From Candidatus Eiseniibacteriota bacterium (GTDB lineage: Bacteria > Eisenbacteria > RBG-16-71-46), in the NCBI GenBank assembly GCA_963707915.1, contig OY970178.1, positions 1,216,001 to 1,280,000 on the forward strand: a stretch of DNA of 64,000 nt, written 5' to 3'. The notes under the pieces were generated by a model. The model was not told the origin of the DNA. It searched no databases and saw only the letters and a list, made by a program, of their open reading frames with translations. Positions 1-64,000 of the stretch are shown one piece after another. How positions within the stretch are numbered: position 1 is the first letter of the stretch; the number at the start of each line of letters is the position of its first letter. The position numbers and the translations under genes were made by a program.

Positions 1-798
1 CGCCGCGGCGCCGAAGCGCAGCAGTCCCATGCCCCCGCGGCGGGCGGCCGCCACGACCGTCTCCGCCACCAGGTCGTCGGCGTTCACCACCGCGGTCGCG
101 GACTTCGCGGGACGCGGGGCATTGCGGCCGTCGAACAGCATGAGCTTGGCGTCCAGGTAGGCCTCGAGCGTGCCGTGGTAGTCGAGGTGGTCGTGGCTCA
201 GGTTCGTGAACACCGCCGCGTCGAGGTCGAGCCCGTAGGCCCGCCGCTGCACCAGGGCGTGGCTGCTCAGCTCGAGCGCCACCGCCTCCACGCCGGCGTC
301 CGCCATCTCGCGCAGCAGCGCCTGCAGCTCGGTCGCCTCGGGCGTGGTGTAGCCGAGCGGGCGCACGGCGCCGTCGAGGCGGGCCCCGGTCGTGCCGAGC
401 ACCCCCGGCCGCCAGCCGGCGGCACGGAAGACCGACTCGAGCAGGTAGGTCGTCGTGGTCTTGCCGTTCGTGCCCGTGACGCCCACCGCCCGCAGCGCGC
501 GCACGGGCCGGCCGTGGAACGCCGCGGCCGCCTCGGCCAGGGCCCGGCGCGGTTCGGGCACTCGCACCAGCGGCCCGTCCCCCGCCGGCGCGTCCGGCCC
601 CACCACCGCCGCCACGGCGCCCGCGGCGAGGGCCTGACGAACGAAGGCCTGCCCGTCCTGGCGCAGGCCCGCGAGGGCGAAGAAGAGGTCACCGGGCCGC
701 ACCCGGCGCGAGTCCGAGGCGAGTCCGCTCACCTCCACCCCTCCATCGCCCGCGAACGAGGGGCCACCCATCGCCTCGAGCAGGGCGCGCAGGATCAC
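1..798 (-). CDS. murE: UDP-N-acetylmuramoyl-tripeptide synthetase MurE (3' end runs off window)
   Basis: Manual translation from GTG at 798 (overlaps ftsI TGA): DSRRVRPGDLFFA, VGVTGTNGKTTT P-loop, TTPE, ELSSHAL, FTNLSHDHLDYHGT. Absent from the ORF track because the frame has no stop in the window. Confidence 0.95.
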   Translation of the reverse strand, partial: MILRALLEAMGGPSFAGDGGVEVSGLASDSRRVRPGDLFFALAGLRQDGQAFVRQALAAGAVAAVVGPDAPAGDGPLVRVPEPRRALAEAAAAFHGRPVRALRAVGVTGTNGKTTTTYLLESVFRAAGWRPGVLGTTGARLDGAVRPLGYTTPEATELQALLREMADAGVEAVALELSSHALVQRRAYGLDLDAAVFTNLSHDHLDYHGTLEAYLDAKLMLFDGRNAPRPAKSATAVVNADDLVAETVVAAARRGGMGLLRFGAAA

Positions 799-2955
799 GC
801 CCCGGCCCTCCCGGCGCCCGCCCGCACCGCTCCCGCCGGGAAACCGCTCAGCGGGGCGGGGGACGGCGAGGCCGCCGGGGCCACGCCCGGCATGCACCAC
901 AGACGGCACTCGGAGCCGGGCGCGAACGGCGTGCCCGCCGCGGGCTCCTGCCGCACCACGATCCCGCTGCCGGTGATGCGCGCGCGCACCTGCCGCGGCG
1001 TGAGCCGCCGCAACGCCTCGCGCGACGGCAACCCGACGAGGTCGGGCAGCAGGAGCGCCGCCGAGTCCGCCGGGGCGGAGAGCCAGACGCTCACGCCGGC
1101 GCCGCGCTCGACCGCCTGTCCCGCGGCGGGCGACTGCGCCAGCGCACGCGGGCCCTGTCCCTCGAAGCGCGCGCGCAGGCCGTGCTCGGCGAGCCGACGC
1201 TCGACCGCGAGCCGCGGCAGCAGCCGCAGGTCGGGCACCACCACCGCAGCGGGCGCCGGCGGCTTCGCCGCCACCTCGGTCGAGCCCGTGCCGAGCGGGC
1301 CGTCGGGCAGGCGGCGGAGATCCAGCATCACCTCGCGGAACACCGGCGCGGCGATCTCCCCGCCGTAGTAGTGCCCGGTGCGCGGCTCGTCGATCACCAC
1401 GATGCCGACCAGGGTGGGCGCGCCCGCGGGGGCGAAACCCACGAACGACGAGAGGTACTTGCCCGCCGCGTACGTCCGGATCGCCGGGTCGTACTTCTGC
1501 GCGGTGCCCGTCTTGCCGGCGACCGCGAAGCCCGGGATGCGCGTGGCCGTCGCCGTGCCGCTGTCCACGACCGCGGTCAGCATCTCCCTTAGCAGGGCGG
1601 TGGTGCTCTCGCGGAACACGCGGCGGGCGGCGCGCGGCGCGTAACGGTGGAGCGCGTTGCCCCCGCCGTCGCGCACCTCGCGGACCAGCATCGGTTCCAT
1701 CAGCACGCCGCCGTTGGCGATCGCGGCGTAGGCCAGCACCAGCTGCAGCGGGCGTCACCGAGACCTCGTGCCCGATGGCGATGGTGGGGCACGAGCGCGA
1801 CGACCAGTGGTCGGGGCTGTGCAGCCGGCCGGCGGTCTCGCCCGGGAAGTCCAGCCCGGTGATGCTGCCGAAGCCGAGCGCGGTGGCGTAGCGGTAGAGC
1901 CGCTCGGGGCCGGCGAGCAGGCCGAGCTTGGCCATGACGATGTTGCTCGAGTACTGCACGGCGCCGAAGAGGGTGAACCCGCGGGCCTTGTGCGAGTCGT
2001 GGAAGGACACGCCCGGCGCCACCTGGCAGACGCCGTTGCCCGCGTCGAAGTACTGGTCCGGCCGTGCCAGCTCCTCCTCGAGCGCGGTGCCCGCGGCCAC
2101 GACCTTGAAGGTGGAGCCCGGCTCGTACTGGTCGGTGAACGGCCAGTTGCGCGACTTGCCGGGGGGCAGGTGCGGGACACAGACCGAAGCCAGGATCTCG
2201 CCGTTGCGCGGGTCCATGAAGAGCGCGAAGCCGCGCACCGCGCGCAGCGTGTCCACCGCGCGCGCGAGGTGGTGCTCGACGATGCCCTGCAGGTCGAGGT
2301 CGAGGGTCAGCACGGCGCTGCGGCCGTCGGCCGGAGCGCGGCTCAGGCCGCGCGGCAGCCCCACGGTGCGGTTCTTCCCGACGCGGAACTTCGTGGACCA
2401 GCCGGGCCGCCCGCGCAGCTCGTCGTCCAGCTGCAGCTCGAGCCCGTCCACCCCGCTGTCGTCGAGATCGGTGCGGCCGAGGATCTCGCTGGCGGCGGCG
2501 CCCAGCGTGTAGTCGCGCCGCGTCTCCACCGAGAGGTGCACGCCGCGCCACTTGCGGTCGGCCACCGCTTCGCCGACCTCGGGAGGCTGGTGGCGCGCCA
2601 CCCAGACGAAGCGCGGGTGCGCGCGGAACTCCGCGGCCAGTCGCCGCGCGTCCAGGTGCAGCAGGGCCGCCAGGCCGCGGGCCACGGCGGCGGGGTCGGC
2701 CATCTCGCGCGGGGCCGCCGAGACCGAGCAGGTCATCAGGTCGCGCGCCAGCGGGCGCCCGCGCCGGTCCAGCAGCTCGCCGCGGACCGGGCGGACCAGC
2801 ACGCGCTGCTCCTGGTTCAGCTCCGCGCGCTCCGCGTAGTACGAGTGCTGGACGATCTGCAGCCACGCCACGCGCAGCCACAGGACGACCAGACCAAGCA
2901 GCAGACCGGCCGCAGCCACCAGCACCCGGCTCCTGCGCGAATCCCTGTGGGCCAA
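795..2955 (-). CDS. ftsI: Division class B PBP FtsI with two C-terminal PASTA domains; +1 frameshift near 1750 (probable sequencing error)
   Basis: TTG start at 2955; N-terminal TM helix, RGELLDRRG, GVDGLE, YEPGSTFK (SxxK), YSSN (SxN), GKTGTAQK (KTG), two VPDL/LPDLVG PASTA repeats; extra base in GTGACGCCCGCTG. Confidence 0.93.
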
Positions 2956-3066
2956 CTCCTTCCCTCCGTGGAACGGCGGTTCACGCGGACCGCCGGGCCG
3001 TCACAAGCGCGGTGCGGTGGTGCGGCCGGTCGTATCTGCCGGGCGCGCCGATGATTCGTCCGTTCG

Positions 3067-3504
3067 TCAGTTCGTGTGGTCGCGACCACGGGCCGTGGCG
3101 TCCGGTACCAGTGCGCGGGAGATCCTTCCCGCCCACGCCAGCGCCGGGCGCGGCTCCTGCCCCGTTTCACGGTCCGCCGCCGCCAGGTACTCCTGCGGCA
3201 GCTGGACCACCTGCCGGGTGTCGACCGGGACGAGCTCCAGCAGGCCGGCCTGCGGGGCGAGCTCCGCCCGGGTCGTGCGGCGATCGACTTCGGCGTTCAG
3301 GTACCCGAGCCGCGCCCGGGCCTGCTGGACCGCGGCGCGGTTGTGGTCGAGAGCGAGGCACAACTCGGCCATGCGCGAGCTCTGCCACACCTCGACCAGC
3401 AGCATCCCCAGCGCGGCCAGCACGATGACCCACAACTCGGGCCGGAGCGCGCGCCGGTCCGTGGCGCGCCACGAGGAGAGATTCCGACGTCCGTTGCTGT
3501 TCAT
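3067..3504 (-). CDS. ftsL: FtsL-like cell division protein
   Basis: Lies between rsmH and ftsI; single TM helix followed by a coiled-coil segment; ATG overlaps rsmH TGA. Confidence 0.75.
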   Translation of the reverse strand: MNSNGRRNLSSWRATDRRALRPELWVIVLAALGMLLVEVWQSSRMAELCLALDHNRAAVQQARARLGYLNAEVDRRTTRAELAPQAGLLELVPVDTRQVVQLPQEYLAAADRETGQEPRPALAWAGRISRALVPDATARGRDHTN

Positions 3505-4430
3505 CCTTGGGTTCTCCGGAAGGCACGGAGCCGGGCGCTGCGCGCCCGTGGATTCCGCTCCCGCTCGGCAGGCGAGGGTGTCACCACCCTCCGTGTGAGT
3601 TCGTCCCACGGCCTCTCCTGAGGCCGCACCCCGGGTATCTCCGGCAGCCGCCGCGCGAACCGTGAGCCGGTCGGGCCGCGCAGCGCCTGCTTGATCTTCC
3701 GATCCTCGCCCGAGTGGTAGGCGAGCGTCACCACCATGCCGCCGCGGTCCATCGCCTCCGGCAGCCACTGCAGCGCCGCTTCGAGATCCTCGGCCTCGCC
3801 GTTGACCCAGATGCGCAGCGCCTGGAACACCTGCGCGTACCGTCTCGGGTGGGCCGGCCCGCCGAGCGCGCGGTCGATGGCGTCCCGTAGCGCCCGCGTG
3901 GTCCTGAGCCCCCCCTGCCGGGCTTCCGCGACCAGGGCCCGCGCGAGCGGCCGGGCCCCGGACACGTCACCGTGCTCTCTCAGCACGGCGCCCAGCTCCT
4001 CCTCCCCCGCCCCCTCCAGCCGCTCCGCGCCGGTCCTTCCGCGCGACGGATCCATCCTTAGATCGAGCGGCCCGTCCTGCATGAAGCTCATCCCCCGGGC
4101 CGGGTCGTCGATCTGCCTCGACGACAGGCCCAGGTCGAACAGCGCTCCGACCAACCCCCCGCCTCCGGCCGCGGTCAGCGCGGCCGGCACCTCCCGGAAC
4201 GTCGCGTGGGCGAGGCTCACGCGCGTCCCGAACCGCTTCAGCCTCCCGGCCGCCCGCTCCAGCGCGGACGGATCACGGTCGCAGCCCAGCAGCCGCGCGC
4301 CCGGCTCGGCCTCGAGCAGGGCCTCGGCGTGTCCGGCGTCGCCGAGCGTCGCGTCGAGGTAGCGTCCCGGCCCGTTCCGCAGGTAGCCCAGCACCTCGGC
4401 CAGCATGACCGGTTCATGACGCACACTCAC
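3501..4430 (-). CDS. rsmH: 16S rRNA m4C1402 methyltransferase RsmH (MraW)
   Basis: HEPVMLAEV, DATLGDAGHA, DLGLSSRQID, PLDLRMD, FQALRIWVN, YHSGEDR, NPRARSARLR. Confidence 0.96.
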   Translation of the reverse strand: MSVRHEPVMLAEVLGYLRNGPGRYLDATLGDAGHAEALLEAEPGARLLGCDRDPSALERAAGRLKRFGTRVSLAHATFREVPAALTAAGGGGLVGALFDLGLSSRQIDDPARGMSFMQDGPLDLRMDPSRGRTGAERLEGAGEEELGAVLREHGDVSGARPLARALVAEARQGGLRTTRALRDAIDRALGGPAHPRRYAQVFQALRIWVNGEAEDLEAALQWLPEAMDRGGMVVTLAYHSGEDRKIKQALRGPTGSRFARRLPEIPGVRPQERPWDELTRRVVTPSPAERERNPRARSARLRAFRRTQG

Positions 4431-4869
4431 GTCCCGACTCGTATCCGGCCGGAGCCGCCAGCAGGTCGGCCGCCGAAGGCCAGCAACGCAGGCGCGCCTC
4501 GCATCCCGCCAGCCGGAAGAGGTCCCGCAGGTAGGACGAGAGGCCGCAGACCACGATGCCGCCCGCGCGGCTCTCGAAGCGCGCAAGCGCCGCCTCCAGC
4601 GCGGGCACCGTGCGGTAGTCGATGTGGCGGACCTGGGAGCAGTCGAGCAGGAGCTGCTCGATGCCGCGCTCGCCCAGGTCGTCCAGCGTGCGGCCGAGGC
4701 GCGCGATGGCGACGCGGTCGAGCCAGCCCCGCAGGGCGAAGAGCACCACCCGGCCGGCCGGCCGGTCGCGCAGTTCGATGCGTGCCGAGGCGCCGTGCCG
4801 CCCGCCGCTCAACTCGAGGTTGAGCGCGACGGCGATGCGGTCCTCGTCTCTCTGCGGTCGGGCGACCAT
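4414..4869 (-). CDS. STAS-domain (anti-anti-sigma-like) protein inserted in dcw operon
   Basis: LRGWLDR...LLLDCSQVRHID...VVCGLSSYLRDLFRLAG matches the STAS fold pattern; starts 5 nt after the mraZ stop and overlaps the rsmH start. Confidence 0.8.
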   Translation of the reverse strand: MVARPQRDEDRIAVALNLELSGGRHGASARIELRDRPAGRVVLFALRGWLDRVAIARLGRTLDDLGERGIEQLLLDCSQVRHIDYRTVPALEAALARFESRAGGIVVCGLSSYLRDLFRLAGCEARLRCWPSAADLLAAPAGYESGRECAS

Positions 4870-4874
4870 GGGGC

Positions 4875-5324
4875 TCAGTCCCTGAGCTTCAGCGTCTCGA
4901 GTCGGGCGAGTGCGTCGTCGGAGAGCACGGCCCGCTTCTGGCCGTACTTCTCCGCGCTCCAGATGGCGATGTAGCCGATGATGCCGCGCAGGACGACATC
5001 CTTGCCGAGACCTGCGCGATCCTGCAGTGCCGGTGGGATCGTGATCCGTCCCTGGGCGTCCACCGTCACCCAACAAGCGTCCTCGAGGAATGCGAACACG
5101 AAGTCGCGGTCCTCGCGGTCGCCCTTCAGCAGCCGGTTCAGCTTCTCCTCCATCGTGCGCCAGTCCTCGACGGAGTAGAGCTGCAGGCAGCCTTCGCTGC
5201 CGTGCTTGAGGAAGAAGCGATCGTGCGTCTTCTTCGAGAACGAGTCGCGGCGCAACGAGACGGGCACGCTCAACCGGCGCTTCGGGTCGAGCGTGCCCTT
5301 CTCGGTGCCGTAGAACGCGGCCAT
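4875..5324 (-). CDS. mraZ: Division/cell-wall cluster transcriptional regulator MraZ
   Basis: Two AbrB-like repeats LDPKRRLSVP and VDAQGRITIP; first gene of dcw cluster. Confidence 0.93.
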   Translation of the reverse strand: MAAFYGTEKGTLDPKRRLSVPVSLRRDSFSKKTHDRFFLKHGSEGCLQLYSVEDWRTMEEKLNRLLKGDREDRDFVFAFLEDACWVTVDAQGRITIPPALQDRAGLGKDVVLRGIIGYIAIWSAEKYGQKRAVLSDDALARLETLKLRD

Positions 5325-5352
5325 CTCTTCGGTCCCCTCAGAACTCGCGACG

Positions 5353-5388
5353 CACCATTTCATGCCTTACTTCACCACTTCATCCCAC
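5353..5388 (-). promoter_or_regulatory. MraZ-binding direct repeats
   Basis: Minus strand GTGGGATGAA|GTGGTGAAGT|AAGGCATGAA|ATGGTG: GTGG-type boxes at 10-bp period just downstream of the -10. Confidence 0.75.
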
Positions 5389-5397
5389 GCGCAAGGC

Positions 5398-5426
5398 AAC
5401 ATAGACACGCCACGTGCTGATGTCAA
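5398..5426 (-). promoter_or_regulatory. sigma70 promoter of dcw operon
   Basis: TTGACA (5426-5421), 17-bp spacer, TATGTT (5403-5398). Confidence 0.8.
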
Positions 5427-5485
5427 AAGAATTTGTGCGCTCGCCGGATGATTCTCATCGCCGGCCACTGCACGATTGTGCAGTC

Positions 5486-7069
5486 TCAGCGATTCCCGCC
5501 CCGGGAACGCGGCGGAGCGCCGAGCGAATCGGCCGCCGCCCAGTCCACGCGGTAGAAGGAGTAGAACGGAGCGGGTCGGCCCGGTGCAGGACCCAGGACG
5601 CCGGCGACGCCGAGCAGCTCGAGCGCGGGCGCATAGCGGCTGCGCAGCCGCAGGTCGTCGGGTCGCGGCCCGCGGTCCACGAGGTACTCGGGGCGCGCGA
5701 ACGCGGCGAAGCGCAGGTTCGCGATCGCGTCGGCCGGCACCTCGCGCTCGAGGTGCGGCACCATCTGCGGCGTCACCAGGCCCGAGAGGTCCACGACGCG
5801 GCGCTGGCCGAAGTACCCGAGCGCGCCGATCTCGGGGGTGGCGATCGAGGTGCCCGCCGGCGTGTTCGCGCGCAGCCAGCGCCCCCAGGGCACCAGGCTC
5901 CCGCGCAGCCCCGTGCTGGAAGCGCGCGCCTGGGGCAGCACCACGCCCCGGTAAACCGCGAGGTTCTGCACCAGCACCAGGGCGGCGACCGCGGTGCCGA
6001 GCATCACGGTGCGCGCCCGGCGCGGATGCTCGGCCGGTCCCAGGCTCCAGCACTCCCCCGCGCGCCACGCCAGCCAGCTCAGCACCGGCAGCAGCGGGAG
6101 CAGGTCCCGCGACCGCACCGGGACGCCGCGCGCGACGTAGAGCGCCGGCACCACCGCCAGCCACACCCACGGCAGCATGCGCTGCGCCCGCTGCGTGAGC
6201 GAGCGCCGGGTCCACACGAGCGAGCCGCCCGCCAGCAGGGCCAGGACGAGCAGCGCGGCCATCAGCCCGTCGGTGGCCCCGACGATCCTCACCTGGCGCC
6301 ACAGGTTCTCCAGCTGCACGACGAGCCCCCCGGTTCCGGTCGCCTTCGCCTGGAGGGTCTGCGGCAGCGCGGTGCCGAAATACACGCGCGTGAACAGCAA
6401 CCATCCACCGTAGATCACGAGCGGCGGCAGCGAGCCGAAGACGAGGCGGCGAAGTCCGGGCCGGCTGTCGGTGTCCACGATCAGGAACACCCCCCACAGG
6501 CCGAGCAGCAGCGCGGCCTCGGGCCGCGTGAGCGCCGCCAGGGCCCACAGCGCCCCGGTGCGCACCGGGCGCGCCCCCCACTGCTGGCCCTCGGTGAAGG
6601 CCACGAACCCGGCCAGCACGAGGGCCACCGCGAGCGGGGTCTCGAGCCCGGCGAGGGACCAGCGCAGCATCCACGCGTGACCGGCCCAGGCCACCGTGGC
6701 CGCCGCGCAGAGCGCCGGAGTCCGCAGGTTGCGCCGCATGAGCTGCAGGAAGAGCCCCACCGACCCGAGGGTGGCGAGGAAGCCCAGCACCCGCGCCGCG
6801 CGCAGGCCGTCGAAGCCGAGCGCCATCGCGTCGGCGATGAGCGCCGTCCACAGGGGACTGGTGCAACCGTAGACGCGATCGCCCAGGTTGAAGCTGAGGC
6901 CGTGCCCTTGGGCGAGGTTCCGCGCGTACTGCAGGTGGACGAACGTGTCGTCGGTGACGTACTGGCGGAGCGGCCACATCAGGACCGTCGCCAGCAGCAG
7001 CCCGACGGCGAGCCCCGCGCGCTCGACCAGCGTCATGGGGCGCAACGGGCCGTGCAGCGTGAACGTCAT
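5486..7069 (-). CDS. GT-C fold polytopic membrane glycosyltransferase
   Basis: DDTFVHLQYARNLAQGHGLSFNLGDRVYGCTSPLW first-loop motif, GLETPL, LTRPEA, IGALGY/DLSGLV C-terminal motifs, many TM helices. Confidence 0.75.
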   Translation of the reverse strand: MTFTLHGPLRPMTLVERAGLAVGLLLATVLMWPLRQYVTDDTFVHLQYARNLAQGHGLSFNLGDRVYGCTSPLWTALIADAMALGFDGLRAARVLGFLATLGSVGLFLQLMRRNLRTPALCAAATVAWAGHAWMLRWSLAGLETPLAVALVLAGFVAFTEGQQWGARPVRTGALWALAALTRPEAALLLGLWGVFLIVDTDSRPGLRRLVFGSLPPLVIYGGWLLFTRVYFGTALPQTLQAKATGTGGLVVQLENLWRQVRIVGATDGLMAALLVLALLAGGSLVWTRRSLTQRAQRMLPWVWLAVVPALYVARGVPVRSRDLLPLLPVLSWLAWRAGECWSLGPAEHPRRARTVMLGTAVAALVLVQNLAVYRGVVLPQARASSTGLRGSLVPWGRWLRANTPAGTSIATPEIGALGYFGQRRVVDLSGLVTPQMVPHLEREVPADAIANLRFAAFARPEYLVDRGPRPDDLRLRSRYAPALELLGVAGVLGPAPGRPAPFYSFYRVDWAAADSLGAPPRSRGGNR

Positions 7070-8421
7070 GGCTTCCCCCCCCTCCCGTCCGCGAGTCCGT
7101 CGAGCAGCGTGGCGAGCCGTGCGGAGAGACTCGAGCGCGTGTGCTCCCCGAGCCACTCCGGCCGTCCCGGCAGCGCCGGGGCCGCGGCGCCGGCGCCTTC
7201 CTTCCACGCAAGATAGCGGCGCTCGATCTCCGTGGCGAGCCGCTCGCGATCGCCCGGCGGCAGGCAGGTCCCGCCGGCGCGACGCACGAGGCGGGCGGCC
7301 TCGTCGTCCTCGTCGAGCAGCGCCACGATCGGACGTCCCGCGTCGAGGTATTCGTAGGTCTTGCCCGGCACCATCGTCCGGTAGCCGCGCGGCTTCCACA
7401 GCAGCAGCAGGTCCGCGGCCCGTTGCAGGGCGCGCGCCTCACCGTGCGCGAGCGGCCCCGTGAACTCGACGATGCCCTTGAGCCCGAGCGCCACGGCGCG
7501 GTCCTCGTAGTCCGTGTCGAAGGGCCCCGCCAGCCGCACGCGGATGCGGCGGCGCGCCTCGGGCCGCTGCGCCAGCAACTGGTGCAGCGCTTCGAAGAGC
7601 ACCTCGACGTCGGGCATGAGCGAGAGCGTCCCGCTGAAGACCAGGGTGAAGTGCAGGGGATCCCCCGGCGCGGGCGGGAGCGGCGCGGTGGCGTCCGGCT
7701 CGTAGCCGTTGGGCAGGTGCACGACGCGGCGCGGCCGGCCCCCGGCATCGCGCTCGAGGTCGTCCACGTGGGTGCGCGAGGCGGCCAGCACGAGGTCCGC
7801 CCCGGCCAGCACGCGGCGCTCGAGGTCGCGCTGGCGGGCCGCGTGCCACGCGGTGGGAGGCCGCCGGAAGTGCAGACCGATCCAGGGATCGCGGAAATCC
7901 GCCACCCAGGGCAGACCGAGGCGCCGCGCGAGCGGCAGCGCGGCCAGGTGCACGCTGTCGGGGGGCGAGGTCGAGAGCACCACCGAGACGTCGCCGCGCG
8001 CCAACCGCGCGGCCGCCACGCCCCGGGCGCGGCGGGCCCAGCCCGCGTAGGAGTCCGGCAGCAGCAACCAGTCCGAGAGCGTGCGCAGGCCGCCGAAGAC
8101 GGCCCCGGAGCGCCGGCCCGCGTCGCCGCGCGCGGCGCCCGGGGCCGCGTCCGCGGACCCGGCCCGGCGGTCGCGCCCCCGCCGCAGCCGAAGCCAGGCG
8201 GAGAGCGCGCTGCCCCCGGGAACGCGGATCACCTCGGTCGCGGGCGGGATGCGGTCCACCAGCGACTCGTCCCTCACCCAGTAGTCCTCCGGGCCCGCAC
8301 ACACCACCGTGCAGTCCCAGCCGTGTTCGGGCAGCCAGCGGGTGAATCCCAGCACCCGGTGCACCCCACCCCCGCCGAGCGGCGGGTAGAAGTAGCACAG
8401 CAGGAGCAGGCGGCGGTTCAC
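7066..8421 (-). CDS. GT4 family glycosyltransferase
   Basis: YFYPPLGGGGVHR, STSPP, WVADFRDPW, PGKTYEYLDAGRPI. Confidence 0.88.
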   Translation of the reverse strand: MNRRLLLLCYFYPPLGGGGVHRVLGFTRWLPEHGWDCTVVCAGPEDYWVRDESLVDRIPPATEVIRVPGGSALSAWLRLRRGRDRRAGSADAAPGAARGDAGRRSGAVFGGLRTLSDWLLLPDSYAGWARRARGVAAARLARGDVSVVLSTSPPDSVHLAALPLARRLGLPWVADFRDPWIGLHFRRPPTAWHAARQRDLERRVLAGADLVLAASRTHVDDLERDAGGRPRRVVHLPNGYEPDATAPLPPAPGDPLHFTLVFSGTLSLMPDVEVLFEALHQLLAQRPEARRRIRVRLAGPFDTDYEDRAVALGLKGIVEFTGPLAHGEARALQRAADLLLLWKPRGYRTMVPGKTYEYLDAGRPIVALLDEDDEAARLVRRAGGTCLPPGDRERLATEIERRYLAWKEGAGAAAPALPGRPEWLGEHTRSSLSARLATLLDGLADGRGGKP

Positions 8422-9485
8422 GCGGGGCCCCCGCTCCGCGCGCCGGCGAGCTTCGCGAACAGCGCCTCGATGCGGCCGAGGTTGGCCTCACGGTCCGCCC
8501 GCTCCTCGACCACGCGCCGGTTGCGCGCCCGCGCCGCCGCCCGCCACTCCGCGTCGCCGAGCACGCGCTCGAGCGCGCCGGTGAGCGCGGTGGCGTCACC
8601 GCATGGGAAGAGTCGCGCGCCGTCGCCTTCCCCCAGCCACTCCCGGTTCCCCTCGATGTCGCTCACCACCGGCACCGCGCCCGCGGCCATGGCCTCGAGC
8701 AGCGAGACCGAGGTCGAATCCGACAGGGAGGCCGACAGGTAGACCTCGGCCCGCATCAGCAGCGCGGCCAGATCGCCGGGCGCGAGGCGCCCGACGAAGC
8801 GCCATCGGCCGGCCGGCAGCAGCGCCGCGGCCTGGCGCTCGAGCCCGCCCCGCAGGCTCCCGTCGCCGGCCACGACCAGGTGCGCGCCCGGATCGCGCTC
8901 CAGCACCGGCTTCACCGCGTGCAGGACGGTCGCGAGGTCGTAGACCGGCTCGTGCATGCGCGTGCTCACGATCAGGCCCGGGACGCGTTCCGCGGGCATC
9001 CGGAACAGGGCGAGGTCCACGCCCCAGGGGATCATGTGCACCTTCGCGCGGGCGGCCCCCAGCGCGCGCGCCGCGTCGGCGAGGTTCTCGGCGTCGGCCA
9101 GCACCAGGTCGGCGCGCCGCAGCACGAAGCGGGCCCGCGCACGCTGCAGCGGACCGCGCCGGCCCAGAACGAGCAGGTCCGATCCCCACGCGCTCACCGC
9201 GAGCGGACGGTCCCCCAGGAGCGCGCCGAGCAACCCGTAGTTGGGCACGTAGTGCGCGTCCACGAGGTCCGGGTCGAAGCGCTCGAGCGCGCGCCGCAGC
9301 GCGGGCAACGCGAGCGGGTAGCGCAGGAAGCCGGGCAGCGGCAGGCGCGGCAGCGGCTCGGCCTCGAGCCCGGGGAGCGGCGGCTCGAGCGACCAGACCC
9401 GCACGTCGTGCCCGCGCGCCCGGAACCAGCGGGCCCAGCGTCGCGTGTGCTCGGCGTCCGCGTTGGAGAGCGTCGCGATCCTCAC
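8418..9485 (-). CDS. GT4 family glycosyltransferase
   Basis: GTG start overlapping upstream TGA; HTRRW, AWGSDLL, SDSTSVSLLEAMAAGAVPVVSD. Confidence 0.88.
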   Translation of the reverse strand: MRIATLSNADAEHTRRWARWFRARGHDVRVWSLEPPLPGLEAEPLPRLPLPGFLRYPLALPALRRALERFDPDLVDAHYVPNYGLLGALLGDRPLAVSAWGSDLLVLGRRGPLQRARARFVLRRADLVLADAENLADAARALGAARAKVHMIPWGVDLALFRMPAERVPGLIVSTRMHEPVYDLATVLHAVKPVLERDPGAHLVVAGDGSLRGGLERQAAALLPAGRWRFVGRLAPGDLAALLMRAEVYLSASLSDSTSVSLLEAMAAGAVPVVSDIEGNREWLGEGDGARLFPCGDATALTGALERVLGDAEWRAAARARNRRVVEERADREANLGRIEALFAKLAGARSGGPA

Positions 9486-10513
9486 GCGGCCTCCCCGCGC
9501 GCCCGGCCCGCGCGCACGCGCCGCTGCACCGCGGCCAGGGCGCGCCCGGGCGCGGACGCACCGGCCGCGTCGAGCCAGCGCACCGGGTAGCGCTCCACCC
9601 GTGCCCCGAGCGAGCCCTTGAACGCCGACACCGCGTCCAGGCCGCCGCTCGCCCCGAGGTTGACGCGCGCGCGTCCCGCCCCGTGCGCCCACTCGATCAC
9701 CGACCAGAGCAGGCACGGGAATGCGTGCAGGCGGCGGGCGGCGGGATCGGCCCCGCTCCACCAGGGCATCGCCTCGCGCGGATGGTCCAGCACCAGGGTC
9801 GCGCACACCAGCGCTCCGTGGCGCCGCGCGGTGAACAACCTCGCGGCGGGACCGAGGCCGTCCCCACCGTCCGCGAGCAGCCGGCGCGACAGCTCGAGCG
9901 GGAGCGGCCGGTGGGTCCCCCACACCCGCGATTGACCGAGGTGCAGCGCGTAGGCTTCCTCGAGCGCGTCCGGGTCCTGGGAGCACGTGAGCCGCTCGCC
10001 CGCCTGCCGGATCTCCTGTCGCGCCTTGCGGTCCACGCGCGCCCATGCGGCCTCGAGCCCGTCCGCGAAGGTCACGAGCCCGGCCTCGAACCAGCGCGTC
10101 TCCCCCGTGACCGGCTCGACCGCGCCCGGCTCGACGGCCGGCCCCCCGGGCCGGTAGAGCGACCACTCGCCGCCCATCGCCCGCGCGTCGCGCTGGAGCG
10201 ATCCCAGCCCCCGGCCGCACGCCGCGTCCACCGCCGCGTGCGCGCCGGCGTGGGCAAGCGGGGTTCCGGGCAGGAGGAAGGGCAACGCGTGCAGGGCGTG
10301 GAATCCGGCGCGCCGTTCGACCAGCACGGGCATGCCGCCGTCGAGTTCGCCGCCGGTCTCGACCGCGATGCAGCGCACGCTCATGCCCGGGAGCACCGCG
10401 GCCAGGGCCGTCCAGAGCGCGGGGCGGTGCGCGGGCGTGGCGGCGGGAGCGGCGGCGAGCAGGGCGCTCCACCCCGCCGGCGGTCCGTCGAGAAAGCGGA
10501 GGTTGGCCCCCAC
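9482..10513 (-). CDS. FemAB-like GNAT (Acetyltransf_6-type) acyl/aminoacyl transferase
   Basis: RKARQEIRQA, LLWSVIEWAHGAG..VNLGAS..FKGSLGA typical of FemABX-like GNATs in glycan loci. Confidence 0.75.
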   Translation of the reverse strand: MGANLRFLDGPPAGWSALLAAAPAATPAHRPALWTALAAVLPGMSVRCIAVETGGELDGGMPVLVERRAGFHALHALPFLLPGTPLAHAGAHAAVDAACGRGLGSLQRDARAMGGEWSLYRPGGPAVEPGAVEPVTGETRWFEAGLVTFADGLEAAWARVDRKARQEIRQAGERLTCSQDPDALEEAYALHLGQSRVWGTHRPLPLELSRRLLADGGDGLGPAARLFTARRHGALVCATLVLDHPREAMPWWSGADPAARRLHAFPCLLWSVIEWAHGAGRARVNLGASGGLDAVSAFKGSLGARVERYPVRWLDAAGASAPGRALAAVQRRVRAGRARGEAA

Positions 10514-10517
10514 GTTC

Positions 10518-12745
10518 CTAGCGCAGCAGCGCCACGCGCAAGGTCCGCGCGCGGCCGCCCACCTCGACATGGACGAAGTAGACGCCCGGGCGTACGAGGT
10601 TGCCCGACGAGTCACCGCCATCCCAGAACAACCCGCGGTCCCTCACGGTGCCGACGTGCAGCCTCCGGCCACCCGCGTCGTAGACGGCGACCCGGTAGAC
10701 GGCGTCCCGGTAGGCGGGATCGACGCCCTCGAGGCGCAGCGCGAGGCCCGCGCCGGACAGCATCGCCGGGTTGGGGAAGATCCGGACCTGGAGCGGGGGC
10801 AGCTCGGGGGGAGGCGGCGCCACGTACCCCGGGTCGAAGCGGCTGAGCCCCGTCGCCGTGCCGACCCAGACCACGCCGGACGCCGGGTCGACGCGGATCG
10901 CGCGCACCACGTCCCCGGCCAGCGGAGAGTTGCTCACGTTGTACTCGACGACGCTGCCGCCCCGGCCGTAGGCGTGCAGGCCCGCGTCCGTCCCCACCCA
11001 GACCGTGCCGTCGGGACCCACGTCCAGCGGATGACAGGCTCCGAGCGGCGCCGGGCTCCCGACGATCGGCAGCGCCGCGCCGATCTGCCGCAGCGTCAGG
11101 GCGCTGAACGACCGCAGGTCGGCGGTGGACATCACCCAGACCGTGTCCCCGCGCGCCGGCGATCCCGAAGATGTCGAGGTTGGCGATCGCGGCCATGTCA
11201 CCGCCCGCCGGCTGGACGACCAACGCCCCTCCGGGCTCGGCCGGCAGGTCGAAGACCCTCACCCCCGTCGCCCGGTACCCGGCCCACAGGTTCCCGCGGG
11301 CCTGGTCCACGAGCAGGGCCCGCACCAGGCCGGACGTGTTGCTCGTCTGGTAGTTGGCGCGGTACTCGCCGGCCGCGTCGTAGTACTCGATCCCGATCGG
11401 CGGGTCCTCGTTGTCCGAGTCCATGCCGAACCACCGGCCACCGCTCGCGTCGCTGGCCGCCGCACCAGCGCGAGCGTGTGCTGGTGCCGGCTGCTCACCG
11501 AATCGGCCGGGGGCTGGTGATGGCTGAACGTCGGCGGGGACACGTCGTCGTTGAACGACTCGATGGCCGAGCCGTAGTTGCCGACCCACTTCCATCCCTG
11601 CTGGTCCACCAGCAGGGCGAACGCGTACGCCGAGCTGAGGAACGTGGAGTCGCAGCCGCTGCCGCAGTCGGTGACGGGCCAGTTCCTCCAGCGCGCGCCG
11701 TCGAAGCGCCCCACCCCCTCCTGGAAGGTCGTGATGTAGACCCGCGTGCCCTGCAGCGCGATGTTCTGGACGTTGTTACCGACCGGCGCATCGGGCACGT
11801 GGAGCGTCCAGGCCCCACCCGACCACTCGGAGAGTCCCGCGCGATTCGCGGCCCACACGCGCCCGGCCGCGTCCTTGGTCGTGACGACGCCGGCGCTCGA
11901 GCCCGGGATCAGGACCCAGGCGCCGCCCTGCCAGCGGAACACGCCCCAGTCGCTGCTCGCGAGGATCGCGCCGCGGTCGTCGGACAGGGCCGTCACGGGC
12001 CCGATGCCGCCGCGCGAGGTCCAGCTCCCGTCCGTCTCGTCGAAGACCTGCGCCACCCCTCCCGCCGCGGTCATCAACGTGCTGCCGTCCCAGGCCAGCC
12101 CGAGCATCGCCGTGTTCGTGAATGCGGTGTCGGCCAGGTTCCACGCCGAGAGCCCGGTGGACGCCCGGCTCACGTACAGCCCCTTCGCGGTCGCGACCCA
12201 GAGCGAGTCGCCGCGCAACACCACGCCGCTGACCGCGTCGCTCGCGAACGGCGAGGGGTTCACCCCTTCGGGGACGGTGCCGACGATCTCGCTGGCCGTC
12301 CCACAGCGCCACGCCGTGCGCGGTGCCGATCGAAGATCGTGTCGCCGACCGCGCGCAGCACCTGGACCGCGCCGCGAGGCAGGCCGTCGAGCTCGTTGAC
12401 CAGGTCCCAACGCTCGCCGTCCGCGCTCAGCCGGCTCACGCCGTGGTCGCTGGAGCCCACCCAGAGCCGGCCCGACCGGTCGAACTCGAGCGCGGTGATG
12501 GCCTGGCTCGCGAGCCCGCCCGGCTCGCGCGGGACGGCCTCGAACCGGTCCGTCGCACGCAGGTAGCGCAGCAGGCCGCCGTCGAGCGACGCGCACCAGA
12601 GGGTGTCGTTGCGCGCCGCGAGATCGGTGTAGGTACCGGCCCGCAGGTACGTCGTCCACGCGCCCGCGGCGGCGATCGCCGGGAACGGGACGGTCGCCAG
12701 CAGGAGTGCGATGCCGAACCGGACGCTCCTCGATGCGGTGGGCAT
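10518..12745 (-). CDS. PorZ-like beta-propeller protein with signal peptide and C-terminal FlgD-Ig/T9SS-CTD-like domain; about 3 frameshifts (~12320, 11460, 11160)
   Basis: Signal peptide then WTTY, repeated LW/VW-x-GT..GL propeller blades, YNVSNSPLAGDVV, end IFPNP...VYDAGGR...FWDGGDSSGNLVRPGVYFV...VALLR; pieces spread over ORFs 12260-13510, 11259-13325, 10612-11595, 10518-11201. Confidence 0.72.
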
Positions 12746-12750
12746 GAGCC

Positions 12751-13471
12751 TCACTCGACGCTGGCCGAACAGGGACATGAGGCGCAGGCGCCAGACCAGG
12801 CCCACGGCTTCCCAGATGATGCTCCGGTTCATCTTGGACACCCCGGCGCGGCGGTCCGTGAAGACGATCGGGATCTCGCGGATGCGGAACCCCTTCTTCC
12901 AGCACTTGAAGCTCATCTCGATCTGGAAAGCGTAGCCGTCGGAGGCCACCCTGTCGAGCCGGACCGCCTCGAGCGCCCGGCGGCGGAAGCACTTGAACCC
13001 GCCGGTCGCGTCGTGCACCGGCAGGCCGGTGACGATGCGCGTGTAGAGGTTCGCCGAGTACGAGAGGATGAGCCGGCGCAGCGGCCAGTTCACCACCGTG
13101 ACCTTGCCGTCGAGGTAGCGCGAGCCGAGGACCAGGTCCGCGTCCCGGGCGGCCTCGAGGAAGCGCGGGATGACGGCCGGGTCGTGCGAGAAGTCGGCGT
13201 CCATCTCGAAGATGAACTCGGCCCCGTGCTCGAGCGCGTAGCGGAAGCCGTCGCGGTAGGCCGAGCCGAGCCCGAGCTTGCCCGGGCGCTCGAGCAGGTG
13301 GATGCGCGGCTCGCGCTCCATCCACGCCCGGACCACCTCGGCCGTGCCGTCGGGCGAGCCGTCGTCCACCACCAGCACGTCCAGCCCGCAGGGCAGGTCG
13401 AGCAGGCGCCCGATCATCTCGCCGATGTTCTCGCGCTCGTTGTAGGTCGGGATGATGACCAGCTTCTCCAC
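12751..13471 (-). CDS. Polyprenol-phosphate mannose synthase (DPM1/Ppm1-like GT2)
   Basis: IIPTYNERENI, VVDDGSPDGT, GKLGLGSAY, EMDADFSHDP, GYAFQIEM, FTDRRAGVSKM; the natural TGA at 12751 appears shifted out of frame by one base. Confidence 0.9.
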
Positions 13472-13472
13472 C

Positions 13473-15973
13473 TTACGCGACCTCCTCGCCGGCCACGGGT
13501 CGCGTCTCACGGCCGGCGGCCCCCGGTCCGCGACTCTTCCACCACGACCACGCGAGCCCGCCCAGCACCACGCACCAGGCTCAGGATCGACAGCATGAGC
13601 CCGCGCATCACCGGCGGGCGACTCGTAGCGGAACTCGACGCGGTGCCGTCCCGGCCGGGACGGCCACCGCGCGCAGCAGGTAGTCGGCCTTGAGGATCGG
13701 CGTGCGCTTGCCGTCCACCCGCGCGGTCCAGTCCGGGTACCAGAGATCGGCGAGCCGCAGCAGCACCGGACCGGGGGTCTCCACCTCCACCGTCACGTCG
13801 TTCAACCGGTACGAGGTGATCCGCGCCTGTCCGCCCGCGACCGGCCGCAGCGCGACCCCGGGGTCCTGCTCCAGGTAGGAGAAGTGCGCCATGTCGCGCG
13901 TGCCGAAGCGGAGCGAGTCGAGGATGGCCTTCGCCGGCTGGATCACCCGGTACTGGTCCACCAGCGTCGCGCGGGGCAGGGCCGAGGTGTTGTCGTAGAC
14001 GAACATGCCGTCGCCCTGGTAGACGAGGTCGGACGAACGCCGGGCGCGCTCGGGATCTCCTGTTCCGATCACCAGGTAGCGCACGTTGAGCAGCCGCATG
14101 AAGTCCAGGTTCATCTGGGCCTTCATGTCGGCGAAATCCTGGAAGAGCCGCGGCTTGGCCGCGTGCATGCCGCCGATCGATGCGATGCCGTAGCCGGCAT
14201 AGCGGGTCGCCATCGGATCCTCCGGCGTGACGATGCGGAAGGTGCCCGGCGGCCCGACCTTCTCGAGGAAGTCGATCACCCCGTCGCGCCCGCCGAACGA
14301 GGTGCGGTGGCTCACGTCGCCGATCGTCGGCTCCATGACGCGCGTGCTCACCGGCCACAACTCGAGGAGCAGCAGCACCAGCACGCCGGCGGTGGCGACC
14401 AGCGCCGGCAGCCGGCCCAGCCGCGCGAACCACGCGAGGCCGAGGGCGAGCAACCCCAGCAGGCAGGCGTGCCCCAGGCCCGAGACGAAGCCCTGCCAGG
14501 CGAGTCCGGCGTCCTGGGCCGAGAAGCCCGAGGGACCCTGGGAGCCGCCCATCACCATGCCGCCCTTGTGGGCCAGTCGCCATCTTGACGTAGGCCTCGC
14601 GCCACAGGCCCTGCCCCATCACGCCCACCACCAGCGCGAGCGCCAGCACGCCGGCGAGGACGACCAGCAGTCTCCCGACGCGGCGCGCGCGCACGCGCGG
14701 TTCGGCCGCCTGGGGGTCGCCCCCCGGCAGGATCGCGCTCCAGCCCCAGGCCGTGCCGAGCGTGACCGCCAGCTGGAAGAGGATGATGACCATCACCGGC
14801 ACGCGGAACTTGTTGAACAGCGGCAGGTGGTCGTAGAGGAAGCCGTAGGCTGGGAAGTAGCGCCCGAAGGCGACGACGAGCGAGAGCCCGGCCAGCACCA
14901 GCGCGAAGGCGCGGGGCGCTCCGCCGGCCAGGAACGCCGGGATGGCGAGCAGCACCGCCACGACGCCCAGGTAGGCGTTCGGGTAGTCGGTGAAGGGCAT
15001 CCCGCCCCAGTAGGTCGCGCCGCCGAAGCCCACCCACCCCGGCACCAGCACCGAGGGCAGCTCGTAGGGCGCCATGGACCAGGCCGTCGCGTAGTCCATG
15101 CCGACGCCACCGCCCGTTCCGCCCCCGCGGATCGAGTAGCGCGCGTAGTCCTGCAACGGCAGGTTGTAGAAGCCCGCGATACCGAAGGCGAGCCCCGCTG
15201 CGAGGGCGACGCTGGCGGCGCGCAGCGTGATCGGGAGCCAGCTCGCCACGGCGCTTCAGCAGCATCGCCACCCATTCGACCACCAGGTAGAGCGCGATGG
15301 CGATCCAGGTGTAGAAGCAGATCTGCACGTGGGCGCGCAGCAACTGGAAGCCGCCGGCCAGCGCCAGCCAGGCCAGGTGGTGCAACCCGCCGCGTCTCAT
15401 CCAGCGCGCGGCCAGCCACAGCATCAGCGGCAGGTAGGCCGAGTCCACCAGCTGGCTGCCGTGGCCGTGCGATCCCACGGCCACCAGGTTGGGGGCGAAG
15501 ACGAAGGCCACCGCCGCCAGCAACGCGCCCTCGGCGCGGGCCCCCAGCTCGCGGGCCAGGTAGAACATGAACAGGCCGCCGAGGAAGTAGTAGAGGAGCA
15601 TCCAGGTCATGTCCGGCAGCGGCACCACCTTGTTGACGATCGTCAGCGGCCAGTCGGGCGGGTAGATCAGCGGGTTGTAGGCGCCGCTGGCGAACGAGGG
15701 CATCCCCAGGAACACGTACGGGTTCCACAACGGGTAGACGTGGTCCTGGTAGAGCGACTGCTCGCCGATGCGCACGAAGCCGACCGGGTTCATGGCGTCG
15801 GGCGAGACGAACGTCTTCCCGTCGAGCACCAACTGGTGGAAGAACAGGATCGTCAGCAGGCCGAGCACGAGTGCCGCCCACCGGGCGGTCAGGGTGAACG
15901 GGCGCCCGGCCTTCGGGGGCGCGGGGCGCGCAGGCTTCAGGACATCACGGCGGGCGGACTTGCGGTCGGACAT
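13473..15973 (-). CDS. YfhO-family GT-C membrane glycosyltransferase; several frameshifts (~15240, 14575, 13650, 13540)
   Basis: PLWNPYVFLGMPSF, LPLFNKFRVP, LLNVRY, ALPRA, LADLWYPDWTARVDG..ILKADYLLRAVAVPAG. Confidence 0.8.
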
Positions 15974-16007
15974 GCGTTCCCCGTGGATGGTGGTGGACGG
16001 ATACGCT

Positions 16008-17159
16008 TCAGGGCAGCGGGGCCCGGCCCCCGGCCGGGCGTTCCACTCGCCTTTCGATCTCCTCGACCATGCGCGCGGCCAGGCGGTCCCAGTCGAACGG
16101 GAGGGCGAGCCGGCGGCTCGCCTCGGGGTCCGGTCGCGCGTCCAGCGCGCTCGCGACCGCCGCCTCCCACTCCGGGACCGTGGCGGCGAACTGCAGCAGC
16201 GGCGGCGCGGGCTCGAGGTCGAGCACCGGCGTGGTGACGACCGGCAGGCCCGCCGCCAGGTACTGGTAGACCTTGTTGGGGTTGATGCCGTGCACGTGCG
16301 GCAGCGCGGCCCGGAAGGGGATCACGCCCAGGTCGAGGCCCTGCAGCCACGCCGGGACGTCCTCGTAGGGCCGGGGGCCCAGCACGGCCACGCCCTCGCG
16401 CGCGGCGAGGGCGCGCACCTGCGGCGCCGGTCGCCGGATCGCCGGGGCCGACCAGCACCAGCGTGCCCCCGCGGCGCGCGCGGCGCAGCGCCTCGAGCAG
16501 CTCGAAGTCGAGGAAGTGCGAGAGCAGCCCCAGGTAGCCGATGCGCGGGCGTGGCAGCGCGGCCAGCTCGGGCGGCACCTCGCGGGGGGCGGCGAAGCGG
16601 GCGTGCTCGACGCCGTTCCCCAGCAGGACCAGGGGGCGGTCGGTCTGGCGGCTCAGCTCGCGCCGGTAGTACTCGGAGACCACGAAGAGGGCGTCCACTT
16701 GGGCCAGGGTGCGCTGCCAGTAGCCGCGGGCCCAGGCCGGGGCCGCGGCGAACTGAAACGGTGAATCGTTGAAGTCGTAGAATAGCAAGTTCCGCGGGAG
16801 CCGTGAAAGGACGCGGGCGCAGTAGATGTTCGAGGTCATCACCACCGGCCGGGGCTCGACCCCGAGCCGCCGCAGCATGCGGCCCAGGTAGCGACCGGCC
16901 GCGAGCTCGATCAAGCGCCCGCCCCGGGCGCCAGGGACGCCACCCCGTTGTAGAGCGGGCTCGTGGTGCCGGGCTTGAGGAACGGGACGGTGAAGTAGGT
17001 GACGTTGCCCTCCCGCCGCGGCTCCCAGGGGTCGTCGCCGCGCGCCGCCGGCGGCTGCGCGAAGAACACCCGCCAGCGTTCCGGGAAGCGCGACAGCAGG
17101 AACTGCTTCCGGGTGCGGAAGTAGCCCCAGCGCACCTCGGAGAGGACGAGCAGGTCCAT
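16008..17159 (-). CDS. GT-B glycosyltransferase (TuaH-like); frameshifts ~16920 and ~16425
   Basis: WGYFRTRKQFLLSRF, YDFND, LGNGVEHARF, PRPRIGYLG, GINPNKVYQYLAAGLPVV. Confidence 0.8.
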
Positions 17160-19235
17160 CAGGCCGCCCCGGCCCGCGCGCGCGGCCGCCCGCAGCTCGC
17201 GCGCCCGCTCGCTCCACGTAGGAGCGGTGCGCGCCGGCGTTCGCCTCGGTCTCGTCCGGCCGGCCCACCCGCGGATCGCCGGCCACCCAGCGCCGCGCCC
17301 AGGCCTCGAGCGAGAGCCAGCGCCAGACCTGCAGCCCGGTGGCCCGGCGTCCCGCGAGGAAGTCCCCGAGCTCGACGGCGAGCACGTCGCGGTCGAGCCA
17401 CTCGTGCAGCGGCCCCGGGCCCGAGCAGGCGGCGGCGCGCCTCGCCGGCGTAGCGCCCGCGCAGCCACAGGTCGGCGGGGGTCTCGAAGCCCTTCTTGTC
17501 GCGCCGCGCCAGCACCGCGGGCGGGATGCGATCGGCCAGCGCGCGCCTCAGGACCGCCTTCGTCGTGTCGCCGTCGAGCCGCATCGCGTCGGGCAGCGAG
17601 AAGGCGTACTCGACCAGCCGGTAGTCGAGGAAGGGCAGCCGCGTCTCGATCGAGAAGGCCATCGAATCGCGGTCCTCGTAGCGCAGCAGCGAGGGCAGCA
17701 GCCGCTGCAGCGTGTCGAAGGCCAGCTGGCGCGAGAGCGCGCTCGGGAAACCGCGCGGCGGCCGCGGGAGATCCGGCCGGGGCAGGCCGCGCAGCGCGCC
17801 GGTGAGCACGCGGTCCTTGCCCTGGCCGAAGCGGCGCCGCAGCGGAGCGACCAGCCCCGCGGGCAGCCAGGGCTCGAACGTCAGCGCGAGCGCCGTGCCC
17901 GGGCCGAGACGGCGCGCCACCTTCGGCAGCAGGCGCAGGAAGCCCGCCAGGTCGCCCCGCGCGACCAGGTCGCGCAGCCGCACCGGCAGGTAGCGGAAGT
18001 AGCCCGCCAGCGTCTCGTCGCCGCCCTGGCCGTCGAGCAGCACCTTGAGCCCCTGCGCGTGCGCCAGCTCCATCACCTTCCACTGCGAGAAGAGCCCCGG
18101 CCCGGCCGTGGGCTCGCCCTGGCGCGTCGCGAGGCGGTCGAACGTCGCCCAGAAGTCCTTGCCGTCCGGGACCACCACGTGCGAGCGCGCGCCGCTCGCC
18201 TCGACGGTCGCGCGCATCCAGGGGCGCTCGTCGAACTCGGGGCCGTCGTCGTAGGCGCAGGTGAAGGCGTGCATCGGGTGCGGCAGCAGGCGCGACGCGG
18301 TGGTCACGACCGCGCTCGAGTCGAGCCCGCCCGAGAGGCACGAGCCCACCTCGACGTCGGCGCGCAGGCGCAGGCGCACGGCGTCGGTGAACAGGCGTGC
18401 GAACTCGCGTGTCTGCTGCTCCGCGTCCCCGCGCGCGCGCGTCCCGGCTTCAGCGACCACCAGCGGTCGACCGCGAGGCCGCGCTCGCCCACCACGAGGA
18501 AGTGCGCCGCCGGGCAGGCTCCTGAGCCCCTCGAAGAACGTGCGCGGCGTCGTGGTCCACCCAGTCGAGCGCCAGCAGGTCGCGGACCGCCTCGAGCCGC
18601 GGCACGACGCGGCCCGGCTGCGTGAGGACCAGCGCATCGGGCTCCGAGGCGAAGGCGAAGCGCCGCCCGTCCCACTGGTAGTAGAGCGGCTTCACGCCGA
18701 AGCGGTCGCGGGCGCAGAACAGCTCGCGCCGCTCGCCGTCCCAGAGCGCGAAGGCGAACATGCCGTTGAAACGCCCCAGGCAGTCGCGGCCCCAGCGCCG
18801 GTAGGCGGCGAGGATCACCTCGGTGTCGCCGGTGCCGCGGAAGGTCTCGCCCAGGCCCTCGAGCTCCTGGCGCAGCTCGACGAAGTTGTAGACCTCGCCG
18901 TTGAAGACGATCCAGTGCCGGCCGGCGGGGTCGCTCATGGGCTGGTGCCCGGAGGGGCCGAGGTCCACGATCGAGAGCCGCCGGTGGAGCAGCCCGACGG
19001 CGAACCGGGCGGCATCCCCGGTGCTCCGCCGCGCGCCGGGCGCGAAGGGCAGCCCGCTGGCGAACACCTCGCGCGGCGTGTCGGCGCCGCCGAGGCAGGC
19101 GAAGCCCCCCGCCGGGTCGAGCAGCACCGCACCCTCGTCGTCCGGCCCGCGGTGGCGCATCAGGCCCGACATCCGGTGCAGCCGCCCGAGATCGGCGCGG
19201 CCGTCCGGGTCCCAGAGTCCAGCGATGCCGCACAT
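17159..19235 (-). CDS. asnB: Glutamine-hydrolysing asparagine-synthase-type amidotransferase (glycan amidation); several frameshifts
   Basis: MCGIAG N-terminal Cys, HRGPDD, RLSIVDL, FNGEVYN, RDRFGVKPLYY, LSGGLDSS, GQGGDE, ETRLPFLD, KKGF. Confidence 0.9.
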
Positions 19236-19254
19236 GCTCCCGTGTCCTTTCGGC

Positions 19255-20718
19255 TCAGGTCCCGGCCGGGCGCTCGCCGGCGGGGCGCGCGGCGGCCACG
19301 GCGCCGCGGTCCCGCAGGAGACCGAGCCACCACACCGAGCCCGAGAACGCCAGCGCGATCAGCACCTTCACCACGATCCCCGCGAAGCCCGGCGGCGCCA
19401 GCCGCTGTCCCGCCACCGTGAGCCCCAGCGCCAGCGCGAACACCCCGACCAGGCTGGCGCCGCGGAACGGCACGGGGTGCACGCGCTGCGCCACGACGTA
19501 CGTCAGCACCGCCGACGTGGCGTAGCCGAGCAGGGTGGCGATGCCCGCCCCCAGCGGCCCCATGCGCGGGGTCAGCAGCAGGTTCGCCACCGCGGCGACG
19601 ACCGCCGCGCCGCCCGCCGCCCAGCCCAGCAGCGGGGTCTTCAACGCGAGCCCGATGCCCACGGAAGCCACATAGTAGGCACCCTGCGCGACCGCGGCAA
19701 AGGCCAGGAACGCGGCGGGCCCGGCCGCGCCGGCGTAGGCCGGGGGCACGAGGACCGCCAGCGCCTCGGGCGCGAACAGGCCGGCCAGCATCGCGACCAG
19801 GCTCGCCGCCGCGACGTAGGCGGCCAGGACGCGCGCGTAGAGGCGGCCGGCATCGGGCGAACTCGCACGCGCGAAGGCGAAGGGCCCGTACGCCAGCTGG
19901 AAGGCGGACACGGCCATGGTGACCAGCGCGAAGAACTTGATGGCCACGCCGTAGACCGCCACGTCCTCGAGGCTCCGCGTGCGCTGCAGGGCGTAGCGGT
20001 CCAGGGAGGTCATCAGCCCGTAGGCGATGGCCACCGGCACCAGCGGCGCGCCGTAGCCGAGCATGCGCCGCAGCGTCGCGGCGCTGAACCGCGGCGCGAT
20101 GGTGTGCCGGATCAGCACCAGCGCGAACAGCGCGCAGGCCGCGTCGCCCGCGAGCCGCCCGTAGAGGACGCCCGCGACCCCCATGTGCCGGGCCAGCACG
20201 AGCCACAGCGTCAGCCCGGTGGTGAGCAGGGTCTGCGCCAGGTTCAGGGCGATGAACTTCCACGGCTGGAAGGTGACCCGCAGCAGGTCGTTGGCGAACA
20301 GCACCACCAGGGTGAACGGCAGCGTGGCTGCTCCCAGCAGCAGGTACTTGCGGTAGACGTCGGAGCTCACCAGCGCGCGCGAGAGCGGCGTGGCGAAGAG
20401 CGCGAGCAGCAGCGCCACGAGCGAGCCGGTCACCAGCCGGAAGGCCAGCGAGGTCGACGCCATCCGGATGCGCGCCGCGCGATCCGGTTCCTGGTAGAAG
20501 AAGCGCCCGAGCGCGCCGTCCATGCCGAAGACCAGCACCAGCACCGCGGTCTGCAGGTAGGCGAAGACCAGGTCCGAGACGCCATACTCGCCGCGCGCCA
20601 GCACCCGCGTGAGCACCGGCACGAGCAGCAACTGCACCGCGCGACCGCTCACCTGGCCGATCCCGTAGATGAACGACTCGGCCGAAAGCTGCTTCAGCGA
20701 ATCGCGCACCGAGGTCAT
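19255..20718 (-). CDS. Wzx-type oligosaccharide flippase
   Basis: LKQLSAESFIYGIG, LLVPVLTRVL..GEYG, DRY, 12-14 TM helices. Confidence 0.87.
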   Translation of the reverse strand: MTSVRDSLKQLSAESFIYGIGQVSGRAVQLLLVPVLTRVLARGEYGVSDLVFAYLQTAVLVLVFGMDGALGRFFYQEPDRAARIRMASTSLAFRLVTGSLVALLLALFATPLSRALVSSDVYRKYLLLGAATLPFTLVVLFANDLLRVTFQPWKFIALNLAQTLLTTGLTLWLVLARHMGVAGVLYGRLAGDAACALFALVLIRHTIAPRFSAATLRRMLGYGAPLVPVAIAYGLMTSLDRYALQRTRSLEDVAVYGVAIKFFALVTMAVSAFQLAYGPFAFARASSPDAGRLYARVLAAYVAAASLVAMLAGLFAPEALAVLVPPAYAGAAGPAAFLAFAAVAQGAYYVASVGIGLALKTPLLGWAAGGAAVVAAVANLLLTPRMGPLGAGIATLLGYATSAVLTYVVAQRVHPVPFRGASLVGVFALALGLTVAGQRLAPPGFAGIVVKVLIALAFSGSVWWLGLLRDRGAVAAARPAGERPAGT

Positions 20719-21578
20719 CGCGGCCTCCCGAACGGGTTCCACTCCCCGCACCACGGGCACTCCCAGCGCCGCGGCCAGGGCCGCGGCGGCGCGAGCACGC
20801 TGTGCTCGCCGCACTCGCGGCAGACGTGCGTCACGCGGCGCCGCCCCGGCAGCCCGGCTCCACCGCGCACCTCCGGCGCCGGGCCCGGGGTCCCGGCCTT
20901 GCGGAACGCGAACACGAAGTTCGCGTCGCGCGCCAGGTCGAGGCCGACGGCGCGGTGCAGCCACGCCAGCGTGTCGGTGAACGGCCCCTGCAGCCCCTTG
21001 GTGCGCGGGTCGTTCATCCACGAGAAGCCCGCCGGCACGAACGCGTGGGCGGTCGGGACCAGGCCGCGCCGGCCGAAGAGCCCCAGCAGCGTCGGCAGGT
21101 CGAAACGCTGCTGGTGCTCGACGCGCTTGCGGAACTTCAGCAGCGCGAACTTGGCGAACCGTCCGGCGAAGCGGTAGAGCCGGTCGTCGAAGGCCGCGGC
21201 GCGCGGCACCGCGACGTAGAGCGTGCCGCCGGGGCGCGTCAGGCGCGCCAGCTCGTCGCAGCAGGCGGCCAGCCGCGTGACGTGCTCGAGCACGTAGTGG
21301 CAGATCACCAGGTCGAACGGCCCGTCCCGCAGCGGCAGCCGCTCGAGGCTCGCGCGCAGCACGTCCACGCCTTCGCGTCCCGCCGGAGGTCCGGGCGGGA
21401 ACTTGATGTCGAAGGCCGTGATGCGCAGGTCGGGCCGGTCGCCGTACCGCCACGATCCCGGGCCGCAGCCCGCGTCGAGCACGCGGGCGCCCGGCGGCGC
21501 CGCGTCGACCAGCTCGTGCAGGAAGAGCGGCGGCTCGCCGGCCGCCCGGACCGGCTTGCGGGCCCAGGGCTGGCTCAT
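20715..21578 (-). CDS. Class I SAM methyltransferase with C-terminal zinc ribbon
   Basis: VLDAGCGPG, FDLVICHYVLEHV, PGG; C-terminal CRECG...CPWCG. Confidence 0.82.
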   Translation of the reverse strand: MSQPWARKPVRAAGEPPLFLHELVDAAPPGARVLDAGCGPGSWRYGDRPDLRITAFDIKFPPGPPAGREGVDVLRASLERLPLRDGPFDLVICHYVLEHVTRLAACCDELARLTRPGGTLYVAVPRAAAFDDRLYRFAGRFAKFALLKFRKRVEHQQRFDLPTLLGLFGRRGLVPTAHAFVPAGFSWMNDPRTKGLQGPFTDTLAWLHRAVGLDLARDANFVFAFRKAGTPGPAPEVRGGAGLPGRRRVTHVCRECGEHSVLAPPRPWPRRWECPWCGEWNPFGRPR

Positions 21579-21675
21579 CGCGCCGCCTCCACCGGGGAAC
21601 CGCCACGAGGCGCGACCCGCCCCGCGCACGGCACCGCGGCCGCGCGGGTCCCTTCCCGGGAGACGACGGTCCCCG

Positions 21676-22299
21676 TCACCGGACCTCGCGCTTCACGTCG
21701 AGCGGCCGCCGGACGAGCACCGCGACCTGGGTCTCGTAGCCGCCCTCATCGGGATCGCCGATGAAGGCGAAGACCAGCAGTTGCTCGGCGCGCCCCGGCA
21801 CGGCGTGCACGCTCCGGAGGACCACCTCGGGGTGGTAGTAGGTCGTGAACTCGAAGTCGCCCGGCGTCGCGTCCCAGCGCGCCCGCACCCGGTACCGCGG
21901 GACGTCGCCCTGGACCGCGTGACGCAGCGTGTCGGTCCGGTCCATCCGGGTGTACGGCAGCGAGCACTCCGGGACCCGGCCCGGCAGGGGGCTCAGCGTG
22001 CGGCGCAGGGCGGCGAGCCCGCGGACCAGGGTCGAGTCGTAGGCCGAGCCTTCGCTGCGCGACGCTAGGCCGGTCACGACCGCCACCTCCGGATCGCGCC
22101 CGTCGAGCGCGAAGTACGACACGCCGCCGAACCCCCCGCCCCCGCTCTCGGTCACCGAGCGCACGTAGACACAGCGGGTCGCGGGATCCCACCCCAGCAC
22201 CTCGAGGAGCGTCGGTCCGCCCACGGTGGCGCGGACCGGCGCGGCGCACGAGAGCAGCGCGAACAGCACGGGAACCGAGCCACGCACCAGGTTCTTCAC
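21676..22299 (-). CDS. Hypothetical exported protein
   Basis: GTG overlapping upstream TGA; signal-peptide-like VKNLVRGSVPVLFALLSCAAPVRA; no recognised domain. Confidence 0.6.
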   Translation of the reverse strand: MKNLVRGSVPVLFALLSCAAPVRATVGGPTLLEVLGWDPATRCVYVRSVTESGGGGFGGVSYFALDGRDPEVAVVTGLASRSEGSAYDSTLVRGLAALRRTLSPLPGRVPECSLPYTRMDRTDTLRHAVQGDVPRYRVRARWDATPGDFEFTTYYHPEVVLRSVHAVPGRAEQLLVFAFIGDPDEGGYETQVAVLVRRPLDVKREVR

Positions 22300-23204
22300 G
22301 GCTTCGCCTCCGAGGCGGGAACCCCGCGCATCGCGTCCCACAGCGCGCGCGGCACCGCGGCGGCGGCCGCGCCCTCCCCGCGCGCCAGCAGCCACAGCCA
22401 CAGCAGCTTCTGCTGCACCAGGAAGCACGGCAGCCAGGTCAGGCGGCCCGCGCCCCGCGCGTGGCGCGCGAACAGGGTCAGGTTCGCGCGCAGGCGCTGG
22501 TAGATCTTCCAGGGACTCGCCGCCCCGGTGCTGGCCGAGACCTTGTGCCGCAGCCGCGCGGCCGGGACGAACAGCAGGCCGAAGCCGGCCGCGCGGGCCC
22601 GCAGGCACCAGTCCGCGTCCTCGGCGTAGATGAAGTAGCGCTCGTCCAGCAGGCCGGCCCGCTCCCACGCCGCGCGGGTGGCGAGCAGGCAGCAGCCGGT
22701 GAGGTAGCCGGTGCGCTCGACCCCGCGGTACTGCCCGCGGTCACGCTGCCTCAGCCCCCGGTGCGCCGCGAGCCCCAGCGCGGGCACGCAGCGTCCGCCC
22801 GCGTACCAGATCACGCCGGGCGGCTGCTGGAAGCAGATGAGCGGCGCGGCGGCCCCCGCGCGCGGGTCCCGGTCGAGCGCGTGCAGGAGCTCCTCGCAGA
22901 GCCCCGGCTCCGCCTCGGTGTCGTTGTTGAGCAGCATCACCGCGTCGGCCCCCTGCCCCAGCGCGCGCTCGATCCCGGCGTTGCAGCCGCCGGCGAAGCG
23001 CCGGTTCCCGGGCAGCGCCAGCACGTCGATCTCGGGGAACTCGCGCCCGAGCGCCGCCACCGAGCCGTCGCTCGAGCCGTTGTCCACGACCATCACGCGC
23101 ACGCGCCAGCCTTCGGGCACCCGGCAGCGCGCCAGCGTGGGCAGCAACGCGCGGGTGTCCTCGAGCCCGTTCCAGTTGAGCACGACGACGGCGAGCGTCC
23201 TCAT
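22296..23204 (-). CDS. GT2 family glycosyltransferase (rhamnosyltransferase-like)
   Basis: VVLNWNG, VVDNGSSDGS, FAGGCNAG, LLNND, YFIYAEDADWC. Confidence 0.9.
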   Translation of the reverse strand: MRTLAVVVLNWNGLEDTRALLPTLARCRVPEGWRVRVMVVDNGSSDGSVAALGREFPEIDVLALPGNRRFAGGCNAGIERALGQGADAVMLLNNDTEAEPGLCEELLHALDRDPRAGAAAPLICFQQPPGVIWYAGGRCVPALGLAAHRGLRQRDRGQYRGVERTGYLTGCCLLATRAAWERAGLLDERYFIYAEDADWCLRARAAGFGLLFVPAARLRHKVSASTGAASPWKIYQRLRANLTLFARHARGAGRLTWLPCFLVQQKLLWLWLLARGEGAAAAAVPRALWDAMRGVPASEAKP

Positions 23205-24805
23205 CCGGCGCGGGCCTCCGCGCGCCACGCCGCGAGCAGCCGCGCCAGGGCGATCCCGGCCAGCGCCGCCAGCAACGCGAGCCCCGCCAGCACCGGCCGC
23301 GCGGGGGTGCCGGCGTAGAGCGCGTAGAGCCACCAGAAGTCGAGCCCGTGCAGCAGCGCGGCCTGGTCGGCCGGCGACAGGCCGAGCCGCGCGCCCGGTG
23401 CGACCGTGCCGGAGATGCGCGGCCAGGCGCCGTGCAGGTGCTCGTCCAGGTTGCGCCCCAGCATCCGCCAGTGCCCCGCGATCGGGCTGAAGCGCGGGTT
23501 GAAGTGGCTGTCACTCATGAAGCGCGGATCCTCGAGCGGCAGCGTGTACGGGTAGTCGCCGGCCTCGCGCATCTGCGCGCCGAAGTAGATGCCCACGCCA
23601 CCGAGCGTGACGAACAGCCCGGCGAGCCCGAGCACGAGTGCGGCGCGCCGCACGGCGCGCGCGGCGCCGTGCAGCGCGAAGGCCACCAGCAGGAACGCCG
23701 GCGGCAGGAGCGGCACCAGGTAGCGCGGCCCGAAGGAGCCGTCACCGCCCCAGTGCTGGAAGCGGCAGTACATCGCCAGCCCGACCACCCAGAGCGCGAG
23801 AGCGCCCCACGCGGCCCGGCCCGCCGGCGTCAGTTCGCTCCAGCGCGCGCGCCTTCTGCCGGGCACCGCCGCGCGCAGCGCGTGGCTCCGCCGGGTCGCC
23901 GTCCGCCAGCCGCCGGGCGCCAGCCACAGCGCGGGGGCGAACCACGCCAGGCCCTTGCCGGAGGAGAGCAGCAGCCCGTAGAGGCCGACCAGGACCGGCG
24001 TGGTGAAGGCGGCGGGCGAGGCCTGCGCGCCGTATCCCGTCTCGAGGGGCGAGCCGAACCGCGCCCAGCCGTACGCCGCGTGCCCGGCGAGTGCGAGCGC
24101 CAGGCCCAGCCCGGGGCCCACCCACGCCCCGGGCGGAGCGCCGATCATGGGCACCAGGCAGGCCAGCGCCAGCGGCAGCATCGTGAGCTTGGCCGAGACC
24201 GCGAGCAGCGCGCCCAGCCCGGCCAGGCGACCGAGCCGGCCGCGCGCCCGCGCCGTCGCCGACGGCAGGAGCGCCGCGGCGACCACCACGAGCAGCAGCC
24301 CGAGCGCCTGGAGCGGCTCGGCCATGAAGCTCTTGGCGTAGATCCAGGTGGGCGTGGTGAACCCGAGCAGCAGCGCTCCGGCCAGCGCCGCGCCCGCCCC
24401 CGCACCAAGCGCGCGCGCGCCGACGTAGAACGCACCGAGCAGCACGGCGGTGACGAGCGCGTTGAAGAAGGACGCGCCGAAGCGCACCGCCAGGGCCCGC
24501 CGTTCCGGGCCGAGCCCGAGCGCGGCGGAGCCGGCCTCGGCGGCGGCCACGAGCGGCAGCGCGAGCACCGCCTGGCCGGCGGTGTTCTTGGTGTAGAGGC
24601 GTCCGTCCGGGCCCCGGAGGGTCGCGCCCTCCGGCACCGAGATGCCGCCGTGCAGCATGGCGCGGGAGAGCTCGAGCATGGTGACCTCGTCGCTGCCCAC
24701 CACGCGCCCGCCGCCGGTGAGGACGTAGAGCAGGAAGGCGGCGACCGCCAGCGCCAGGCCGGTGCGCCCCGCCGAGCCGCGGCGGGCATCGGGCGCCGGC
24801 CTCAC
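23201..24805 (-). CDS. GT-C-like polytopic membrane protein
   Basis: GSDE acidic first loop, YAKSFMAEP, GLYGLLLSSGKGL, WGGDGSFGPRYLVP; many TM helices. Confidence 0.68.
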   Translation of the reverse strand: MRPAPDARRGSAGRTGLALAVAAFLLYVLTGGGRVVGSDEVTMLELSRAMLHGGISVPEGATLRGPDGRLYTKNTAGQAVLALPLVAAAEAGSAALGLGPERRALAVRFGASFFNALVTAVLLGAFYVGARALGAGAGAALAGALLLGFTTPTWIYAKSFMAEPLQALGLLLVVVAAALLPSATARARGRLGRLAGLGALLAVSAKLTMLPLALACLVPMIGAPPGAWVGPGLGLALALAGHAAYGWARFGSPLETGYGAQASPAAFTTPVLVGLYGLLLSSGKGLAWFAPALWLAPGGWRTATRRSHALRAAVPGRRRARWSELTPAGRAAWGALALWVVGLAMYCRFQHWGGDGSFGPRYLVPLLPPAFLLVAFALHGAARAVRRAALVLGLAGLFVTLGGVGIYFGAQMREAGDYPYTLPLEDPRFMSDSHFNPRFSPIAGHWRMLGRNLDEHLHGAWPRISGTVAPGARLGLSPADQAALLHGLDFWWLYALYAGTPARPVLAGLALLAALAGIALARLLAAWRAEARAG

Positions 24806-25947
24806 CGCCAGCCCCGCCCGGGCACGAGCGAGTCCACCAGCGAGAGGGTGTGCCCGGCGAGCACGTCCCACGAGTGCGCGGCCTGGAGCGCGCGCACGCC
24901 CTCCCGCATCCGCGGCGCGAGGCCTCCTTCGAAGAAGCTCACGATCGCGGCGGCCAGCGCGGCGGGGTCCGCGGGCGGCACGACCAGCCCGGTCTCGCCC
25001 GGACGCACGGTCTCGGCCAGGCCGCCCACGTCGGTGGTGATCACGGGCGCGCCCAGCGCGTAGGCCACGTGGGTCACGCCGCTCTGGGTGGCCGAGCGGT
25101 AGGGCAGCACCACGACGTCCGCAGCCTTGAACAGCGCCTCGACGTCCTCATCGGACTGGTAGCCCTCCCGCAGGAGCACCGCGCCCGGTCCGGCCGCCAC
25201 CGCCAGCGCGCGATAGGGCGCGGCGTCCTCGTAGAAGTCGCCGGCCACGATCAGCGTGGCGGGCCGCCGCGCGCGCACCCGCGGCCACGCCTCGAGCAGC
25301 GTGTCGAGCCCCTTGTAGCGGCGCACGTAGCCGAAGAACAGCGCGACCTCGCCGTCGGCGTCCAGGCCGAACCTGGCCCGCGCGCTCGCGCGGGTGAAGC
25401 GCCCGCGGTCGAACTGGGCGTAGAGCGGGTGGGGCACGCGACGCATGGGCGCTCCGGGCTTGAGCTCGGCGAGGTCGCGGCCCACGCTATCCGACATGAC
25501 GAGGTAGCCGTCCGAGTTGCGCAGCATCCAGCGGGTCAGCTCCCGGTCGAAGGGCCGATGCTCGTGCGGCACCAGATTGTCGCACACCAGGACGACCCGG
25601 GTGCCACGCCTTCGCAAAGGCCCCACGGCCGAAGCGAAGGCGGGGGCGAAAAAGGGCATCCACCACTTGAGGATGACGGCACCGGGGGCGAAGCGCTCGA
25701 GGTGCGCCGCGGTGCGTCGCCAGGAGAGCGGGCCGATCGAGTCGAGCAGGGACTCGACCGGGAAGCCGGGGGGCGGGGCCGCGGGGTCGAGCTGCGAGCC
25801 GCCGGGGAACACCAGGCCGGGGTACTGGCGGGTGAAGGTCACGGCCCGCACCTCGGCCTGCTTCGCCAGCGCTTCGCCCAGCAGGGCGAGGTACTGCGCC
25901 AGCCCCCCGCGCCAGGGAGCCAGCGGTCCCACGAGGGCGATGCGCAT
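24802..25947 (-). CDS. GT4 family glycosyltransferase
   Basis: GPLAPWRGGLAQY, FFGYVRRYKGLD, VLPYRSATQSGV, TDVGGL. Confidence 0.9.
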   Translation of the reverse strand: MRIALVGPLAPWRGGLAQYLALLGEALAKQAEVRAVTFTRQYPGLVFPGGSQLDPAAPPPGFPVESLLDSIGPLSWRRTAAHLERFAPGAVILKWWMPFFAPAFASAVGPLRRRGTRVVLVCDNLVPHEHRPFDRELTRWMLRNSDGYLVMSDSVGRDLAELKPGAPMRRVPHPLYAQFDRGRFTRASARARFGLDADGEVALFFGYVRRYKGLDTLLEAWPRVRARRPATLIVAGDFYEDAAPYRALAVAAGPGAVLLREGYQSDEDVEALFKAADVVVLPYRSATQSGVTHVAYALGAPVITTDVGGLAETVRPGETGLVVPPADPAALAAAIVSFFEGGLAPRMREGVRALQAAHSWDVLAGHTLSLVDSLVPGRGWR

Positions 25948-26037
25948 GGATCTCGTCTCCGTGGTCATCAGCGGCCTTCCTCCGACGGACCCATGCGCTC
26001 CCCGGACTGCGGCCCGGCGGGGGCCGGGATCCCATCC

Positions 26038-27063
26038 TCAGCGCGTGCCCGAGGCCCAGGTGACCAGGCCGCGGCGTTCGAACTGGAAGGGCACCACCTG
26101 CCCGCCGTGCTTCTCGAGGACCGCGGCCACACGGTGCTTGCGGTCGAAGCGCGTCAGCAGCAGGAAGTAGCCGCCGCCGCCCGCGCCGGGCATCTTCCCG
26201 CCGATGGCGCCCTCGCGGCGCGCGAGCCGGTAGAGCCGGTCCACGTGGCTGTTCGAGATGCCCTCGTCCAGCCGCTTCTTGGACTCCCACGCTTCGTGCA
26301 GCAGCTCACCCAGCGCGTCCACCTTGCCGAGCAGCAGGGCCTTCTTCATCTCGAGCGTCTCGTTCTTGAGCCGGCGCAGCGCTTCCACCACGTCCGCGCG
26401 GCCGGCCCGGTAGGCCGCGGTCTGGCGCTCGATGATCTTCGCCGACTGGCGGGTCTGGCCCATGTAGCAGAGCAGCAGGCGGTACTCGAGCTCGTTCAGG
26501 ACGTCGGCGCGGATGCGCAGCGGGTTCACGACCGTGGCGTCGGCGTTGAACTCGATGAAGTTGAAGCCACCGAAGGCCGAGGCATACTGGTCCTGCCTCC
26601 CGCCCGCCAGCCCGAGGTCCACGCGCTCGATGCGGTACGCCAGCTCGGCGACGTCGTAGTCGGGCATCGGCCGCCGCAGCCACCCGCTCATCACGCCGAT
26701 CAGGGCCACCACCAGCGTCGAGGAGGAGCCGAGCCCCGAGCCCGGGGGCGCGTCGGAGTGGACCCAGAGATCGGCGCCGCGGCGCACCTTGAAGGCGCGC
26801 ACCACCGCCTTGATGAGGTCCAGGTTCCCGTCGAGCTTCATGCGGCGCGGGTGGTCGTAGCGGGCGACCATGTCGTAGTCGAGGCTCGCGAGCGTCAGTC
26901 GCGAATCGCGCCGCGGCCGCAGCGAGGCGTAGGCGTACTGGTTGATGGTGGCCGAGAGCACCATGCCGCCGTGCTCCTCGGGGTACGGCGAGACGTCGGT
27001 GCCGCCGCCGCACAGCGAGATGCGCAGCGGCGCGCGCGCGCGGAAATAGGACGCGGTCCTCAC
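26038..27063 (-). CDS. hddA: D-glycero-alpha-D-manno-heptose-7-phosphate kinase (GHMP kinase)
   Basis: APLRISLCGGGTDV, DAPPGSGLGSSS, GGRQDQYASAFGGFN, GKMPGAGGGG. Confidence 0.82.
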   Translation of the reverse strand: MRTASYFRARAPLRISLCGGGTDVSPYPEEHGGMVLSATINQYAYASLRPRRDSRLTLASLDYDMVARYDHPRRMKLDGNLDLIKAVVRAFKVRRGADLWVHSDAPPGSGLGSSSTLVVALIGVMSGWLRRPMPDYDVAELAYRIERVDLGLAGGRQDQYASAFGGFNFIEFNADATVVNPLRIRADVLNELEYRLLLCYMGQTRQSAKIIERQTAAYRAGRADVVEALRRLKNETLEMKKALLLGKVDALGELLHEAWESKKRLDEGISNSHVDRLYRLARREGAIGGKMPGAGGGGYFLLLTRFDRKHRVAAVLEKHGGQVVPFQFERRGLVTWASGTR

Positions 27064-27773
27064 GAGCCGAACCTCCGTTCCGCCCGCTCCCAGTCCTCGG
27101 GCGTGCCGATGTCGAAGAACTCCCCCTCGACCGGGAGTGCCGCCAGCCGGCCCTCGGCGGCGAGCGCCGGCAGCACGTCGCGCTCGAGCGAGAACGTCGC
27201 GGCCGCCCGGCCGCGGGGCGGGCGGGGCATGTACCGCCACATCTCCGGATCGAAGGCGTACAGCCCGCCGTTGACCCACGCCGCACCGGCCTGCGCCGGG
27301 TCCTTCTCGACGAAGCGCGCCACGTGGCCGTCGGGCCCCAGCTCGACGCGCCCGCGGCCCGCGGCGTCCGTCACGCGGAAGATCGCGACCGCTCCCAGCG
27401 CCCCGTTCTCCCAGCGCATGCGCTCGAGCGCCCAGGGATCGCAGGGGGCCAGCGTGTCGCCGTTCGCCACCAGGCAGGGCCCGGTGACGAAAGGCGACGC
27501 CAGCTGCAGGGCCCCCCCGGTGCCGAGCGGCTCCTCCTCCACCGAGTGACGGAGCGTCACGCCCAGCGCCGCGCCATCGCCGAGCGCGGCGCGCACCGCG
27601 TCCGCGCCGTAGCCGGTGCACAGCACGGCGTCGCGCACGGCCGCGGCGGCCAGCCACTCGAGCTGCCGCGCCAGGAACGGCCTGCCGCCCAGCGGCGCGA
27701 GCGGCTTGGGCAGTTCGCCGAACCGCGGCTTGAGCCGCGTCCCCAGGCCGCCCGCGAGGATGAAGACCCTCAT
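27060..27773 (-). CDS. hddC: Sugar-1-phosphate nucleotidyltransferase, HddC-like
   Basis: ILAGGLGTRL, PKPL, EEPLGTGGA, ANGDT, FVEK, FFDIGTPED; adjacent to hddA. Confidence 0.75.
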   Translation of the reverse strand: MRVFILAGGLGTRLKPRFGELPKPLAPLGGRPFLARQLEWLAAAAVRDAVLCTGYGADAVRAALGDGAALGVTLRHSVEEEPLGTGGALQLASPFVTGPCLVANGDTLAPCDPWALERMRWENGALGAVAIFRVTDAAGRGRVELGPDGHVARFVEKDPAQAGAAWVNGGLYAFDPEMWRYMPRPPRGRAAATFSLERDVLPALAAEGRLAALPVEGEFFDIGTPEDWERAERRFGS

Positions 27774-28747
27774 GCCGGATCGTCCAGGTTGTAGCGCCGC
27801 CGCACCGGGTAGTCGGAGTGCGCACGCATGTGGGCGATCATCTCGCCCAGCAGGCCCATGAGGATGAACTGGAGGCCGCTGAGCAGGCACCAGCCCGCGA
27901 GCAGCATGAGCGGACGCGTGCGCATGGGCGTGCCGGTGGCCCACTGCCCCAGGAACCACAGCGAGATCGCGCCGCCGACGATCAGGAACAGCCCGCCGAC
28001 GCGGCCGAAGACGTGCAGCGGCTTGAGCGCGCTGGTCGAGATGAAGGCCGCCGAGATCAGGTCGAGGAAGCCGTTCGCGAAGCGCGCCGCCCCGAACTTG
28101 CTGCGGCCGTGCCGGCGCGCGCGGTGCTGCACCGACACCTCGCCCACGCGGAAGCCCTGCCAGTGCGCGAGCGCCGGCAGCACGCGGTGCAGCTCGCCGT
28201 AGACCTGGATCGCCTCGGTCACCTCGCGGCGGTAGAGCTTGAAGCCGCAGTTGAAATCGTGCAGGCGCAGCCCCACGACCCAGGAGGTCACCAGGTTGTA
28301 GACCTTCGAGGGGAAGCGCTTGGTGAACGGGTCCTGCCGTTTCAGCTTCCAGCCCGACACCAGGTCGAGCCCGCCCTCGAGCGCCTCGACCAGCTTCGGC
28401 AGCTCGGCCGGGTCGTCCTGCAGGTCGGCGTCCAGCGTCAGGACCCACTCGCCGCGGGCCAGGCGGAAGCCGGTCGCCAGCGCGGCGGCCTTGCCGTAGT
28501 TCCCGCGGAACGAGACGCCGCGCACCCGCGGGTCGGCGGCGGCGAGCCGCTCGACCACCCGGTCCGTCCCGTCGCGCGAGCCGTCGTCGATGTAGATCAC
28601 CTCCCAGCGCCGGCCCAGCCGGTCCAGGGCGGCGGCCAGCTCCCGCTGCAGCTCGGGCAGGCTCTCGGCCTCGTTCCAGGCCGGGATCACCGCCGTGATG
28701 AGGATGCCGCGCCCGTCGCCGCCGTCCGCAGCCGTCGCCTGGTCCAT
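27770..28747 (-). CDS. GT2 polyprenyl-phosphate glycosyltransferase (GtrB/ArnC-like, two C-terminal TMs)
   Basis: IPAWNE, IDDGSRDGT, NYGKAAAL, DADLQDDP, HDFNCGFKLY, GELHR. Confidence 0.88.
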   Translation of the reverse strand: MDQATAADGGDGRGILITAVIPAWNEAESLPELQRELAAALDRLGRRWEVIYIDDGSRDGTDRVVERLAAADPRVRGVSFRGNYGKAAALATGFRLARGEWVLTLDADLQDDPAELPKLVEALEGGLDLVSGWKLKRQDPFTKRFPSKVYNLVTSWVVGLRLHDFNCGFKLYRREVTEAIQVYGELHRVLPALAHWQGFRVGEVSVQHRARRHGRSKFGAARFANGFLDLISAAFISTSALKPLHVFGRVGGLFLIVGGAISLWFLGQWATGTPMRTRPLMLLAGWCLLSGLQFILMGLLGEMIAHMRAHSDYPVRRRYNLDDPA

Positions 28748-29703
28748 CACCGGCCCTCCCCGTAGATGCCGCGAGCCCACTCCGCCTCCGCTGCGAGCCC
28801 CTGCTCGATGCCGACCGTGGGCACCATCCCCAGCGCGGCCCGCAGCCGGGTCGAGTCCGCGCGGGTGCGCAGCGGGTCGCCGGGGGGCGTGGCCTCGTAT
28901 CGCACGTTGGCCTTCACTCCGAGCAGCCCCTCGAGCAGGGCCACGACCTCGCGGACCTCGACCTGGGAGCCGCCGCCGACGTTGTAGGTCACCGGGCCGC
29001 CGCCGCGCTCCCAGGCGAGGAAGGTGGCCTCCACGGCGTCGGCGACGAAGGTGAAGTCGCGCGACTGCGCGCCGTCGCCGTAGACCGTGAGGGTCTCGCC
29101 GCGCAGCATCGCGCGGCAGAAGCGGTGGAAGGCCATGTCGGGGCGCTGGCGCGGGCCGTAGACCGTGAAGTAGCGCAGCGCCACGGCCGGCAGGCCGAAG
29201 TTGCGGCCGTAGAGCAGCACTAGGTGCTCGCCCGCGAGCTTGGTGACCCCGTAGGGCGAGAACGGGCGCGGCAGCAGGTCCTCGGGCGTCGGGTAGCGTT
29301 CGGCGTCCCCGTAGACGGACGACGACGAGGCGTAGACGAAGCGCTGGAGACGGCCCCCGCGGTAGCGCTCGAGCATCCGCTGCGTGGCGAGCACGTTGTG
29401 GTGCGCGTAGGCGGCGAACTCGGTCCCCCACGAGGCGCGCACACCCGGCTGGGCGGCCAGGTGGAACACCACGTCGACCTCGGGCAGGGTGGTCAGGTCG
29501 GCCGCGGCCAGGTCCATCTCGAGCAGGCGGAAGCGCTCGTCCGCGAGCGGCCCCGCGAGGTTCGCGCGCTTGATCGTCGGATCGTAGTAGTCCGTGAAGG
29601 CATCCACCCCCGTCACCCGCGCCCCGCTGGCGAGCAGGCGCTCGACCAGGTGGGACCCGATGAACCCCGCGGCCCCGGTCACCAACGCGTGCGCCATGCT
29701 CAC
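28747..29703 (-). CDS. NAD-dependent nucleotide-sugar epimerase (UDP-glucuronate 4-epimerase-like)
   Basis: TGAAGFIGS, HLAAQPGVRAS, SSSSVYG, YGVTK, YGPRQRPDMAF. Confidence 0.9.
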   Translation of the reverse strand: MSMAHALVTGAAGFIGSHLVERLLASGARVTGVDAFTDYYDPTIKRANLAGPLADERFRLLEMDLAAADLTTLPEVDVVFHLAAQPGVRASWGTEFAAYAHHNVLATQRMLERYRGGRLQRFVYASSSSVYGDAERYPTPEDLLPRPFSPYGVTKLAGEHLVLLYGRNFGLPAVALRYFTVYGPRQRPDMAFHRFCRAMLRGETLTVYGDGAQSRDFTFVADAVEATFLAWERGGGPVTYNVGGGSQVEVREVVALLEGLLGVKANVRYEATPPGDPLRTRADSTRLRAALGMVPTVGIEQGLAAEAEWARGIYGEGR

Positions 29704-29716
29704 GGACTTCCTCCTC

Positions 29717-32473
29717 TCAGGGCTGGTTCGACATCTGCGGTGGCGGGATGGGTGCGCCCCGCGCCGCCTGGGGCCTCATCGTCTGCAGGATGGACTGCGC
29801 CCGCTGCTCCCCGGGGTTCACCTCCACCAGCCGCTGCAGGTAGCCCAGCGCCCGCTCGGTCTGCCCCGCCTGCGTCAGCGTGAAGTAGGCGCCGTAGTAC
29901 GGCTGCGCGGCGCCCGGGTCCAGCCCGATCGCGGCGTCGAACTCCCGCAGCGCCCCGGCCAGGTCGCGCTGGAACGCCAGCGTGACGCCGTAGTAGTAGT
30001 GCCCCTGGGCGTCGCCGGGCTGGCGCTGCACGAGCGTGCGGAAGAGCGTCGCCGCCCCGGCCGTGTCGCCCTTCTCCATGTAGAAGCCGCCCAGCCAGAC
30101 CAGCACTTCGGTGAAGTCCGGGAACATGCGCTGCACGCGCTCCATCTCCCCGATGGCGCGGTCGAGCTGGCCCTGGCGCCGGAAGTGGAAGGCGAGCCGC
30201 ACGTGCGCCGAGGCGTAGTTGCGCGAGAGCGTCGAGGCGTTCTCGTCCTTGTACACCGTCGGGTCCCACGAGCCGTCGGCCGTGAACAGACCGTCGTAGC
30301 GGAACCGGTGATACAGGTTCCGCTCCATCGCCGGCACGTCGATGTCACCCTGCAGCGAGTCCCGGTTCACCCGGTAGACCAGCCCCTCGAGCGTGAAGTA
30401 GGGATCGAGGCCGAAGTGCTCGGGGACGGTGACGGCGAAGTACGGCTGCTTGATCCAGCCGGTGTCGCGCCGCGACGCCTCGATGATGTGCCCGACCATG
30501 AAGTCGCTGGTGTAGATGATGCGGCCCGCACTGTCCCGGACCGCCCCGCCGCCGAGCATCCGGATGACGTCGTCGGGCAGGTCGATCGGCACCTTCGGCT
30601 CCTGGTCGCGCAACTGGAAGATGTACCAGTCGGTGTTCAGCAGGCTCAGGTTCACGACCTTGACGTCCTTGCGGAAGCCCTCGACCTGCTGGATGTACCA
30701 CAGCGGGTAGGTGTCGTTGTCGCCGTTGGTGAACACGAACGAGTTCGGCGCCAGCGGCGCCAGGATGTTCCACGCGTAGTCCCGCGCCACCGTGTTCCGG
30801 CTGTTGTCCGAGCTGAACCACAGGTTGCGCATCACCACGAACGGCTGCACCGCCAGCAGCACCGCCGCCGCCGCCGTCGCCGTCCGCCGCGTCACCCCCG
30901 GCTCGAACGAGTCCCGGATCCACCCCACCAGCCCCACGATCCCCAGCCCCATCCAGATCGTGTACGTCAGGTAGCCGGTCGTGAAGAAGTAGTCCCGGTC
31001 CCGCACCTCCTGGTCGCTGAAGTTCAGGAACAGGATCATCCCCACCGTCGCGAACAGGAACAGCGTCAGCATGGTCAGGAACGTCACCCGCTCCCGCCGC
31101 GCCTGCCAATAGCCCCCCAGCCCCCCCAGCAGCAGCGGCAGCAGCACCTGCCACAGCCGCGGCTCGCCCTGCACCGGGATCCCGCCCTCCACCTTCAGCG
31201 TGCTCGCCAGCGGCCACTGCCGCTTCCAGTACCGCCAGAACTCCTTGTCCAGCTGCGTGCGCAGCGTCCCCCGCCGCACGAACATGCTGGTGTGCCCGTA
31301 CTGCTCGCGCTCCAGCAGCCGCTTCAGCGCCGGCCAGTCCGACGGCGTGCCCATGTTGATCGCCGGGTGCTGCGCCGCCCGGATCGGCAGGTACAGGTGC
31401 GTCGAGTAGCCCGCCGTCATCAGGAACAGCGCCAGCGCCAGGATCCGCCCCTCGCGGTGCCGCAGCGCCAGCGCCACCACCGGCACCACCACCACCGCCA
31501 CCGACACCAGCGCCGCCAGCGGCGTGAACGCCGCCGGCCCGAACGCGAAGTACGCCCCGTACAGCGCCCCCGCCGTCGCCCCCAGCGCCAGCCACGCCTC
31601 CAGCTTGCGCTGCGCCACGTAGTACCAGAACACCAGGATCGACAGCACCAGGATGATCCCCGCCATCCGCTCCAGCCCGTACGTCACCCCCAGCACCGAC
31701 GCCATCGGCATCGCGAACAGCACGAACACCCGCCGGTCCACCAGCGCCAGCAGCACCAGCAGCGGCAGCCCCATCATCCCCACCCCCAGCATCAGCCCCA
31801 CCGACAGCCACATCACGTACACCGCCACCAGCAACGGCCCCACCGTCGGCCGCTGCTCGTGCGCCTCCCACCAGCGCAGCGCCAGCCACAGGATCAGCAC
31901 CTGCGCCATCGCCATCTCCGAGTACGTCTCCGCCCCGGTCGCGTTGTCCCAGAAGTTGCTCGAGAACGCCAGCATCAACGCCCCCGTCACCGCCCCCAGC
32001 TGCGCCAGCCACTCCGTCCCCAGCATCGCCAGCAGCCCCGGCCCCTTCGCCAGCAGGTCCGGCACCGCCACCGGCTCCGCCGCCGCCGCCATCACGCCCC
32101 GCCGCTGCGCGATGCGGATCAGCCGCAGCGTCACCAGGTAGGTCAGCAGCACCCCCAGCGCCGAGGCCAGCGCCGACATCCCGTTCACCCGCTGCGCCAC
32201 GTTCCCCAGCGGCACCAGCGTCGCCACCCGGCCCAGTAGCACGTAGAACGGCGTCCCCGGCGGGTGCGGGATGCCCAGGATCTTCGAGACCGTGATGAAC
32301 TCGCCCGCATCCCAGAACGGGACGGTCGGCGCCAGCGTGCGCAGGTAGACGCCCAGGGCGGCGAGGAACACCAGCAGGCCGATCAGGGGGGTCGGCTGGC
32401 CCGCCCTGGGGGCGGGCGACGCGGGCGTGGTCGTGTCCTTCAAGAGTGCCTCCATGGCCGCCGACTGCTGCAC
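29717..32473 (-). CDS. DUF2723/TMEM260-like GT-C protein O-mannosyltransferase with C-terminal TPRs, copy A (start may be ATG 32455)
   Basis: FWDAGEFI..GIPHPPGTPFY, AETYS, YLPIRA, REQYG, RDRDYFF, FTNGDNDTYPLWYIQQVEG, GLVYR, TPR tail. Confidence 0.88.
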   Translation of the reverse strand: MQQSAAMEALLKDTTTPASPAPRAGQPTPLIGLLVFLAALGVYLRTLAPTVPFWDAGEFITVSKILGIPHPPGTPFYVLLGRVATLVPLGNVAQRVNGMSALASALGVLLTYLVTLRLIRIAQRRGVMAAAAEPVAVPDLLAKGPGLLAMLGTEWLAQLGAVTGALMLAFSSNFWDNATGAETYSEMAMAQVLILWLALRWWEAHEQRPTVGPLLVAVYVMWLSVGLMLGVGMMGLPLLVLLALVDRRVFVLFAMPMASVLGVTYGLERMAGIILVLSILVFWYYVAQRKLEAWLALGATAGALYGAYFAFGPAAFTPLAALVSVAVVVVPVVALALRHREGRILALALFLMTAGYSTHLYLPIRAAQHPAINMGTPSDWPALKRLLEREQYGHTSMFVRRGTLRTQLDKEFWRYWKRQWPLASTLKVEGGIPVQGEPRLWQVLLPLLLGGLGGYWQARRERVTFLTMLTLFLFATVGMILFLNFSDQEVRDRDYFFTTGYLTYTIWMGLGIVGLVGWIRDSFEPGVTRRTATAAAAVLLAVQPFVVMRNLWFSSDNSRNTVARDYAWNILAPLAPNSFVFTNGDNDTYPLWYIQQVEGFRKDVKVVNLSLLNTDWYIFQLRDQEPKVPIDLPDDVIRMLGGGAVRDSAGRIIYTSDFMVGHIIEASRRDTGWIKQPYFAVTVPEHFGLDPYFTLEGLVYRVNRDSLQGDIDVPAMERNLYHRFRYDGLFTADGSWDPTVYKDENASTLSRNYASAHVRLAFHFRRQGQLDRAIGEMERVQRMFPDFTEVLVWLGGFYMEKGDTAGAATLFRTLVQRQPGDAQGHYYYGVTLAFQRDLAGALREFDAAIGLDPGAAQPYYGAYFTLTQAGQTERALGYLQRLVEVNPGEQRAQSILQTMRPQAARGAPIPPPQMSNQP
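30662..32292. repeat. Copy A of 1.63 kb near-identical direct repeat with intense strand skew (GRINS-like)
   Basis: Matches 34485-36115 at constant offset 3823; only two substitutions spotted by eye (32025/35848, 32237/36060); plus strand strongly C- and A-rich. Confidence 0.9.
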
Positions 32474-32506
32474 TCACCTCGGTGCTGTTCAACGAGTTGG
32501 GCTGCG

Positions 32507-32515
32507 AGCCTACCA
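32507..32515 (-). promoter_or_regulatory. Putative extended -10 internal promoter for DUF2723 copy A and downstream genes
   Basis: TGGTAGGCT (TGn + TAGGCT) in the intergenic gap, ~35 nt upstream of the start and an AGGTG RBS-like motif. Confidence 0.45.
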
Positions 32516-32654
32516 CCGAGGGCGACCGCACGGAAGCGCGTGGCGCCGCGCGGGCCCCGCGGACCTCGATCCCGGATGCGCGCGGCCGGCCGCCCGGGCG
32601 CGAGCGGCCCGGGGGACGCGGCGGGACACCCGGCGCGACCGCCCGCTCCCGCGA

Positions 32655-33482
32655 TCAGCAGATCGACTCCCGCTCCTTGGCGACCCGGGCCCCGCCGCCC
32701 GTCCACGACGGGTCACGCTCGAACTCGAGGAAGAGATGCTTGCCGAAGAGCACCGCGGGATGGAGGTTCAGCCGCACCATCTCCCGGCCGGTCGCCCGCT
32801 TGGCGCCGGGATCCAGCGCCGGGTCCCGGCGCAGGCTCGAGAGGTAGGCGTAGGCGCTGGCCAGCGCCAGCAGCGGGTACAGGAAGGCCAGCGCCAGCGA
32901 CGTGCCGCTGGCGCGCACGGCGTGGATCCGCTTGATGCGCAGCCCGGCGACGCGGGCGAGGACGCGCAGCCGCTGGGCCGGGAGGAGGAAGAGATGGCCG
33001 AAGTACATCTCTCCCCGCGCGGAGAACCAGACGCCATTGAGTTCGTTCTCGGGAAGCCGGTTGTACAGATCGCTCTCGAGCAGGAGGTGACTCAGCCTCG
33101 CCCTCAGGTGGGAGGGGTTCGGGGTCGTCAGCACCAGCGTCCCGTCGCGCTTCAGGATGCGGCGCAGCTCCTGGAGGGCGAAGAGCTGGTTGGGGAGGTG
33201 CTCGATCCCCTCCTGGCAGAGCACCAGGTCGGCGTGCTCGTCGTCGATCGGCAGGGGCTTCTGCAGGTCCGCCGTACGGCAGGCGACGCCACGGGCCCGG
33301 TGGAACTCCGGGAACAGGTCGTAGGCCTCCACCCGGGCTCCCCGCTCGATCAGCAGGTCGTCGAGGTAGCCGGTCCCTGCGGGGATGTCCACGACCGTCG
33401 CGCCGGCGAGTCCCGGCATCCGGGCGAAGTGCTCGCGGACGACGTTCTTGATGTCCCCGCTCGCTCGGGAGAAGCGGAGCAT
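32655..33482 (-). CDS. Class I SAM methyltransferase between the DUF2723 paralogs
   Basis: VVDIPAGTG, DLVLCQEGIEHL, RILKRDGTLVLTTPN. Confidence 0.82.
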   Translation of the reverse strand: MLRFSRASGDIKNVVREHFARMPGLAGATVVDIPAGTGYLDDLLIERGARVEAYDLFPEFHRARGVACRTADLQKPLPIDDEHADLVLCQEGIEHLPNQLFALQELRRILKRDGTLVLTTPNPSHLRARLSHLLLESDLYNRLPENELNGVWFSARGEMYFGHLFLLPAQRLRVLARVAGLRIKRIHAVRASGTSLALAFLYPLLALASAYAYLSSLRRDPALDPGAKRATGREMVRLNLHPAVLFGKHLFLEFERDPSWTGGGARVAKERESIC

Positions 33483-33551
33483 GTCAGGCGCCCGAAGACG
33501 GGTCGGCGGCCGGGTCCGTGGACCCGCGGACCGCGACGGCGCAGCCCGGCC

Positions 33552-36281
33552 TCAAGGCCGGCCGGGCGGCGGGACCGGCATCGCCGAGGCCCGGGGCCTC
33601 ATCATCTGCAGGATGGCCTGCGCCTGCTGCTCCCCCGGGTTCGCCTCCACCAGCCGCTGCAGGTAGCCCAGCGCCTGCTCGGTCTGCCCCGCCTGGCCCA
33701 GCGTGTAGTAGGCGCCGTAGTACGGCCGCACGTACGTGGGATCCAGCCGGATCGCGGCGTCGAACTCCCGCAGCGCCCCGGCCAGGTCGCGCTGGAACGC
33801 CAGCGTGATGCCCAGGTAGTAGCGGACCTCCGGATTGTCGGGCCGGCGCTGCGCCAGGCCCCGGAAGAGCTCCAGCGCCTTGGCCGTGTCACGCTTCTCC
33901 ATGTAGAAGCCACCCAGCGGGATCAGCACGTCGGCGAAGTCCGGGAACATGCGCTGCACGCGCTCCATCTCCCCGATGGCGCGGTCGAGCTGGCCGCGCT
34001 GGTGGTAGACGTAGGCGAGCTGCAGATGCGCCGAGGCGTAGTTGCGCGAGAGCGTCACGGCGCTCTCGTCCTTGAACACCGTGCGATCGATCGAGCCGTC
34101 GGCCGTGAACAGACCGTCGTAGCGGAACCGGTGATACAGGTTCCGCTCCATCGCCGGCACGTCGATCGGGGCCTGCAGCGAGTCCCGGTTCACCCGGTAG
34201 ACCAGCCCCTCGAGCGTGAGGTAGGGACCGTAGCCCCGGTGGTCCGGCGCCGTCACCGCGAAGTACGGCTGCTTGATCCAGCCGGTGTCGCGCCGCGACG
34301 CCTCGATGATGTGCCCGACCATGAAGTCGTTGGTGTAGATGACGCGGCCCTCGTTGTCCTCGAAGGCCCCGCCCCCGATCCCCCGGACGACCTCGTCGGG
34401 CAGGTCGATCGGCACCTTCGGCTCCTGGTCGCGCAACTGGAAGATGTACCAGTCGGTCTGGAGCAGGGCGAGACAGACGACGCGGACGTCCTTGCGGAAG
34501 CCCTCGACCTGCTGGATGTACCACAGCGGGTAGGTGTCGTTGTCGCCGTTGGTGAACACGAACGAGTTCGGCGCCAGCGGCGCCAGGATGTTCCACGCGT
34601 AGTCCCGCGCCACCGTGTTCCGGCTGTTGTCCGAGCTGAACCACAGGTTGCGCATCACCACGAACGGCTGCACCGCCAGCAGCACCGCCGCCGCCGCCGT
34701 CGCCGTCCGCCGCGTCACCCCCGGCTCGAACGAGTCCCGGATCCACCCCACCAGCCCCACGATCCCCAGCCCCATCCAGATCGTGTACGTCAGGTAGCCG
34801 GTCGTGAAGAAGTAGTCCCGGTCCCGCACCTCCTGGTCGCTGAAGTTCAGGAACAGGATCATCCCCACCGTCGCGAACAGGAACAGCGTCAGCATGGTCA
34901 GGAACGTCACCCGCTCCCGCCGCGCCTGCCAATAGCCCCCCAGCCCCCCCAGCAGCAGCGGCAGCAGCACCTGCCACAGCCGCGGCTCGCCCTGCACCGG
35001 GATCCCGCCCTCCACCTTCAGCGTGCTCGCCAGCGGCCACTGCCGCTTCCAGTACCGCCAGAACTCCTTGTCCAGCTGCGTGCGCAGCGTCCCCCGCCGC
35101 ACGAACATGCTGGTGTGCCCGTACTGCTCGCGCTCCAGCAGCCGCTTCAGCGCCGGCCAGTCCGACGGCGTGCCCATGTTGATCGCCGGGTGCTGCGCCG
35201 CCCGGATCGGCAGGTACAGGTGCGTCGAGTAGCCCGCCGTCATCAGGAACAGCGCCAGCGCCAGGATCCGCCCCTCGCGGTGCCGCAGCGCCAGCGCCAC
35301 CACCGGCACCACCACCACCGCCACCGACACCAGCGCCGCCAGCGGCGTGAACGCCGCCGGCCCGAACGCGAAGTACGCCCCGTACAGCGCCCCCGCCGTC
35401 GCCCCCAGCGCCAGCCACGCCTCCAGCTTGCGCTGCGCCACGTAGTACCAGAACACCAGGATCGACAGCACCAGGATGATCCCCGCCATCCGCTCCAGCC
35501 CGTACGTCACCCCCAGCACCGACGCCATCGGCATCGCGAACAGCACGAACACCCGCCGGTCCACCAGCGCCAGCAGCACCAGCAGCGGCAGCCCCATCAT
35601 CCCCACCCCCAGCATCAGCCCCACCGACAGCCACATCACGTACACCGCCACCAGCAACGGCCCCACCGTCGGCCGCTGCTCGTGCGCCTCCCACCAGCGC
35701 AGCGCCAGCCACAGGATCAGCACCTGCGCCATCGCCATCTCCGAGTACGTCTCCGCCCCGGTCGCGTTGTCCCAGAAGTTGCTCGAGAACGCCAGCATCA
35801 ACGCCCCCGTCACCGCCCCCAGCTGCGCCAGCCACTCCGTCCCCAGCGTCGCCAGCAGCCCCGGCCCCTTCGCCAGCAGGTCCGGCACCGCCACCGGCTC
35901 CGCCGCCGCCGCCATCACGCCCCGCCGCTGCGCGATGCGGATCAGCCGCAGCGTCACCAGGTAGGTCAGCAGCACCCCCAGCGCCGAGGCCAGCGCCGAC
36001 ATCCCGTTCACCCGCTGCGCCACGTTCCCCAGCGGCACCAGCGTCGCCACCCGGCCCAGCAGCACGTAGAACGGCGTCCCCGGCGGGTGCGGGATGCCCA
36101 GGATCTTCGAGACCGAGATGAACTCGCCCGCGTCCCAGAACGGCGCGGACGGCGCCAGCGTGCGCAGGTAGACGCCCAGGGCGGCGAGGAACACCAGCAG
36201 GCCGGCCATGAAGGTCAGGCGTCCCGGGCCCCGGTCCGTGCCGGGCACGCCGGGGGCGGTCGAAGAGGTCTTGTCCGTCAC
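33552..36281 (-). CDS. DUF2723/TMEM260-like GT-C protein O-mannosyltransferase with C-terminal TPRs, copy B
   Basis: Same motifs as copy A; GTG overlaps upstream TGA. Confidence 0.88.
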   Translation of the reverse strand: MTDKTSSTAPGVPGTDRGPGRLTFMAGLLVFLAALGVYLRTLAPSAPFWDAGEFISVSKILGIPHPPGTPFYVLLGRVATLVPLGNVAQRVNGMSALASALGVLLTYLVTLRLIRIAQRRGVMAAAAEPVAVPDLLAKGPGLLATLGTEWLAQLGAVTGALMLAFSSNFWDNATGAETYSEMAMAQVLILWLALRWWEAHEQRPTVGPLLVAVYVMWLSVGLMLGVGMMGLPLLVLLALVDRRVFVLFAMPMASVLGVTYGLERMAGIILVLSILVFWYYVAQRKLEAWLALGATAGALYGAYFAFGPAAFTPLAALVSVAVVVVPVVALALRHREGRILALALFLMTAGYSTHLYLPIRAAQHPAINMGTPSDWPALKRLLEREQYGHTSMFVRRGTLRTQLDKEFWRYWKRQWPLASTLKVEGGIPVQGEPRLWQVLLPLLLGGLGGYWQARRERVTFLTMLTLFLFATVGMILFLNFSDQEVRDRDYFFTTGYLTYTIWMGLGIVGLVGWIRDSFEPGVTRRTATAAAAVLLAVQPFVVMRNLWFSSDNSRNTVARDYAWNILAPLAPNSFVFTNGDNDTYPLWYIQQVEGFRKDVRVVCLALLQTDWYIFQLRDQEPKVPIDLPDEVVRGIGGGAFEDNEGRVIYTNDFMVGHIIEASRRDTGWIKQPYFAVTAPDHRGYGPYLTLEGLVYRVNRDSLQAPIDVPAMERNLYHRFRYDGLFTADGSIDRTVFKDESAVTLSRNYASAHLQLAYVYHQRGQLDRAIGEMERVQRMFPDFADVLIPLGGFYMEKRDTAKALELFRGLAQRRPDNPEVRYYLGITLAFQRDLAGALREFDAAIRLDPTYVRPYYGAYYTLGQAGQTEQALGYLQRLVEANPGEQQAQAILQMMRPRASAMPVPPPGRP
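34485..36115. repeat. Copy B of 1.63 kb near-identical skewed direct repeat (GRINS-like)
   Basis: Matches 30662-32292. Confidence 0.9.
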
Positions 36282-37303
36282 GAACTCCTCCGCATCTGTC
36301 GAGCGGCTGCACGGCGCCGGGGCGCGCGGGCCAGGAACACCAGGCCTCCCAGCAGACTGACCGCGACCGCCACGAGGTAGACGGTGAATTGTAGCGTGAA
36401 AGCCTCCGCGCGGCCCACACCCACCAGGCCGAACAGGACGATGCCCGTTCCCTCGCGCACGCCGATCCCGTTCAGCGAGATGGGCAGCGAGACCGCGATG
36501 GCGAGCAGCGGGACGAGCAGGAAGAAGAACTGCAGCCGCAGGTCGAGGCCCAGCGCGCGGGCCACCAGCACGTGCACGCCGATGCGCGCGACCTGCACCA
36601 CGATCGCCACGCCGAGCAGCCGCGCGAACAGGCCGCGGCGGTCACGGAAGTCGCGCAGCCGCCCGGCGAGGTCGTCCAGCGCCTGGTGGAACCCGCCCAG
36701 GCCGACGCGGGCCAGGCCGCGCTGCAGCACCGGCAGCGACGCGGGATGGAAGACCACCCAGGTCATGGCGACGCTGAGCGCGAAGAAGCCGACCAGCGCG
36801 AGGTAGACGGCCGAGATCGGCAGCCCCCCGACCTGATGGAAGTCCCGGAACGCGGGCAGCGTGGTGACCAGCGCGAGGCCGGCCAGCGCCAGCGTGCCGA
36901 GCAGGCGGTCCATGATCACGGTCGAGAAGGCGGCGGCGCGGCTCGGCCCGTAGCGTGCGGCGTCCAGCACGCGGGCGAAGTCGCCGCCGACGTTCGCGGG
37001 CAGGAAGTTGTTGAAGAAGAGCCCGACGTGGTAGTAGGACAGCACCTTCCAGAACGGGATGCGGATCTCGACCGCGCGCAGCAGCTGCTGCCACTGCCAG
37101 GCCCCCAGCACGTTGCTGGCGAGCAGCAGCGCGGCCGAGGCGGCCAGCCAGCCCGGATCCACGCCGCGCAGCGTCGCGCCCAGGTCGGCGAGGGGGATGC
37201 GGGCGAACAGGAAGGCCATCAGCCCCAGGCTGAAGATCACCTTGGCAGCGAGCAGCGACGCGCCGCGCCAGCCCGGCCGGCCCTCCGCGCGCGCCACGCT
37301 CAT
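36278..37303 (-). CDS. UPF0104 / lysylphosphatidylglycerol-synthase-TM family putative flippase
   Basis: GLFFNNFLPANVGGD, MDRLLG, LPISLNGIGVRE. Confidence 0.87.
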   Translation of the reverse strand: MSVARAEGRPGWRGASLLAAKVIFSLGLMAFLFARIPLADLGATLRGVDPGWLAASAALLLASNVLGAWQWQQLLRAVEIRIPFWKVLSYYHVGLFFNNFLPANVGGDFARVLDAARYGPSRAAAFSTVIMDRLLGTLALAGLALVTTLPAFRDFHQVGGLPISAVYLALVGFFALSVAMTWVVFHPASLPVLQRGLARVGLGGFHQALDDLAGRLRDFRDRRGLFARLLGVAIVVQVARIGVHVLVARALGLDLRLQFFFLLVPLLAIAVSLPISLNGIGVREGTGIVLFGLVGVGRAEAFTLQFTVYLVAVAVSLLGGLVFLARAPRRRAAARQMRRSS

Positions 37304-38424
37304 CCCCTGCCGTCCGCCCCGAGCAGGGCGTCGAGCGAGCGGCGAGCACAGTCCGGCCAAGTGAAGCGCGCCGCCCGGGCGCGGCCCTCGGCCTCGAAGC
37401 GCGCGCGCAGCGCGCCGTCCTCGAGCACCCGGGCCAGCGCGTCGGCCAGGCGCGCGTCGTCCCCGTACGGCACCAGCAGCCCGGTCTGGTCCCGGCACAC
37501 CGAATCGCGCAGGCCGGGGCTGTCGGCCGCCACCACCGCGGTCCCGCAGGCGCCCGCCTCCACCACCGTGAGGCCCCAGCCCTCCTTGGGCGAGGGCTGC
37601 ACCAGCGCCCACGCCTGCTGCAGGGCCCGCACCGTCTCCGCGCGCGGCAGGAAGCCGCGGAACTCGACCGCCTCCCCCACGCCCAGGCGGCGCGCGGCCT
37701 GCACCAGCTCCGCGCGGAACGGCCCGTCCCCGATCACGACCAGCCGCGCGCCGGGCACCCGTTCGCGCACCCGCGGCATGGCGCGCATCACCCAGTCCAC
37801 GCCCTTGTAGCGGCGCAAGCGCCCGAGGAAGACGATGGTGGGCCCGGCGTCCTTCGCGACCGCCGGGTCGTGGCGATAGGTCCCGTGGTCCATGCCGCAG
37901 TGCACCACGCGGACGCGCTCCGGGGCGATCCCGCGGCGCACCAGGTCGTCCCGCGTGCTCTCCGAGATGGCGACGAACGGCGAGCGGCGGTAGACGAACG
38001 GGATGAGCCACTCGAGCAGCACGACGTAGGTCGCGACCGGGACCGAGGCCTCGAGGAACGCGGTGGCCCCGAACAGGTGCGGCACGATCGCCGCCACCGG
38101 GGCGGCCGTCCACCAGGGCGCGAAGCACGGGATCTTGTTGATGTCCTCGACCACGAGTCCGGGCGCGGGATCCGAGAACTCCCGCCGCAGCACGCCCGGC
38201 ACCACGAGGTTGAAGTTCCACCAGGTGCCGCGCCGCACGACGCGCATCCCCCGGTGCGTGGACTCGGGCGCGCCGCCCGGGAAACCGCAGGCCAGCCAGG
38301 TCACGCGCCAGCCGCGCCGCACCGCCTCGAGCAGGATCTCCTCGAGGTGCAACTCGGCCCCGCCCGCCTCGGGGTGCGCCGGGTCGCGGAAGTTGATGGC
38401 CAGCAGGTGGGGCGCGGCGCTCAT
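37300..38424 (-). CDS. GT4 family glycosyltransferase
   Basis: NFRDPAHPEAGGAE, GRLRRYKG, KEGWGLTVVEAGACGT, PGLRDSV. Confidence 0.9.
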   Translation of the reverse strand: MSAAPHLLAINFRDPAHPEAGGAELHLEEILLEAVRRGWRVTWLACGFPGGAPESTHRGMRVVRRGTWWNFNLVVPGVLRREFSDPAPGLVVEDINKIPCFAPWWTAAPVAAIVPHLFGATAFLEASVPVATYVVLLEWLIPFVYRRSPFVAISESTRDDLVRRGIAPERVRVVHCGMDHGTYRHDPAVAKDAGPTIVFLGRLRRYKGVDWVMRAMPRVRERVPGARLVVIGDGPFRAELVQAARRLGVGEAVEFRGFLPRAETVRALQQAWALVQPSPKEGWGLTVVEAGACGTAVVAADSPGLRDSVCRDQTGLLVPYGDDARLADALARVLEDGALRARFEAEGRARAARFTWPDCARRSLDALLGADGRG

Positions 38425-39212
38425 GGCTTCTCGGCCACCGTGCCGATGACGTGGCAGGTGTAGAGCGCCCAGCGTCGACGGCCGAGCCGCGCGCGCAGCC
38501 CCTCCCAGCCCGACCGCCAGAAGCGCGGGCCCGCCGGCTCGAGCGGCAGGGAGACGCGCAGCGTCCGCCGGAGTCCCTCGCGCAGGACGCGGTAGCCGAG
38601 CCCCGGCACCATCCACTCGCCGTAGCTGCGCCGGGGCGCGAGACCGCTCGCCTCCAGCAGGCGCTCCAGTCCCGCGGGCGTGAACTGGGTCTCCCAGCCC
38701 GCGAACCAGCGGTTCAGCGCGATCAGGACCTGCTTCATCAGCGTGTAGGGGTGGAAGGTCTGCGGCACGTCCACGATCACGCGCCCGCCGCGCGCCGCGA
38801 CGCGGGCGTTCTCGCGCAGCAGCGGCAGCGGATCGCGGAAGTGCTCGAGCAGGCCCTGGTGGAAGACCACGTCGAAGGCGCCGTCGCGGAACGGCATGCG
38901 CAGCGCGTCGGCCTGCACCAGCAGCACCGGCACGCCCTGCTCACCGGCCTGGCGCCGCACCAGCCCGAGCGAGGCCGGGGAGTAGTCGAGCACCACCCCC
39001 ACCGCGCCCGCGCGCGCCAGGGCCAGCAGGTCGCGGCCCGAGCCGGCCCCCACCTCCATCACCCGGCGGCCCGCGACCGGCCCCTCGCGCAGCACCTCGC
39101 GGGCCAGGCGCCCGCCGGTCGAGTAGGTCCGGTCGAGGTCGGCGTGACCCTTCCAGTACGACTCCCAGTGATCCAGCGTGGACTCGCGCCGCGCGGTCGG
39201 ATCGCCCGTCAT
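38421..39212 (-). CDS. Class I SAM methyltransferase
   Basis: MEVGAGSGRD, DALRMPF, FDVVFHQGLLEHF. Confidence 0.85.
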   Translation of the reverse strand: MTGDPTARRESTLDHWESYWKGHADLDRTYSTGGRLAREVLREGPVAGRRVMEVGAGSGRDLLALARAGAVGVVLDYSPASLGLVRRQAGEQGVPVLLVQADALRMPFRDGAFDVVFHQGLLEHFRDPLPLLRENARVAARGGRVIVDVPQTFHPYTLMKQVLIALNRWFAGWETQFTPAGLERLLEASGLAPRRSYGEWMVPGLGYRVLREGLRRTLRVSLPLEPAGPRFWRSGWEGLRARLGRRRWALYTCHVIGTVAEKP

Positions 39213-39943
39213 CACTCCCCCCACTGCAACCGGTCGCCCAGGAAGGGCGGCAGCCCGGCGTCCAGGATGCGTTTTCGCGCCGCCAGGAGATCGTAGTCCA
39301 CGCGCACTTGGCGCACCCAGCCGCGCCCGTCGTCCCAGAGGAGATAGCCGGCGCGCGGATCGCCGTCGCGCGGCTGGCCCACGCTCGGCACGATCACCAG
39401 GAAGCGGCCACCCGGGTCGAGCGGGATCTCCGGCTCGCGGCTGAAGACGACCTCGCCGGTGACGCCGTCGAGCCGGTACGCGCCCGGCCGGTGCAGGTGC
39501 CCGACCAGGCAGAGCGGCTCGATGAACGTGTCGAACTCGGCGCGCGCCTCCCCGACCTCCAGCACGTAGTGCCAGGATCGCGGCGCGGACGGCGAGGCGT
39601 GCACCAGCAGCGCGCCCGCGTGGCGGACCGTGATGGGCAGGGACTCCAGGTAGGCCTGGCACGCGGGCGTGAGGACCGTCGCGGTCCAGCGCGCGGCCTG
39701 CGCCGCGTTGGAGCCGAAGCTCCCGAGCCGGATCCGGCCGCACACCGCCACGTCGTGGTTCCCCGCCACCGCCGCCGTGACGACCGGGCGCAGGCGCTCG
39801 ATGCATTCGTTGGGCGAGGCCCCGTAGCCCACGAAGTCGCCGAGGCAGAGGATCTCGCGGGCACCGGACCGCCCGACATCTGCGAGCACCGCCTCGAGCG
39901 CCTCGAGGTTGCTGTGGATGTCCGAGAGGACGGCGCGCAGCAT
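39212..39943 (-). CDS. Calcineurin-like metallophosphoesterase
   Basis: SDIHSN, LGDFVGYG, GNHD, VHASP, GHLH, SVGQPRDGDPRA. Confidence 0.9.
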   Translation of the reverse strand: MLRAVLSDIHSNLEALEAVLADVGRSGAREILCLGDFVGYGASPNECIERLRPVVTAAVAGNHDVAVCGRIRLGSFGSNAAQAARWTATVLTPACQAYLESLPITVRHAGALLVHASPSAPRSWHYVLEVGEARAEFDTFIEPLCLVGHLHRPGAYRLDGVTGEVVFSREPEIPLDPGGRFLVIVPSVGQPRDGDPRAGYLLWDDGRGWVRQVRVDYDLLAARKRILDAGLPPFLGDRLQWGE

Positions 39944-40392
39944 CAGAGCTCTTCCGGACGCAGGCGCCGCGCCACCTGGTCGAGCACGCCGTTGACGAAG
40001 CCCCCCGACTCCGTCGAGCCGTAGCGCCGGGCCAGGTCGATGGCCTCGTCGAGCACCACCCGCGCGGGCGTGCCCGGGCGGGCCATCAGCTCCGCCACCG
40101 CGACGCGCAGGACCGACCGGTCGGTGGCGGCCAGCCGCTCGAGCGGCCAGTGCGCGCAGGCCGCGGCGAGCGTGGCGTCCACTTCGGCCCCGCGGACCTC
40201 GAGCAGCTTCACCACGTCGTCCACCAGTTCCCGCTGGTCGTCGCTCACCGTCGCGTCGGCGCCCACCGCCTTCCAGGTGGCCGCGTAGCCGTCACCCGTG
40301 AGGGCGCCCTGGTAGGCGATCTTGAACGCCAGCTCGCGGGCCTGGCGGCGCGCGGTCGTGCCCGCGCGCGACTTCCGTTCGCGATCGCTCAA
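39943..40392 (-). CDS. nusB: Transcription antitermination factor NusB
   Basis: RRQARELA, WPLERLAATDRSVLR, VVLDEAIDLARRYG, FVNGVLD. Confidence 0.94.
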   Translation of the reverse strand: MSDRERKSRAGTTARRQARELAFKIAYQGALTGDGYAATWKAVGADATVSDDQRELVDDVVKLLEVRGAEVDATLAAACAHWPLERLAATDRSVLRVAVAELMARPGTPARVVLDEAIDLARRYGSTESGGFVNGVLDQVARRLRPEEL

Positions 40393-40862
40393 GGCCGCTC
40401 CCGGCGCAGCCGCGCCATGCGGATCGCGGCCAGCGCGGTCGTGACCCCGGCATGCCCCTTCGCCCCGCCCAGCCGCGCGTCCACCTGCCCGGCGTCGTAG
40501 CAGGCCAGCACGCCGTTCAGCACCGGCACCCCGGTCGCGAGCGAGACGTCGAGCAGGCCCCGCGCGCACTGGTCCGCCACCAGGCGGAAGTGCTCGGTCT
40601 CGCCCTGGATGACGACGCCGAAGGCGAGCACCGCGTGGCAGGCGGGCGGTCCGGACGCCAGCCACTGGGCCGCGAGCGGCAGCTCGAGCGAGCCCGGCAC
40701 CCAGAGGACTTCGATCGCGTCCTGCGCCGCGCCCTGGCGGTGCAGGGTCTCGAGTGCGCCGTCCACCAGGCGCTGCACGTGCTTCTCGTTGAAGCGTGCC
40801 GCCACCACGCCGAAGCGCAGCCCGGTGGCGTCTTCCGCGGCCTGCGTCTCGTACCGGCTCAC
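40389..40862 (-). CDS. ribH: 6,7-dimethyl-8-ribityllumazine synthase
   Basis: [34 protein letters not shown]. Confidence 0.94.
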
Positions 40863-42220
40863 GTCTCCCCCAGGTGCAGGCCGAGCAGGTGGCCGAGCTT
40901 GTCGCGCTTGGTCGTGAGGTAGCGCCGGTTGTGCCGGGTCGGCCGGATCCGGATCGGCACGCGCTCGACGATGCGCAGGCCGTAGGCCTCGAGGCCCACG
41001 ACCTTGCGCGGGTTGTTGGTGAGCAACTCGATCTCGCACACCCCCAGGTCGGCCAGGATCTGTGCGCCGATGCCGTAATCGCGCAGGTCGGCCGCGAAGC
41101 CCAGCTTCACGTTGGCCTCGACCGTGTCGAGCCCCTGGTCCTGCAGCGCGTAGGCGCGCAGCTTGTTCGCCAGCCCGATGCCGCGCCCCTCCTGCCGCAG
41201 GTAGAGGAAGACACCCGAACCCCGCCGGGTGATGGCCTTCAGCGCCGCGTGCATCTGGGAGCCGCAGTCGCAGCGCTCCGAGCCGAAGACGTCCCCGGTG
41301 AGGCACTGCGAGTGCACGCGCACCAGGACCGGCCGGCTCTTCGAGATGCGTCCCCGGACCAGCGCCACGTGGTGGTCGCCCTCGAGCGTGCTCTCGTACA
41401 GGTGGAGCATGAAATCGCCCTCGGGCGTCGGCAGCGGCACCGAGACCACCCGCCGCACCAGCTTCTCCTTGTGGCGCCGGTGCTCGATCAGCTGCCGGAT
41501 CGTGAGGATGCCGAGGCCGTGCAGGCGCGCGTAGCGCTGGAGTCCCGCCAGCCGCATCATGTGGCCGTCGTCGGTGAGGATCTCGCACAGCGCGCCGACC
41601 GCGCGCAGGCCGGCGAGCCGGCACAGGTCGGTGACCGCCTCGGTGTGGCCGGCGCGGCGCAGCACCCCACCCGGCACGGCGCGCAGCGGGAAGACGTGGC
41701 CGGGGCGCACCAGGTCCGCGGAGCCCGTGCGCCGGTCGGCCAGCACGCGCAGCGTGCGCGCGCGGTCGAAGGCCGAGGTCCCGGTGGTCGTCCCGCGCCG
41801 CGCGTCCACCGACTCGGTGAAGGGCGTGCCGAACTTCGCGGTGTTGTGCTCCACCATCAACTCGAGGCCGGCGCGCTCCGCCTCGTCCGGGTCCATCGGG
41901 GCGCACAGGATCCCGCGTCCGTGCTTGAGCGCGAAGTTGACCATCTCCGGCGTGGCCTTCTCGGCGGCGAAGATGATGTCGCCCTCGTTCTCGCGGTGGG
42001 CATCATCCACCACGATGATCATCTTCCCCGCCTTGATGCGGGCCACCGCCTGCTCGACCGTGAGGCGGACGTCCGCACTCACGCCCGTGTCCGCGGCCGG
42101 GGCCGTCGCGGGTGCCGGCCGGTGCTGCGCCGCCCGCTTCGCCACCGCGGGCGCCGGCCGGGCGGCCGGGCGCTGCGCCCTCCCGCCCGCCACCTTGCGC
42201 TCCTTCATCGCGCGCTTCAC
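40859..42220 (-). CDS. ribBA: Bifunctional DHBP synthase / GTP cyclohydrolase II
   Basis: [55 protein letters not shown]. Confidence 0.96.
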
Positions 42221-42849
42221 CGCTCACCTCCCCCGCTTCGGGACTCGTCGAACAGCCGCGCCAGGTAGCGCGCCAGGAGATCCACCTCGAGATTCACGCG
42301 GGTGCCGCTCGCGTAGCCGCCCGAGGTCGTGACCTGGAGCGTGTGCGGGATCAGCGCCACCTCGCAGCGGTCGCCCCCCGCGGCCGCGACCGTGAGGCTC
42401 ACGCCGTCCACGGCGAGCGAGCCCTTCTCCGCCACGTAGCGGCGCAGCGGCGGCGGGACCGCGAGGGTCACGCGGACGCCGTCGCCCTCGGGCCGCACCG
42501 CCAGCACCTCGCCGACCCCGTCGACGTGGCCCTGCACCAGGTGCCCGCCGAGGCGCTGCTCGAGCGTGAGCGGCCGCTCCAGGTTCACGACGTCGCCCAC
42601 GCGCAGGCCCCCCAGGGTCGTCCGGCTCAGCGTCTCGGGCACGGCGTCCACGCTGAAGCGACCCGGATCGAGCGCCACGACCGTCAGGCACACGCCGCTC
42701 ACGGCGATGCTGGCGCCGATCTCCGCGTCCGCGAGCACCCCCCGCGCCTCGAACCAGAACCGGCGCCCGGGCCGTGCTTCGCTCGGCCCGCCCGGCCGTT
42801 CCTCGATGCGGTGGACCCTGCCCATCTCCTCGACGATCCCGGTGAACAT
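42217..42849 (-). CDS. ribE: Riboflavin synthase
   Basis: [37 protein letters not shown]. Confidence 0.96.
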
Positions 42850-43976
42850 CAGCGTCCCCTTCCTTCCAGCTCGACCATCACGAACAAGTCCCCGCCGGCA
42901 CCGCCGCAGGCGCTGATGCGCCCCGGCAACGCGTGCGCCAGCCGCCCGTCGCCGAGCGGCCCGCACCAGTCGAGCCCTCCGGCCCCGAGCACCCGCGGCG
43001 CGGTGAACAGCGCGATGCGGTCCACCAGGCCCGCTCCGAGCCAGGCCGTGCCCAGCTTGGGCCCGCTCTCGAGCAGCACCTCGTAGCGGCCCGTGCGCGC
43101 GAGTCGTCTCGCCAGGGCCCGCGGCGAGACCCGGCCGGCCGCCAGCGGCAGCCGCCAGACCGCGACGCCGCGGCGCTCCAGTTCGGCCGCGCGGGCCGCC
43201 GGCGCCGCCGGCCCGCAGGCCACGACCGTGCCCTTCGCCAGCGCCGGCGCGAAGAGCCTGAGCGTGAGCGGCAGCCGCAACCGCGTGTCGCAGACCACGC
43301 GCAGCGGCTGGCACACGGCCTCCCGCCGGCCCGCAGGACGCGCGGTGAGACGCGGGTCGTCGGCCCGCGCCGTGCCGGCGCCGACGACCACGGCGTCCGC
43401 GCCCGCGCGCAGGCGGTGGACCAGCTCTCGCGCGGCGGGCCCGGTGATCCACTTCGAGCGACCGGCGCGGTCCGCCACCTTGCCGTCCAGGGTGACGGCC
43501 AGCTTCCAGGTCACGCGCGGCAGTCCCGCGCGGTGGGCGCGCCAGTAGCCGCCGAGCGCCTCGCGGGCCTCACGCTCGAGCAATCCGACCGCGACCACGA
43601 TCCCGGCCCGGCGCATCCGGCGCAGGCCCCGGCCGTCGACGATGGCGTGCGGGTCGCGCAGCGCCACGACGCAGCGGCGCACTCCCGCCTCGATGATGGC
43701 CTCCACGCAGGGCGGCGTGCGCCCGTGGTGCGCGCAGGGTTCGAGCGTGCAGTAGAGCGTGGCGCCGCGGGCCTTCGGGCCGGCCTGCCGCAGGGCCACG
43801 ACCTCGGCGTGGTCGGCGCCCGCCCGCTCGTGCCACCCGCTCCCGACCACGCGACCGGCGCGCACCAACAGCGCCCCGACGATCGGGTTGGGACTGGTGC
43901 GGCCCCGTCCCCGTTCGGCCAGGGCCAGCGCGCGCGCCATGAAGCGCGCCTCGTCCGGTCGCGATGAGCGGGCCAT
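42849..43976 (-). CDS. ribD: Riboflavin biosynthesis deaminase/reductase RibD
   Basis: TSPNPIVG, HAE, TLEPCAHHGRTPPC, TLDGK, SKWIT, DDPRLTAR. Confidence 0.96.
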   Translation of the reverse strand: MARSSRPDEARFMARALALAERGRGRTSPNPIVGALLVRAGRVVGSGWHERAGADHAEVVALRQAGPKARGATLYCTLEPCAHHGRTPPCVEAIIEAGVRRCVVALRDPHAIVDGRGLRRMRRAGIVVAVGLLEREAREALGGYWRAHRAGLPRVTWKLAVTLDGKVADRAGRSKWITGPAARELVHRLRAGADAVVVGAGTARADDPRLTARPAGRREAVCQPLRVVCDTRLRLPLTLRLFAPALAKGTVVACGPAAPAARAAELERRGVAVWRLPLAAGRVSPRALARRLARTGRYEVLLESGPKLGTAWLGAGLVDRIALFTAPRVLGAGGLDWCGPLGDGRLAHALPGRISACGGAGGDLFVMVELEGRGR

Positions 43977-43998
43977 GACCCTCCTAGCAATGAGAAGA

Positions 43999-44023
43999 CC
44001 CCGTGGCGTTCGGCACCACGGGG
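43999..44023 (-). terminator. Expression-platform hairpin of FMN riboswitch (terminator-like, weak U tract)
   Basis: CCCCGTGGTG-CCGAA-CGCCACGGGG followed by TCTTCTC, just upstream of the ribD RBS AGGAGG. Confidence 0.55.
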
Positions 44024-44070
44024 CGGTATCGCGGAGCGGCGGCCGGGACAGGAAGCGCCCCGGACCCTCC

Positions 44071-44214
44071 TCCTTCTTCCATCCCGACTGTCACGGTCGG
44101 CCCCGGAATCTCGCCGGGTCTGCGGTCGCATCCGGGCCGCCCAGAACAGCGACACCGCACACGTCCGCTCGCGGGCTATACCGCCGGTGGGGACTCGCAC
44201 CCCGCCCCGAAGGA
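44071..44214 (-). ncRNA. FMN riboswitch (RFN element)
   Basis: TCCTTCGGGGCGGGGTGCGAGTCCCCACCGGCGGTATAGCCCGCGAGCG...CAGACCCGGCGAGATTCCGGGGCCGACCGTGACAGTCGGGATGGAAGAAGGA upstream of ribD. Confidence 0.96.
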
Positions 44215-44228
44215 GCTCAAGCGGGCGG

Positions 44229-44257
44229 AGTCTACCGGGGGCTGCTGGGGGTGTCAA
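44229..44257 (-). promoter_or_regulatory. sigma70 promoter of rib operon
   Basis: TTGACA, 17 bp, TAGACT; ends ~15 nt before the aptamer. Confidence 0.85.
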
Positions 44258-44401
44258 AATCCAGGCCGTCGGGCCTTATGGGCAGGCCACCCAGCCCCGT
44301 CGAACCGCGGCCCACACGTGGACGCGGCCGGCGGCCGCCGGCGCACCGATCGGCCTGCCGGACCCGGCCCGGGGCGGGAAGGCGGGCCCTCGAGGAATGC
44401 G

Positions 44402-44430
44402 TGGACTGCGGCCCGAGGACGGACTACGAT
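44402..44430 (+). promoter_or_regulatory. Putative sigma70 promoter for 44574 gene
   Basis: TGGACT, 17 bp, TACGAT. Confidence 0.6.
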
Positions 44431-44573
44431 TCCTGTGTGGCATTCGGGGTGGGCCCCTCGCTGATAGTAGCTCCGACCCGCCCGGACCCCGGGCTTGCGA
44501 TGCCACGATGGCCCGTCGTGGCGTTTCCCCCGCGTGACCCCCTGGGGCTCGGCCAGCCGCAGGAGGGATTGTC

Positions 44574-45500
44574 ATGGCCCGTTGCGACGCTCGATTCATC
44601 CTTCTCGTCGCGATCGTGCTCTGGTTGTTGGGTGATCCGATCGCTGTCTTCGCCCAGCCCCTTCCCGACGCTCCCGGCCTCGCCGTGGTCGCAGCGGGTC
44701 AGGGCAAAGTGCGCCTCACCGTTACCGCCGGAACCAGCGGAGCGCCCGCCGGATTCACGGTCTCGTGGATGACCGCGGACGACTTCGCCAATAACGGCGG
44801 GACCTGGCCTGAGGGCACGGCGGCCGGGAAGGACGCGGCAGGCTTCACCGGCGTGGCGACGCTGCACACCTGGGGGGCGCCCGAGCGCAGCTTCCAGCTC
44901 GGCCCGAATGAGTCCATCGATACCGAGATCGGCGACCTGTTCGACGAGACCGGCGTCTCGGGCGCCACCGCCGACGAACTCGCGGACGGTGTGGCATACG
45001 TGTTCTGCGTCCGGGCCAACGCGCCAGCGGGAACCGGCGCCAGCGCGCTGTCGGTCACGCGCGCCGCCGCCACTGCGCCCCAGGGTCACGACTGCACCTA
45101 CACCCAGGGCTATTGGAAGAACCACGCACAAGCCTGGCCGGTCACGAGCCTATTGCTCGGCTCGGTCGCCTACACCCAGGCCCAGCTGCTCCAGATCCTC
45201 GACGAGTCGGTGGTCGGGAACGGGCTGGTCTCGCTGGCCCACCAACTCATCGCCGCCCGGCTCAACATCGCCTTCGGCGCGGATCCCGGGGACGCCGCCG
45301 CGGCGATCGCAGCGGCCGACGTGCTCATCGGTTCGCTGGTCGTCCCGCCGGTGGGCAGCGGCAGCCTGCCCAGTTGCGAGGTCAGCACGCTCACCCAGAC
45401 CCTCGACGACTTCAACAACGGCGTCACCGGGCCGGGGCACTGTCCCTCGGTGCCCGCGCACGCGACGACCTGGGGCCGGCTGAAGGGTCTCTATCGTTGA
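44574..45500 (+). CDS. Secreted protein with C-terminal TTWGRLKGLYR putative sorting motif
   Basis: AGGAGG RBS, signal peptide (..AVFA|Q), FN3-like first half, CTYTQGYWKNH domain, tail VPAHATTWGRLKGLYR. Confidence 0.82.
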   Translation: MARCDARFILLVAIVLWLLGDPIAVFAQPLPDAPGLAVVAAGQGKVRLTVTAGTSGAPAGFTVSWMTADDFANNGGTWPEGTAAGKDAAGFTGVATLHTWGAPERSFQLGPNESIDTEIGDLFDETGVSGATADELADGVAYVFCVRANAPAGTGASALSVTRAAATAPQGHDCTYTQGYWKNHAQAWPVTSLLLGSVAYTQAQLLQILDESVVGNGLVSLAHQLIAARLNIAFGADPGDAAAAIAAADVLIGSLVVPPVGSGSLPSCEVSTLTQTLDDFNNGVTGPGHCPSVPAHATTWGRLKGLYR

Positions 45501-45525
45501 CATCGAGTGACGGGCTCGACGGAAT

Positions 45526-45552
45526 CGGCCACCTCCCGACGGGGGGTGGCCG
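45526..45552. terminator. Hairpin between convergent genes (probable terminator)
   Basis: CGGCCACCTCCC-GAC-GGGGGGTGGCCG. Confidence 0.6.
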
Positions 45553-45576
45553 GTCCGTTCCTGCCGGGGATGACGC

Positions 45577-47697
45577 TCAGTCGCGGGTGAGCGGGCGACG
45601 GCGCAGCGCCCGCTGCTCCAGTTCGCCTCCCGGCTGCATCCGGCGAAGGTACTCGAGCAGTTGCAGGCCCTGCTCGTCGCTCCGGGCCGCCGTGCCCGCC
45701 AGCTCGAAGTAGCGCTCCATCGACGGAAGCGCCAGCGGGTAGTTCCCGGCCCGGAGTTGAACGATCGCCCACCGTCGCCAGGCCAGGGGATCCGCGGGCG
45801 TCAACTGGCAGGCGGCCAGGGCCTCCACGGCGCTGACGCCCGACGACGTCATGAGGACGTCCGCCAGCACCCCGTGGGCCTCGGCATCGAGGACGTGGCT
45901 GCGGATCGCGGCATCCAGCTGGCCGGCCGCCCGGAGCGTGTCGCCGGCGGCGAGCAGCCGGCGGGCGTCCGCCGTCTGCGGGCTCGGGCCCGACCGGAGC
46001 GCGAACCCCGCGGCCCGCAGTTCGCGGCGCCCCGCCGCGGTGTCGCCCAGGGCCATCTCCACCCACGCCAGCCAGTAGCCCGCGGATTGCAGGCCGGGGT
46101 GACGCTCCCGGGCCAACTCGAGCACCTCCTTCGCCAGGCCGTACCGCTCGGAGGCCAACTGGGAGGCTGCCACGCTGAAATACACGTTCACGTCCGACTT
46201 CTGCTCGATGAGCGAGTCGTTCCGGGTCATGTAGACGTAGAACGGCCCGCGTCGCGCGCGCTCGGCCGTGAAGTCGTGGAAATAGTACGAGCGCAGGCTG
46301 CTGTCCCGGTAGGCCCAGCGGACCAGGGGGCCGTCGGCGGCCTGCCAGGACGCGAAGACCTGGATGCCGGAGAAGAACAGCGTGCTGCGGTGCGGCATCG
46401 TCGGTCGCAGGCGGCGCAGGTCATCGAGATACCTCGTCACCCACCACATCGAACGGTCGAAGTAGAAGCGGTTGAGGTGCGACTCCGTGCACCACGGGCT
46501 CGGGTCGGTCGCGAAGGTCTCGAGGCGGCGCGCGCGCTCCGAACCCCACGCCACGATCGTGGTGACGACCAGCGCGAGCGCCAGCGGACGACGCGCGAGC
46601 AGCGCCCCCAGCATCAGCGACAGGCCGCACAGCGCGAACAGGTAGTAGTAGGCGCTCCAGATGTGGACCACCAGCACCACCGGGAGCGTGGCCAGCAGCG
46701 CCCACAGCAGGCCCGTGCTCCAGGCGCTCGCCGCGACCGGGCTCTCCGGGGGCTTCCCCCGCGACTCGGGCCGCGCGCGCCCGGCCAGCGCGATCGCCGC
46801 CAGCGCCAGCGCCAGCGGGACGAGCAGGGGCAGCACTCGCGGCAGGCCTGAGGATGGATTCCGGCTCCACTCCGCGCCCAGGAACACCTGCACGAGGTGG
46901 ACCGGCGCGGCGGGGATGGCGTCGAGGCTGAAGTGGATCGTGCCGCCGGGGCGCCCCTTCATGGCCAGCACCCAGAAGACCGCCCACGCCGCCACGACCG
47001 CGCCCAGCGGCCAGAGCCTCGCCACCGCGCGCGTCCAGCGCTCTCCGGGCCGGCGCACCATCCACAGGGCCACGAGCGGCGTCAGGACCACGGTCTCCTT
47101 GGCGAGCAGGCCGAGCCCGAGCGACGCGGCGGCCCAGCCGTTGCGGCCCGCCGCCACCAGGCAGAGCGCGCCCAGCGCGCCCGCCACGGCGATCAGGTCC
47201 TGGCTTCCCGAGGCCCAGCGCACCGGGACGTCCGCCACGTAGTGAAGGGCCAGCACGGAAGCCGCGACGACCGCCGCCCGGGTCCCCGCCAGGCGACGTG
47301 CCAGCACGAAGAGCATGGCCACGATCCCGAGGAAGAGGGCGAGGTTCAGCGCGTGGGCCAGGACCGCCGATTCGCCACCCTGGGCGACAAGCCAGAAGTA
47401 GAGCTGCCGGCCGACCGGGCGCCAGAAGTTGCGCAGCGGGTCCGGCGAGGTCAGCGCCCCCCAGAGGGAGCGGCCCCGCATCTGGTCGAGGAAGAGGTAG
47501 TCGTCGGCGAAGAACGGCAGGCGCAGCGCGGAGACCTGGAGCCACGCCCCCGCCAGCAGCACCAGGGCCAGGACCCCGGCCGGCGCCAGCACGGGGAGCG
47601 CCGCACCCGGCGCACCCGGCGCGACCCGGCGGGCGTCGCGGGGCTGCGCGCCGGGGGGACGCGGGCGACGGGGCTTGTCCTTGCGCGGGCGGGCCAT
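45577..47697 (-). CDS. TMTC/PMT-like GT-C glycosyltransferase with C-terminal TPR-like repeats
   Basis: FFADDYLFL diacidic loop, NFWRPV, HALNLALF, LLAKET, helical repeat tail. Confidence 0.72.
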   Translation of the reverse strand: MARPRKDKPRRPRPPGAQPRDARRVAPGAPGAALPVLAPAGVLALVLLAGAWLQVSALRLPFFADDYLFLDQMRGRSLWGALTSPDPLRNFWRPVGRQLYFWLVAQGGESAVLAHALNLALFLGIVAMLFVLARRLAGTRAAVVAASVLALHYVADVPVRWASGSQDLIAVAGALGALCLVAAGRNGWAAASLGLGLLAKETVVLTPLVALWMVRRPGERWTRAVARLWPLGAVVAAWAVFWVLAMKGRPGGTIHFSLDAIPAAPVHLVQVFLGAEWSRNPSSGLPRVLPLLVPLALALAAIALAGRARPESRGKPPESPVAASAWSTGLLWALLATLPVVLVVHIWSAYYYLFALCGLSLMLGALLARRPLALALVVTTIVAWGSERARRLETFATDPSPWCTESHLNRFYFDRSMWWVTRYLDDLRRLRPTMPHRSTLFFSGIQVFASWQAADGPLVRWAYRDSSLRSYYFHDFTAERARRGPFYVYMTRNDSLIEQKSDVNVYFSVAASQLASERYGLAKEVLELARERHPGLQSAGYWLAWVEMALGDTAAGRRELRAAGFALRSGPSPQTADARRLLAAGDTLRAAGQLDAAIRSHVLDAEAHGVLADVLMTSSGVSAVEALAACQLTPADPLAWRRWAIVQLRAGNYPLALPSMERYFELAGTAARSDEQGLQLLEYLRRMQPGGELEQRALRRRPLTRD

Positions 47698-47703
47698 GCG
47701 CGG

Positions 47704-47709
47704 AGTCTA
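47704..47709 (-). promoter_or_regulatory. -10 box placed for a leaderless transcript
   Basis: TAGACT 6 nt upstream of ATG 47697; no SD sequence. Confidence 0.55.
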
Positions 47710-47753
47710 CGGGAAAGGGAACGCGCGCGGTAGAACGCGCGACGCTCTCCGGG

Positions 47754-48326
47754 CTAGTAGTGCACGGTCGCGCGCACGCTCAGCAGCGTCCAGTCGTCGC
47801 GCGCCCGGAAGGCCACGCGACCGCCCAGCTCGAGGCCCAGCCGCACCGGCGCCGGCTTCGACTTCATCAGCGTCACCTGCGCGGCGAGCGCGCCGGCCGT
47901 CTCGTGCACCGCCAGGTCGCTGAAGCCCGCGCCCCCGCCGGTCACCGAGAGGACGCCCTGCGCGTTGACCAGGCCCGGGCCCAGCGAGACGCGCCGCACC
48001 GGGCCGCGCGCCGGGAGCCAGTGCAGGAACGCGATGACGTCGAAGGCGCTGTAGTCGACGCCGGCGGACAGGCTGCCGCGCTCGAACGTGCGGCTGCCCA
48101 GCAGGGCGTAACCCAGGTCGAGCCCGGCGCGCAGCGTCGGCGCCAGCGGGTAGTCCATGCCGGCCCCGAGGGAGATGGAGCCGCCGGGAGCCTCGGCCGT
48201 GACCAGCTTCGCGTAGCCGATCGAGAGGTGGCCTCCGATCTCGGCGAACCGGGCCGCGGCCAGGGCCGGCGCGGGGACCACGAGCAGCGCGAGCAGCGCC
48301 AGCGCCCTGAACAGGAAACGATTCAT
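47754..48326 (-). CDS. Small outer-membrane beta-barrel protein
   Basis: GGAGG RBS, signal peptide, ~8 alternating strands, C-terminal aromatic (..SVRATVHY). Confidence 0.68.
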   Translation of the reverse strand: MNRFLFRALALLALLVVPAPALAAARFAEIGGHLSIGYAKLVTAEAPGGSISLGAGMDYPLAPTLRAGLDLGYALLGSRTFERGSLSAGVDYSAFDVIAFLHWLPARGPVRRVSLGPGLVNAQGVLSVTGGGAGFSDLAVHETAGALAAQVTLMKSKPAPVRLGLELGGRVAFRARDDWTLLSVRATVHY

Positions 48327-48387
48327 CTTGCCTCCCTCGGGGCCCGCGGCCGGTCGCCGCGACCGTGCGCGGGGCCCGAGCCCGGGT

Positions 48388-49452
48388 TCACTTGTTGAAC
48401 CGGATGACCAGGCACTGGCCGTCCTGCACCACGTAGTCGCGGCCCTCGAGGCTCAGCCAGCCCTTCTCCCGCGTCGTCGGCGTGTGCCCGCCGGCCTCGA
48501 CCATGTGTTCCCAGTGCACGACCTCGGCCCGGATGAAGCCCTTCGCCAGGTCGCTGTGGATCGCCCCCGCCGCGTCCAGCGTCGTCTCGCCGCGATGGAG
48601 CGTCCACGCCTTCACCTCGTCGGGTCCCACCGTGAAGAACGAGATCAGCCCGAGCAGCTGGTAGCTGACCCGGATGACCAGCGAGAGGCCGTCTTCGTCG
48701 AGCCCCATCTCCGAGCGGAATGCCGGGCGCTCCTCCGGGGGCAGCGAGACGATCTCGCGCTCGAGGTGCGCCTGGAGGGCCACCGCCAGGGCGCCCGGCC
48801 CCGCCGCGGGCGGCACGCGCGTCGCGTCGTCACCCTGGTTGTACACCACCAGCAACGGCTTCTGCGAAAGGAACTGGAAGCCCCGGAGCACCTTCTCGTC
48901 CTCGGCCCCGAAGGACTCGCCCCGCAGGGGCCGCTCGGCCTCGAGCAGTTCCTTGATCCGCGCGAGCATGGCGTGCTCGCGCTCGCCCTCCTTCTTGCCG
49001 ACGCGCAGCTCCTTGCCGAGCCGCTCCATGCGGTTCTCGACGATGGCGAGGTCATTGAGGATGAACTCGGCCTCGAGGTTGCGCAGGTCGCGCGCGGGGT
49101 CCACGCCGTCGGGGGCGGGCTCCAGGTCGCTCTCGAAGTCGCGCACCACGGCCAGCAACGCGTCGCAGTTCCGCACGCCCGAGAACAGGTCCGCCTTGGC
49201 GGCCGCGCGGGCCGAGAGCGCCTCGCGGCCGCCCCGGGCCGCGCCGCTGTCGACGAACTCGATCTGCGCGTGGGTGGTCTTCTTCGGCTGGAAGATCGCG
49301 GCGAGCCGGTCCACCCGCTCGTCGGGCACACGCACCACCCCAAGCTGCTCGCGACCCGCCTGGGCGGCGTGCGCCCCGGCGCCCTGCATGAGGACCTCGA
49401 AGAGCGTGCTCTTGCCGGAGCGCGGCAGACCGAGGATGCCGATTCGCTGCAT
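48388..49452 (-). CDS. ychF: YchF-family (Obg-like) ATPase, divergent
   Basis: IGILGLPRSGKSTLF, VPDERVDRL, LISFFTVGPDEVKAWT, AGAIHSDLAKGFIRAEV, EGRDYVVQDG. Confidence 0.9.
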   Translation of the reverse strand: MQRIGILGLPRSGKSTLFEVLMQGAGAHAAQAGREQLGVVRVPDERVDRLAAIFQPKKTTHAQIEFVDSGAARGGREALSARAAAKADLFSGVRNCDALLAVVRDFESDLEPAPDGVDPARDLRNLEAEFILNDLAIVENRMERLGKELRVGKKEGEREHAMLARIKELLEAERPLRGESFGAEDEKVLRGFQFLSQKPLLVVYNQGDDATRVPPAAGPGALAVALQAHLEREIVSLPPEERPAFRSEMGLDEDGLSLVIRVSYQLLGLISFFTVGPDEVKAWTLHRGETTLDAAGAIHSDLAKGFIRAEVVHWEHMVEAGGHTPTTREKGWLSLEGRDYVVQDGQCLVIRFNK

Positions 49453-49527
49453 GGGGTCCCCCGCCGGATGGAACGAGACGGCCCGCGGGAGTGCCCCGCA
49501 GGCCGTCGGGAGCTCGTGAGGCGCGGC

Positions 49528-49557
49528 AGTCTAGGGTCCGGCGAGAACAGGTGTCAA
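49528..49557 (-). promoter_or_regulatory. sigma70 promoter of ychF
   Basis: TTGACA, 18 bp, TAGACT; the -35 contains the TGA of the upstream gene. Confidence 0.7.
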
Positions 49558-49814
49558 TCGGGCGGCGCGGACTGCTTCCTGGTGCTCAGCGCGTACTCGG
49601 CCGCGAGGGCCGCGTGCAGCCGATCCGTCGCCTTCATCGGCACCTCGATCCGGAGGTCGGCCTGGTAGAGCACGACCGTGCGGCGCACCGTGTCCACGTA
49701 ATAGCTGCAGTCGTGGCAGTCGTGCAGGTGCTCGTCCACCGCCTTGCGCAATTCCGCCTGGACGTCCTCGTCCAGGTACTCGAACAACTGCTCCATCACC
49801 TCGGTGCAATCCAC
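49554..49814 (-). CDS. Soluble zf-HC2 (ZAS) anti-sigma factor
   Basis: DCTEVMEQLFEYLD...EHLHDCHDC (HxxxCxxC); GGAGAG RBS before GTG. Confidence 0.82.
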   Translation of the reverse strand: MDCTEVMEQLFEYLDEDVQAELRKAVDEHLHDCHDCSYYVDTVRRTVVLYQADLRIEVPMKATDRLHAALAAEYALSTRKQSAPPD

Positions 49815-50046
49815 GATGTCTCTCCAGACACTGGCCGGGGGGGGTCTCTTCTGGACGGCCCTGGAAACCAGCCCCGTCCCGCGGTGCCGGTCCTGCCCCC
49901 TCATGATGCGCCAGGGGGCCTCGGGGTTTGCAGGAAGTTGACCTAACCGCTCTGAGCCGTGGCCGGGCCGGCCGCGGGGGGGGCGGGCACCGGAGCACGC
50001 AGGGCTGGGGCCGGGATGGGGATCCCCTGGCCGCCCGAGGAAGGGG

Positions 50047-50122
50047 TGGTGACCCGTGCTGGGATCGAACCAGCGACTCCCTGCTTAAAAGGCAGGTGCT
50101 CTACCGACTGAGCTAACGGGTC
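50047..50122 (-). tRNA. tRNA-Lys (UUU)
   Basis: GACCCGTTAGCTCAGTCGGTAGAGCACCTGCCTTTTAAGCAGGGAGTCGCTGGTTCGATCCCAGCACGGGTCACCA, 76 nt, encoded CCA. Confidence 0.97.
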
Positions 50123-50302
50123 ACGGAGGTGCTGGGCCGCAGGTTAGCGCAGCGGGGCTGGTGGACGCTATGGGCCCCTCTTGCCCGTTGACTCCCAGGA
50201 TGGCATCGTCCCCAAGCATCGAGGCATCCAGCAACAGGCACGTCCCGCGCCGCCGTGGTGTCCAAGCCCCGACATCCAGCCGTCGTTCGGAGTGGCCGTC
50301 AT

Positions 50303-51547
50303 ATGAGCCCAGTAGCGCTCTTCCTACTCACGATCGCCGGCATCTTCCTGATCGGCGTGGCCGGTGAGGTCTTCTTCCGCCGCACGGGCGTTCCGGACGT
50401 CGTGTGGCTGATACTGGTGGGCATCCTCCTCGGCCCCGTGAGCGGTGCAGTGCATCGGGAGCTCCTCGCCAGCATCGCCCCCTACTTCGCCGCCCTCACG
50501 CTCGTGGTCATTCTGTTCGATGGCGGCATCCGCCTCCGGCTGCGTGAGGTTTCCCGGGCGGCCCCCCGTTCCGGCGCCTTGGCATTGCTGGGCTTCCTGC
50601 TGGCGGTGATGGCCGTGACGCTCGTGAGCATGGGGGCCAAGGGAATCGGCTGGCTGCCTGGATCGTGGACCTGGATGCACGGGCTTCTACTGGGCGCGAT
50701 TCTCGGAGGCTCGAGCTCGATCGTCATCATGCCCGCCATGGCCCAGGCCAAGGTGGAACCCAGGGTGGGCAACCTCCTCAATCTGGAGTCGGCCTTCACC
50801 GATGCACTGTGCGTCGTCGGAGCCACGGCCCTCATCAACGTCATCATGGCGGGACCGTCCGGAACCGCGTCGCCCGGCATGGCCCTCCTGCGGTCTTTCG
50901 GGATCGGGCTTGGCGCGGGCTCGGTGGGAGGTGCCGTCTGGCTCCTCCTCCTGAAAGGGCTTCACGCGCGCGCGCACGCGTACCCGATCACGCTTTCGGC
51001 ACTGCTGATTCTGTACGTCTTCATCCAGCAGGTAGGCGGAAGTGCCGCGCTGGGCATTCTTGCGTTTGCCGTGATCGTGGGAAACGCGGGCGCCATCAGT
51101 TCCCGGATCGGGATGGTGTCCGAGTTGGACTTGGGTGCGGACGTACGCGGGGTGCACGGCCAGATTGCCTTCATCATCAAGTCGTTCTTCTTCACCTTCA
51201 TCGGGGCGATGCTGGGTCCACCCTGGGCGCTGATCGGCCTGGGCGTCCTGCTGGGCGTCGTGCTTCTGCTGGCCCGGGTGCCAGCGGTGCACCTCGTCAC
51301 GTTTGGCAGGACCTTCGAGCCGCACGAGAGGAACCTGATCGCGGTCGCCCTTCCCCGCGGGATGGCCGCAGGGGTCCTCGCGACGCTCCCCGCCGCCGCT
51401 GGGGTTCCGGGGACGGAACAGCTATCGACTGTCGTCTTCGCCTGCGTGTTGACGACCGTGCTGATCTTCGCCGTCGGCTTCCCGCTCGTGCGCCGGCGCC
51501 GAGGCTCGGCCCAGGAGATCGTGTCTCCGCCGCCCACGCCAGCGTGA
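50303..51547 (+). CDS. CPA1 (NhaP-type) cation:proton antiporter
   Basis: LVVILFDGG, LNLESAFTD, PRGMAAGVLA; ~13 TMs. Confidence 0.88.
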   Translation: MSPVALFLLTIAGIFLIGVAGEVFFRRTGVPDVVWLILVGILLGPVSGAVHRELLASIAPYFAALTLVVILFDGGIRLRLREVSRAAPRSGALALLGFLLAVMAVTLVSMGAKGIGWLPGSWTWMHGLLLGAILGGSSSIVIMPAMAQAKVEPRVGNLLNLESAFTDALCVVGATALINVIMAGPSGTASPGMALLRSFGIGLGAGSVGGAVWLLLLKGLHARAHAYPITLSALLILYVFIQQVGGSAALGILAFAVIVGNAGAISSRIGMVSELDLGADVRGVHGQIAFIIKSFFFTFIGAMLGPPWALIGLGVLLGVVLLLARVPAVHLVTFGRTFEPHERNLIAVALPRGMAAGVLATLPAAAGVPGTEQLSTVVFACVLTTVLIFAVGFPLVRRRRGSAQEIVSPPPTPA

Positions 51548-51563
51548 GCCGTTCCAACCGGCC

Positions 51564-51857
51564 ATGACGATCTTCGAGATCTCGGCATTACTCGTCACTC
51601 TGGCGGCGGTCTTCAGCTACTTCAATCACCGCTACCTTCGGTTGCCCACCACGATCGGCCTGATGGTTCTGGCGCTCATCCTCTCCCTGGGGCTCATCGC
51701 CGGGGCCCGTCTGTATCCGCCCGCACTGGGCCAGGTCGAGCGTCTGCTCGGGGCCGTCGACTTCGAGAAGGTCCTCCTGCGCGGCATGCTCGGGTTCCTT
51801 CTCTTCGCCGGAGCCTTGCACGTCGATCTCGGCGGGCTGCGGAGGCAGTTGGCGGTC
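51564..51857 (+). pseudogene. nhaP: Truncated NhaP Na+/H+ antiporter (first ~98 aa)
   Basis: FSYFNHRYLRLPTTIGLM..GMLGFLLFAGALHVD, then runs into antisense mscS sequence. Confidence 0.82.
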
Positions 51858-52263
51858 CTTTGGGCGTGTTCACCTGCACGCGGTCTCCCACTCGAAGCGG
51901 CCGGTAGAGCACAAGGGACAGACCTGCGACCATGTTGCCCAGAGTATTCTGCGCGGCGAGGCCCACGACGATCGAGACGACGCCGACTCCCGCAAGCAGC
52001 GCTGTCCCCAGGGCACGCAGTTCCGGAGTGAGATGGGCGTAGAGAATGGCTGCGAGCAGATACGTCAGAACCTGAGCGAACGCGCTGCCGAAACGGAGGC
52101 CGGTCACGTCAGACAGCCGCGAGGCGACTTGTCGCACGACCCTGCGGATCGCGATTGCCACCACAGTGGCGATCCCCATGAACACCGCGCCCCAGGTGAG
52201 TGCGCCGGCCAGCGTCTTGGGATTGAGCAGATCACGCCGAACTGAATCAAGTAGGTGCTCCAT
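51858..52263 (-). pseudogene. mscS: Truncated MscS mechanosensitive channel (TM region only)
   Basis: GVVSIVVGLAAQNTLGNMVAGLSLVLYRPLRVGDRVQV, homology ends at NTPKG. Confidence 0.82.
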
Positions 52264-52519
52264 GTACTCTCTCTCCGTTCGTCAGGCTGCGCCGGTGCTT
52301 CATGGCCTGCGAGGTGCAGACCGCGCGTTGCGAAGTGCCCGTGCGGGTCGGCTCAACGGCTTCACCTGCGGCGCGACGCATGTGAACTCCATGGGTTCCG
52401 GCGCTGGATCGCGCCAGTCGTTAGGGTCGGCCATGGACCCGATTGGGGCCATAGTCGGCGGCGAGCCAATCCAGGATGTCCCAAGTTGCGAACCGTGCGA
52501 TGAAACTCATAGGAAGACT

Positions 52520-53050
52520 CTAGGCCCTCAGCCGCTGCAGGGCCTTCCTGGCTGATCGCCGCGCTTCGGACCCCGGGTCGGTCCCGTCGAGGGCGGCCAC
52601 TACCGGGGACACCAGGTCCCTCAGATCAGTTCTCGCCAGGTCGTGGAGGACGTGATGTGCGCCTTCCCTCAACCACACCAGATCGGATGGCTTCGTCAGC
52701 GCTTCAAGCAAGGGAACCAGCGCGTCGCGACCGATGGCGATCAGTCCTTCCGCGGCCAACCAGCGAACTTCGGAACTTTCGTCCTCCAATGTGGCTACGA
52801 GCGCAGGGGCCGATCTGGAATCTGCAATGTCAGCCAGGGCCTTTGCGGCTTCCCAGCGCACGTCCTCCTTTGGGTCTTTCAGCAACGGGATCAGTAGGTG
52901 CACCGCCGGGCCACCAACAAGCGTCAGGGCAGTGCGCGCCTTGCGGCGTACCATCCCATTCCGACTTCGAAGATCGGCCAGACTTGATTCGATCTCGAAT
53001 AGAGCCCCGCGTGAACCCGGAGCCGATTTCTCCTTCCTGGGTCTTGTCAT
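52520..53050 (-). CDS. HEAT/PBS-lyase repeat protein
   Basis: LKDPKEDVRWEAAKAL, LEDESSEVRWLAAEGL. Confidence 0.82.
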   Translation of the reverse strand: MTRPRKEKSAPGSRGALFEIESSLADLRSRNGMVRRKARTALTLVGGPAVHLLIPLLKDPKEDVRWEAAKALADIADSRSAPALVATLEDESSEVRWLAAEGLIAIGRDALVPLLEALTKPSDLVWLREGAHHVLHDLARTDLRDLVSPVVAALDGTDPGSEARRSARKALQRLRA

Positions 53051-53189
53051 TCCAGTCTCTCCAATGGAAGGGCCAGGGCCGTTGTGCCGGTGCCGCTCGC
53101 ATCGACGCGATTCGCCGAGCCTTCCGGGTCCTCAGCGTCCAGGGCTGGTGCGTCTGGCTCACATCACGACGTTGGCCCCCGACCTGCAC

Positions 53190-53624
53190 TTAGCGCCTGA
53201 CCACCATGACGCTGCACGTTGCGTGCGCCACGACATGCGCGGCAACGCTTCCCATCAGCAATTGCTCGAGCCCGGTGCGACCATGTGAGCCCACGACGAT
53301 CAGGTCGACCCCCTCTCGTTTCGCCTCCTCGAGGAGAGCCTGACGCGGGTCTCCTTCGATCAGGCGCCCTTCGGCCTGCAGGCCCGCCCCCCTGAGCGTC
53401 TCCTGACTGCGCGTCACCAGTTCCTCCTGGGACTCCCTGATCCCTTCCACCATCCAGGCAGCTCTCACCGCCGCGGAGGGTTCGTACGCTCCGAAACCGG
53501 TCGCGGCCGGCTCCAGCGACGAGACGACCAGGATTCGGGTCTCCGCCGGCCATGACAGCTTCTGCACGAATTCGAGCGTGACGCGCGAATGGGGTGAATC
53601 GTCCAAGCCTATCAGCACCTTCAT
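53190..53624 (-). CDS. Universal stress protein
   Basis: VLIGLDDS, GDP, DLIVVGSHGRTG..LMGSVA..ATCSVMVV. Confidence 0.93.
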   Translation of the reverse strand: MKVLIGLDDSPHSRVTLEFVQKLSWPAETRILVVSSLEPAATGFGAYEPSAAVRAAWMVEGIRESQEELVTRSQETLRGAGLQAEGRLIEGDPRQALLEEAKREGVDLIVVGSHGRTGLEQLLMGSVAAHVVAHATCSVMVVRR

Positions 53625-53767
53625 ATGACCTCCGTCGCAAGTTGTGCTTGCCATCCATCACGCCTATCGCGATCCCCCACACCGGCGCGATCGCAATCTG
53701 GTCCTGAGCCCATCCCAGTGGTGTTCATAAGAGGCTCGAATCCTCTGCCCTCCGCTGACGAGTCGGA

Positions 53768-55849
53768 CTACCGGCCGAGTACGGCCTTCGCCGTCTTGAC
53801 TACGTGCTCCACGGTGAATCCGTACCGGGCCATTACCTCGGGTCCTGGCGCCGACGCGCCGAAGCGATCCACGCCGATGATCGCGCCGCCCGGCCCGACG
53901 TAGCGTTCCCAGCCGAACGGCGAGCCCGCCTCCACACTGACCCGCGCGTGCACCGCGGGCGGCAGCACCGCGTGCCGGTACTCGGCGGATTGCGCCTCGA
54001 ACAACTCCCACGACGGCATCGACACGACGCGGCTCCGGATGCCCTCGCCCGCGAGTTGCCGGTGCGCATCGAGCGCGAGAGAGATCTCCGAGCCGGTCGC
54101 GATCAGAATGAGTTCCGGCGGTCCCTTGCCCGCGTCGATCAGGACGTAGGCGCCACGCGTGGTGCCAGTGGCGGGGGCGAGCGTGGTCCGGTCGAGCACC
54201 GGGAGCTTCTGGCGGGTGAGCACCAGCCCCACCGGCCCAGCCGTGTGCTGCATCGCGATCCGCCACGCCTCGACCGTTTCGTTCGCGTCCGCCGGCCGCA
54301 GCACCAGCAGGTTCGGCATCGCTCGCAGGCTGGCGAGCTGCTCGACCGGCTGATGCGTCGGGCCGTCCTCGCCGACCGCCAGGCTGTCGTGGGTCCACAC
54401 GTAGATCACGTGCGCGCCACTCAGAGCGGCCAGCCGGATGCTCGGCCGCATGTAGTCGGAGAACACCAGGAAGGTCGCCCCAAACGGCACCACGCCACCG
54501 TGATGTGCCATGCCCGTGAGGATGGCGGTCATCGCGTGCTCGCGGATCCCGATATGGAGGTTCCGTCCCGCGTAGCCCCACACGCCGCCCGCCTCTCCCT
54601 GCGTCGGCGGGGTCTGCCCGTCCTCCAGTACGGCCGCGCTCTGGAAGTCGCCCTTCCCCTTGAGCATCGTCATTGTCGACGGATCGAGGTCCGCCGACCC
54701 GCCGACGAGGTTCGGCACGGATTCGGCCAGCGCCCTGATCACCTTGCCACCGGCGTCCCGCGTGGCGACGGCGCCGTCCTGGGGCGTGAATTCCGGAAGT
54801 CGGGCGTCCCACTGCGGCGGGAGTTGTCCCGCCATCACCCGGTCGAACTCACCGGCGAGGTCCTCCTCTGCCGTGCGGTATTCGTCCATCGCCCGCTGCC
54901 AGGCGGCGCGCATCGCCGCACCTCGCTCGCGGACCTTGTCGAATTCTCCTTGTGCCTCCTCCGGCACGTAGAACGTCCGATCGTCGGGCCAACCGTAGGC
55001 CCGCTTCGTCAGCCGCGTCTCCTCCTCGCCCAGTGGCTCGCCGTGGGCCTGGCAGGTGTCCTGCTTGTGCAGGCTCCCGAACCCGATGTGCGTGCGCGCC
55101 ACGATGAGAGACGGCCGGCGGTCGTCGGCGCGGGCCGCCACGAGCGCCGCGTCGATCGCGTCCACGTCCATGCCGTCCACGCGCTGCAAGTGCCACCCGT
55201 ACGCCCTGAATCGCGCGCCGACGCCTTCCGAGAAGGTGAGGTTCGTGGTCGCGGAGAGGGTGATGCGGTTCGCGTCGTAGAGCACGATGAGTCGGCCGAG
55301 ACGAAGGTGGCCGGCGAGAGACGCCGCCTCCGAGGCGATTCCCTCCATCAGGTCGCCGTCGCTCGCGAGGACATAGGTCCGGTGGTCCACGATCGTGTGC
55401 CCGGGCCGATTGAAGGTGGCGGCCAGCCAGCGTTCCGCGATCGCCATGCCGACGGCATTGCCGACACCCTGGCCCAGCGGCCCCGTGGTCACCTCGAGAC
55501 CGGGGGTGACTCCACGTTCGGGGTGACCGGGTGTCCGGCTGCCCCAGCGCCGGAAGTTCTTGAGGTCGTCGAGCGTGAGGTCGTACCCCGTCAGATGGAG
55601 CAGGCTGTAGGGCAGCATGCTCCCGTGCCCCGCCGAGAGGACGAATCGATCCCGATCGACCCAGGTCGGTCTCGCGGGGTCATGCCGGAGATGGCGCGTC
55701 CACAGCACGTAGGCCATGGCCGCCGCGCCCATCGGCAGTCCCGGATGTCCCGATGCCGCCTTCTCGATGGCATCAATGCTGAGCGTGCGGATGGTGTTGA
55801 TGCACAGCCGGTCGAGGTCGGACAGGGGCGGCATGCGAGCCTCCTTCAT
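53768..55849 (-). CDS. tkt: Transketolase
   Basis: [53 protein letters not shown]. Confidence 0.97.
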
Positions 55850-56544
55850 GGGCGTGACCGGGTTCCCGCGGCGGCTGCGTCTGCAACGATCAGCGCACGG
55901 TCGCCCGGTATCCGGCTGGCCGGAATGGAGTCGTCGCCCCGGCGCAGGCTGTCCAGGATCGCGGTCTTGTCGGCCCCCGTCACCAGCCAGAGGATGCGCC
56001 GGGCACGGTGGAGCACTGGGAAGGTGAGCGTCATCCGTCGGTACCCCTGGTAGGGACCGGTCGGAGAAACGTCGACATCATCGACGGCGAGCACCGGATC
56101 ACCCGGGACGAGCGAGGCCGTGTGTCCATCGGTCCCGAGCCCGAGGTGCACGAGATCCAGGATCGCCGGGTCCCCAGCCACGGTCCTGAGCCCTGCAGCG
56201 TACCTCGCGGCGGCCCCGTCGAGATCCGCCTCCTCCACGGGCATGGCATGGAAGTGTCCTTCGGGCAGCTGGACGCGCGACAGCAGGTTCTCATTGAGAT
56301 GCACCAGGATGCGATCAGGGTGACCGGCCGGCACCAGGCGTTCATCGACCTGGAACAGATGGACATTCGCCCAGGGCACGTCTTCCTCCGCCAGACGAGC
56401 AAGCATCCGCCAGGGAGTCGAGCCGCCGCTCGTCGCCAGGAGAGCCCGGCCGCGTAGCGCCACCGACGCCCGGGCCTCCCTCGCGATGAGTGCCGCCGCC
56501 CTGCGGGCCGCAGAATCGACGTCGGGCAGGACCTCCATCCTCAT
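55846..56544 (-). CDS. pgl: 6-phosphogluconolactonase
   Basis: [33 protein letters not shown]. Confidence 0.92.
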
Positions 56545-57125
56545 CGGTCCCCCCCGAGATGGCACACCTCGTTCCAACACCGGATCAAGCGCTGTTCGCC
56601 ATCGTGGCCGAGTACGCTCAGGGAACCGGTGTCGAGCGCCAGAATGCGGCCCCCGCGTGCCGGCAGCCCCAGCCAACGCGCGGCCAGGATCCTCAGGAAG
56701 TGCCCGTGGGCGAAGAGTGCAACCTCCCCACCGACGGCGAGCGCCTTGGCGATGACGCGATCTGCGCGCTCGCCGACCTGGTCGACCGTCTCGCCCCCCG
56801 GGACCACGCCGTCCCAGATGGTCCAGGCAGCACTCTCAGCGCGGATCTCGTCCGTGGTGCGTCCCTCGTAGACGCCGTAGTCCCACTCCCGGAGGTCATC
56901 GTCGGCGTGAGCGATGTCTCCGTATCCCGCGATACCGCAGGTCGCGCTGGCGCGGTCCAGGGGGCTCGTGAGGACCAGACTGAAGTGGCGGCCAGCGAGC
57001 CTCGACTGCAGGCGTGCGCCCTGCTGCCGGCCGTGCTCGGTGAGAGCGATGTTGGTACGTCCCGTGTGGCGACCCGATACGCTCCACTCCGTGTCGCCGT
57101 GCCGGATGAGCCAGAGTTCGAGCAT
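56541..57125 (-). CDS. Histidine phosphatase (acid phosphatase/SHB17-like)
   Basis: RHGDTEWSVSGRHTGRT, SPLDRA, EWDYGVYEG, AHGHFLR. Confidence 0.9.
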   Translation of the reverse strand: MLELWLIRHGDTEWSVSGRHTGRTNIALTEHGRQQGARLQSRLAGRHFSLVLTSPLDRASATCGIAGYGDIAHADDDLREWDYGVYEGRTTDEIRAESAAWTIWDGVVPGGETVDQVGERADRVIAKALAVGGEVALFAHGHFLRILAARWLGLPARGGRILALDTGSLSVLGHDGEQRLIRCWNEVCHLGGDR

Positions 57126-57145
57126 CTTCGATCTCCGCCCCGCCG

Positions 57146-57738
57146 CTACGGCGACTCCGGTGGTTCGAGCCAGCCCCCCGGGACGATGGCCTGCGCCTCG
57201 ACAGGGCCCCAGGTGCCGGGCTCGTACAAGACCGGCATCTCCTCGTCCCTGAGCAACGGGTCGACGATTCGCCACGCCTCCTCGACGTAGTCCTGACGGG
57301 CGAACCGGAATGTCTCGCCCTTCATGGCGTCCCCGAGCAGTTCGGCGTAGGGTCGGTCTCCGCGCCGTCATGCTCGTGGGTCGCGATGAGTTCCAGGTTG
57401 CGCCCCCTCTCCCTCTCGCCGCCTTCCCTCACGGTGGCGCCGAGCGCGATGGTGAACTCGGGCCTGAGCCGGAAGCGCACATGGTTCGGCGTCAGCGGCG
57501 CCAAGTCCGCGATCGTCTGGTCCAGCACGGCGGCGGGCACCATCATCCAGATGGCCCGCGGCGCGGAGAGCCGCTTCACGAACTCATCCAGCGTGGCCGC
57601 CCCGACGGCGCCCTCGTGCGCCAGCGCCTGCGCCACCTCTGGCACCCGGTCGAATACCACGCAGGTGTGTCCCGCGCGCATGAGGCGCCGCACCATGCTG
57701 GCGCCCATCCGACCGAGACCGATCATTCCCAGTTCCAT
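57146..57738 (-). pseudogene. Deletion chimera: 5' gnd (6-phosphogluconate dehydrogenase) joined to 3' zwf (glucose-6-P dehydrogenase)
   Basis: MIGLGRMG..PRAIWMMVPA (Gnd) joins at ~57492 to NHVRFRL..LLGDAMKG..FARQDYVEEAWRIVDP..YEPGTWGP (Zwf tail); extra frameshift ~57348. Confidence 0.87.
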
Positions 57739-58168
57739 GAACCCTCCACCGTCTTCTGATGCTCCCAGGGGGCCATCAGACCCCTCCCGCCTTCATCGCC
57801 CGATGCGCCGCCCCGATCAATGGCGCCCGGTCGTTCACGATGACGCGGACCGGCATCGCCTCGAGCAGGGGGCGGAGGCGCCCCTTTCCCAGGAAGCGGG
57901 CCAGGAAGATCTCGTGGGCCCGCGAGCGCCACGCCTGCCGGACATCCGCTCCGCCGACGAGGAGCTTCCGCGCGATGCCGCCCCCCAGGTAGACTCCGGC
58001 CGTGGCCATCGTCCGGAGCGCCCAGTTCCCCGCCTCGGCGCCGTAGATCCCCAGGAACAGGTCAACGGACCGGGCGCAGCGGGCGCATCGCCCGTCCACC
58101 CCGGCCTCCGCGACGGCTTCCGTCGGGCCGCGGCGATTCATCTCTTCAGTGAGCCAGGCGGGTTCGTC

Positions 58169-59447
58169 GGTAGCGTCAAGAGTCATGTGTCAGGAGGAAG
58201 GGGGCTGAGGTTCCGGCCTTGTGGTTTTCGTAGGTGAAGACGGCGAACAGGATGCGCTCCATGGAGGTGCGGTCACTGAAGACCCCCATGGGGCGCGTTC
58301 TTCTGCGGACCTCGCGGAAGCGGCGTTCGATGGCGTTGGTGGTGCGGGTGGCCTGGCGCCAGGCGGAATCGTCGAAGGCGAAGAACGCCAGCAGGTCCTC
58401 GAGGTCCTGCTGCAGGCAGCGGACCGCGGCCGGGTAGCGGGTGTGCCAGCGGTCGACCAGGTGCCGGGCGGCCGCTCGTGCAGTGGTGCGGTTGACTGCG
58501 TGGCTGATGCGGTGCAGGTCGCGCTTGACCCGCTCGCGGTCGGTGTCTCGCACCTTGTCGAGGATGTTGCGGGTCTTGTGGGCCCAGCAGCGGCCGACCC
58601 GGACCCGCGGGTAGACCAGCGGCAGCGCGGCGAGCAGACCGGCACCGCCATCGGTGGCGATCAGGGTGAGGCCCTCGCCGGTGAGCCCGCGGGCATAGAG
58701 ATCGTTGAGGAACGCCTCCCAGGCCGGCTGGCTCTCGGCCGGGGCGAGGCGGAAGTCGAGGATCTCCTTCTTCCCGGCGAGCGTGATCCCGAGCGCCACC
58801 AGCACGGGCCGGCGCAACGCCCCGGCGCCGCTCTTGCGGGCCAGCACCACGCCATCGAGCAGCACGGCCCGGTAACGGTTGGCGAGCGGGCGACGATGGA
58901 ACGCGGCGGCCGCCTCATCCAGGCCCCGCGCCACCCGGCTCACCGTCGCCGGGCTGACCCGCTCGCCCAGCAGGGGCAGCAGCGCCTCGCCCACCTTGCG
59001 GGTCGAAAGCCCGAGGACGAAGCCGGCCAGGATCACCCGCTCGAGTTGGGGCACCCGCCGGGCATAGCGGCCCAGCACGGCGACCGCGCTGTAGGTCCGG
59101 GAGCGTGGCACCTGCAACTCCAGGACGCCGACCTCATGCCACAGCCAGCGGCGGTAGCTGCCATTGCGGCGGTCAGCGACCCCGGCCGCGGCCAGTTCGG
59201 CGATCCGGTTGCCCACCAGGCCGTGCATCCGCTCCTCGATCACCCGCCGGACCGCGGCCTGGCTCGCCTGCCTCAGCTCGTTCCACTCCGGCGCCTGCAC
59301 CGCCATCGACTTGAGCATCCGCACCGCCTGCTTCACACTGCGCACCGCAGCGACCTGCTGCATGGGGGTACCTCCTTGAGGTGGTTGGCCCTGCCTCTGT
59401 TGGAGTACCCCCTTCCTTGTCCCTGACACAAACACTGGTACATCACC
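58169..59447 (-). mobile_element. IS256-family insertion sequence (1279 bp), 8-bp target duplication GGTTCGTC
   Basis: TSD at 58161-58168 and 59448-59455; imperfect terminal IRs GGTAGCGTCAAGAGTCATGTGTCAGG / GGTGATGTACCAGTGTTTGTGTCAGG. Confidence 0.93.
58176..59363 (-). CDS. IS256 (Mutator-like) DDE transposase
   Basis: RRNGSY, GLSTRKV, LDGV, ATDG, CWAHK, RTTNAIER..EVRRRTRPMGVF; intact ORF. Confidence 0.94.
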   Translation of the reverse strand: MQQVAAVRSVKQAVRMLKSMAVQAPEWNELRQASQAAVRRVIEERMHGLVGNRIAELAAAGVADRRNGSYRRWLWHEVGVLELQVPRSRTYSAVAVLGRYARRVPQLERVILAGFVLGLSTRKVGEALLPLLGERVSPATVSRVARGLDEAAAAFHRRPLANRYRAVLLDGVVLARKSGAGALRRPVLVALGITLAGKKEILDFRLAPAESQPAWEAFLNDLYARGLTGEGLTLIATDGGAGLLAALPLVYPRVRVGRCWAHKTRNILDKVRDTDRERVKRDLHRISHAVNRTTARAAARHLVDRWHTRYPAAVRCLQQDLEDLLAFFAFDDSAWRQATRTTNAIERRFREVRRRTRPMGVFSDRTSMERILFAVFTYENHKAGTSAPFLLTHDS

Positions 59448-60194
59448 GGTTCGTCTCCACCCTCGCGGTCACGGAGAAATGAGTAGAGACTGAGGAGCCC
59501 GGGGCCGGACAGGACGCGCTCCACGCTCACGTGCCCGAAGCGGGCCTGGAGGTGCCGCAGCAACTCCATCTCGATCTCCTCGGCAGGAGCGAAGTCCGCG
59601 TGTCCTCCTTCGCTGGCGAGCGCCATGGCACCGGCCGGGCCCCGAATCAGGGCTGAGAACCCCAGGCCGGTGCCCGCGGCGATGACCGCGGCGTTCCCCC
59701 GGGTGCCGGAGCCTTCCTGAAGTGGCGCCAGGTCGACCGCCGCCAGACGCTCGACCGCCCAGGCATGTGCCTCGACATCGTTGAGCAGCACGACCGACGC
59801 CAGCCCGAGTCGCCGCGCGAGACTCCTTCCGTCGATCAGCCAGGGAAGATTCGTCGTGTGCACCTGCCCCCCCACGACCGGTCCGGCCACGCCGAAGCCG
59901 GCCGCCTGGAGGCGTGAAGCCCCTCCGCTCAGGAAGTGTTCGATGATTCCGTCGAGCGAGTCGTGATCGCGGCTGGGATAGGTCGCGAATCGAACGAACT
60001 CCAGCACGCCCTGCTTCTCCTCCAGGAGTGCCAGGTTCGTCTTCGTCCCACCGATGTCGCATGCCAAGATCATCGTCACCCGCCTCTATGTTGTCGCATT
60101 CGTCATGGCGGGCGCCGGCCATGGTCCGGCTGGTCCGTGCCCGGCACCCCGCAGCCCGGCGCGATCCAGCCGCGCGCCGGCCTGCCATAGGACC

Positions 60195-60977
60195 TCACCC
60201 GCCATGCGAGAAGTCCGGGTAGTCCGTCATGCCCCCGTCCACGAAGACCGTCGTGCCGGTGACGTAGGCGGCGGCGTCAGACACCAGGAGCACGGCCATC
60301 CGAGCGATCTCCTCGGGCGTACCCATGCGGCCCATGGGGATCTTCTCCATCAGGTCCGCGTAGAGCCCGGGGTCCTTCCACACGCTCTCGTTGATCGAGG
60401 TCCGGACCGCCCCAGGCCCGAGCGCCAGGACCCGCACGCCGAAAGGCCCGGCTTCCTGTGCGAGCGTCCGGGTCAGCATGCCGAGGCCCGCCTTGCTCGC
60501 GGTGTAGGCGCTGTACCCGGACCACGGGATCACCTCGTGAACCGAGGTCAGGTTGAGGACGACCCCCGACTTCTGCGCGATCATGCGCCGCAGGGCCTCG
60601 CGGGCGCAGAGGAATGCGCCCACGAGGTTCACCTCGAGAACGCGCCGCCATTGGGCCGGGTCGGCCTGCCAGCCTCGCGCCGAGGGGCCATCGATGCCCG
60701 CGTTGTTCACGAGGATGTCCACGCCGCCGAGAGCCTGGTCGAGTTGCGCGTACATCCGCTCGACCTGCACCGCATCCGCGACGTCGGCGGACACACCGAG
60801 GGCCTCCCCGCCCCCTTGCCGGATCTCTTCGACCACGGCCTGGGCCTCTTCCGGCCTCACCACGTAGTTCACGGCCACGCGAGCCCCCGCCGCGCCCAGG
60901 GCGAGGGCGATCGCGCGGCCGATCCCGGAGTTGGCGCCCGTCACCAGCGCCCGCCTTCCGTCGAGTCGGATGTCCAT
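60195..60977 (-). CDS. SDR oxidoreductase, glucose 1-dehydrogenase-like
   Basis: TGANSGIG, NNAG, SVHEVIPW..YTASK, PGAVRTSIN, FVDGGM. Confidence 0.85.
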   Translation of the reverse strand: MDIRLDGRRALVTGANSGIGRAIALALGAAGARVAVNYVVRPEEAQAVVEEIRQGGGEALGVSADVADAVQVERMYAQLDQALGGVDILVNNAGIDGPSARGWQADPAQWRRVLEVNLVGAFLCAREALRRMIAQKSGVVLNLTSVHEVIPWSGYSAYTASKAGLGMLTRTLAQEAGPFGVRVLALGPGAVRTSINESVWKDPGLYADLMEKIPMGRMGTPEEIARMAVLLVSDAAAYVTGTTVFVDGGMTDYPDFSHGG

Positions 60978-61009
60978 GCTGAGTCTCCCCGTGGCCAACG
61001 TCTGTCGGG

Positions 61010-63448
61010 TCAGGTCCCCGGCGCCGCGATGCCGGCATCGGGTGCTTCGACGACCTGGATCTCGAAGTCCCTGCCCTCCCAGCGATCCACTTCCTGCCAA
61101 TGGAAGGTGAAGCGTACCGTCGTGCCCACCGGCAGATCACTCGTAAGCAGGTCCACGACATGCACGCCCAGGCCGGTGTCGCGACTGTCGGTATCGTGGA
61201 CGCTCTTCCAGTCGTCGGGACTCCAGCGAACCCGAGCGGGCGCCAGGAGCTCCAGACGGAGCGTCTTCGCTTTCTCCAGCGTGCGGCGCTTGTGGTTGAA
61301 ACGCCAGGTCGCGTGGGGGGAGCGGGTGCGCGCCACCTGGTAGCGCTGGACCGTCTGCGGGGGCATGTCGAAGACGCGCCCGTCACGGATCGAACGCAAC
61401 AGCTTGACGTACTCCGCGTGCGCCCAGACCAGGGGCATCGCGGATCCCGACGGTCGGCCGGAGAAGAGCTCCTTCTCCGGGATATCGGGCGCGTCCCAGA
61501 CCTGTTCGGGCAGCAGACCTCCCTCGTTGGCGAAGCGGCCGAACGCCTGGAGCAGTTGCTCCGCATCCTCCCGCCGCCCTGCTGCCAGTTCGTAGTGCGC
61601 GCGTTCGCCCACGAGCAGGGGCCAGACCCGCCCGGTACCGGTTCCGTCGAAGGCGCTGCCATCTTCATGCTCGCCGTAGCCGTCGTCGTTGTAGCGGTGC
61701 CAAGCGGGCCCGCACGGTGTGTCCACCCGGAGCATGGCGTCGATGACCTTCACGGTGTCCGTGATGCGGGGATCGTCGGGCGCTCGGAGACCGAAGCGCA
61801 CCAGAGCCAGAGCATCGAGACTGACAATGTGCGCCACGGGGAATTCGCTCTGCCCCGGCGGACGGTTCTTGATGGGCACGAACCCGCCTGCCGGCGATGC
61901 GGCGTCCGCCGATTCGCAGGGGGCGATGCGAACGTAGTACCCGCGCACCCCCAGGTCGAGGCAGAGAGCGGTGCCCGTCACGTAAGTCCAGCGTTCGACG
62001 CAGCTGTTCCAGGCGTCCGCGGTCTCCTGCAGGAAGCCGACCACGCCTGGTTCCCCGTTGAGCTGCGCCAGGTCCGCAGCGGCCAGCAGGGCCGCGATCT
62101 CCACCGCCAGCGTGAAGGGCGAGTATCCCGGGTCCTCCTCCCAGCGATCCTGCTGCGTCACCGGGCCGTTGCAGGCGACGAAGCCGGCTGCGCGCCTCAC
62201 CATCGGCCATAGCTGGCGCAACTCCTCGTCGTCGAGGGCGCCCTCCCGGCGCGCGAGATCGACGAGCAGGATCGGGAATGCGGTCTCGTCCATCTGGATG
62301 CCGTGCCAGTACGGTGTGCCGTCGAGCCACATGTTCTGCGGCCAGTGTCCGTCGGCCTCCTGGGTCACTTGGAGATAGAGCAGCGCGCGACGGACGTCAT
62401 CGCGGGCCCCGGCGGCCAGCAACCCGCCCACCGATTCCACCAGATCCCGCGGCCAGACCAGGTGGTAGCCGCCGAGATCGTCGTCGCCCTTGGCGAAGCC
62501 CCAGGGAATCGAGAGGCTGGCGATCAGACCTCCCGGCAGGCGCTTCGATTCGTGGGTGCGCAGGACGATCGTGCTCGCGCGGAGGAGACCCGGGCGCGCC
62601 GGCGGGGGTTCCGGCAGGGCTTGCAGGCCCTGCTGCCACTCCAGCCAGCCGCTCACGTACTCGTTCCTGGATCGCTCGAATCCCCGCCTGAGGCTCGCCG
62701 AAGCGCGTCCGGCGGCCTCCGCCGGATTGCGGCCGAATCCGAGCGCCAGCAGGAAGAGACCCTCACAGGACTCGAGGTCGACCTCACCACAGAGCGCGAC
62801 GTTGCCGTTCTCCGCCCGCCGGTAGGTCCAGGCCATCAACCTGTGGCGAACCAGATCCTGCCAGCCGTCGGACACTCCCACGAACCCGGCCGACCGCCTG
62901 CGCCAGGGCGCGGAGCAGGCGAGCGCCAGCGCGGTGGCACCGCGCTCGGCGAGGAGCATCGGCACGCCCTTGTACTCCCCGACCCAGGCGGTGTTTCCCG
63001 CGCCATGATTCGCGAGGTGAGGGGCCAGGAGCACGTGCAGGTGATAGTCCGCCAGGGCTCCCTGGAGGGGGACGAAACGCGTGCGTTGCAGTACGACGTC
63101 AGAGCGAGGGTCCGTGATGATGTCCTTCTCGATCTGATAGCGACCCTCCAGACAGCGGTTGATCAGATGGTGGGCGGGCACGCCGTCCACGGGATACGTG
63201 ACCTCCGATCGTGCGTGGCGCTTCTCCTCGGAGAAGAAACCACGGCCGTCCGTCACGATCAGGCCAAGGTCGCGCGTGCAGGCTTGGTCGACCTCGGGGT
63301 AGTAGATCTCGTTCATGATCCCGTGGCTGAGCGTGAACCACACGCGGCTGTGGGGACTCAGGGACGTACCGATGCCGCTCTTGGCGCTCGAGGTCCAGCG
63401 CGGCGATCCACCGGGCCAGCCTGGGGCAAGACCGTCGTGCTCATCCAT
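61010..63448 (-). CDS. GH15 glucoamylase/glucodextranase-like glucan 1,4-alpha-glucosidase
   Basis: ASLSIPWG, GYHLVWPRD, QDRWEE, RYNDDGYGE, LPEQVWD, SAMPLVWAHAEY. Confidence 0.9.
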   Translation of the reverse strand: MDEHDGLAPGWPGGSPRWTSSAKSGIGTSLSPHSRVWFTLSHGIMNEIYYPEVDQACTRDLGLIVTDGRGFFSEEKRHARSEVTYPVDGVPAHHLINRCLEGRYQIEKDIITDPRSDVVLQRTRFVPLQGALADYHLHVLLAPHLANHGAGNTAWVGEYKGVPMLLAERGATALALACSAPWRRRSAGFVGVSDGWQDLVRHRLMAWTYRRAENGNVALCGEVDLESCEGLFLLALGFGRNPAEAAGRASASLRRGFERSRNEYVSGWLEWQQGLQALPEPPPARPGLLRASTIVLRTHESKRLPGGLIASLSIPWGFAKGDDDLGGYHLVWPRDLVESVGGLLAAGARDDVRRALLYLQVTQEADGHWPQNMWLDGTPYWHGIQMDETAFPILLVDLARREGALDDEELRQLWPMVRRAAGFVACNGPVTQQDRWEEDPGYSPFTLAVEIAALLAAADLAQLNGEPGVVGFLQETADAWNSCVERWTYVTGTALCLDLGVRGYYVRIAPCESADAASPAGGFVPIKNRPPGQSEFPVAHIVSLDALALVRFGLRAPDDPRITDTVKVIDAMLRVDTPCGPAWHRYNDDGYGEHEDGSAFDGTGTGRVWPLLVGERAHYELAAGRREDAEQLLQAFGRFANEGGLLPEQVWDAPDIPEKELFSGRPSGSAMPLVWAHAEYVKLLRSIRDGRVFDMPPQTVQRYQVARTRSPHATWRFNHKRRTLEKAKTLRLELLAPARVRWSPDDWKSVHDTDSRDTGLGVHVVDLLTSDLPVGTTVRFTFHWQEVDRWEGRDFEIQVVEAPDAGIAAPGT

Positions 63449-63526
63449 CGCTCGCCTCCTCGATACCCGTCCCCCCGCTCGGCGCGCCCTGGGGCGAGTG
63501 GCCGTGCCGGATACGGGGCCCTGTCG

Positions 63527-64000
63527 TCATGCACGCATCTCGCGCGGATGTCTGCCCGTGCGCCAGTGGGACTCGATCTGCTCCAGGCTCCGCCCCTTGG
63601 TCTCGGGCACCAGGACGTAGGCGAAGATCCAGGCGCCAATCCCGACCAGGCCAAACAGCCAGAAGGTCCCGGGGCGCCCGACGAACTGGATCAACGTGAG
63701 GAAGGTGAGCGCGACGAGCAGGTTCGCGCCCCAGTTGGCGACCGTGGCGATGCTCATGGCCACGCCGCGGATCGACAGCGGGTAGATCTCGGCGATCAGC
63801 AGCCAGAAGACCGGACCCAGACCGACGGCAAAGGCACCGACGTAGAGCATCAGGCTGCCGACGGCGATGGTCCCCAGGCTCCGGAGCGTCGGGAAGAGGA
63901 AGGCAGCCCCCAGCGCCACGAGGCTGACGACCATGACCGCCATGCCCACAAGCAACAAGGGCCGCCTGCCGACGCGGTCGAGAAGGATCAGTGCGACGAT
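63527..64000 (-). CDS. Sugar porter family MFS transporter (5' end outside window)
   Basis: DRVGRRPLL, GLGPVFWLLIAEIYP, VPETKGRSLEQIE. Confidence 0.92.
   Translation of the reverse strand: MVALILLDRVGRRPLLLVGMAVMVVSLVALGAAFLFPTLRSLGTIAVGSLMLYVGAFAVGLGPVFWLLIAEIYPLSIRGVAMSIATVANWGANLLVALTFLTLIQFVGRPGTFWLFGLVGIGAWIFAYVLVPETKGRSLEQIESHWRTGRHPREMRA

Follow-up and report, generated by a model that had tools for sequence, protein, structure and literature searches.

Repeats that combine high identity with strong nucleotide skew were described in 2021 as GRINS, without a mechanism in the available text, and are defined numerically as duplicated segments of >500 bp with >80% DNA identity and mean |GC| and |TA| skews >0.15 in 150-nt windows moved in steps of 30 (PMC8256042). 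According to the same text, GRINS are spread over many phyla and gene families, transposases are the commonest GRINS genes in all but one of the five phyla surveyed, and the skews switch sign abruptly. The papers that our literature search returned under the full GRINS name all concern megasynthases. A second point of comparison is tuf, the classic long-lived conversion pair, which converts in many phyla; the word ‘skew’ has no occurrence in the available text of the source on tufA/tufB concerted evolution (PMC6053082).

The window analyzed here, a stretch of 64,000 nucleotides to which all positions refer, is part of the complete 3.6 Mb genome of an uncultivated soil bacterium. Within a glycan-synthesis cluster (GT2, GT4, epimerase and methyltransferase genes) it carries two tandem paralogues (Table 1) that both match PF11028 well above the curated cut-off (114.8 and 114.4 bits vs. 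24.2), which bears out their earlier assignment to the TMEM260-like family. ‘Mannosyltransferase’, the term also used in the preliminary description, is here only the name of the Pfam family, and O-mannosyltransferase activity is putative for both products. As in TMEM260-like/PMT-type GT-C glycosyltransferases, both genes encode an N-terminal multi-pass membrane domain and C-terminal TPRs, whereas a tandem pair with an identical core and a diverged TPR part was confined, among the genomes searched, to this genus. The hydrophobic segments of gene 1 extend from residue 24 to 553, and the recoded block coincides with this hydrophobic core. Two long plus-strand ORFs (29594-32239 and 32427-36380) were rejected as shadows because the Pfam matches and a GC3 of 0.98-0.99 sit on the minus-strand frames. 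The methyltransferase gene between the paralogues shows no similarity to the epimerase gene that follows gene 1 (28747-29703).

Table 1. Features of the tandem gene pair and the evidence for each (positions in the window).
Feature	Position	Strand	Evidence
Gene 1 (P0001, 918 aa), TMEM260-like GT-C-type membrane domain and C-terminal TPR repeats	29717..32473	-	ORF; Pfam PF11028 E=5e-33 and TPR families; GC3 0.99 on frame
Gene 2 (P0002, 909 aa), paralogue sharing the architecture of gene 1	33552..36281	-	PF11028 E=6.6e-33
Conversion tract copy 1, near-identical block, gene 1 codons ~61-604	30662..32292	-	2 mismatches/1631 bases vs. copy 2; identity 0.999 within the genome vs. 0.88-0.90 to congeners
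Conversion tract copy 2	34485..36115	-	Offset 3823 from copy 1
G3-recoded core, copy 1	30734..32267	-	Maximum-likelihood change points; 322/343 fourfold sites G inside vs. 124/225 outside
G3-recoded core, copy 2	34557..36090	-	Maximum-likelihood change points; 324/345 fourfold sites G inside vs. 124/223 outside
Gene 1 C-terminal part (soluble, TPR), diverged, neither homogenised nor skewed; homologue of 33573-34484	29750..30661	-	~85.5% identity; G3 ratio ~0.55
Gene 2 C-terminal part, diverged	33573..34484	-	Identity count and cross-species orthology
Methyltransferase gene between the paralogues, outside the repeat	32655..33482	-	Pfam Methyltransf_23/11

The near-identity of the two blocks, for which two substitutions had been spotted, is exact in this respect: the only mismatches are at 32025 and 32237 (1629/1631 bases identical). 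A general repeat search listed just a 300-nt pair (84%) along with short sub-repeats at the same offset, and the long identity was measured by script. Beyond the block there are 136 mismatches in 940 bases over 29750-30690 (85.5% identity; this range passes the end of the C-terminal part at 30661 by 29 bases), with C-terminal mismatches at codon positions 1/2/3 numbering 41/51/44, and similarity between the copies is lost above ~32400.

Plus-strand GC skew ranges from -0.16 to -0.38 over ~30750-32250 and 34650-36150, and elsewhere in 27000-40000 it stays within ~±0.14, except for one window of -0.195 near 37500-37800. In copy 1, G ends 0.94 of the fourfold-degenerate codons of the block on the coding (minus) strand and 0.55 of those in the rest of the gene (counts in Table 1), which confirms the collapse to G-ending codons noted in the preliminary description. 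The change points of the skew fall short of the identity edges by 72 and 25 bases. Across the genome (150-codon windows, n = 11,643, from a crude ORF and GC3 filter yielding 1853 ORFs on 66% of the genome), the fourfold G ratio has a mean of 0.477 (sd 0.082), and hydrophobic windows (n = 542) have a mean of 0.51 (sd 0.089); the block, at 0.96-0.98, thus exceeds other membrane-protein windows, and the two highest windows of the genome (0.98 and 0.96) are both in gene 1/gene 2. GC skew at position 3 is +0.57 in the block vs. ~+0.02 in other genera, while positions 1 and 2 are unchanged; GC3 is ~99% inside and outside the block alike, and only 1-2 A/T bases occur at position 3 within it. The recoding of the block is purely synonymous, C-to-G. 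The plus strand had also been described as C/A-rich through recoding, which holds for the GC part. A TA skew does exist (mean |TA| 0.24), but lies entirely at codon position 2 (+0.39) and is equally present in unskewed orthologues of other genera (total +0.15 to +0.21), and is therefore attributable to hydrophobic residues rather than recoding.

Single-copy orthologues lack the skew, with G3 ratios (G-ending codons relative to G- plus C-ending codons) of 0.46-0.62 in 14 of 14 other genera; in 26 further loci (51-67% identity) the block ratio is 0.46-0.59. It is raised only in the genus that has the tandem pair (0.66-0.92). Block identity within a genome is 0.999 in this one (G000) and 0.976 in G004, a relative (5 contigs) with the same tandem pair, as compared with 0.88-0.91 between species. 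The C-terminal parts group by copy rather than by genome, copy 1 with G004_B and G005_1 and copy 2 with G004_A and G005_2. The duplication thus predates the species, and concerted evolution is limited to the block, while the C-termini show orthology among three species of the genus, which identifies the process as gene conversion, as previously proposed.

The diverged, orthologous C-terminal parts and the presence of the pair in G004 indicate at the sequence level that both genes are real. Polishing errors can produce 100% identity over 1.6 kb, and the block might be a duplicate made in assembly or polishing, the product of a very recent duplication, or a foreign segment of different codon usage, but all of these are very improbable here: C-termini and flanks are distinct, the former orthologously diverged; G004 has the two copies as well (97.6% identical in the block); the contigs of G005 and G001 are interrupted at the block, as a true repeat would lead one to expect; and assembly cannot create skew. 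The closest relatives of the block are congeneric blocks (0.84-0.90 identity), and it is therefore not foreign. Among the public sequencing runs searched for the stretch, none contained >0.17 of the sampled words, and a search of runs for pieces spanning it returned none, only short contig pieces of relatives.

At fourfold sites in codon families shared between G000 and G005, the block has 67 sites with G in G000 and C in G005 and 0 of the reverse, and the C-terminal part has 5 and 8. With G006 or G001 as outgroup, parsimony assigns these C/G changes mostly to G-to-C in the G004/G005 lineage, and distant outgroups split about evenly; given this ambiguity, the data are explained equally well by loss of skew in the relatives and by gain in G000. 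Where the copies differ at third positions, most differences are transitions and the C/G class is not dominant, which is weak evidence against a raw C-to-G mutation bias.

Set against the numerical definition of GRINS, the block has the length (1631 bp), the identity and the GC skew (mean |GC| 0.254-0.258; only 1.2% of 3000 random 1200-bp regions exceed the threshold of 0.15); the TA skew also exceeds the threshold, but so does that of 40% of random regions, and here its source is codon position 2. The copies are homogenised by conversion, as seen in the concerted block vs. the orthologous C-terminus. GRINS are further described as having correlated GC and TA skews strongest at position 3 and a shifted amino-acid composition (PMC8256042). 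At position 3 of the block only GC is skewed, the window-level correlation of GC and TA skew (r = 0.58) results from domain structure, and at positions 1 and 2 the block does not differ in skew from its unskewed orthologues. The term ‘GRINS-like’ used in the preliminary description therefore stands for the numerical definition and for conversion, and fails for third-position TA skew and an amino-acid shift; the block fits the descriptive class in a G/C-only, purely synonymous, single-sign form. As in the available text on GRINS, there is a link to gene conversion, a functional protein is recoded mainly at third positions, and single-copy skewed regions exist too (PMC8256042). Unlike in the published elements, the recoding here is G against C only, amino-acid composition is unchanged, one sign is kept along the tract and across all families of the genome, no transposase is affected, and the host phylum is uncultivated and outside the five surveyed, although the supplement of that paper may list such gene families.

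A scan of the genome for other skewed repeats, a check proposed in the preliminary description, revealed five strongly and two weakly G3-skewed paralogue families homogenised by conversion. Eleven of the 15 regions with |GC skew| >0.27 are in five repeat families of converted paralogues, which make up ~0.36% of the genome and include tuf, chemoreceptor (MCP) and kinase genes. In all seven mosaic families the repeated part has a higher G3 ratio (0.68-0.92) than the rest of the same gene (0.33-0.57), and skew grades with identity among families. The signalling domains of MCPs have ratios of 0.90-0.92 in three homogenised genes (the strand of the third copy was set by hand) vs. 0.46-0.50 in three non-homogenised ones. 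In seven mobile-element families, identical via transposition, the G3 ratio is 0.43-0.70 and none passed the GC-skew criterion. Skew is thus a mark of the majority of converted paralogue segments in this genome and is not special to the glycosyltransferase pair. The patches of one tandem pair (L033/L055), 94-100% identical, are unskewed (0.44), as is a 691-base tandem repeat with 96.5% identity and no recognised gene. The remaining four extreme-skew regions are single-copy, two of them without any paralogue; an Rfam search of one single-copy island (L043) gave no match. With dnaA at the cumulative-skew minimum, each of the 11 gene copies in the five strong families runs in the direction of replication, while the two weak families have one head-on copy each; all 15 gene copies, both head-on ones included, are G-rich on the coding (non-template) strand.

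The pair of tuf genes extends this comparison across the phylum. In 26 of 26 genomes for which the ratio was measured, tuf is G-recoded and the adjacent fusA is not. In 15 genomes of the order, and likewise in 12 genomes of five further families, tuf has a G3 ratio of 0.64-0.94, beside 0.39-0.52 in co-transcribed fusA; the two copies are 99.0-100% identical in 8/8 genomes, and the conversion tract equals the coding sequence. The second tuf copy has an apparent extra base. Copies held at such identity by conversion, here phylum-wide, are shared with the tufA/tufB literature, whereas skew is not reported in the available text of that source (PMC6053082). T3/(T3+A3) is 0.72 in tuf (T3 552, A3 212) and 0.69 in fusA (T3 266, A3 118), and a ‘purine-loading’ prediction, which requires A3 above T3 in tuf, is unsupported by these counts.

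Ordinary composition or selection, in which G-ending codons follow from membrane amino-acid content, translational selection or family codon usage, is contradicted by these comparisons and has very little probability left. The block is a hydrophobic core, G3 and hydropathy are weakly correlated genome-wide (r = 0.18), and the TA skew is indeed compositional. However, hydrophobic windows and orthologous membrane cores have ordinary ratios, as given above, the soluble proteins encoded by the tuf, MCP and kinase genes are skewed likewise, and fusA and ribosomal-protein genes have ratios of only 0.43-0.58. We conclude, with a probability of about 0.9, that the two genes are old tandem paralogues whose membrane cores are kept identical by interlocus conversion while their TPR parts diverge as orthologues, that the tract alone is driven to G at synonymous sites, and that it is one of five strong and two weak such families, of the GRINS class.

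We give slightly better than even odds to the view that the skew is a product of conversion and not its precondition, that a homologous partner is required, and that the mechanism combines heteroduplex of fixed polarity with a blind spot of mismatch repair. Four natural controls (orthologues, MCPs, tuf vs. fusA, and IS elements vs. paralogues) point to a homologous partner as the condition for skew. The heteroduplex would form with fixed polarity if, for example, the lagging-strand template, which would be the coding strand for these co-oriented genes, paired with the partner's template strand in gap repair. A C/G difference between copies would then give a C.C or a G.G mismatch. MutS-type repair would recognise and restore G.G, and C.C, being nearly invisible to MutS, would segregate into the converted copy. 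Over many rounds, G would build up on the coding and leading strand, with no drive on transitions and A/T sites. Both the polarity of the heteroduplex and the allele bias in conversion are inferred. MutS, MutL and RuvA are present in the genome, although presence alone does not discriminate between explanations, and a search of the genome for NucS_C found none. Several observations count against conversion as the source of the skew: the block copies of G004 are 97.6% identical with a ratio of only 0.67-0.71, the L033/L055 pair and the 691-base repeat are unskewed, and four skewed regions are single-copy. The G-rich coding strands of the head-on copies in the two mixed-orientation families are not predicted by a purely replication-linked drive; this orientation evidence comes from 2 families only, the number of families is small, and the relatives do not count as independent.

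The reverse order of events, which is the model in the Discussion of the GRINS paper as available (PMC8256042), appears unlikely but deserves serious weight. In it, one copy first becomes G-rich on the non-template strand through a local mutational process, and the resulting low-complexity, R-loop- or G-run-prone composition raises conversion, which spreads and maintains the skew, possibly with feedback. The block has the expected runs, with 33.9 G-runs per kb on the coding strand vs. 20.6 (sd 5.2) genome-wide and 2.0 C-runs per kb vs. 17.7, and thus the ‘non-template G clusters’ of R-loop-prone regions. Single-copy skew islands exist (4/15), the G-rich non-template strand of every gene copy, head-on or not, is what R-loop logic needs, and the grading of skew with identity also agrees with this order. 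Left unexplained are the location of 73% of extreme windows in 0.36% of the genome and the fact that, wherever both were measured in the phylum, tuf is skewed and co-transcribed fusA is not. Since tuf converts in many phyla (PMC6053082, available text), conversion does not obviously depend on skew. Given the repeated turnover of synonymous sites across the phylum, the drive has to be a persisting one, linked to the duplicated state. The density of G4 motifs in the block (0.65 per kb) is raised, yet below the genome 99th percentile (1.01), and deamination of a displaced strand would yield T3, which is absent.

Two further systems resemble the view that skew is a product of conversion in part. 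GC-biased gene conversion (gBGC) is a strand-symmetric fixation bias for G or C over A or T that operates solely in heteroduplex and looks like selection at silent sites. The drive proposed here would likewise be a fixation bias acting only in heteroduplex and mimicking such selection, whereas it favours G over C, on one strand, with GC3 equal inside and outside the block, and the pattern of gBGC is not found. Immunoglobulin switch regions are G-rich, R-loop-prone recombination targets. Shared with them are a G-rich non-template strand with G-runs over ~1-2 kb and an association with recombination; in contrast, the tracts here are coding sequences and not motif repeats, no deaminase signature (T3) is seen, and R-loops are putative.

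The pattern may help to explain the unexplained GRINS repeats. This genome offers natural controls that are impossible in a polyketide cluster, namely the same gene, domain or operon with and without a partner, and identity by transposition vs. conversion. They narrow the signal to a silent-site bias for G over C on one strand, and the cause of GRINS thereby becomes a testable question of mismatch handling in heteroduplex. Such tracts also break short-read assemblies (tuf was undetected at E <= 1e-100 in the genomes of 26 of 41 relatives, and contigs end at the block) and distort inference of expression or foreign origin from codon usage. More speculatively, and with considerable doubt on our part, GRINS skews in general may be the footprint of a lineage's mismatch-repair blind spots on fixed-polarity heteroduplex in interlocus conversion. 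If so, only C.C would escape in MutS/MutL lineages, giving G-only converted segments on one strand and no silent-site TA effect, while NucS/EndoMS lineages (Actinobacteria, many archaea), which would recognise G-T, G-G and T-T and miss C and A mismatches, would acquire G+T-rich segments, the classical correlated GC/TA skew. The sign switches of classical GRINS would be the two sides of a break, and the single sign seen here would reflect replication-linked, one-sided events. Every concertedly evolving gene, tuf included, would then be silently recoded, and the type of skew would be predictable from the repair genes of the organism.

P0001 and P0002 are predicted TMEM260-like proteins, their genes separated by a methyltransferase gene and set among GT2, GT4, epimerase and further glycan-synthesis enzymes. 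The source genome, G000, is one contig of 3.62 Mb (72% G+C). Among public sequencing runs, none was found to contain the stretch. The two genes can be aligned at an offset of 3823 from ~29750 to 32400; beyond ~32400 similarity is at random level. The segment 30662-32292 (the block) differs from its copy at 32025 and 32237, exactly the two substitutions that the preliminary description had counted, while 29750-30690 differs from 33573-34513 at 136 of 940 bases. These C-terminal differences are spread near-evenly by codon position (41, 51 and 44), which suggests that selection on the TPR-bearing part is relaxed or diversifying, though GC3 saturation limits third-position change.

Genes, recoded cores and repeat families of G000 (window positions unless marked G000:C1; the window is G000:C1:1216001-1280000)
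Feature	Position or loci	Strand	Description	Basis
Gene 1, P0001, 918 aa	29717-32473	-	match to PF11028 (E ~1e-33), C-terminal TPR repeats	Pfam
Gene 2, P0002, 909 aa	33552-36281	-	match to PF11028 (E ~1e-33), C-terminal TPR repeats	Pfam
G3-recoded core, copy 1	30734-32267	-		two-change-point fit
G3-recoded core, copy 2	34557-36090	-		two-change-point fit
Strong family, P0001/P0002 pair			99.9% identity in block	Pfam
Strong family, three chemoreceptor genes (signalling domain)	L044, L045, L037		97-99% identity	Pfam
Strong family, two tuf genes	L036:1-1200 (G000:C1:1890618-1891817); L054:1-1205 (G000:C1:1907443-1908647)		99.5% identity	Pfam
Strong family, two hybrid histidine kinases (kinase core + receiver)	L046, L047		98.9% identity	Pfam
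Strong family, second membrane/TPR pair	L048, L049		99.0% identity; 530 kb apart, inverted across origin	Pfam
Moderate family, Ig-domain surface proteins			92-94% identity	
Moderate family, sulfotransferase fusions			96.7% identity	
Single-copy skew region	L040:1-1012 region (G000:C1:1369389-1370400)		nearest sequences just 65-67% identical	
Single-copy skew region	G000:C1:1469400-1470200		one paralogue at 77%	
Single-copy skew region	L042		no paralogue	
Single-copy skew region	L043 (G000:C1:3339501-3340800)		no paralogue; 62% G+C	
Mutator-family IS copy	58168-59447		one of five near-identical copies, ~1280 bp	
Unskewed tandem pair	L033/L055 (G000:C1:3078976-3083190)		94-100% identity patches	

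Plus-strand GC skew falls to -0.38 in both block copies and stays within ~+/-0.14 in the flanks, save one window at -0.195 near 37500-37800. The recoded core, placed by the best two-change-point fit on coding-strand fourfold-degenerate sites, falls short of the two ends of the identical stretch by 72 and 25 bases; the skew lies almost exactly within the identical block, as had been proposed. Fourfold sites are G at 322 of 343 positions inside the core vs 124 of 225 outside. In a crude gene set (1853 high-GC3 ORFs, 66% of the genome), the fourfold-degenerate G3/(G3+C3) on the coding strand (G3 ratio) is 0.477 (sd 0.082; 150-codon windows, n = 11,643) and 0.51 in hydrophobic windows (sd 0.089; 150 codons, n = 542); P0001 and P0002 give the highest values of the genome (0.98 and 0.96), and hence exceed other membrane-protein windows.

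Third-position GC skew is +0.57 in the block vs ~+0.02 in orthologues of other genera, and GC skew at codon positions 1 and 2 is unaltered: the recoding is purely synonymous, C-to-G. The preliminary description had tied a strongly C/A-rich plus strand to the synonymous codon bias, which holds for the GC part. The TA skew is real, but it is located at codon position 2 (+0.39), and orthologues without the G3 skew have as much of it (total +0.15 to +0.21); it therefore reflects the abundance of T at the second position of codons for hydrophobic residues.

In codon alignments of the C-terminal part, G000_1 scores 0.873 against G004_B and 0.876 against G005_1 (G004 and G005 are congeners), G000_2 scores 0.882 against each of G004_A and G005_2, and G004_A scores 0.919 against G005_2; two copies within one genome score 0.867 and 0.881. 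Block copies within a genome score 0.999 (G000) and 0.976 (G004), vs 0.88-0.91 between species. The C-terminal parts are thus orthologous across species, and the duplication predates these species, with the block homogenised separately in each: a classic pattern of the gene conversion suggested earlier. At shared fourfold codon families of the block, 67 sites have G in G000 and C in G005 and none the reverse, compared with 5 and 8 in the C-terminal part. Near outgroups for C/G polarity are G-rich themselves and far ones are saturated; gain of G in G000 and loss of G in the G004/G005 lineage are both possible.

The gene was found in all 40 relatives searched. As expected of single-copy orthologues if the skew depends on the pair, the block ratio of the single close orthologue was 0.46-0.62, resembling that of the C-terminal part of the same gene, in 14 of 14 further genera within the family, and it was 0.46-0.59 in a second, independent sample (26 loci, 51-67% identity). 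Compared with those 14 genera, only the genus with the tandem pair has raised ratios: 0.66 in G005, 0.67/0.68 in G004, 0.76 in G001, 0.90 in G006 and 0.92 in G000, saturation at aligned G/C sites being patchy in the first three and complete in the last two. The G006 value is that of its intact copy; the upstream copy (L023:6700-7450, G006:C62) shows up only as a C-terminal fragment with an adjoining 71-base piece like the gene start, reflecting either a true internal core deletion or short-read repeat collapse. A contig assigned to a genome from another family (f3; L019, G033:C93; L105) carries the C-terminal half of the gene (83% identical) with a block ratio of 0.71-0.75, and is possibly a mis-binned piece of the tandem-pair genus.

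Fifteen regions of G000 have |GC skew| >0.27 (600-bp windows, sd 0.063). Genome self-comparison places 11 of them within five non-mobile repeat families, four of these being strong families additional to the P0001/P0002 pair; the other four regions are single-copy, and in one of them, L043, no ORF was convincing and Rfam gave no match. The G ratio is 0.85-0.92 in the repeats of the five strong families vs 0.48-0.57 in the remainder of the same genes, and 0.68-0.72 vs 0.33-0.49 in the two moderate families. In the chemoreceptor, kinase and membrane/TPR families the ‘constant’ module (signalling domain; kinase core and receiver; membrane core) is homogenised and G3-recoded, and the sensor or TPR part has diverged and shows no skew. 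Three non-homogenised chemoreceptor genes have ratios of 0.46-0.50 in the same signalling domain. Seven mobile families (Mutator-type IS, IS481, three IS3-type elements, a group II intron and an unnamed 8-locus element) range from 0.43 to 0.70, and none reaches the GC-skew threshold; the Mutator-family copy in the window is unskewed (0.43). Also unskewed are a duplicated SBF/FtsX segment (85-89% identity), a tandem repeat of 691 bp in which no gene was recognised and, despite its patches of high identity, the tandem pair L033/L055 (0.44). The L033/L055 proteins (688 and 691 aa, 89% identical overall) have no Pfam match; their N-terminal third is unusually C3-rich (0.21-0.36).

GRINS are defined as repeats of >500 bp and >80% identity with mean absolute GC skew and mean absolute TA skew each >0.15, and by this numerical definition, as worded in the available part of PMC8256042, the block is a GRINS, which bears out its first designation as GRINS-like. 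Four of the families qualify formally; the kinase pair does not, its TA skew being too low, and 0.47% of 3000 random 1200-bp regions pass both skew thresholds. The same part of that paper already places GRINS in many phyla and gene families; the present host lies outside the five phyla surveyed there. Unlike the GRINS it describes, the block has no third-position TA component, unaltered amino-acid composition and a single sign throughout, and no transposases are affected in this genome. Across the literature searched, the full name is used in five papers, each concerned with megasynthases.

All 15 genomes of the order that yielded tuf have tuf ratios within 0.64-0.94, as do 12 genomes of five further families; in the eight genomes where both copies are assembled, these are always 99.0-100% identical. 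The adjoining, co-transcribed fusA has 0.39-0.52 (10 loci) and 0.42-0.49 (7 loci), and ribosomal-protein genes near tuf 0.44-0.58. In this operon, at equal expression, strand and replication context, only the gene that has a homologous partner is recoded. Because silent sites have turned over repeatedly across the phylum, the drive on them must be ongoing. tuf is the best-known case of long-lived concerted evolution (PMC6053082, the available text of which does not mention skew), and our literature search found no paper linking tufA/tufB gene conversion with GC skew. The G000 tuf copies have a ratio of 0.89; the second has an additional G near nt 560, not in a homopolymer, which shifts the frame so that Pfam detects the GTPase domain alone; either this copy is truly a pseudogene or the additional base is an assembly error.

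Cumulative GC skew is lowest at 2.533 Mb, beside dnaA (2,534,870-2,535,355), and highest at 0.705 Mb. Background genes have ratios of 0.511 when co-oriented with replication vs 0.466 when head-on (sd 0.051 each). All 11 gene copies of the strong families are co-oriented; each of the two weaker families has one head-on copy, still G-rich on the coding strand. G-richness follows the coding strand in 15 of 15 copies and the leading strand in 13 of 15, and these copies do not separate the two effects.

Conversion is established, as are the skew's dependence on a partner, its confinement to G versus C at silent sites and its single sign; we infer, at a probability of roughly 0.55, that conversion produces the skew. 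The G004 block (97.6% identical yet only moderately skewed), one partly homogenised pair without skew and the four single-copy islands speak against this, and the head-on copies misfit a purely replication-linked drive. That skew instead promotes conversion is less likely; we favour conversion as the cause because duplicated DNA is strongly enriched in skew, the tuf/fusA contrast is sharp and copies identical through transposition are unskewed. Young third-position differences between copies are mainly transitions with no dominant C/G class, which weakly favours fixation bias over mutation bias.

MutS and MutL are present in the genome and NucS_C was not found in it. A C-C mismatch is scarcely recognised by MutS and left unrepaired, according to the available part of PMC5416779. 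If heteroduplex had a fixed polarity, joining the recipient’s coding/leading-sequence strand to the partner’s complementary strand, a C/G difference would yield either C.C or G.G, depending on the allelic configuration; C.C would evade repair and segregate as conversion to G, G.G would be recognised and restored, and G would ratchet upward, leaving transitions and A/T sites untouched. This ratchet model fits the G/C-only pattern, and A/T silent sites are unaffected, as it expects. NucS prefers G-T, G-G and T-T mismatches (available text of PMC8228993); we therefore speculate that the same logic in NucS lineages would give rise to the G+T skew that classical GRINS show in Actinobacteria.
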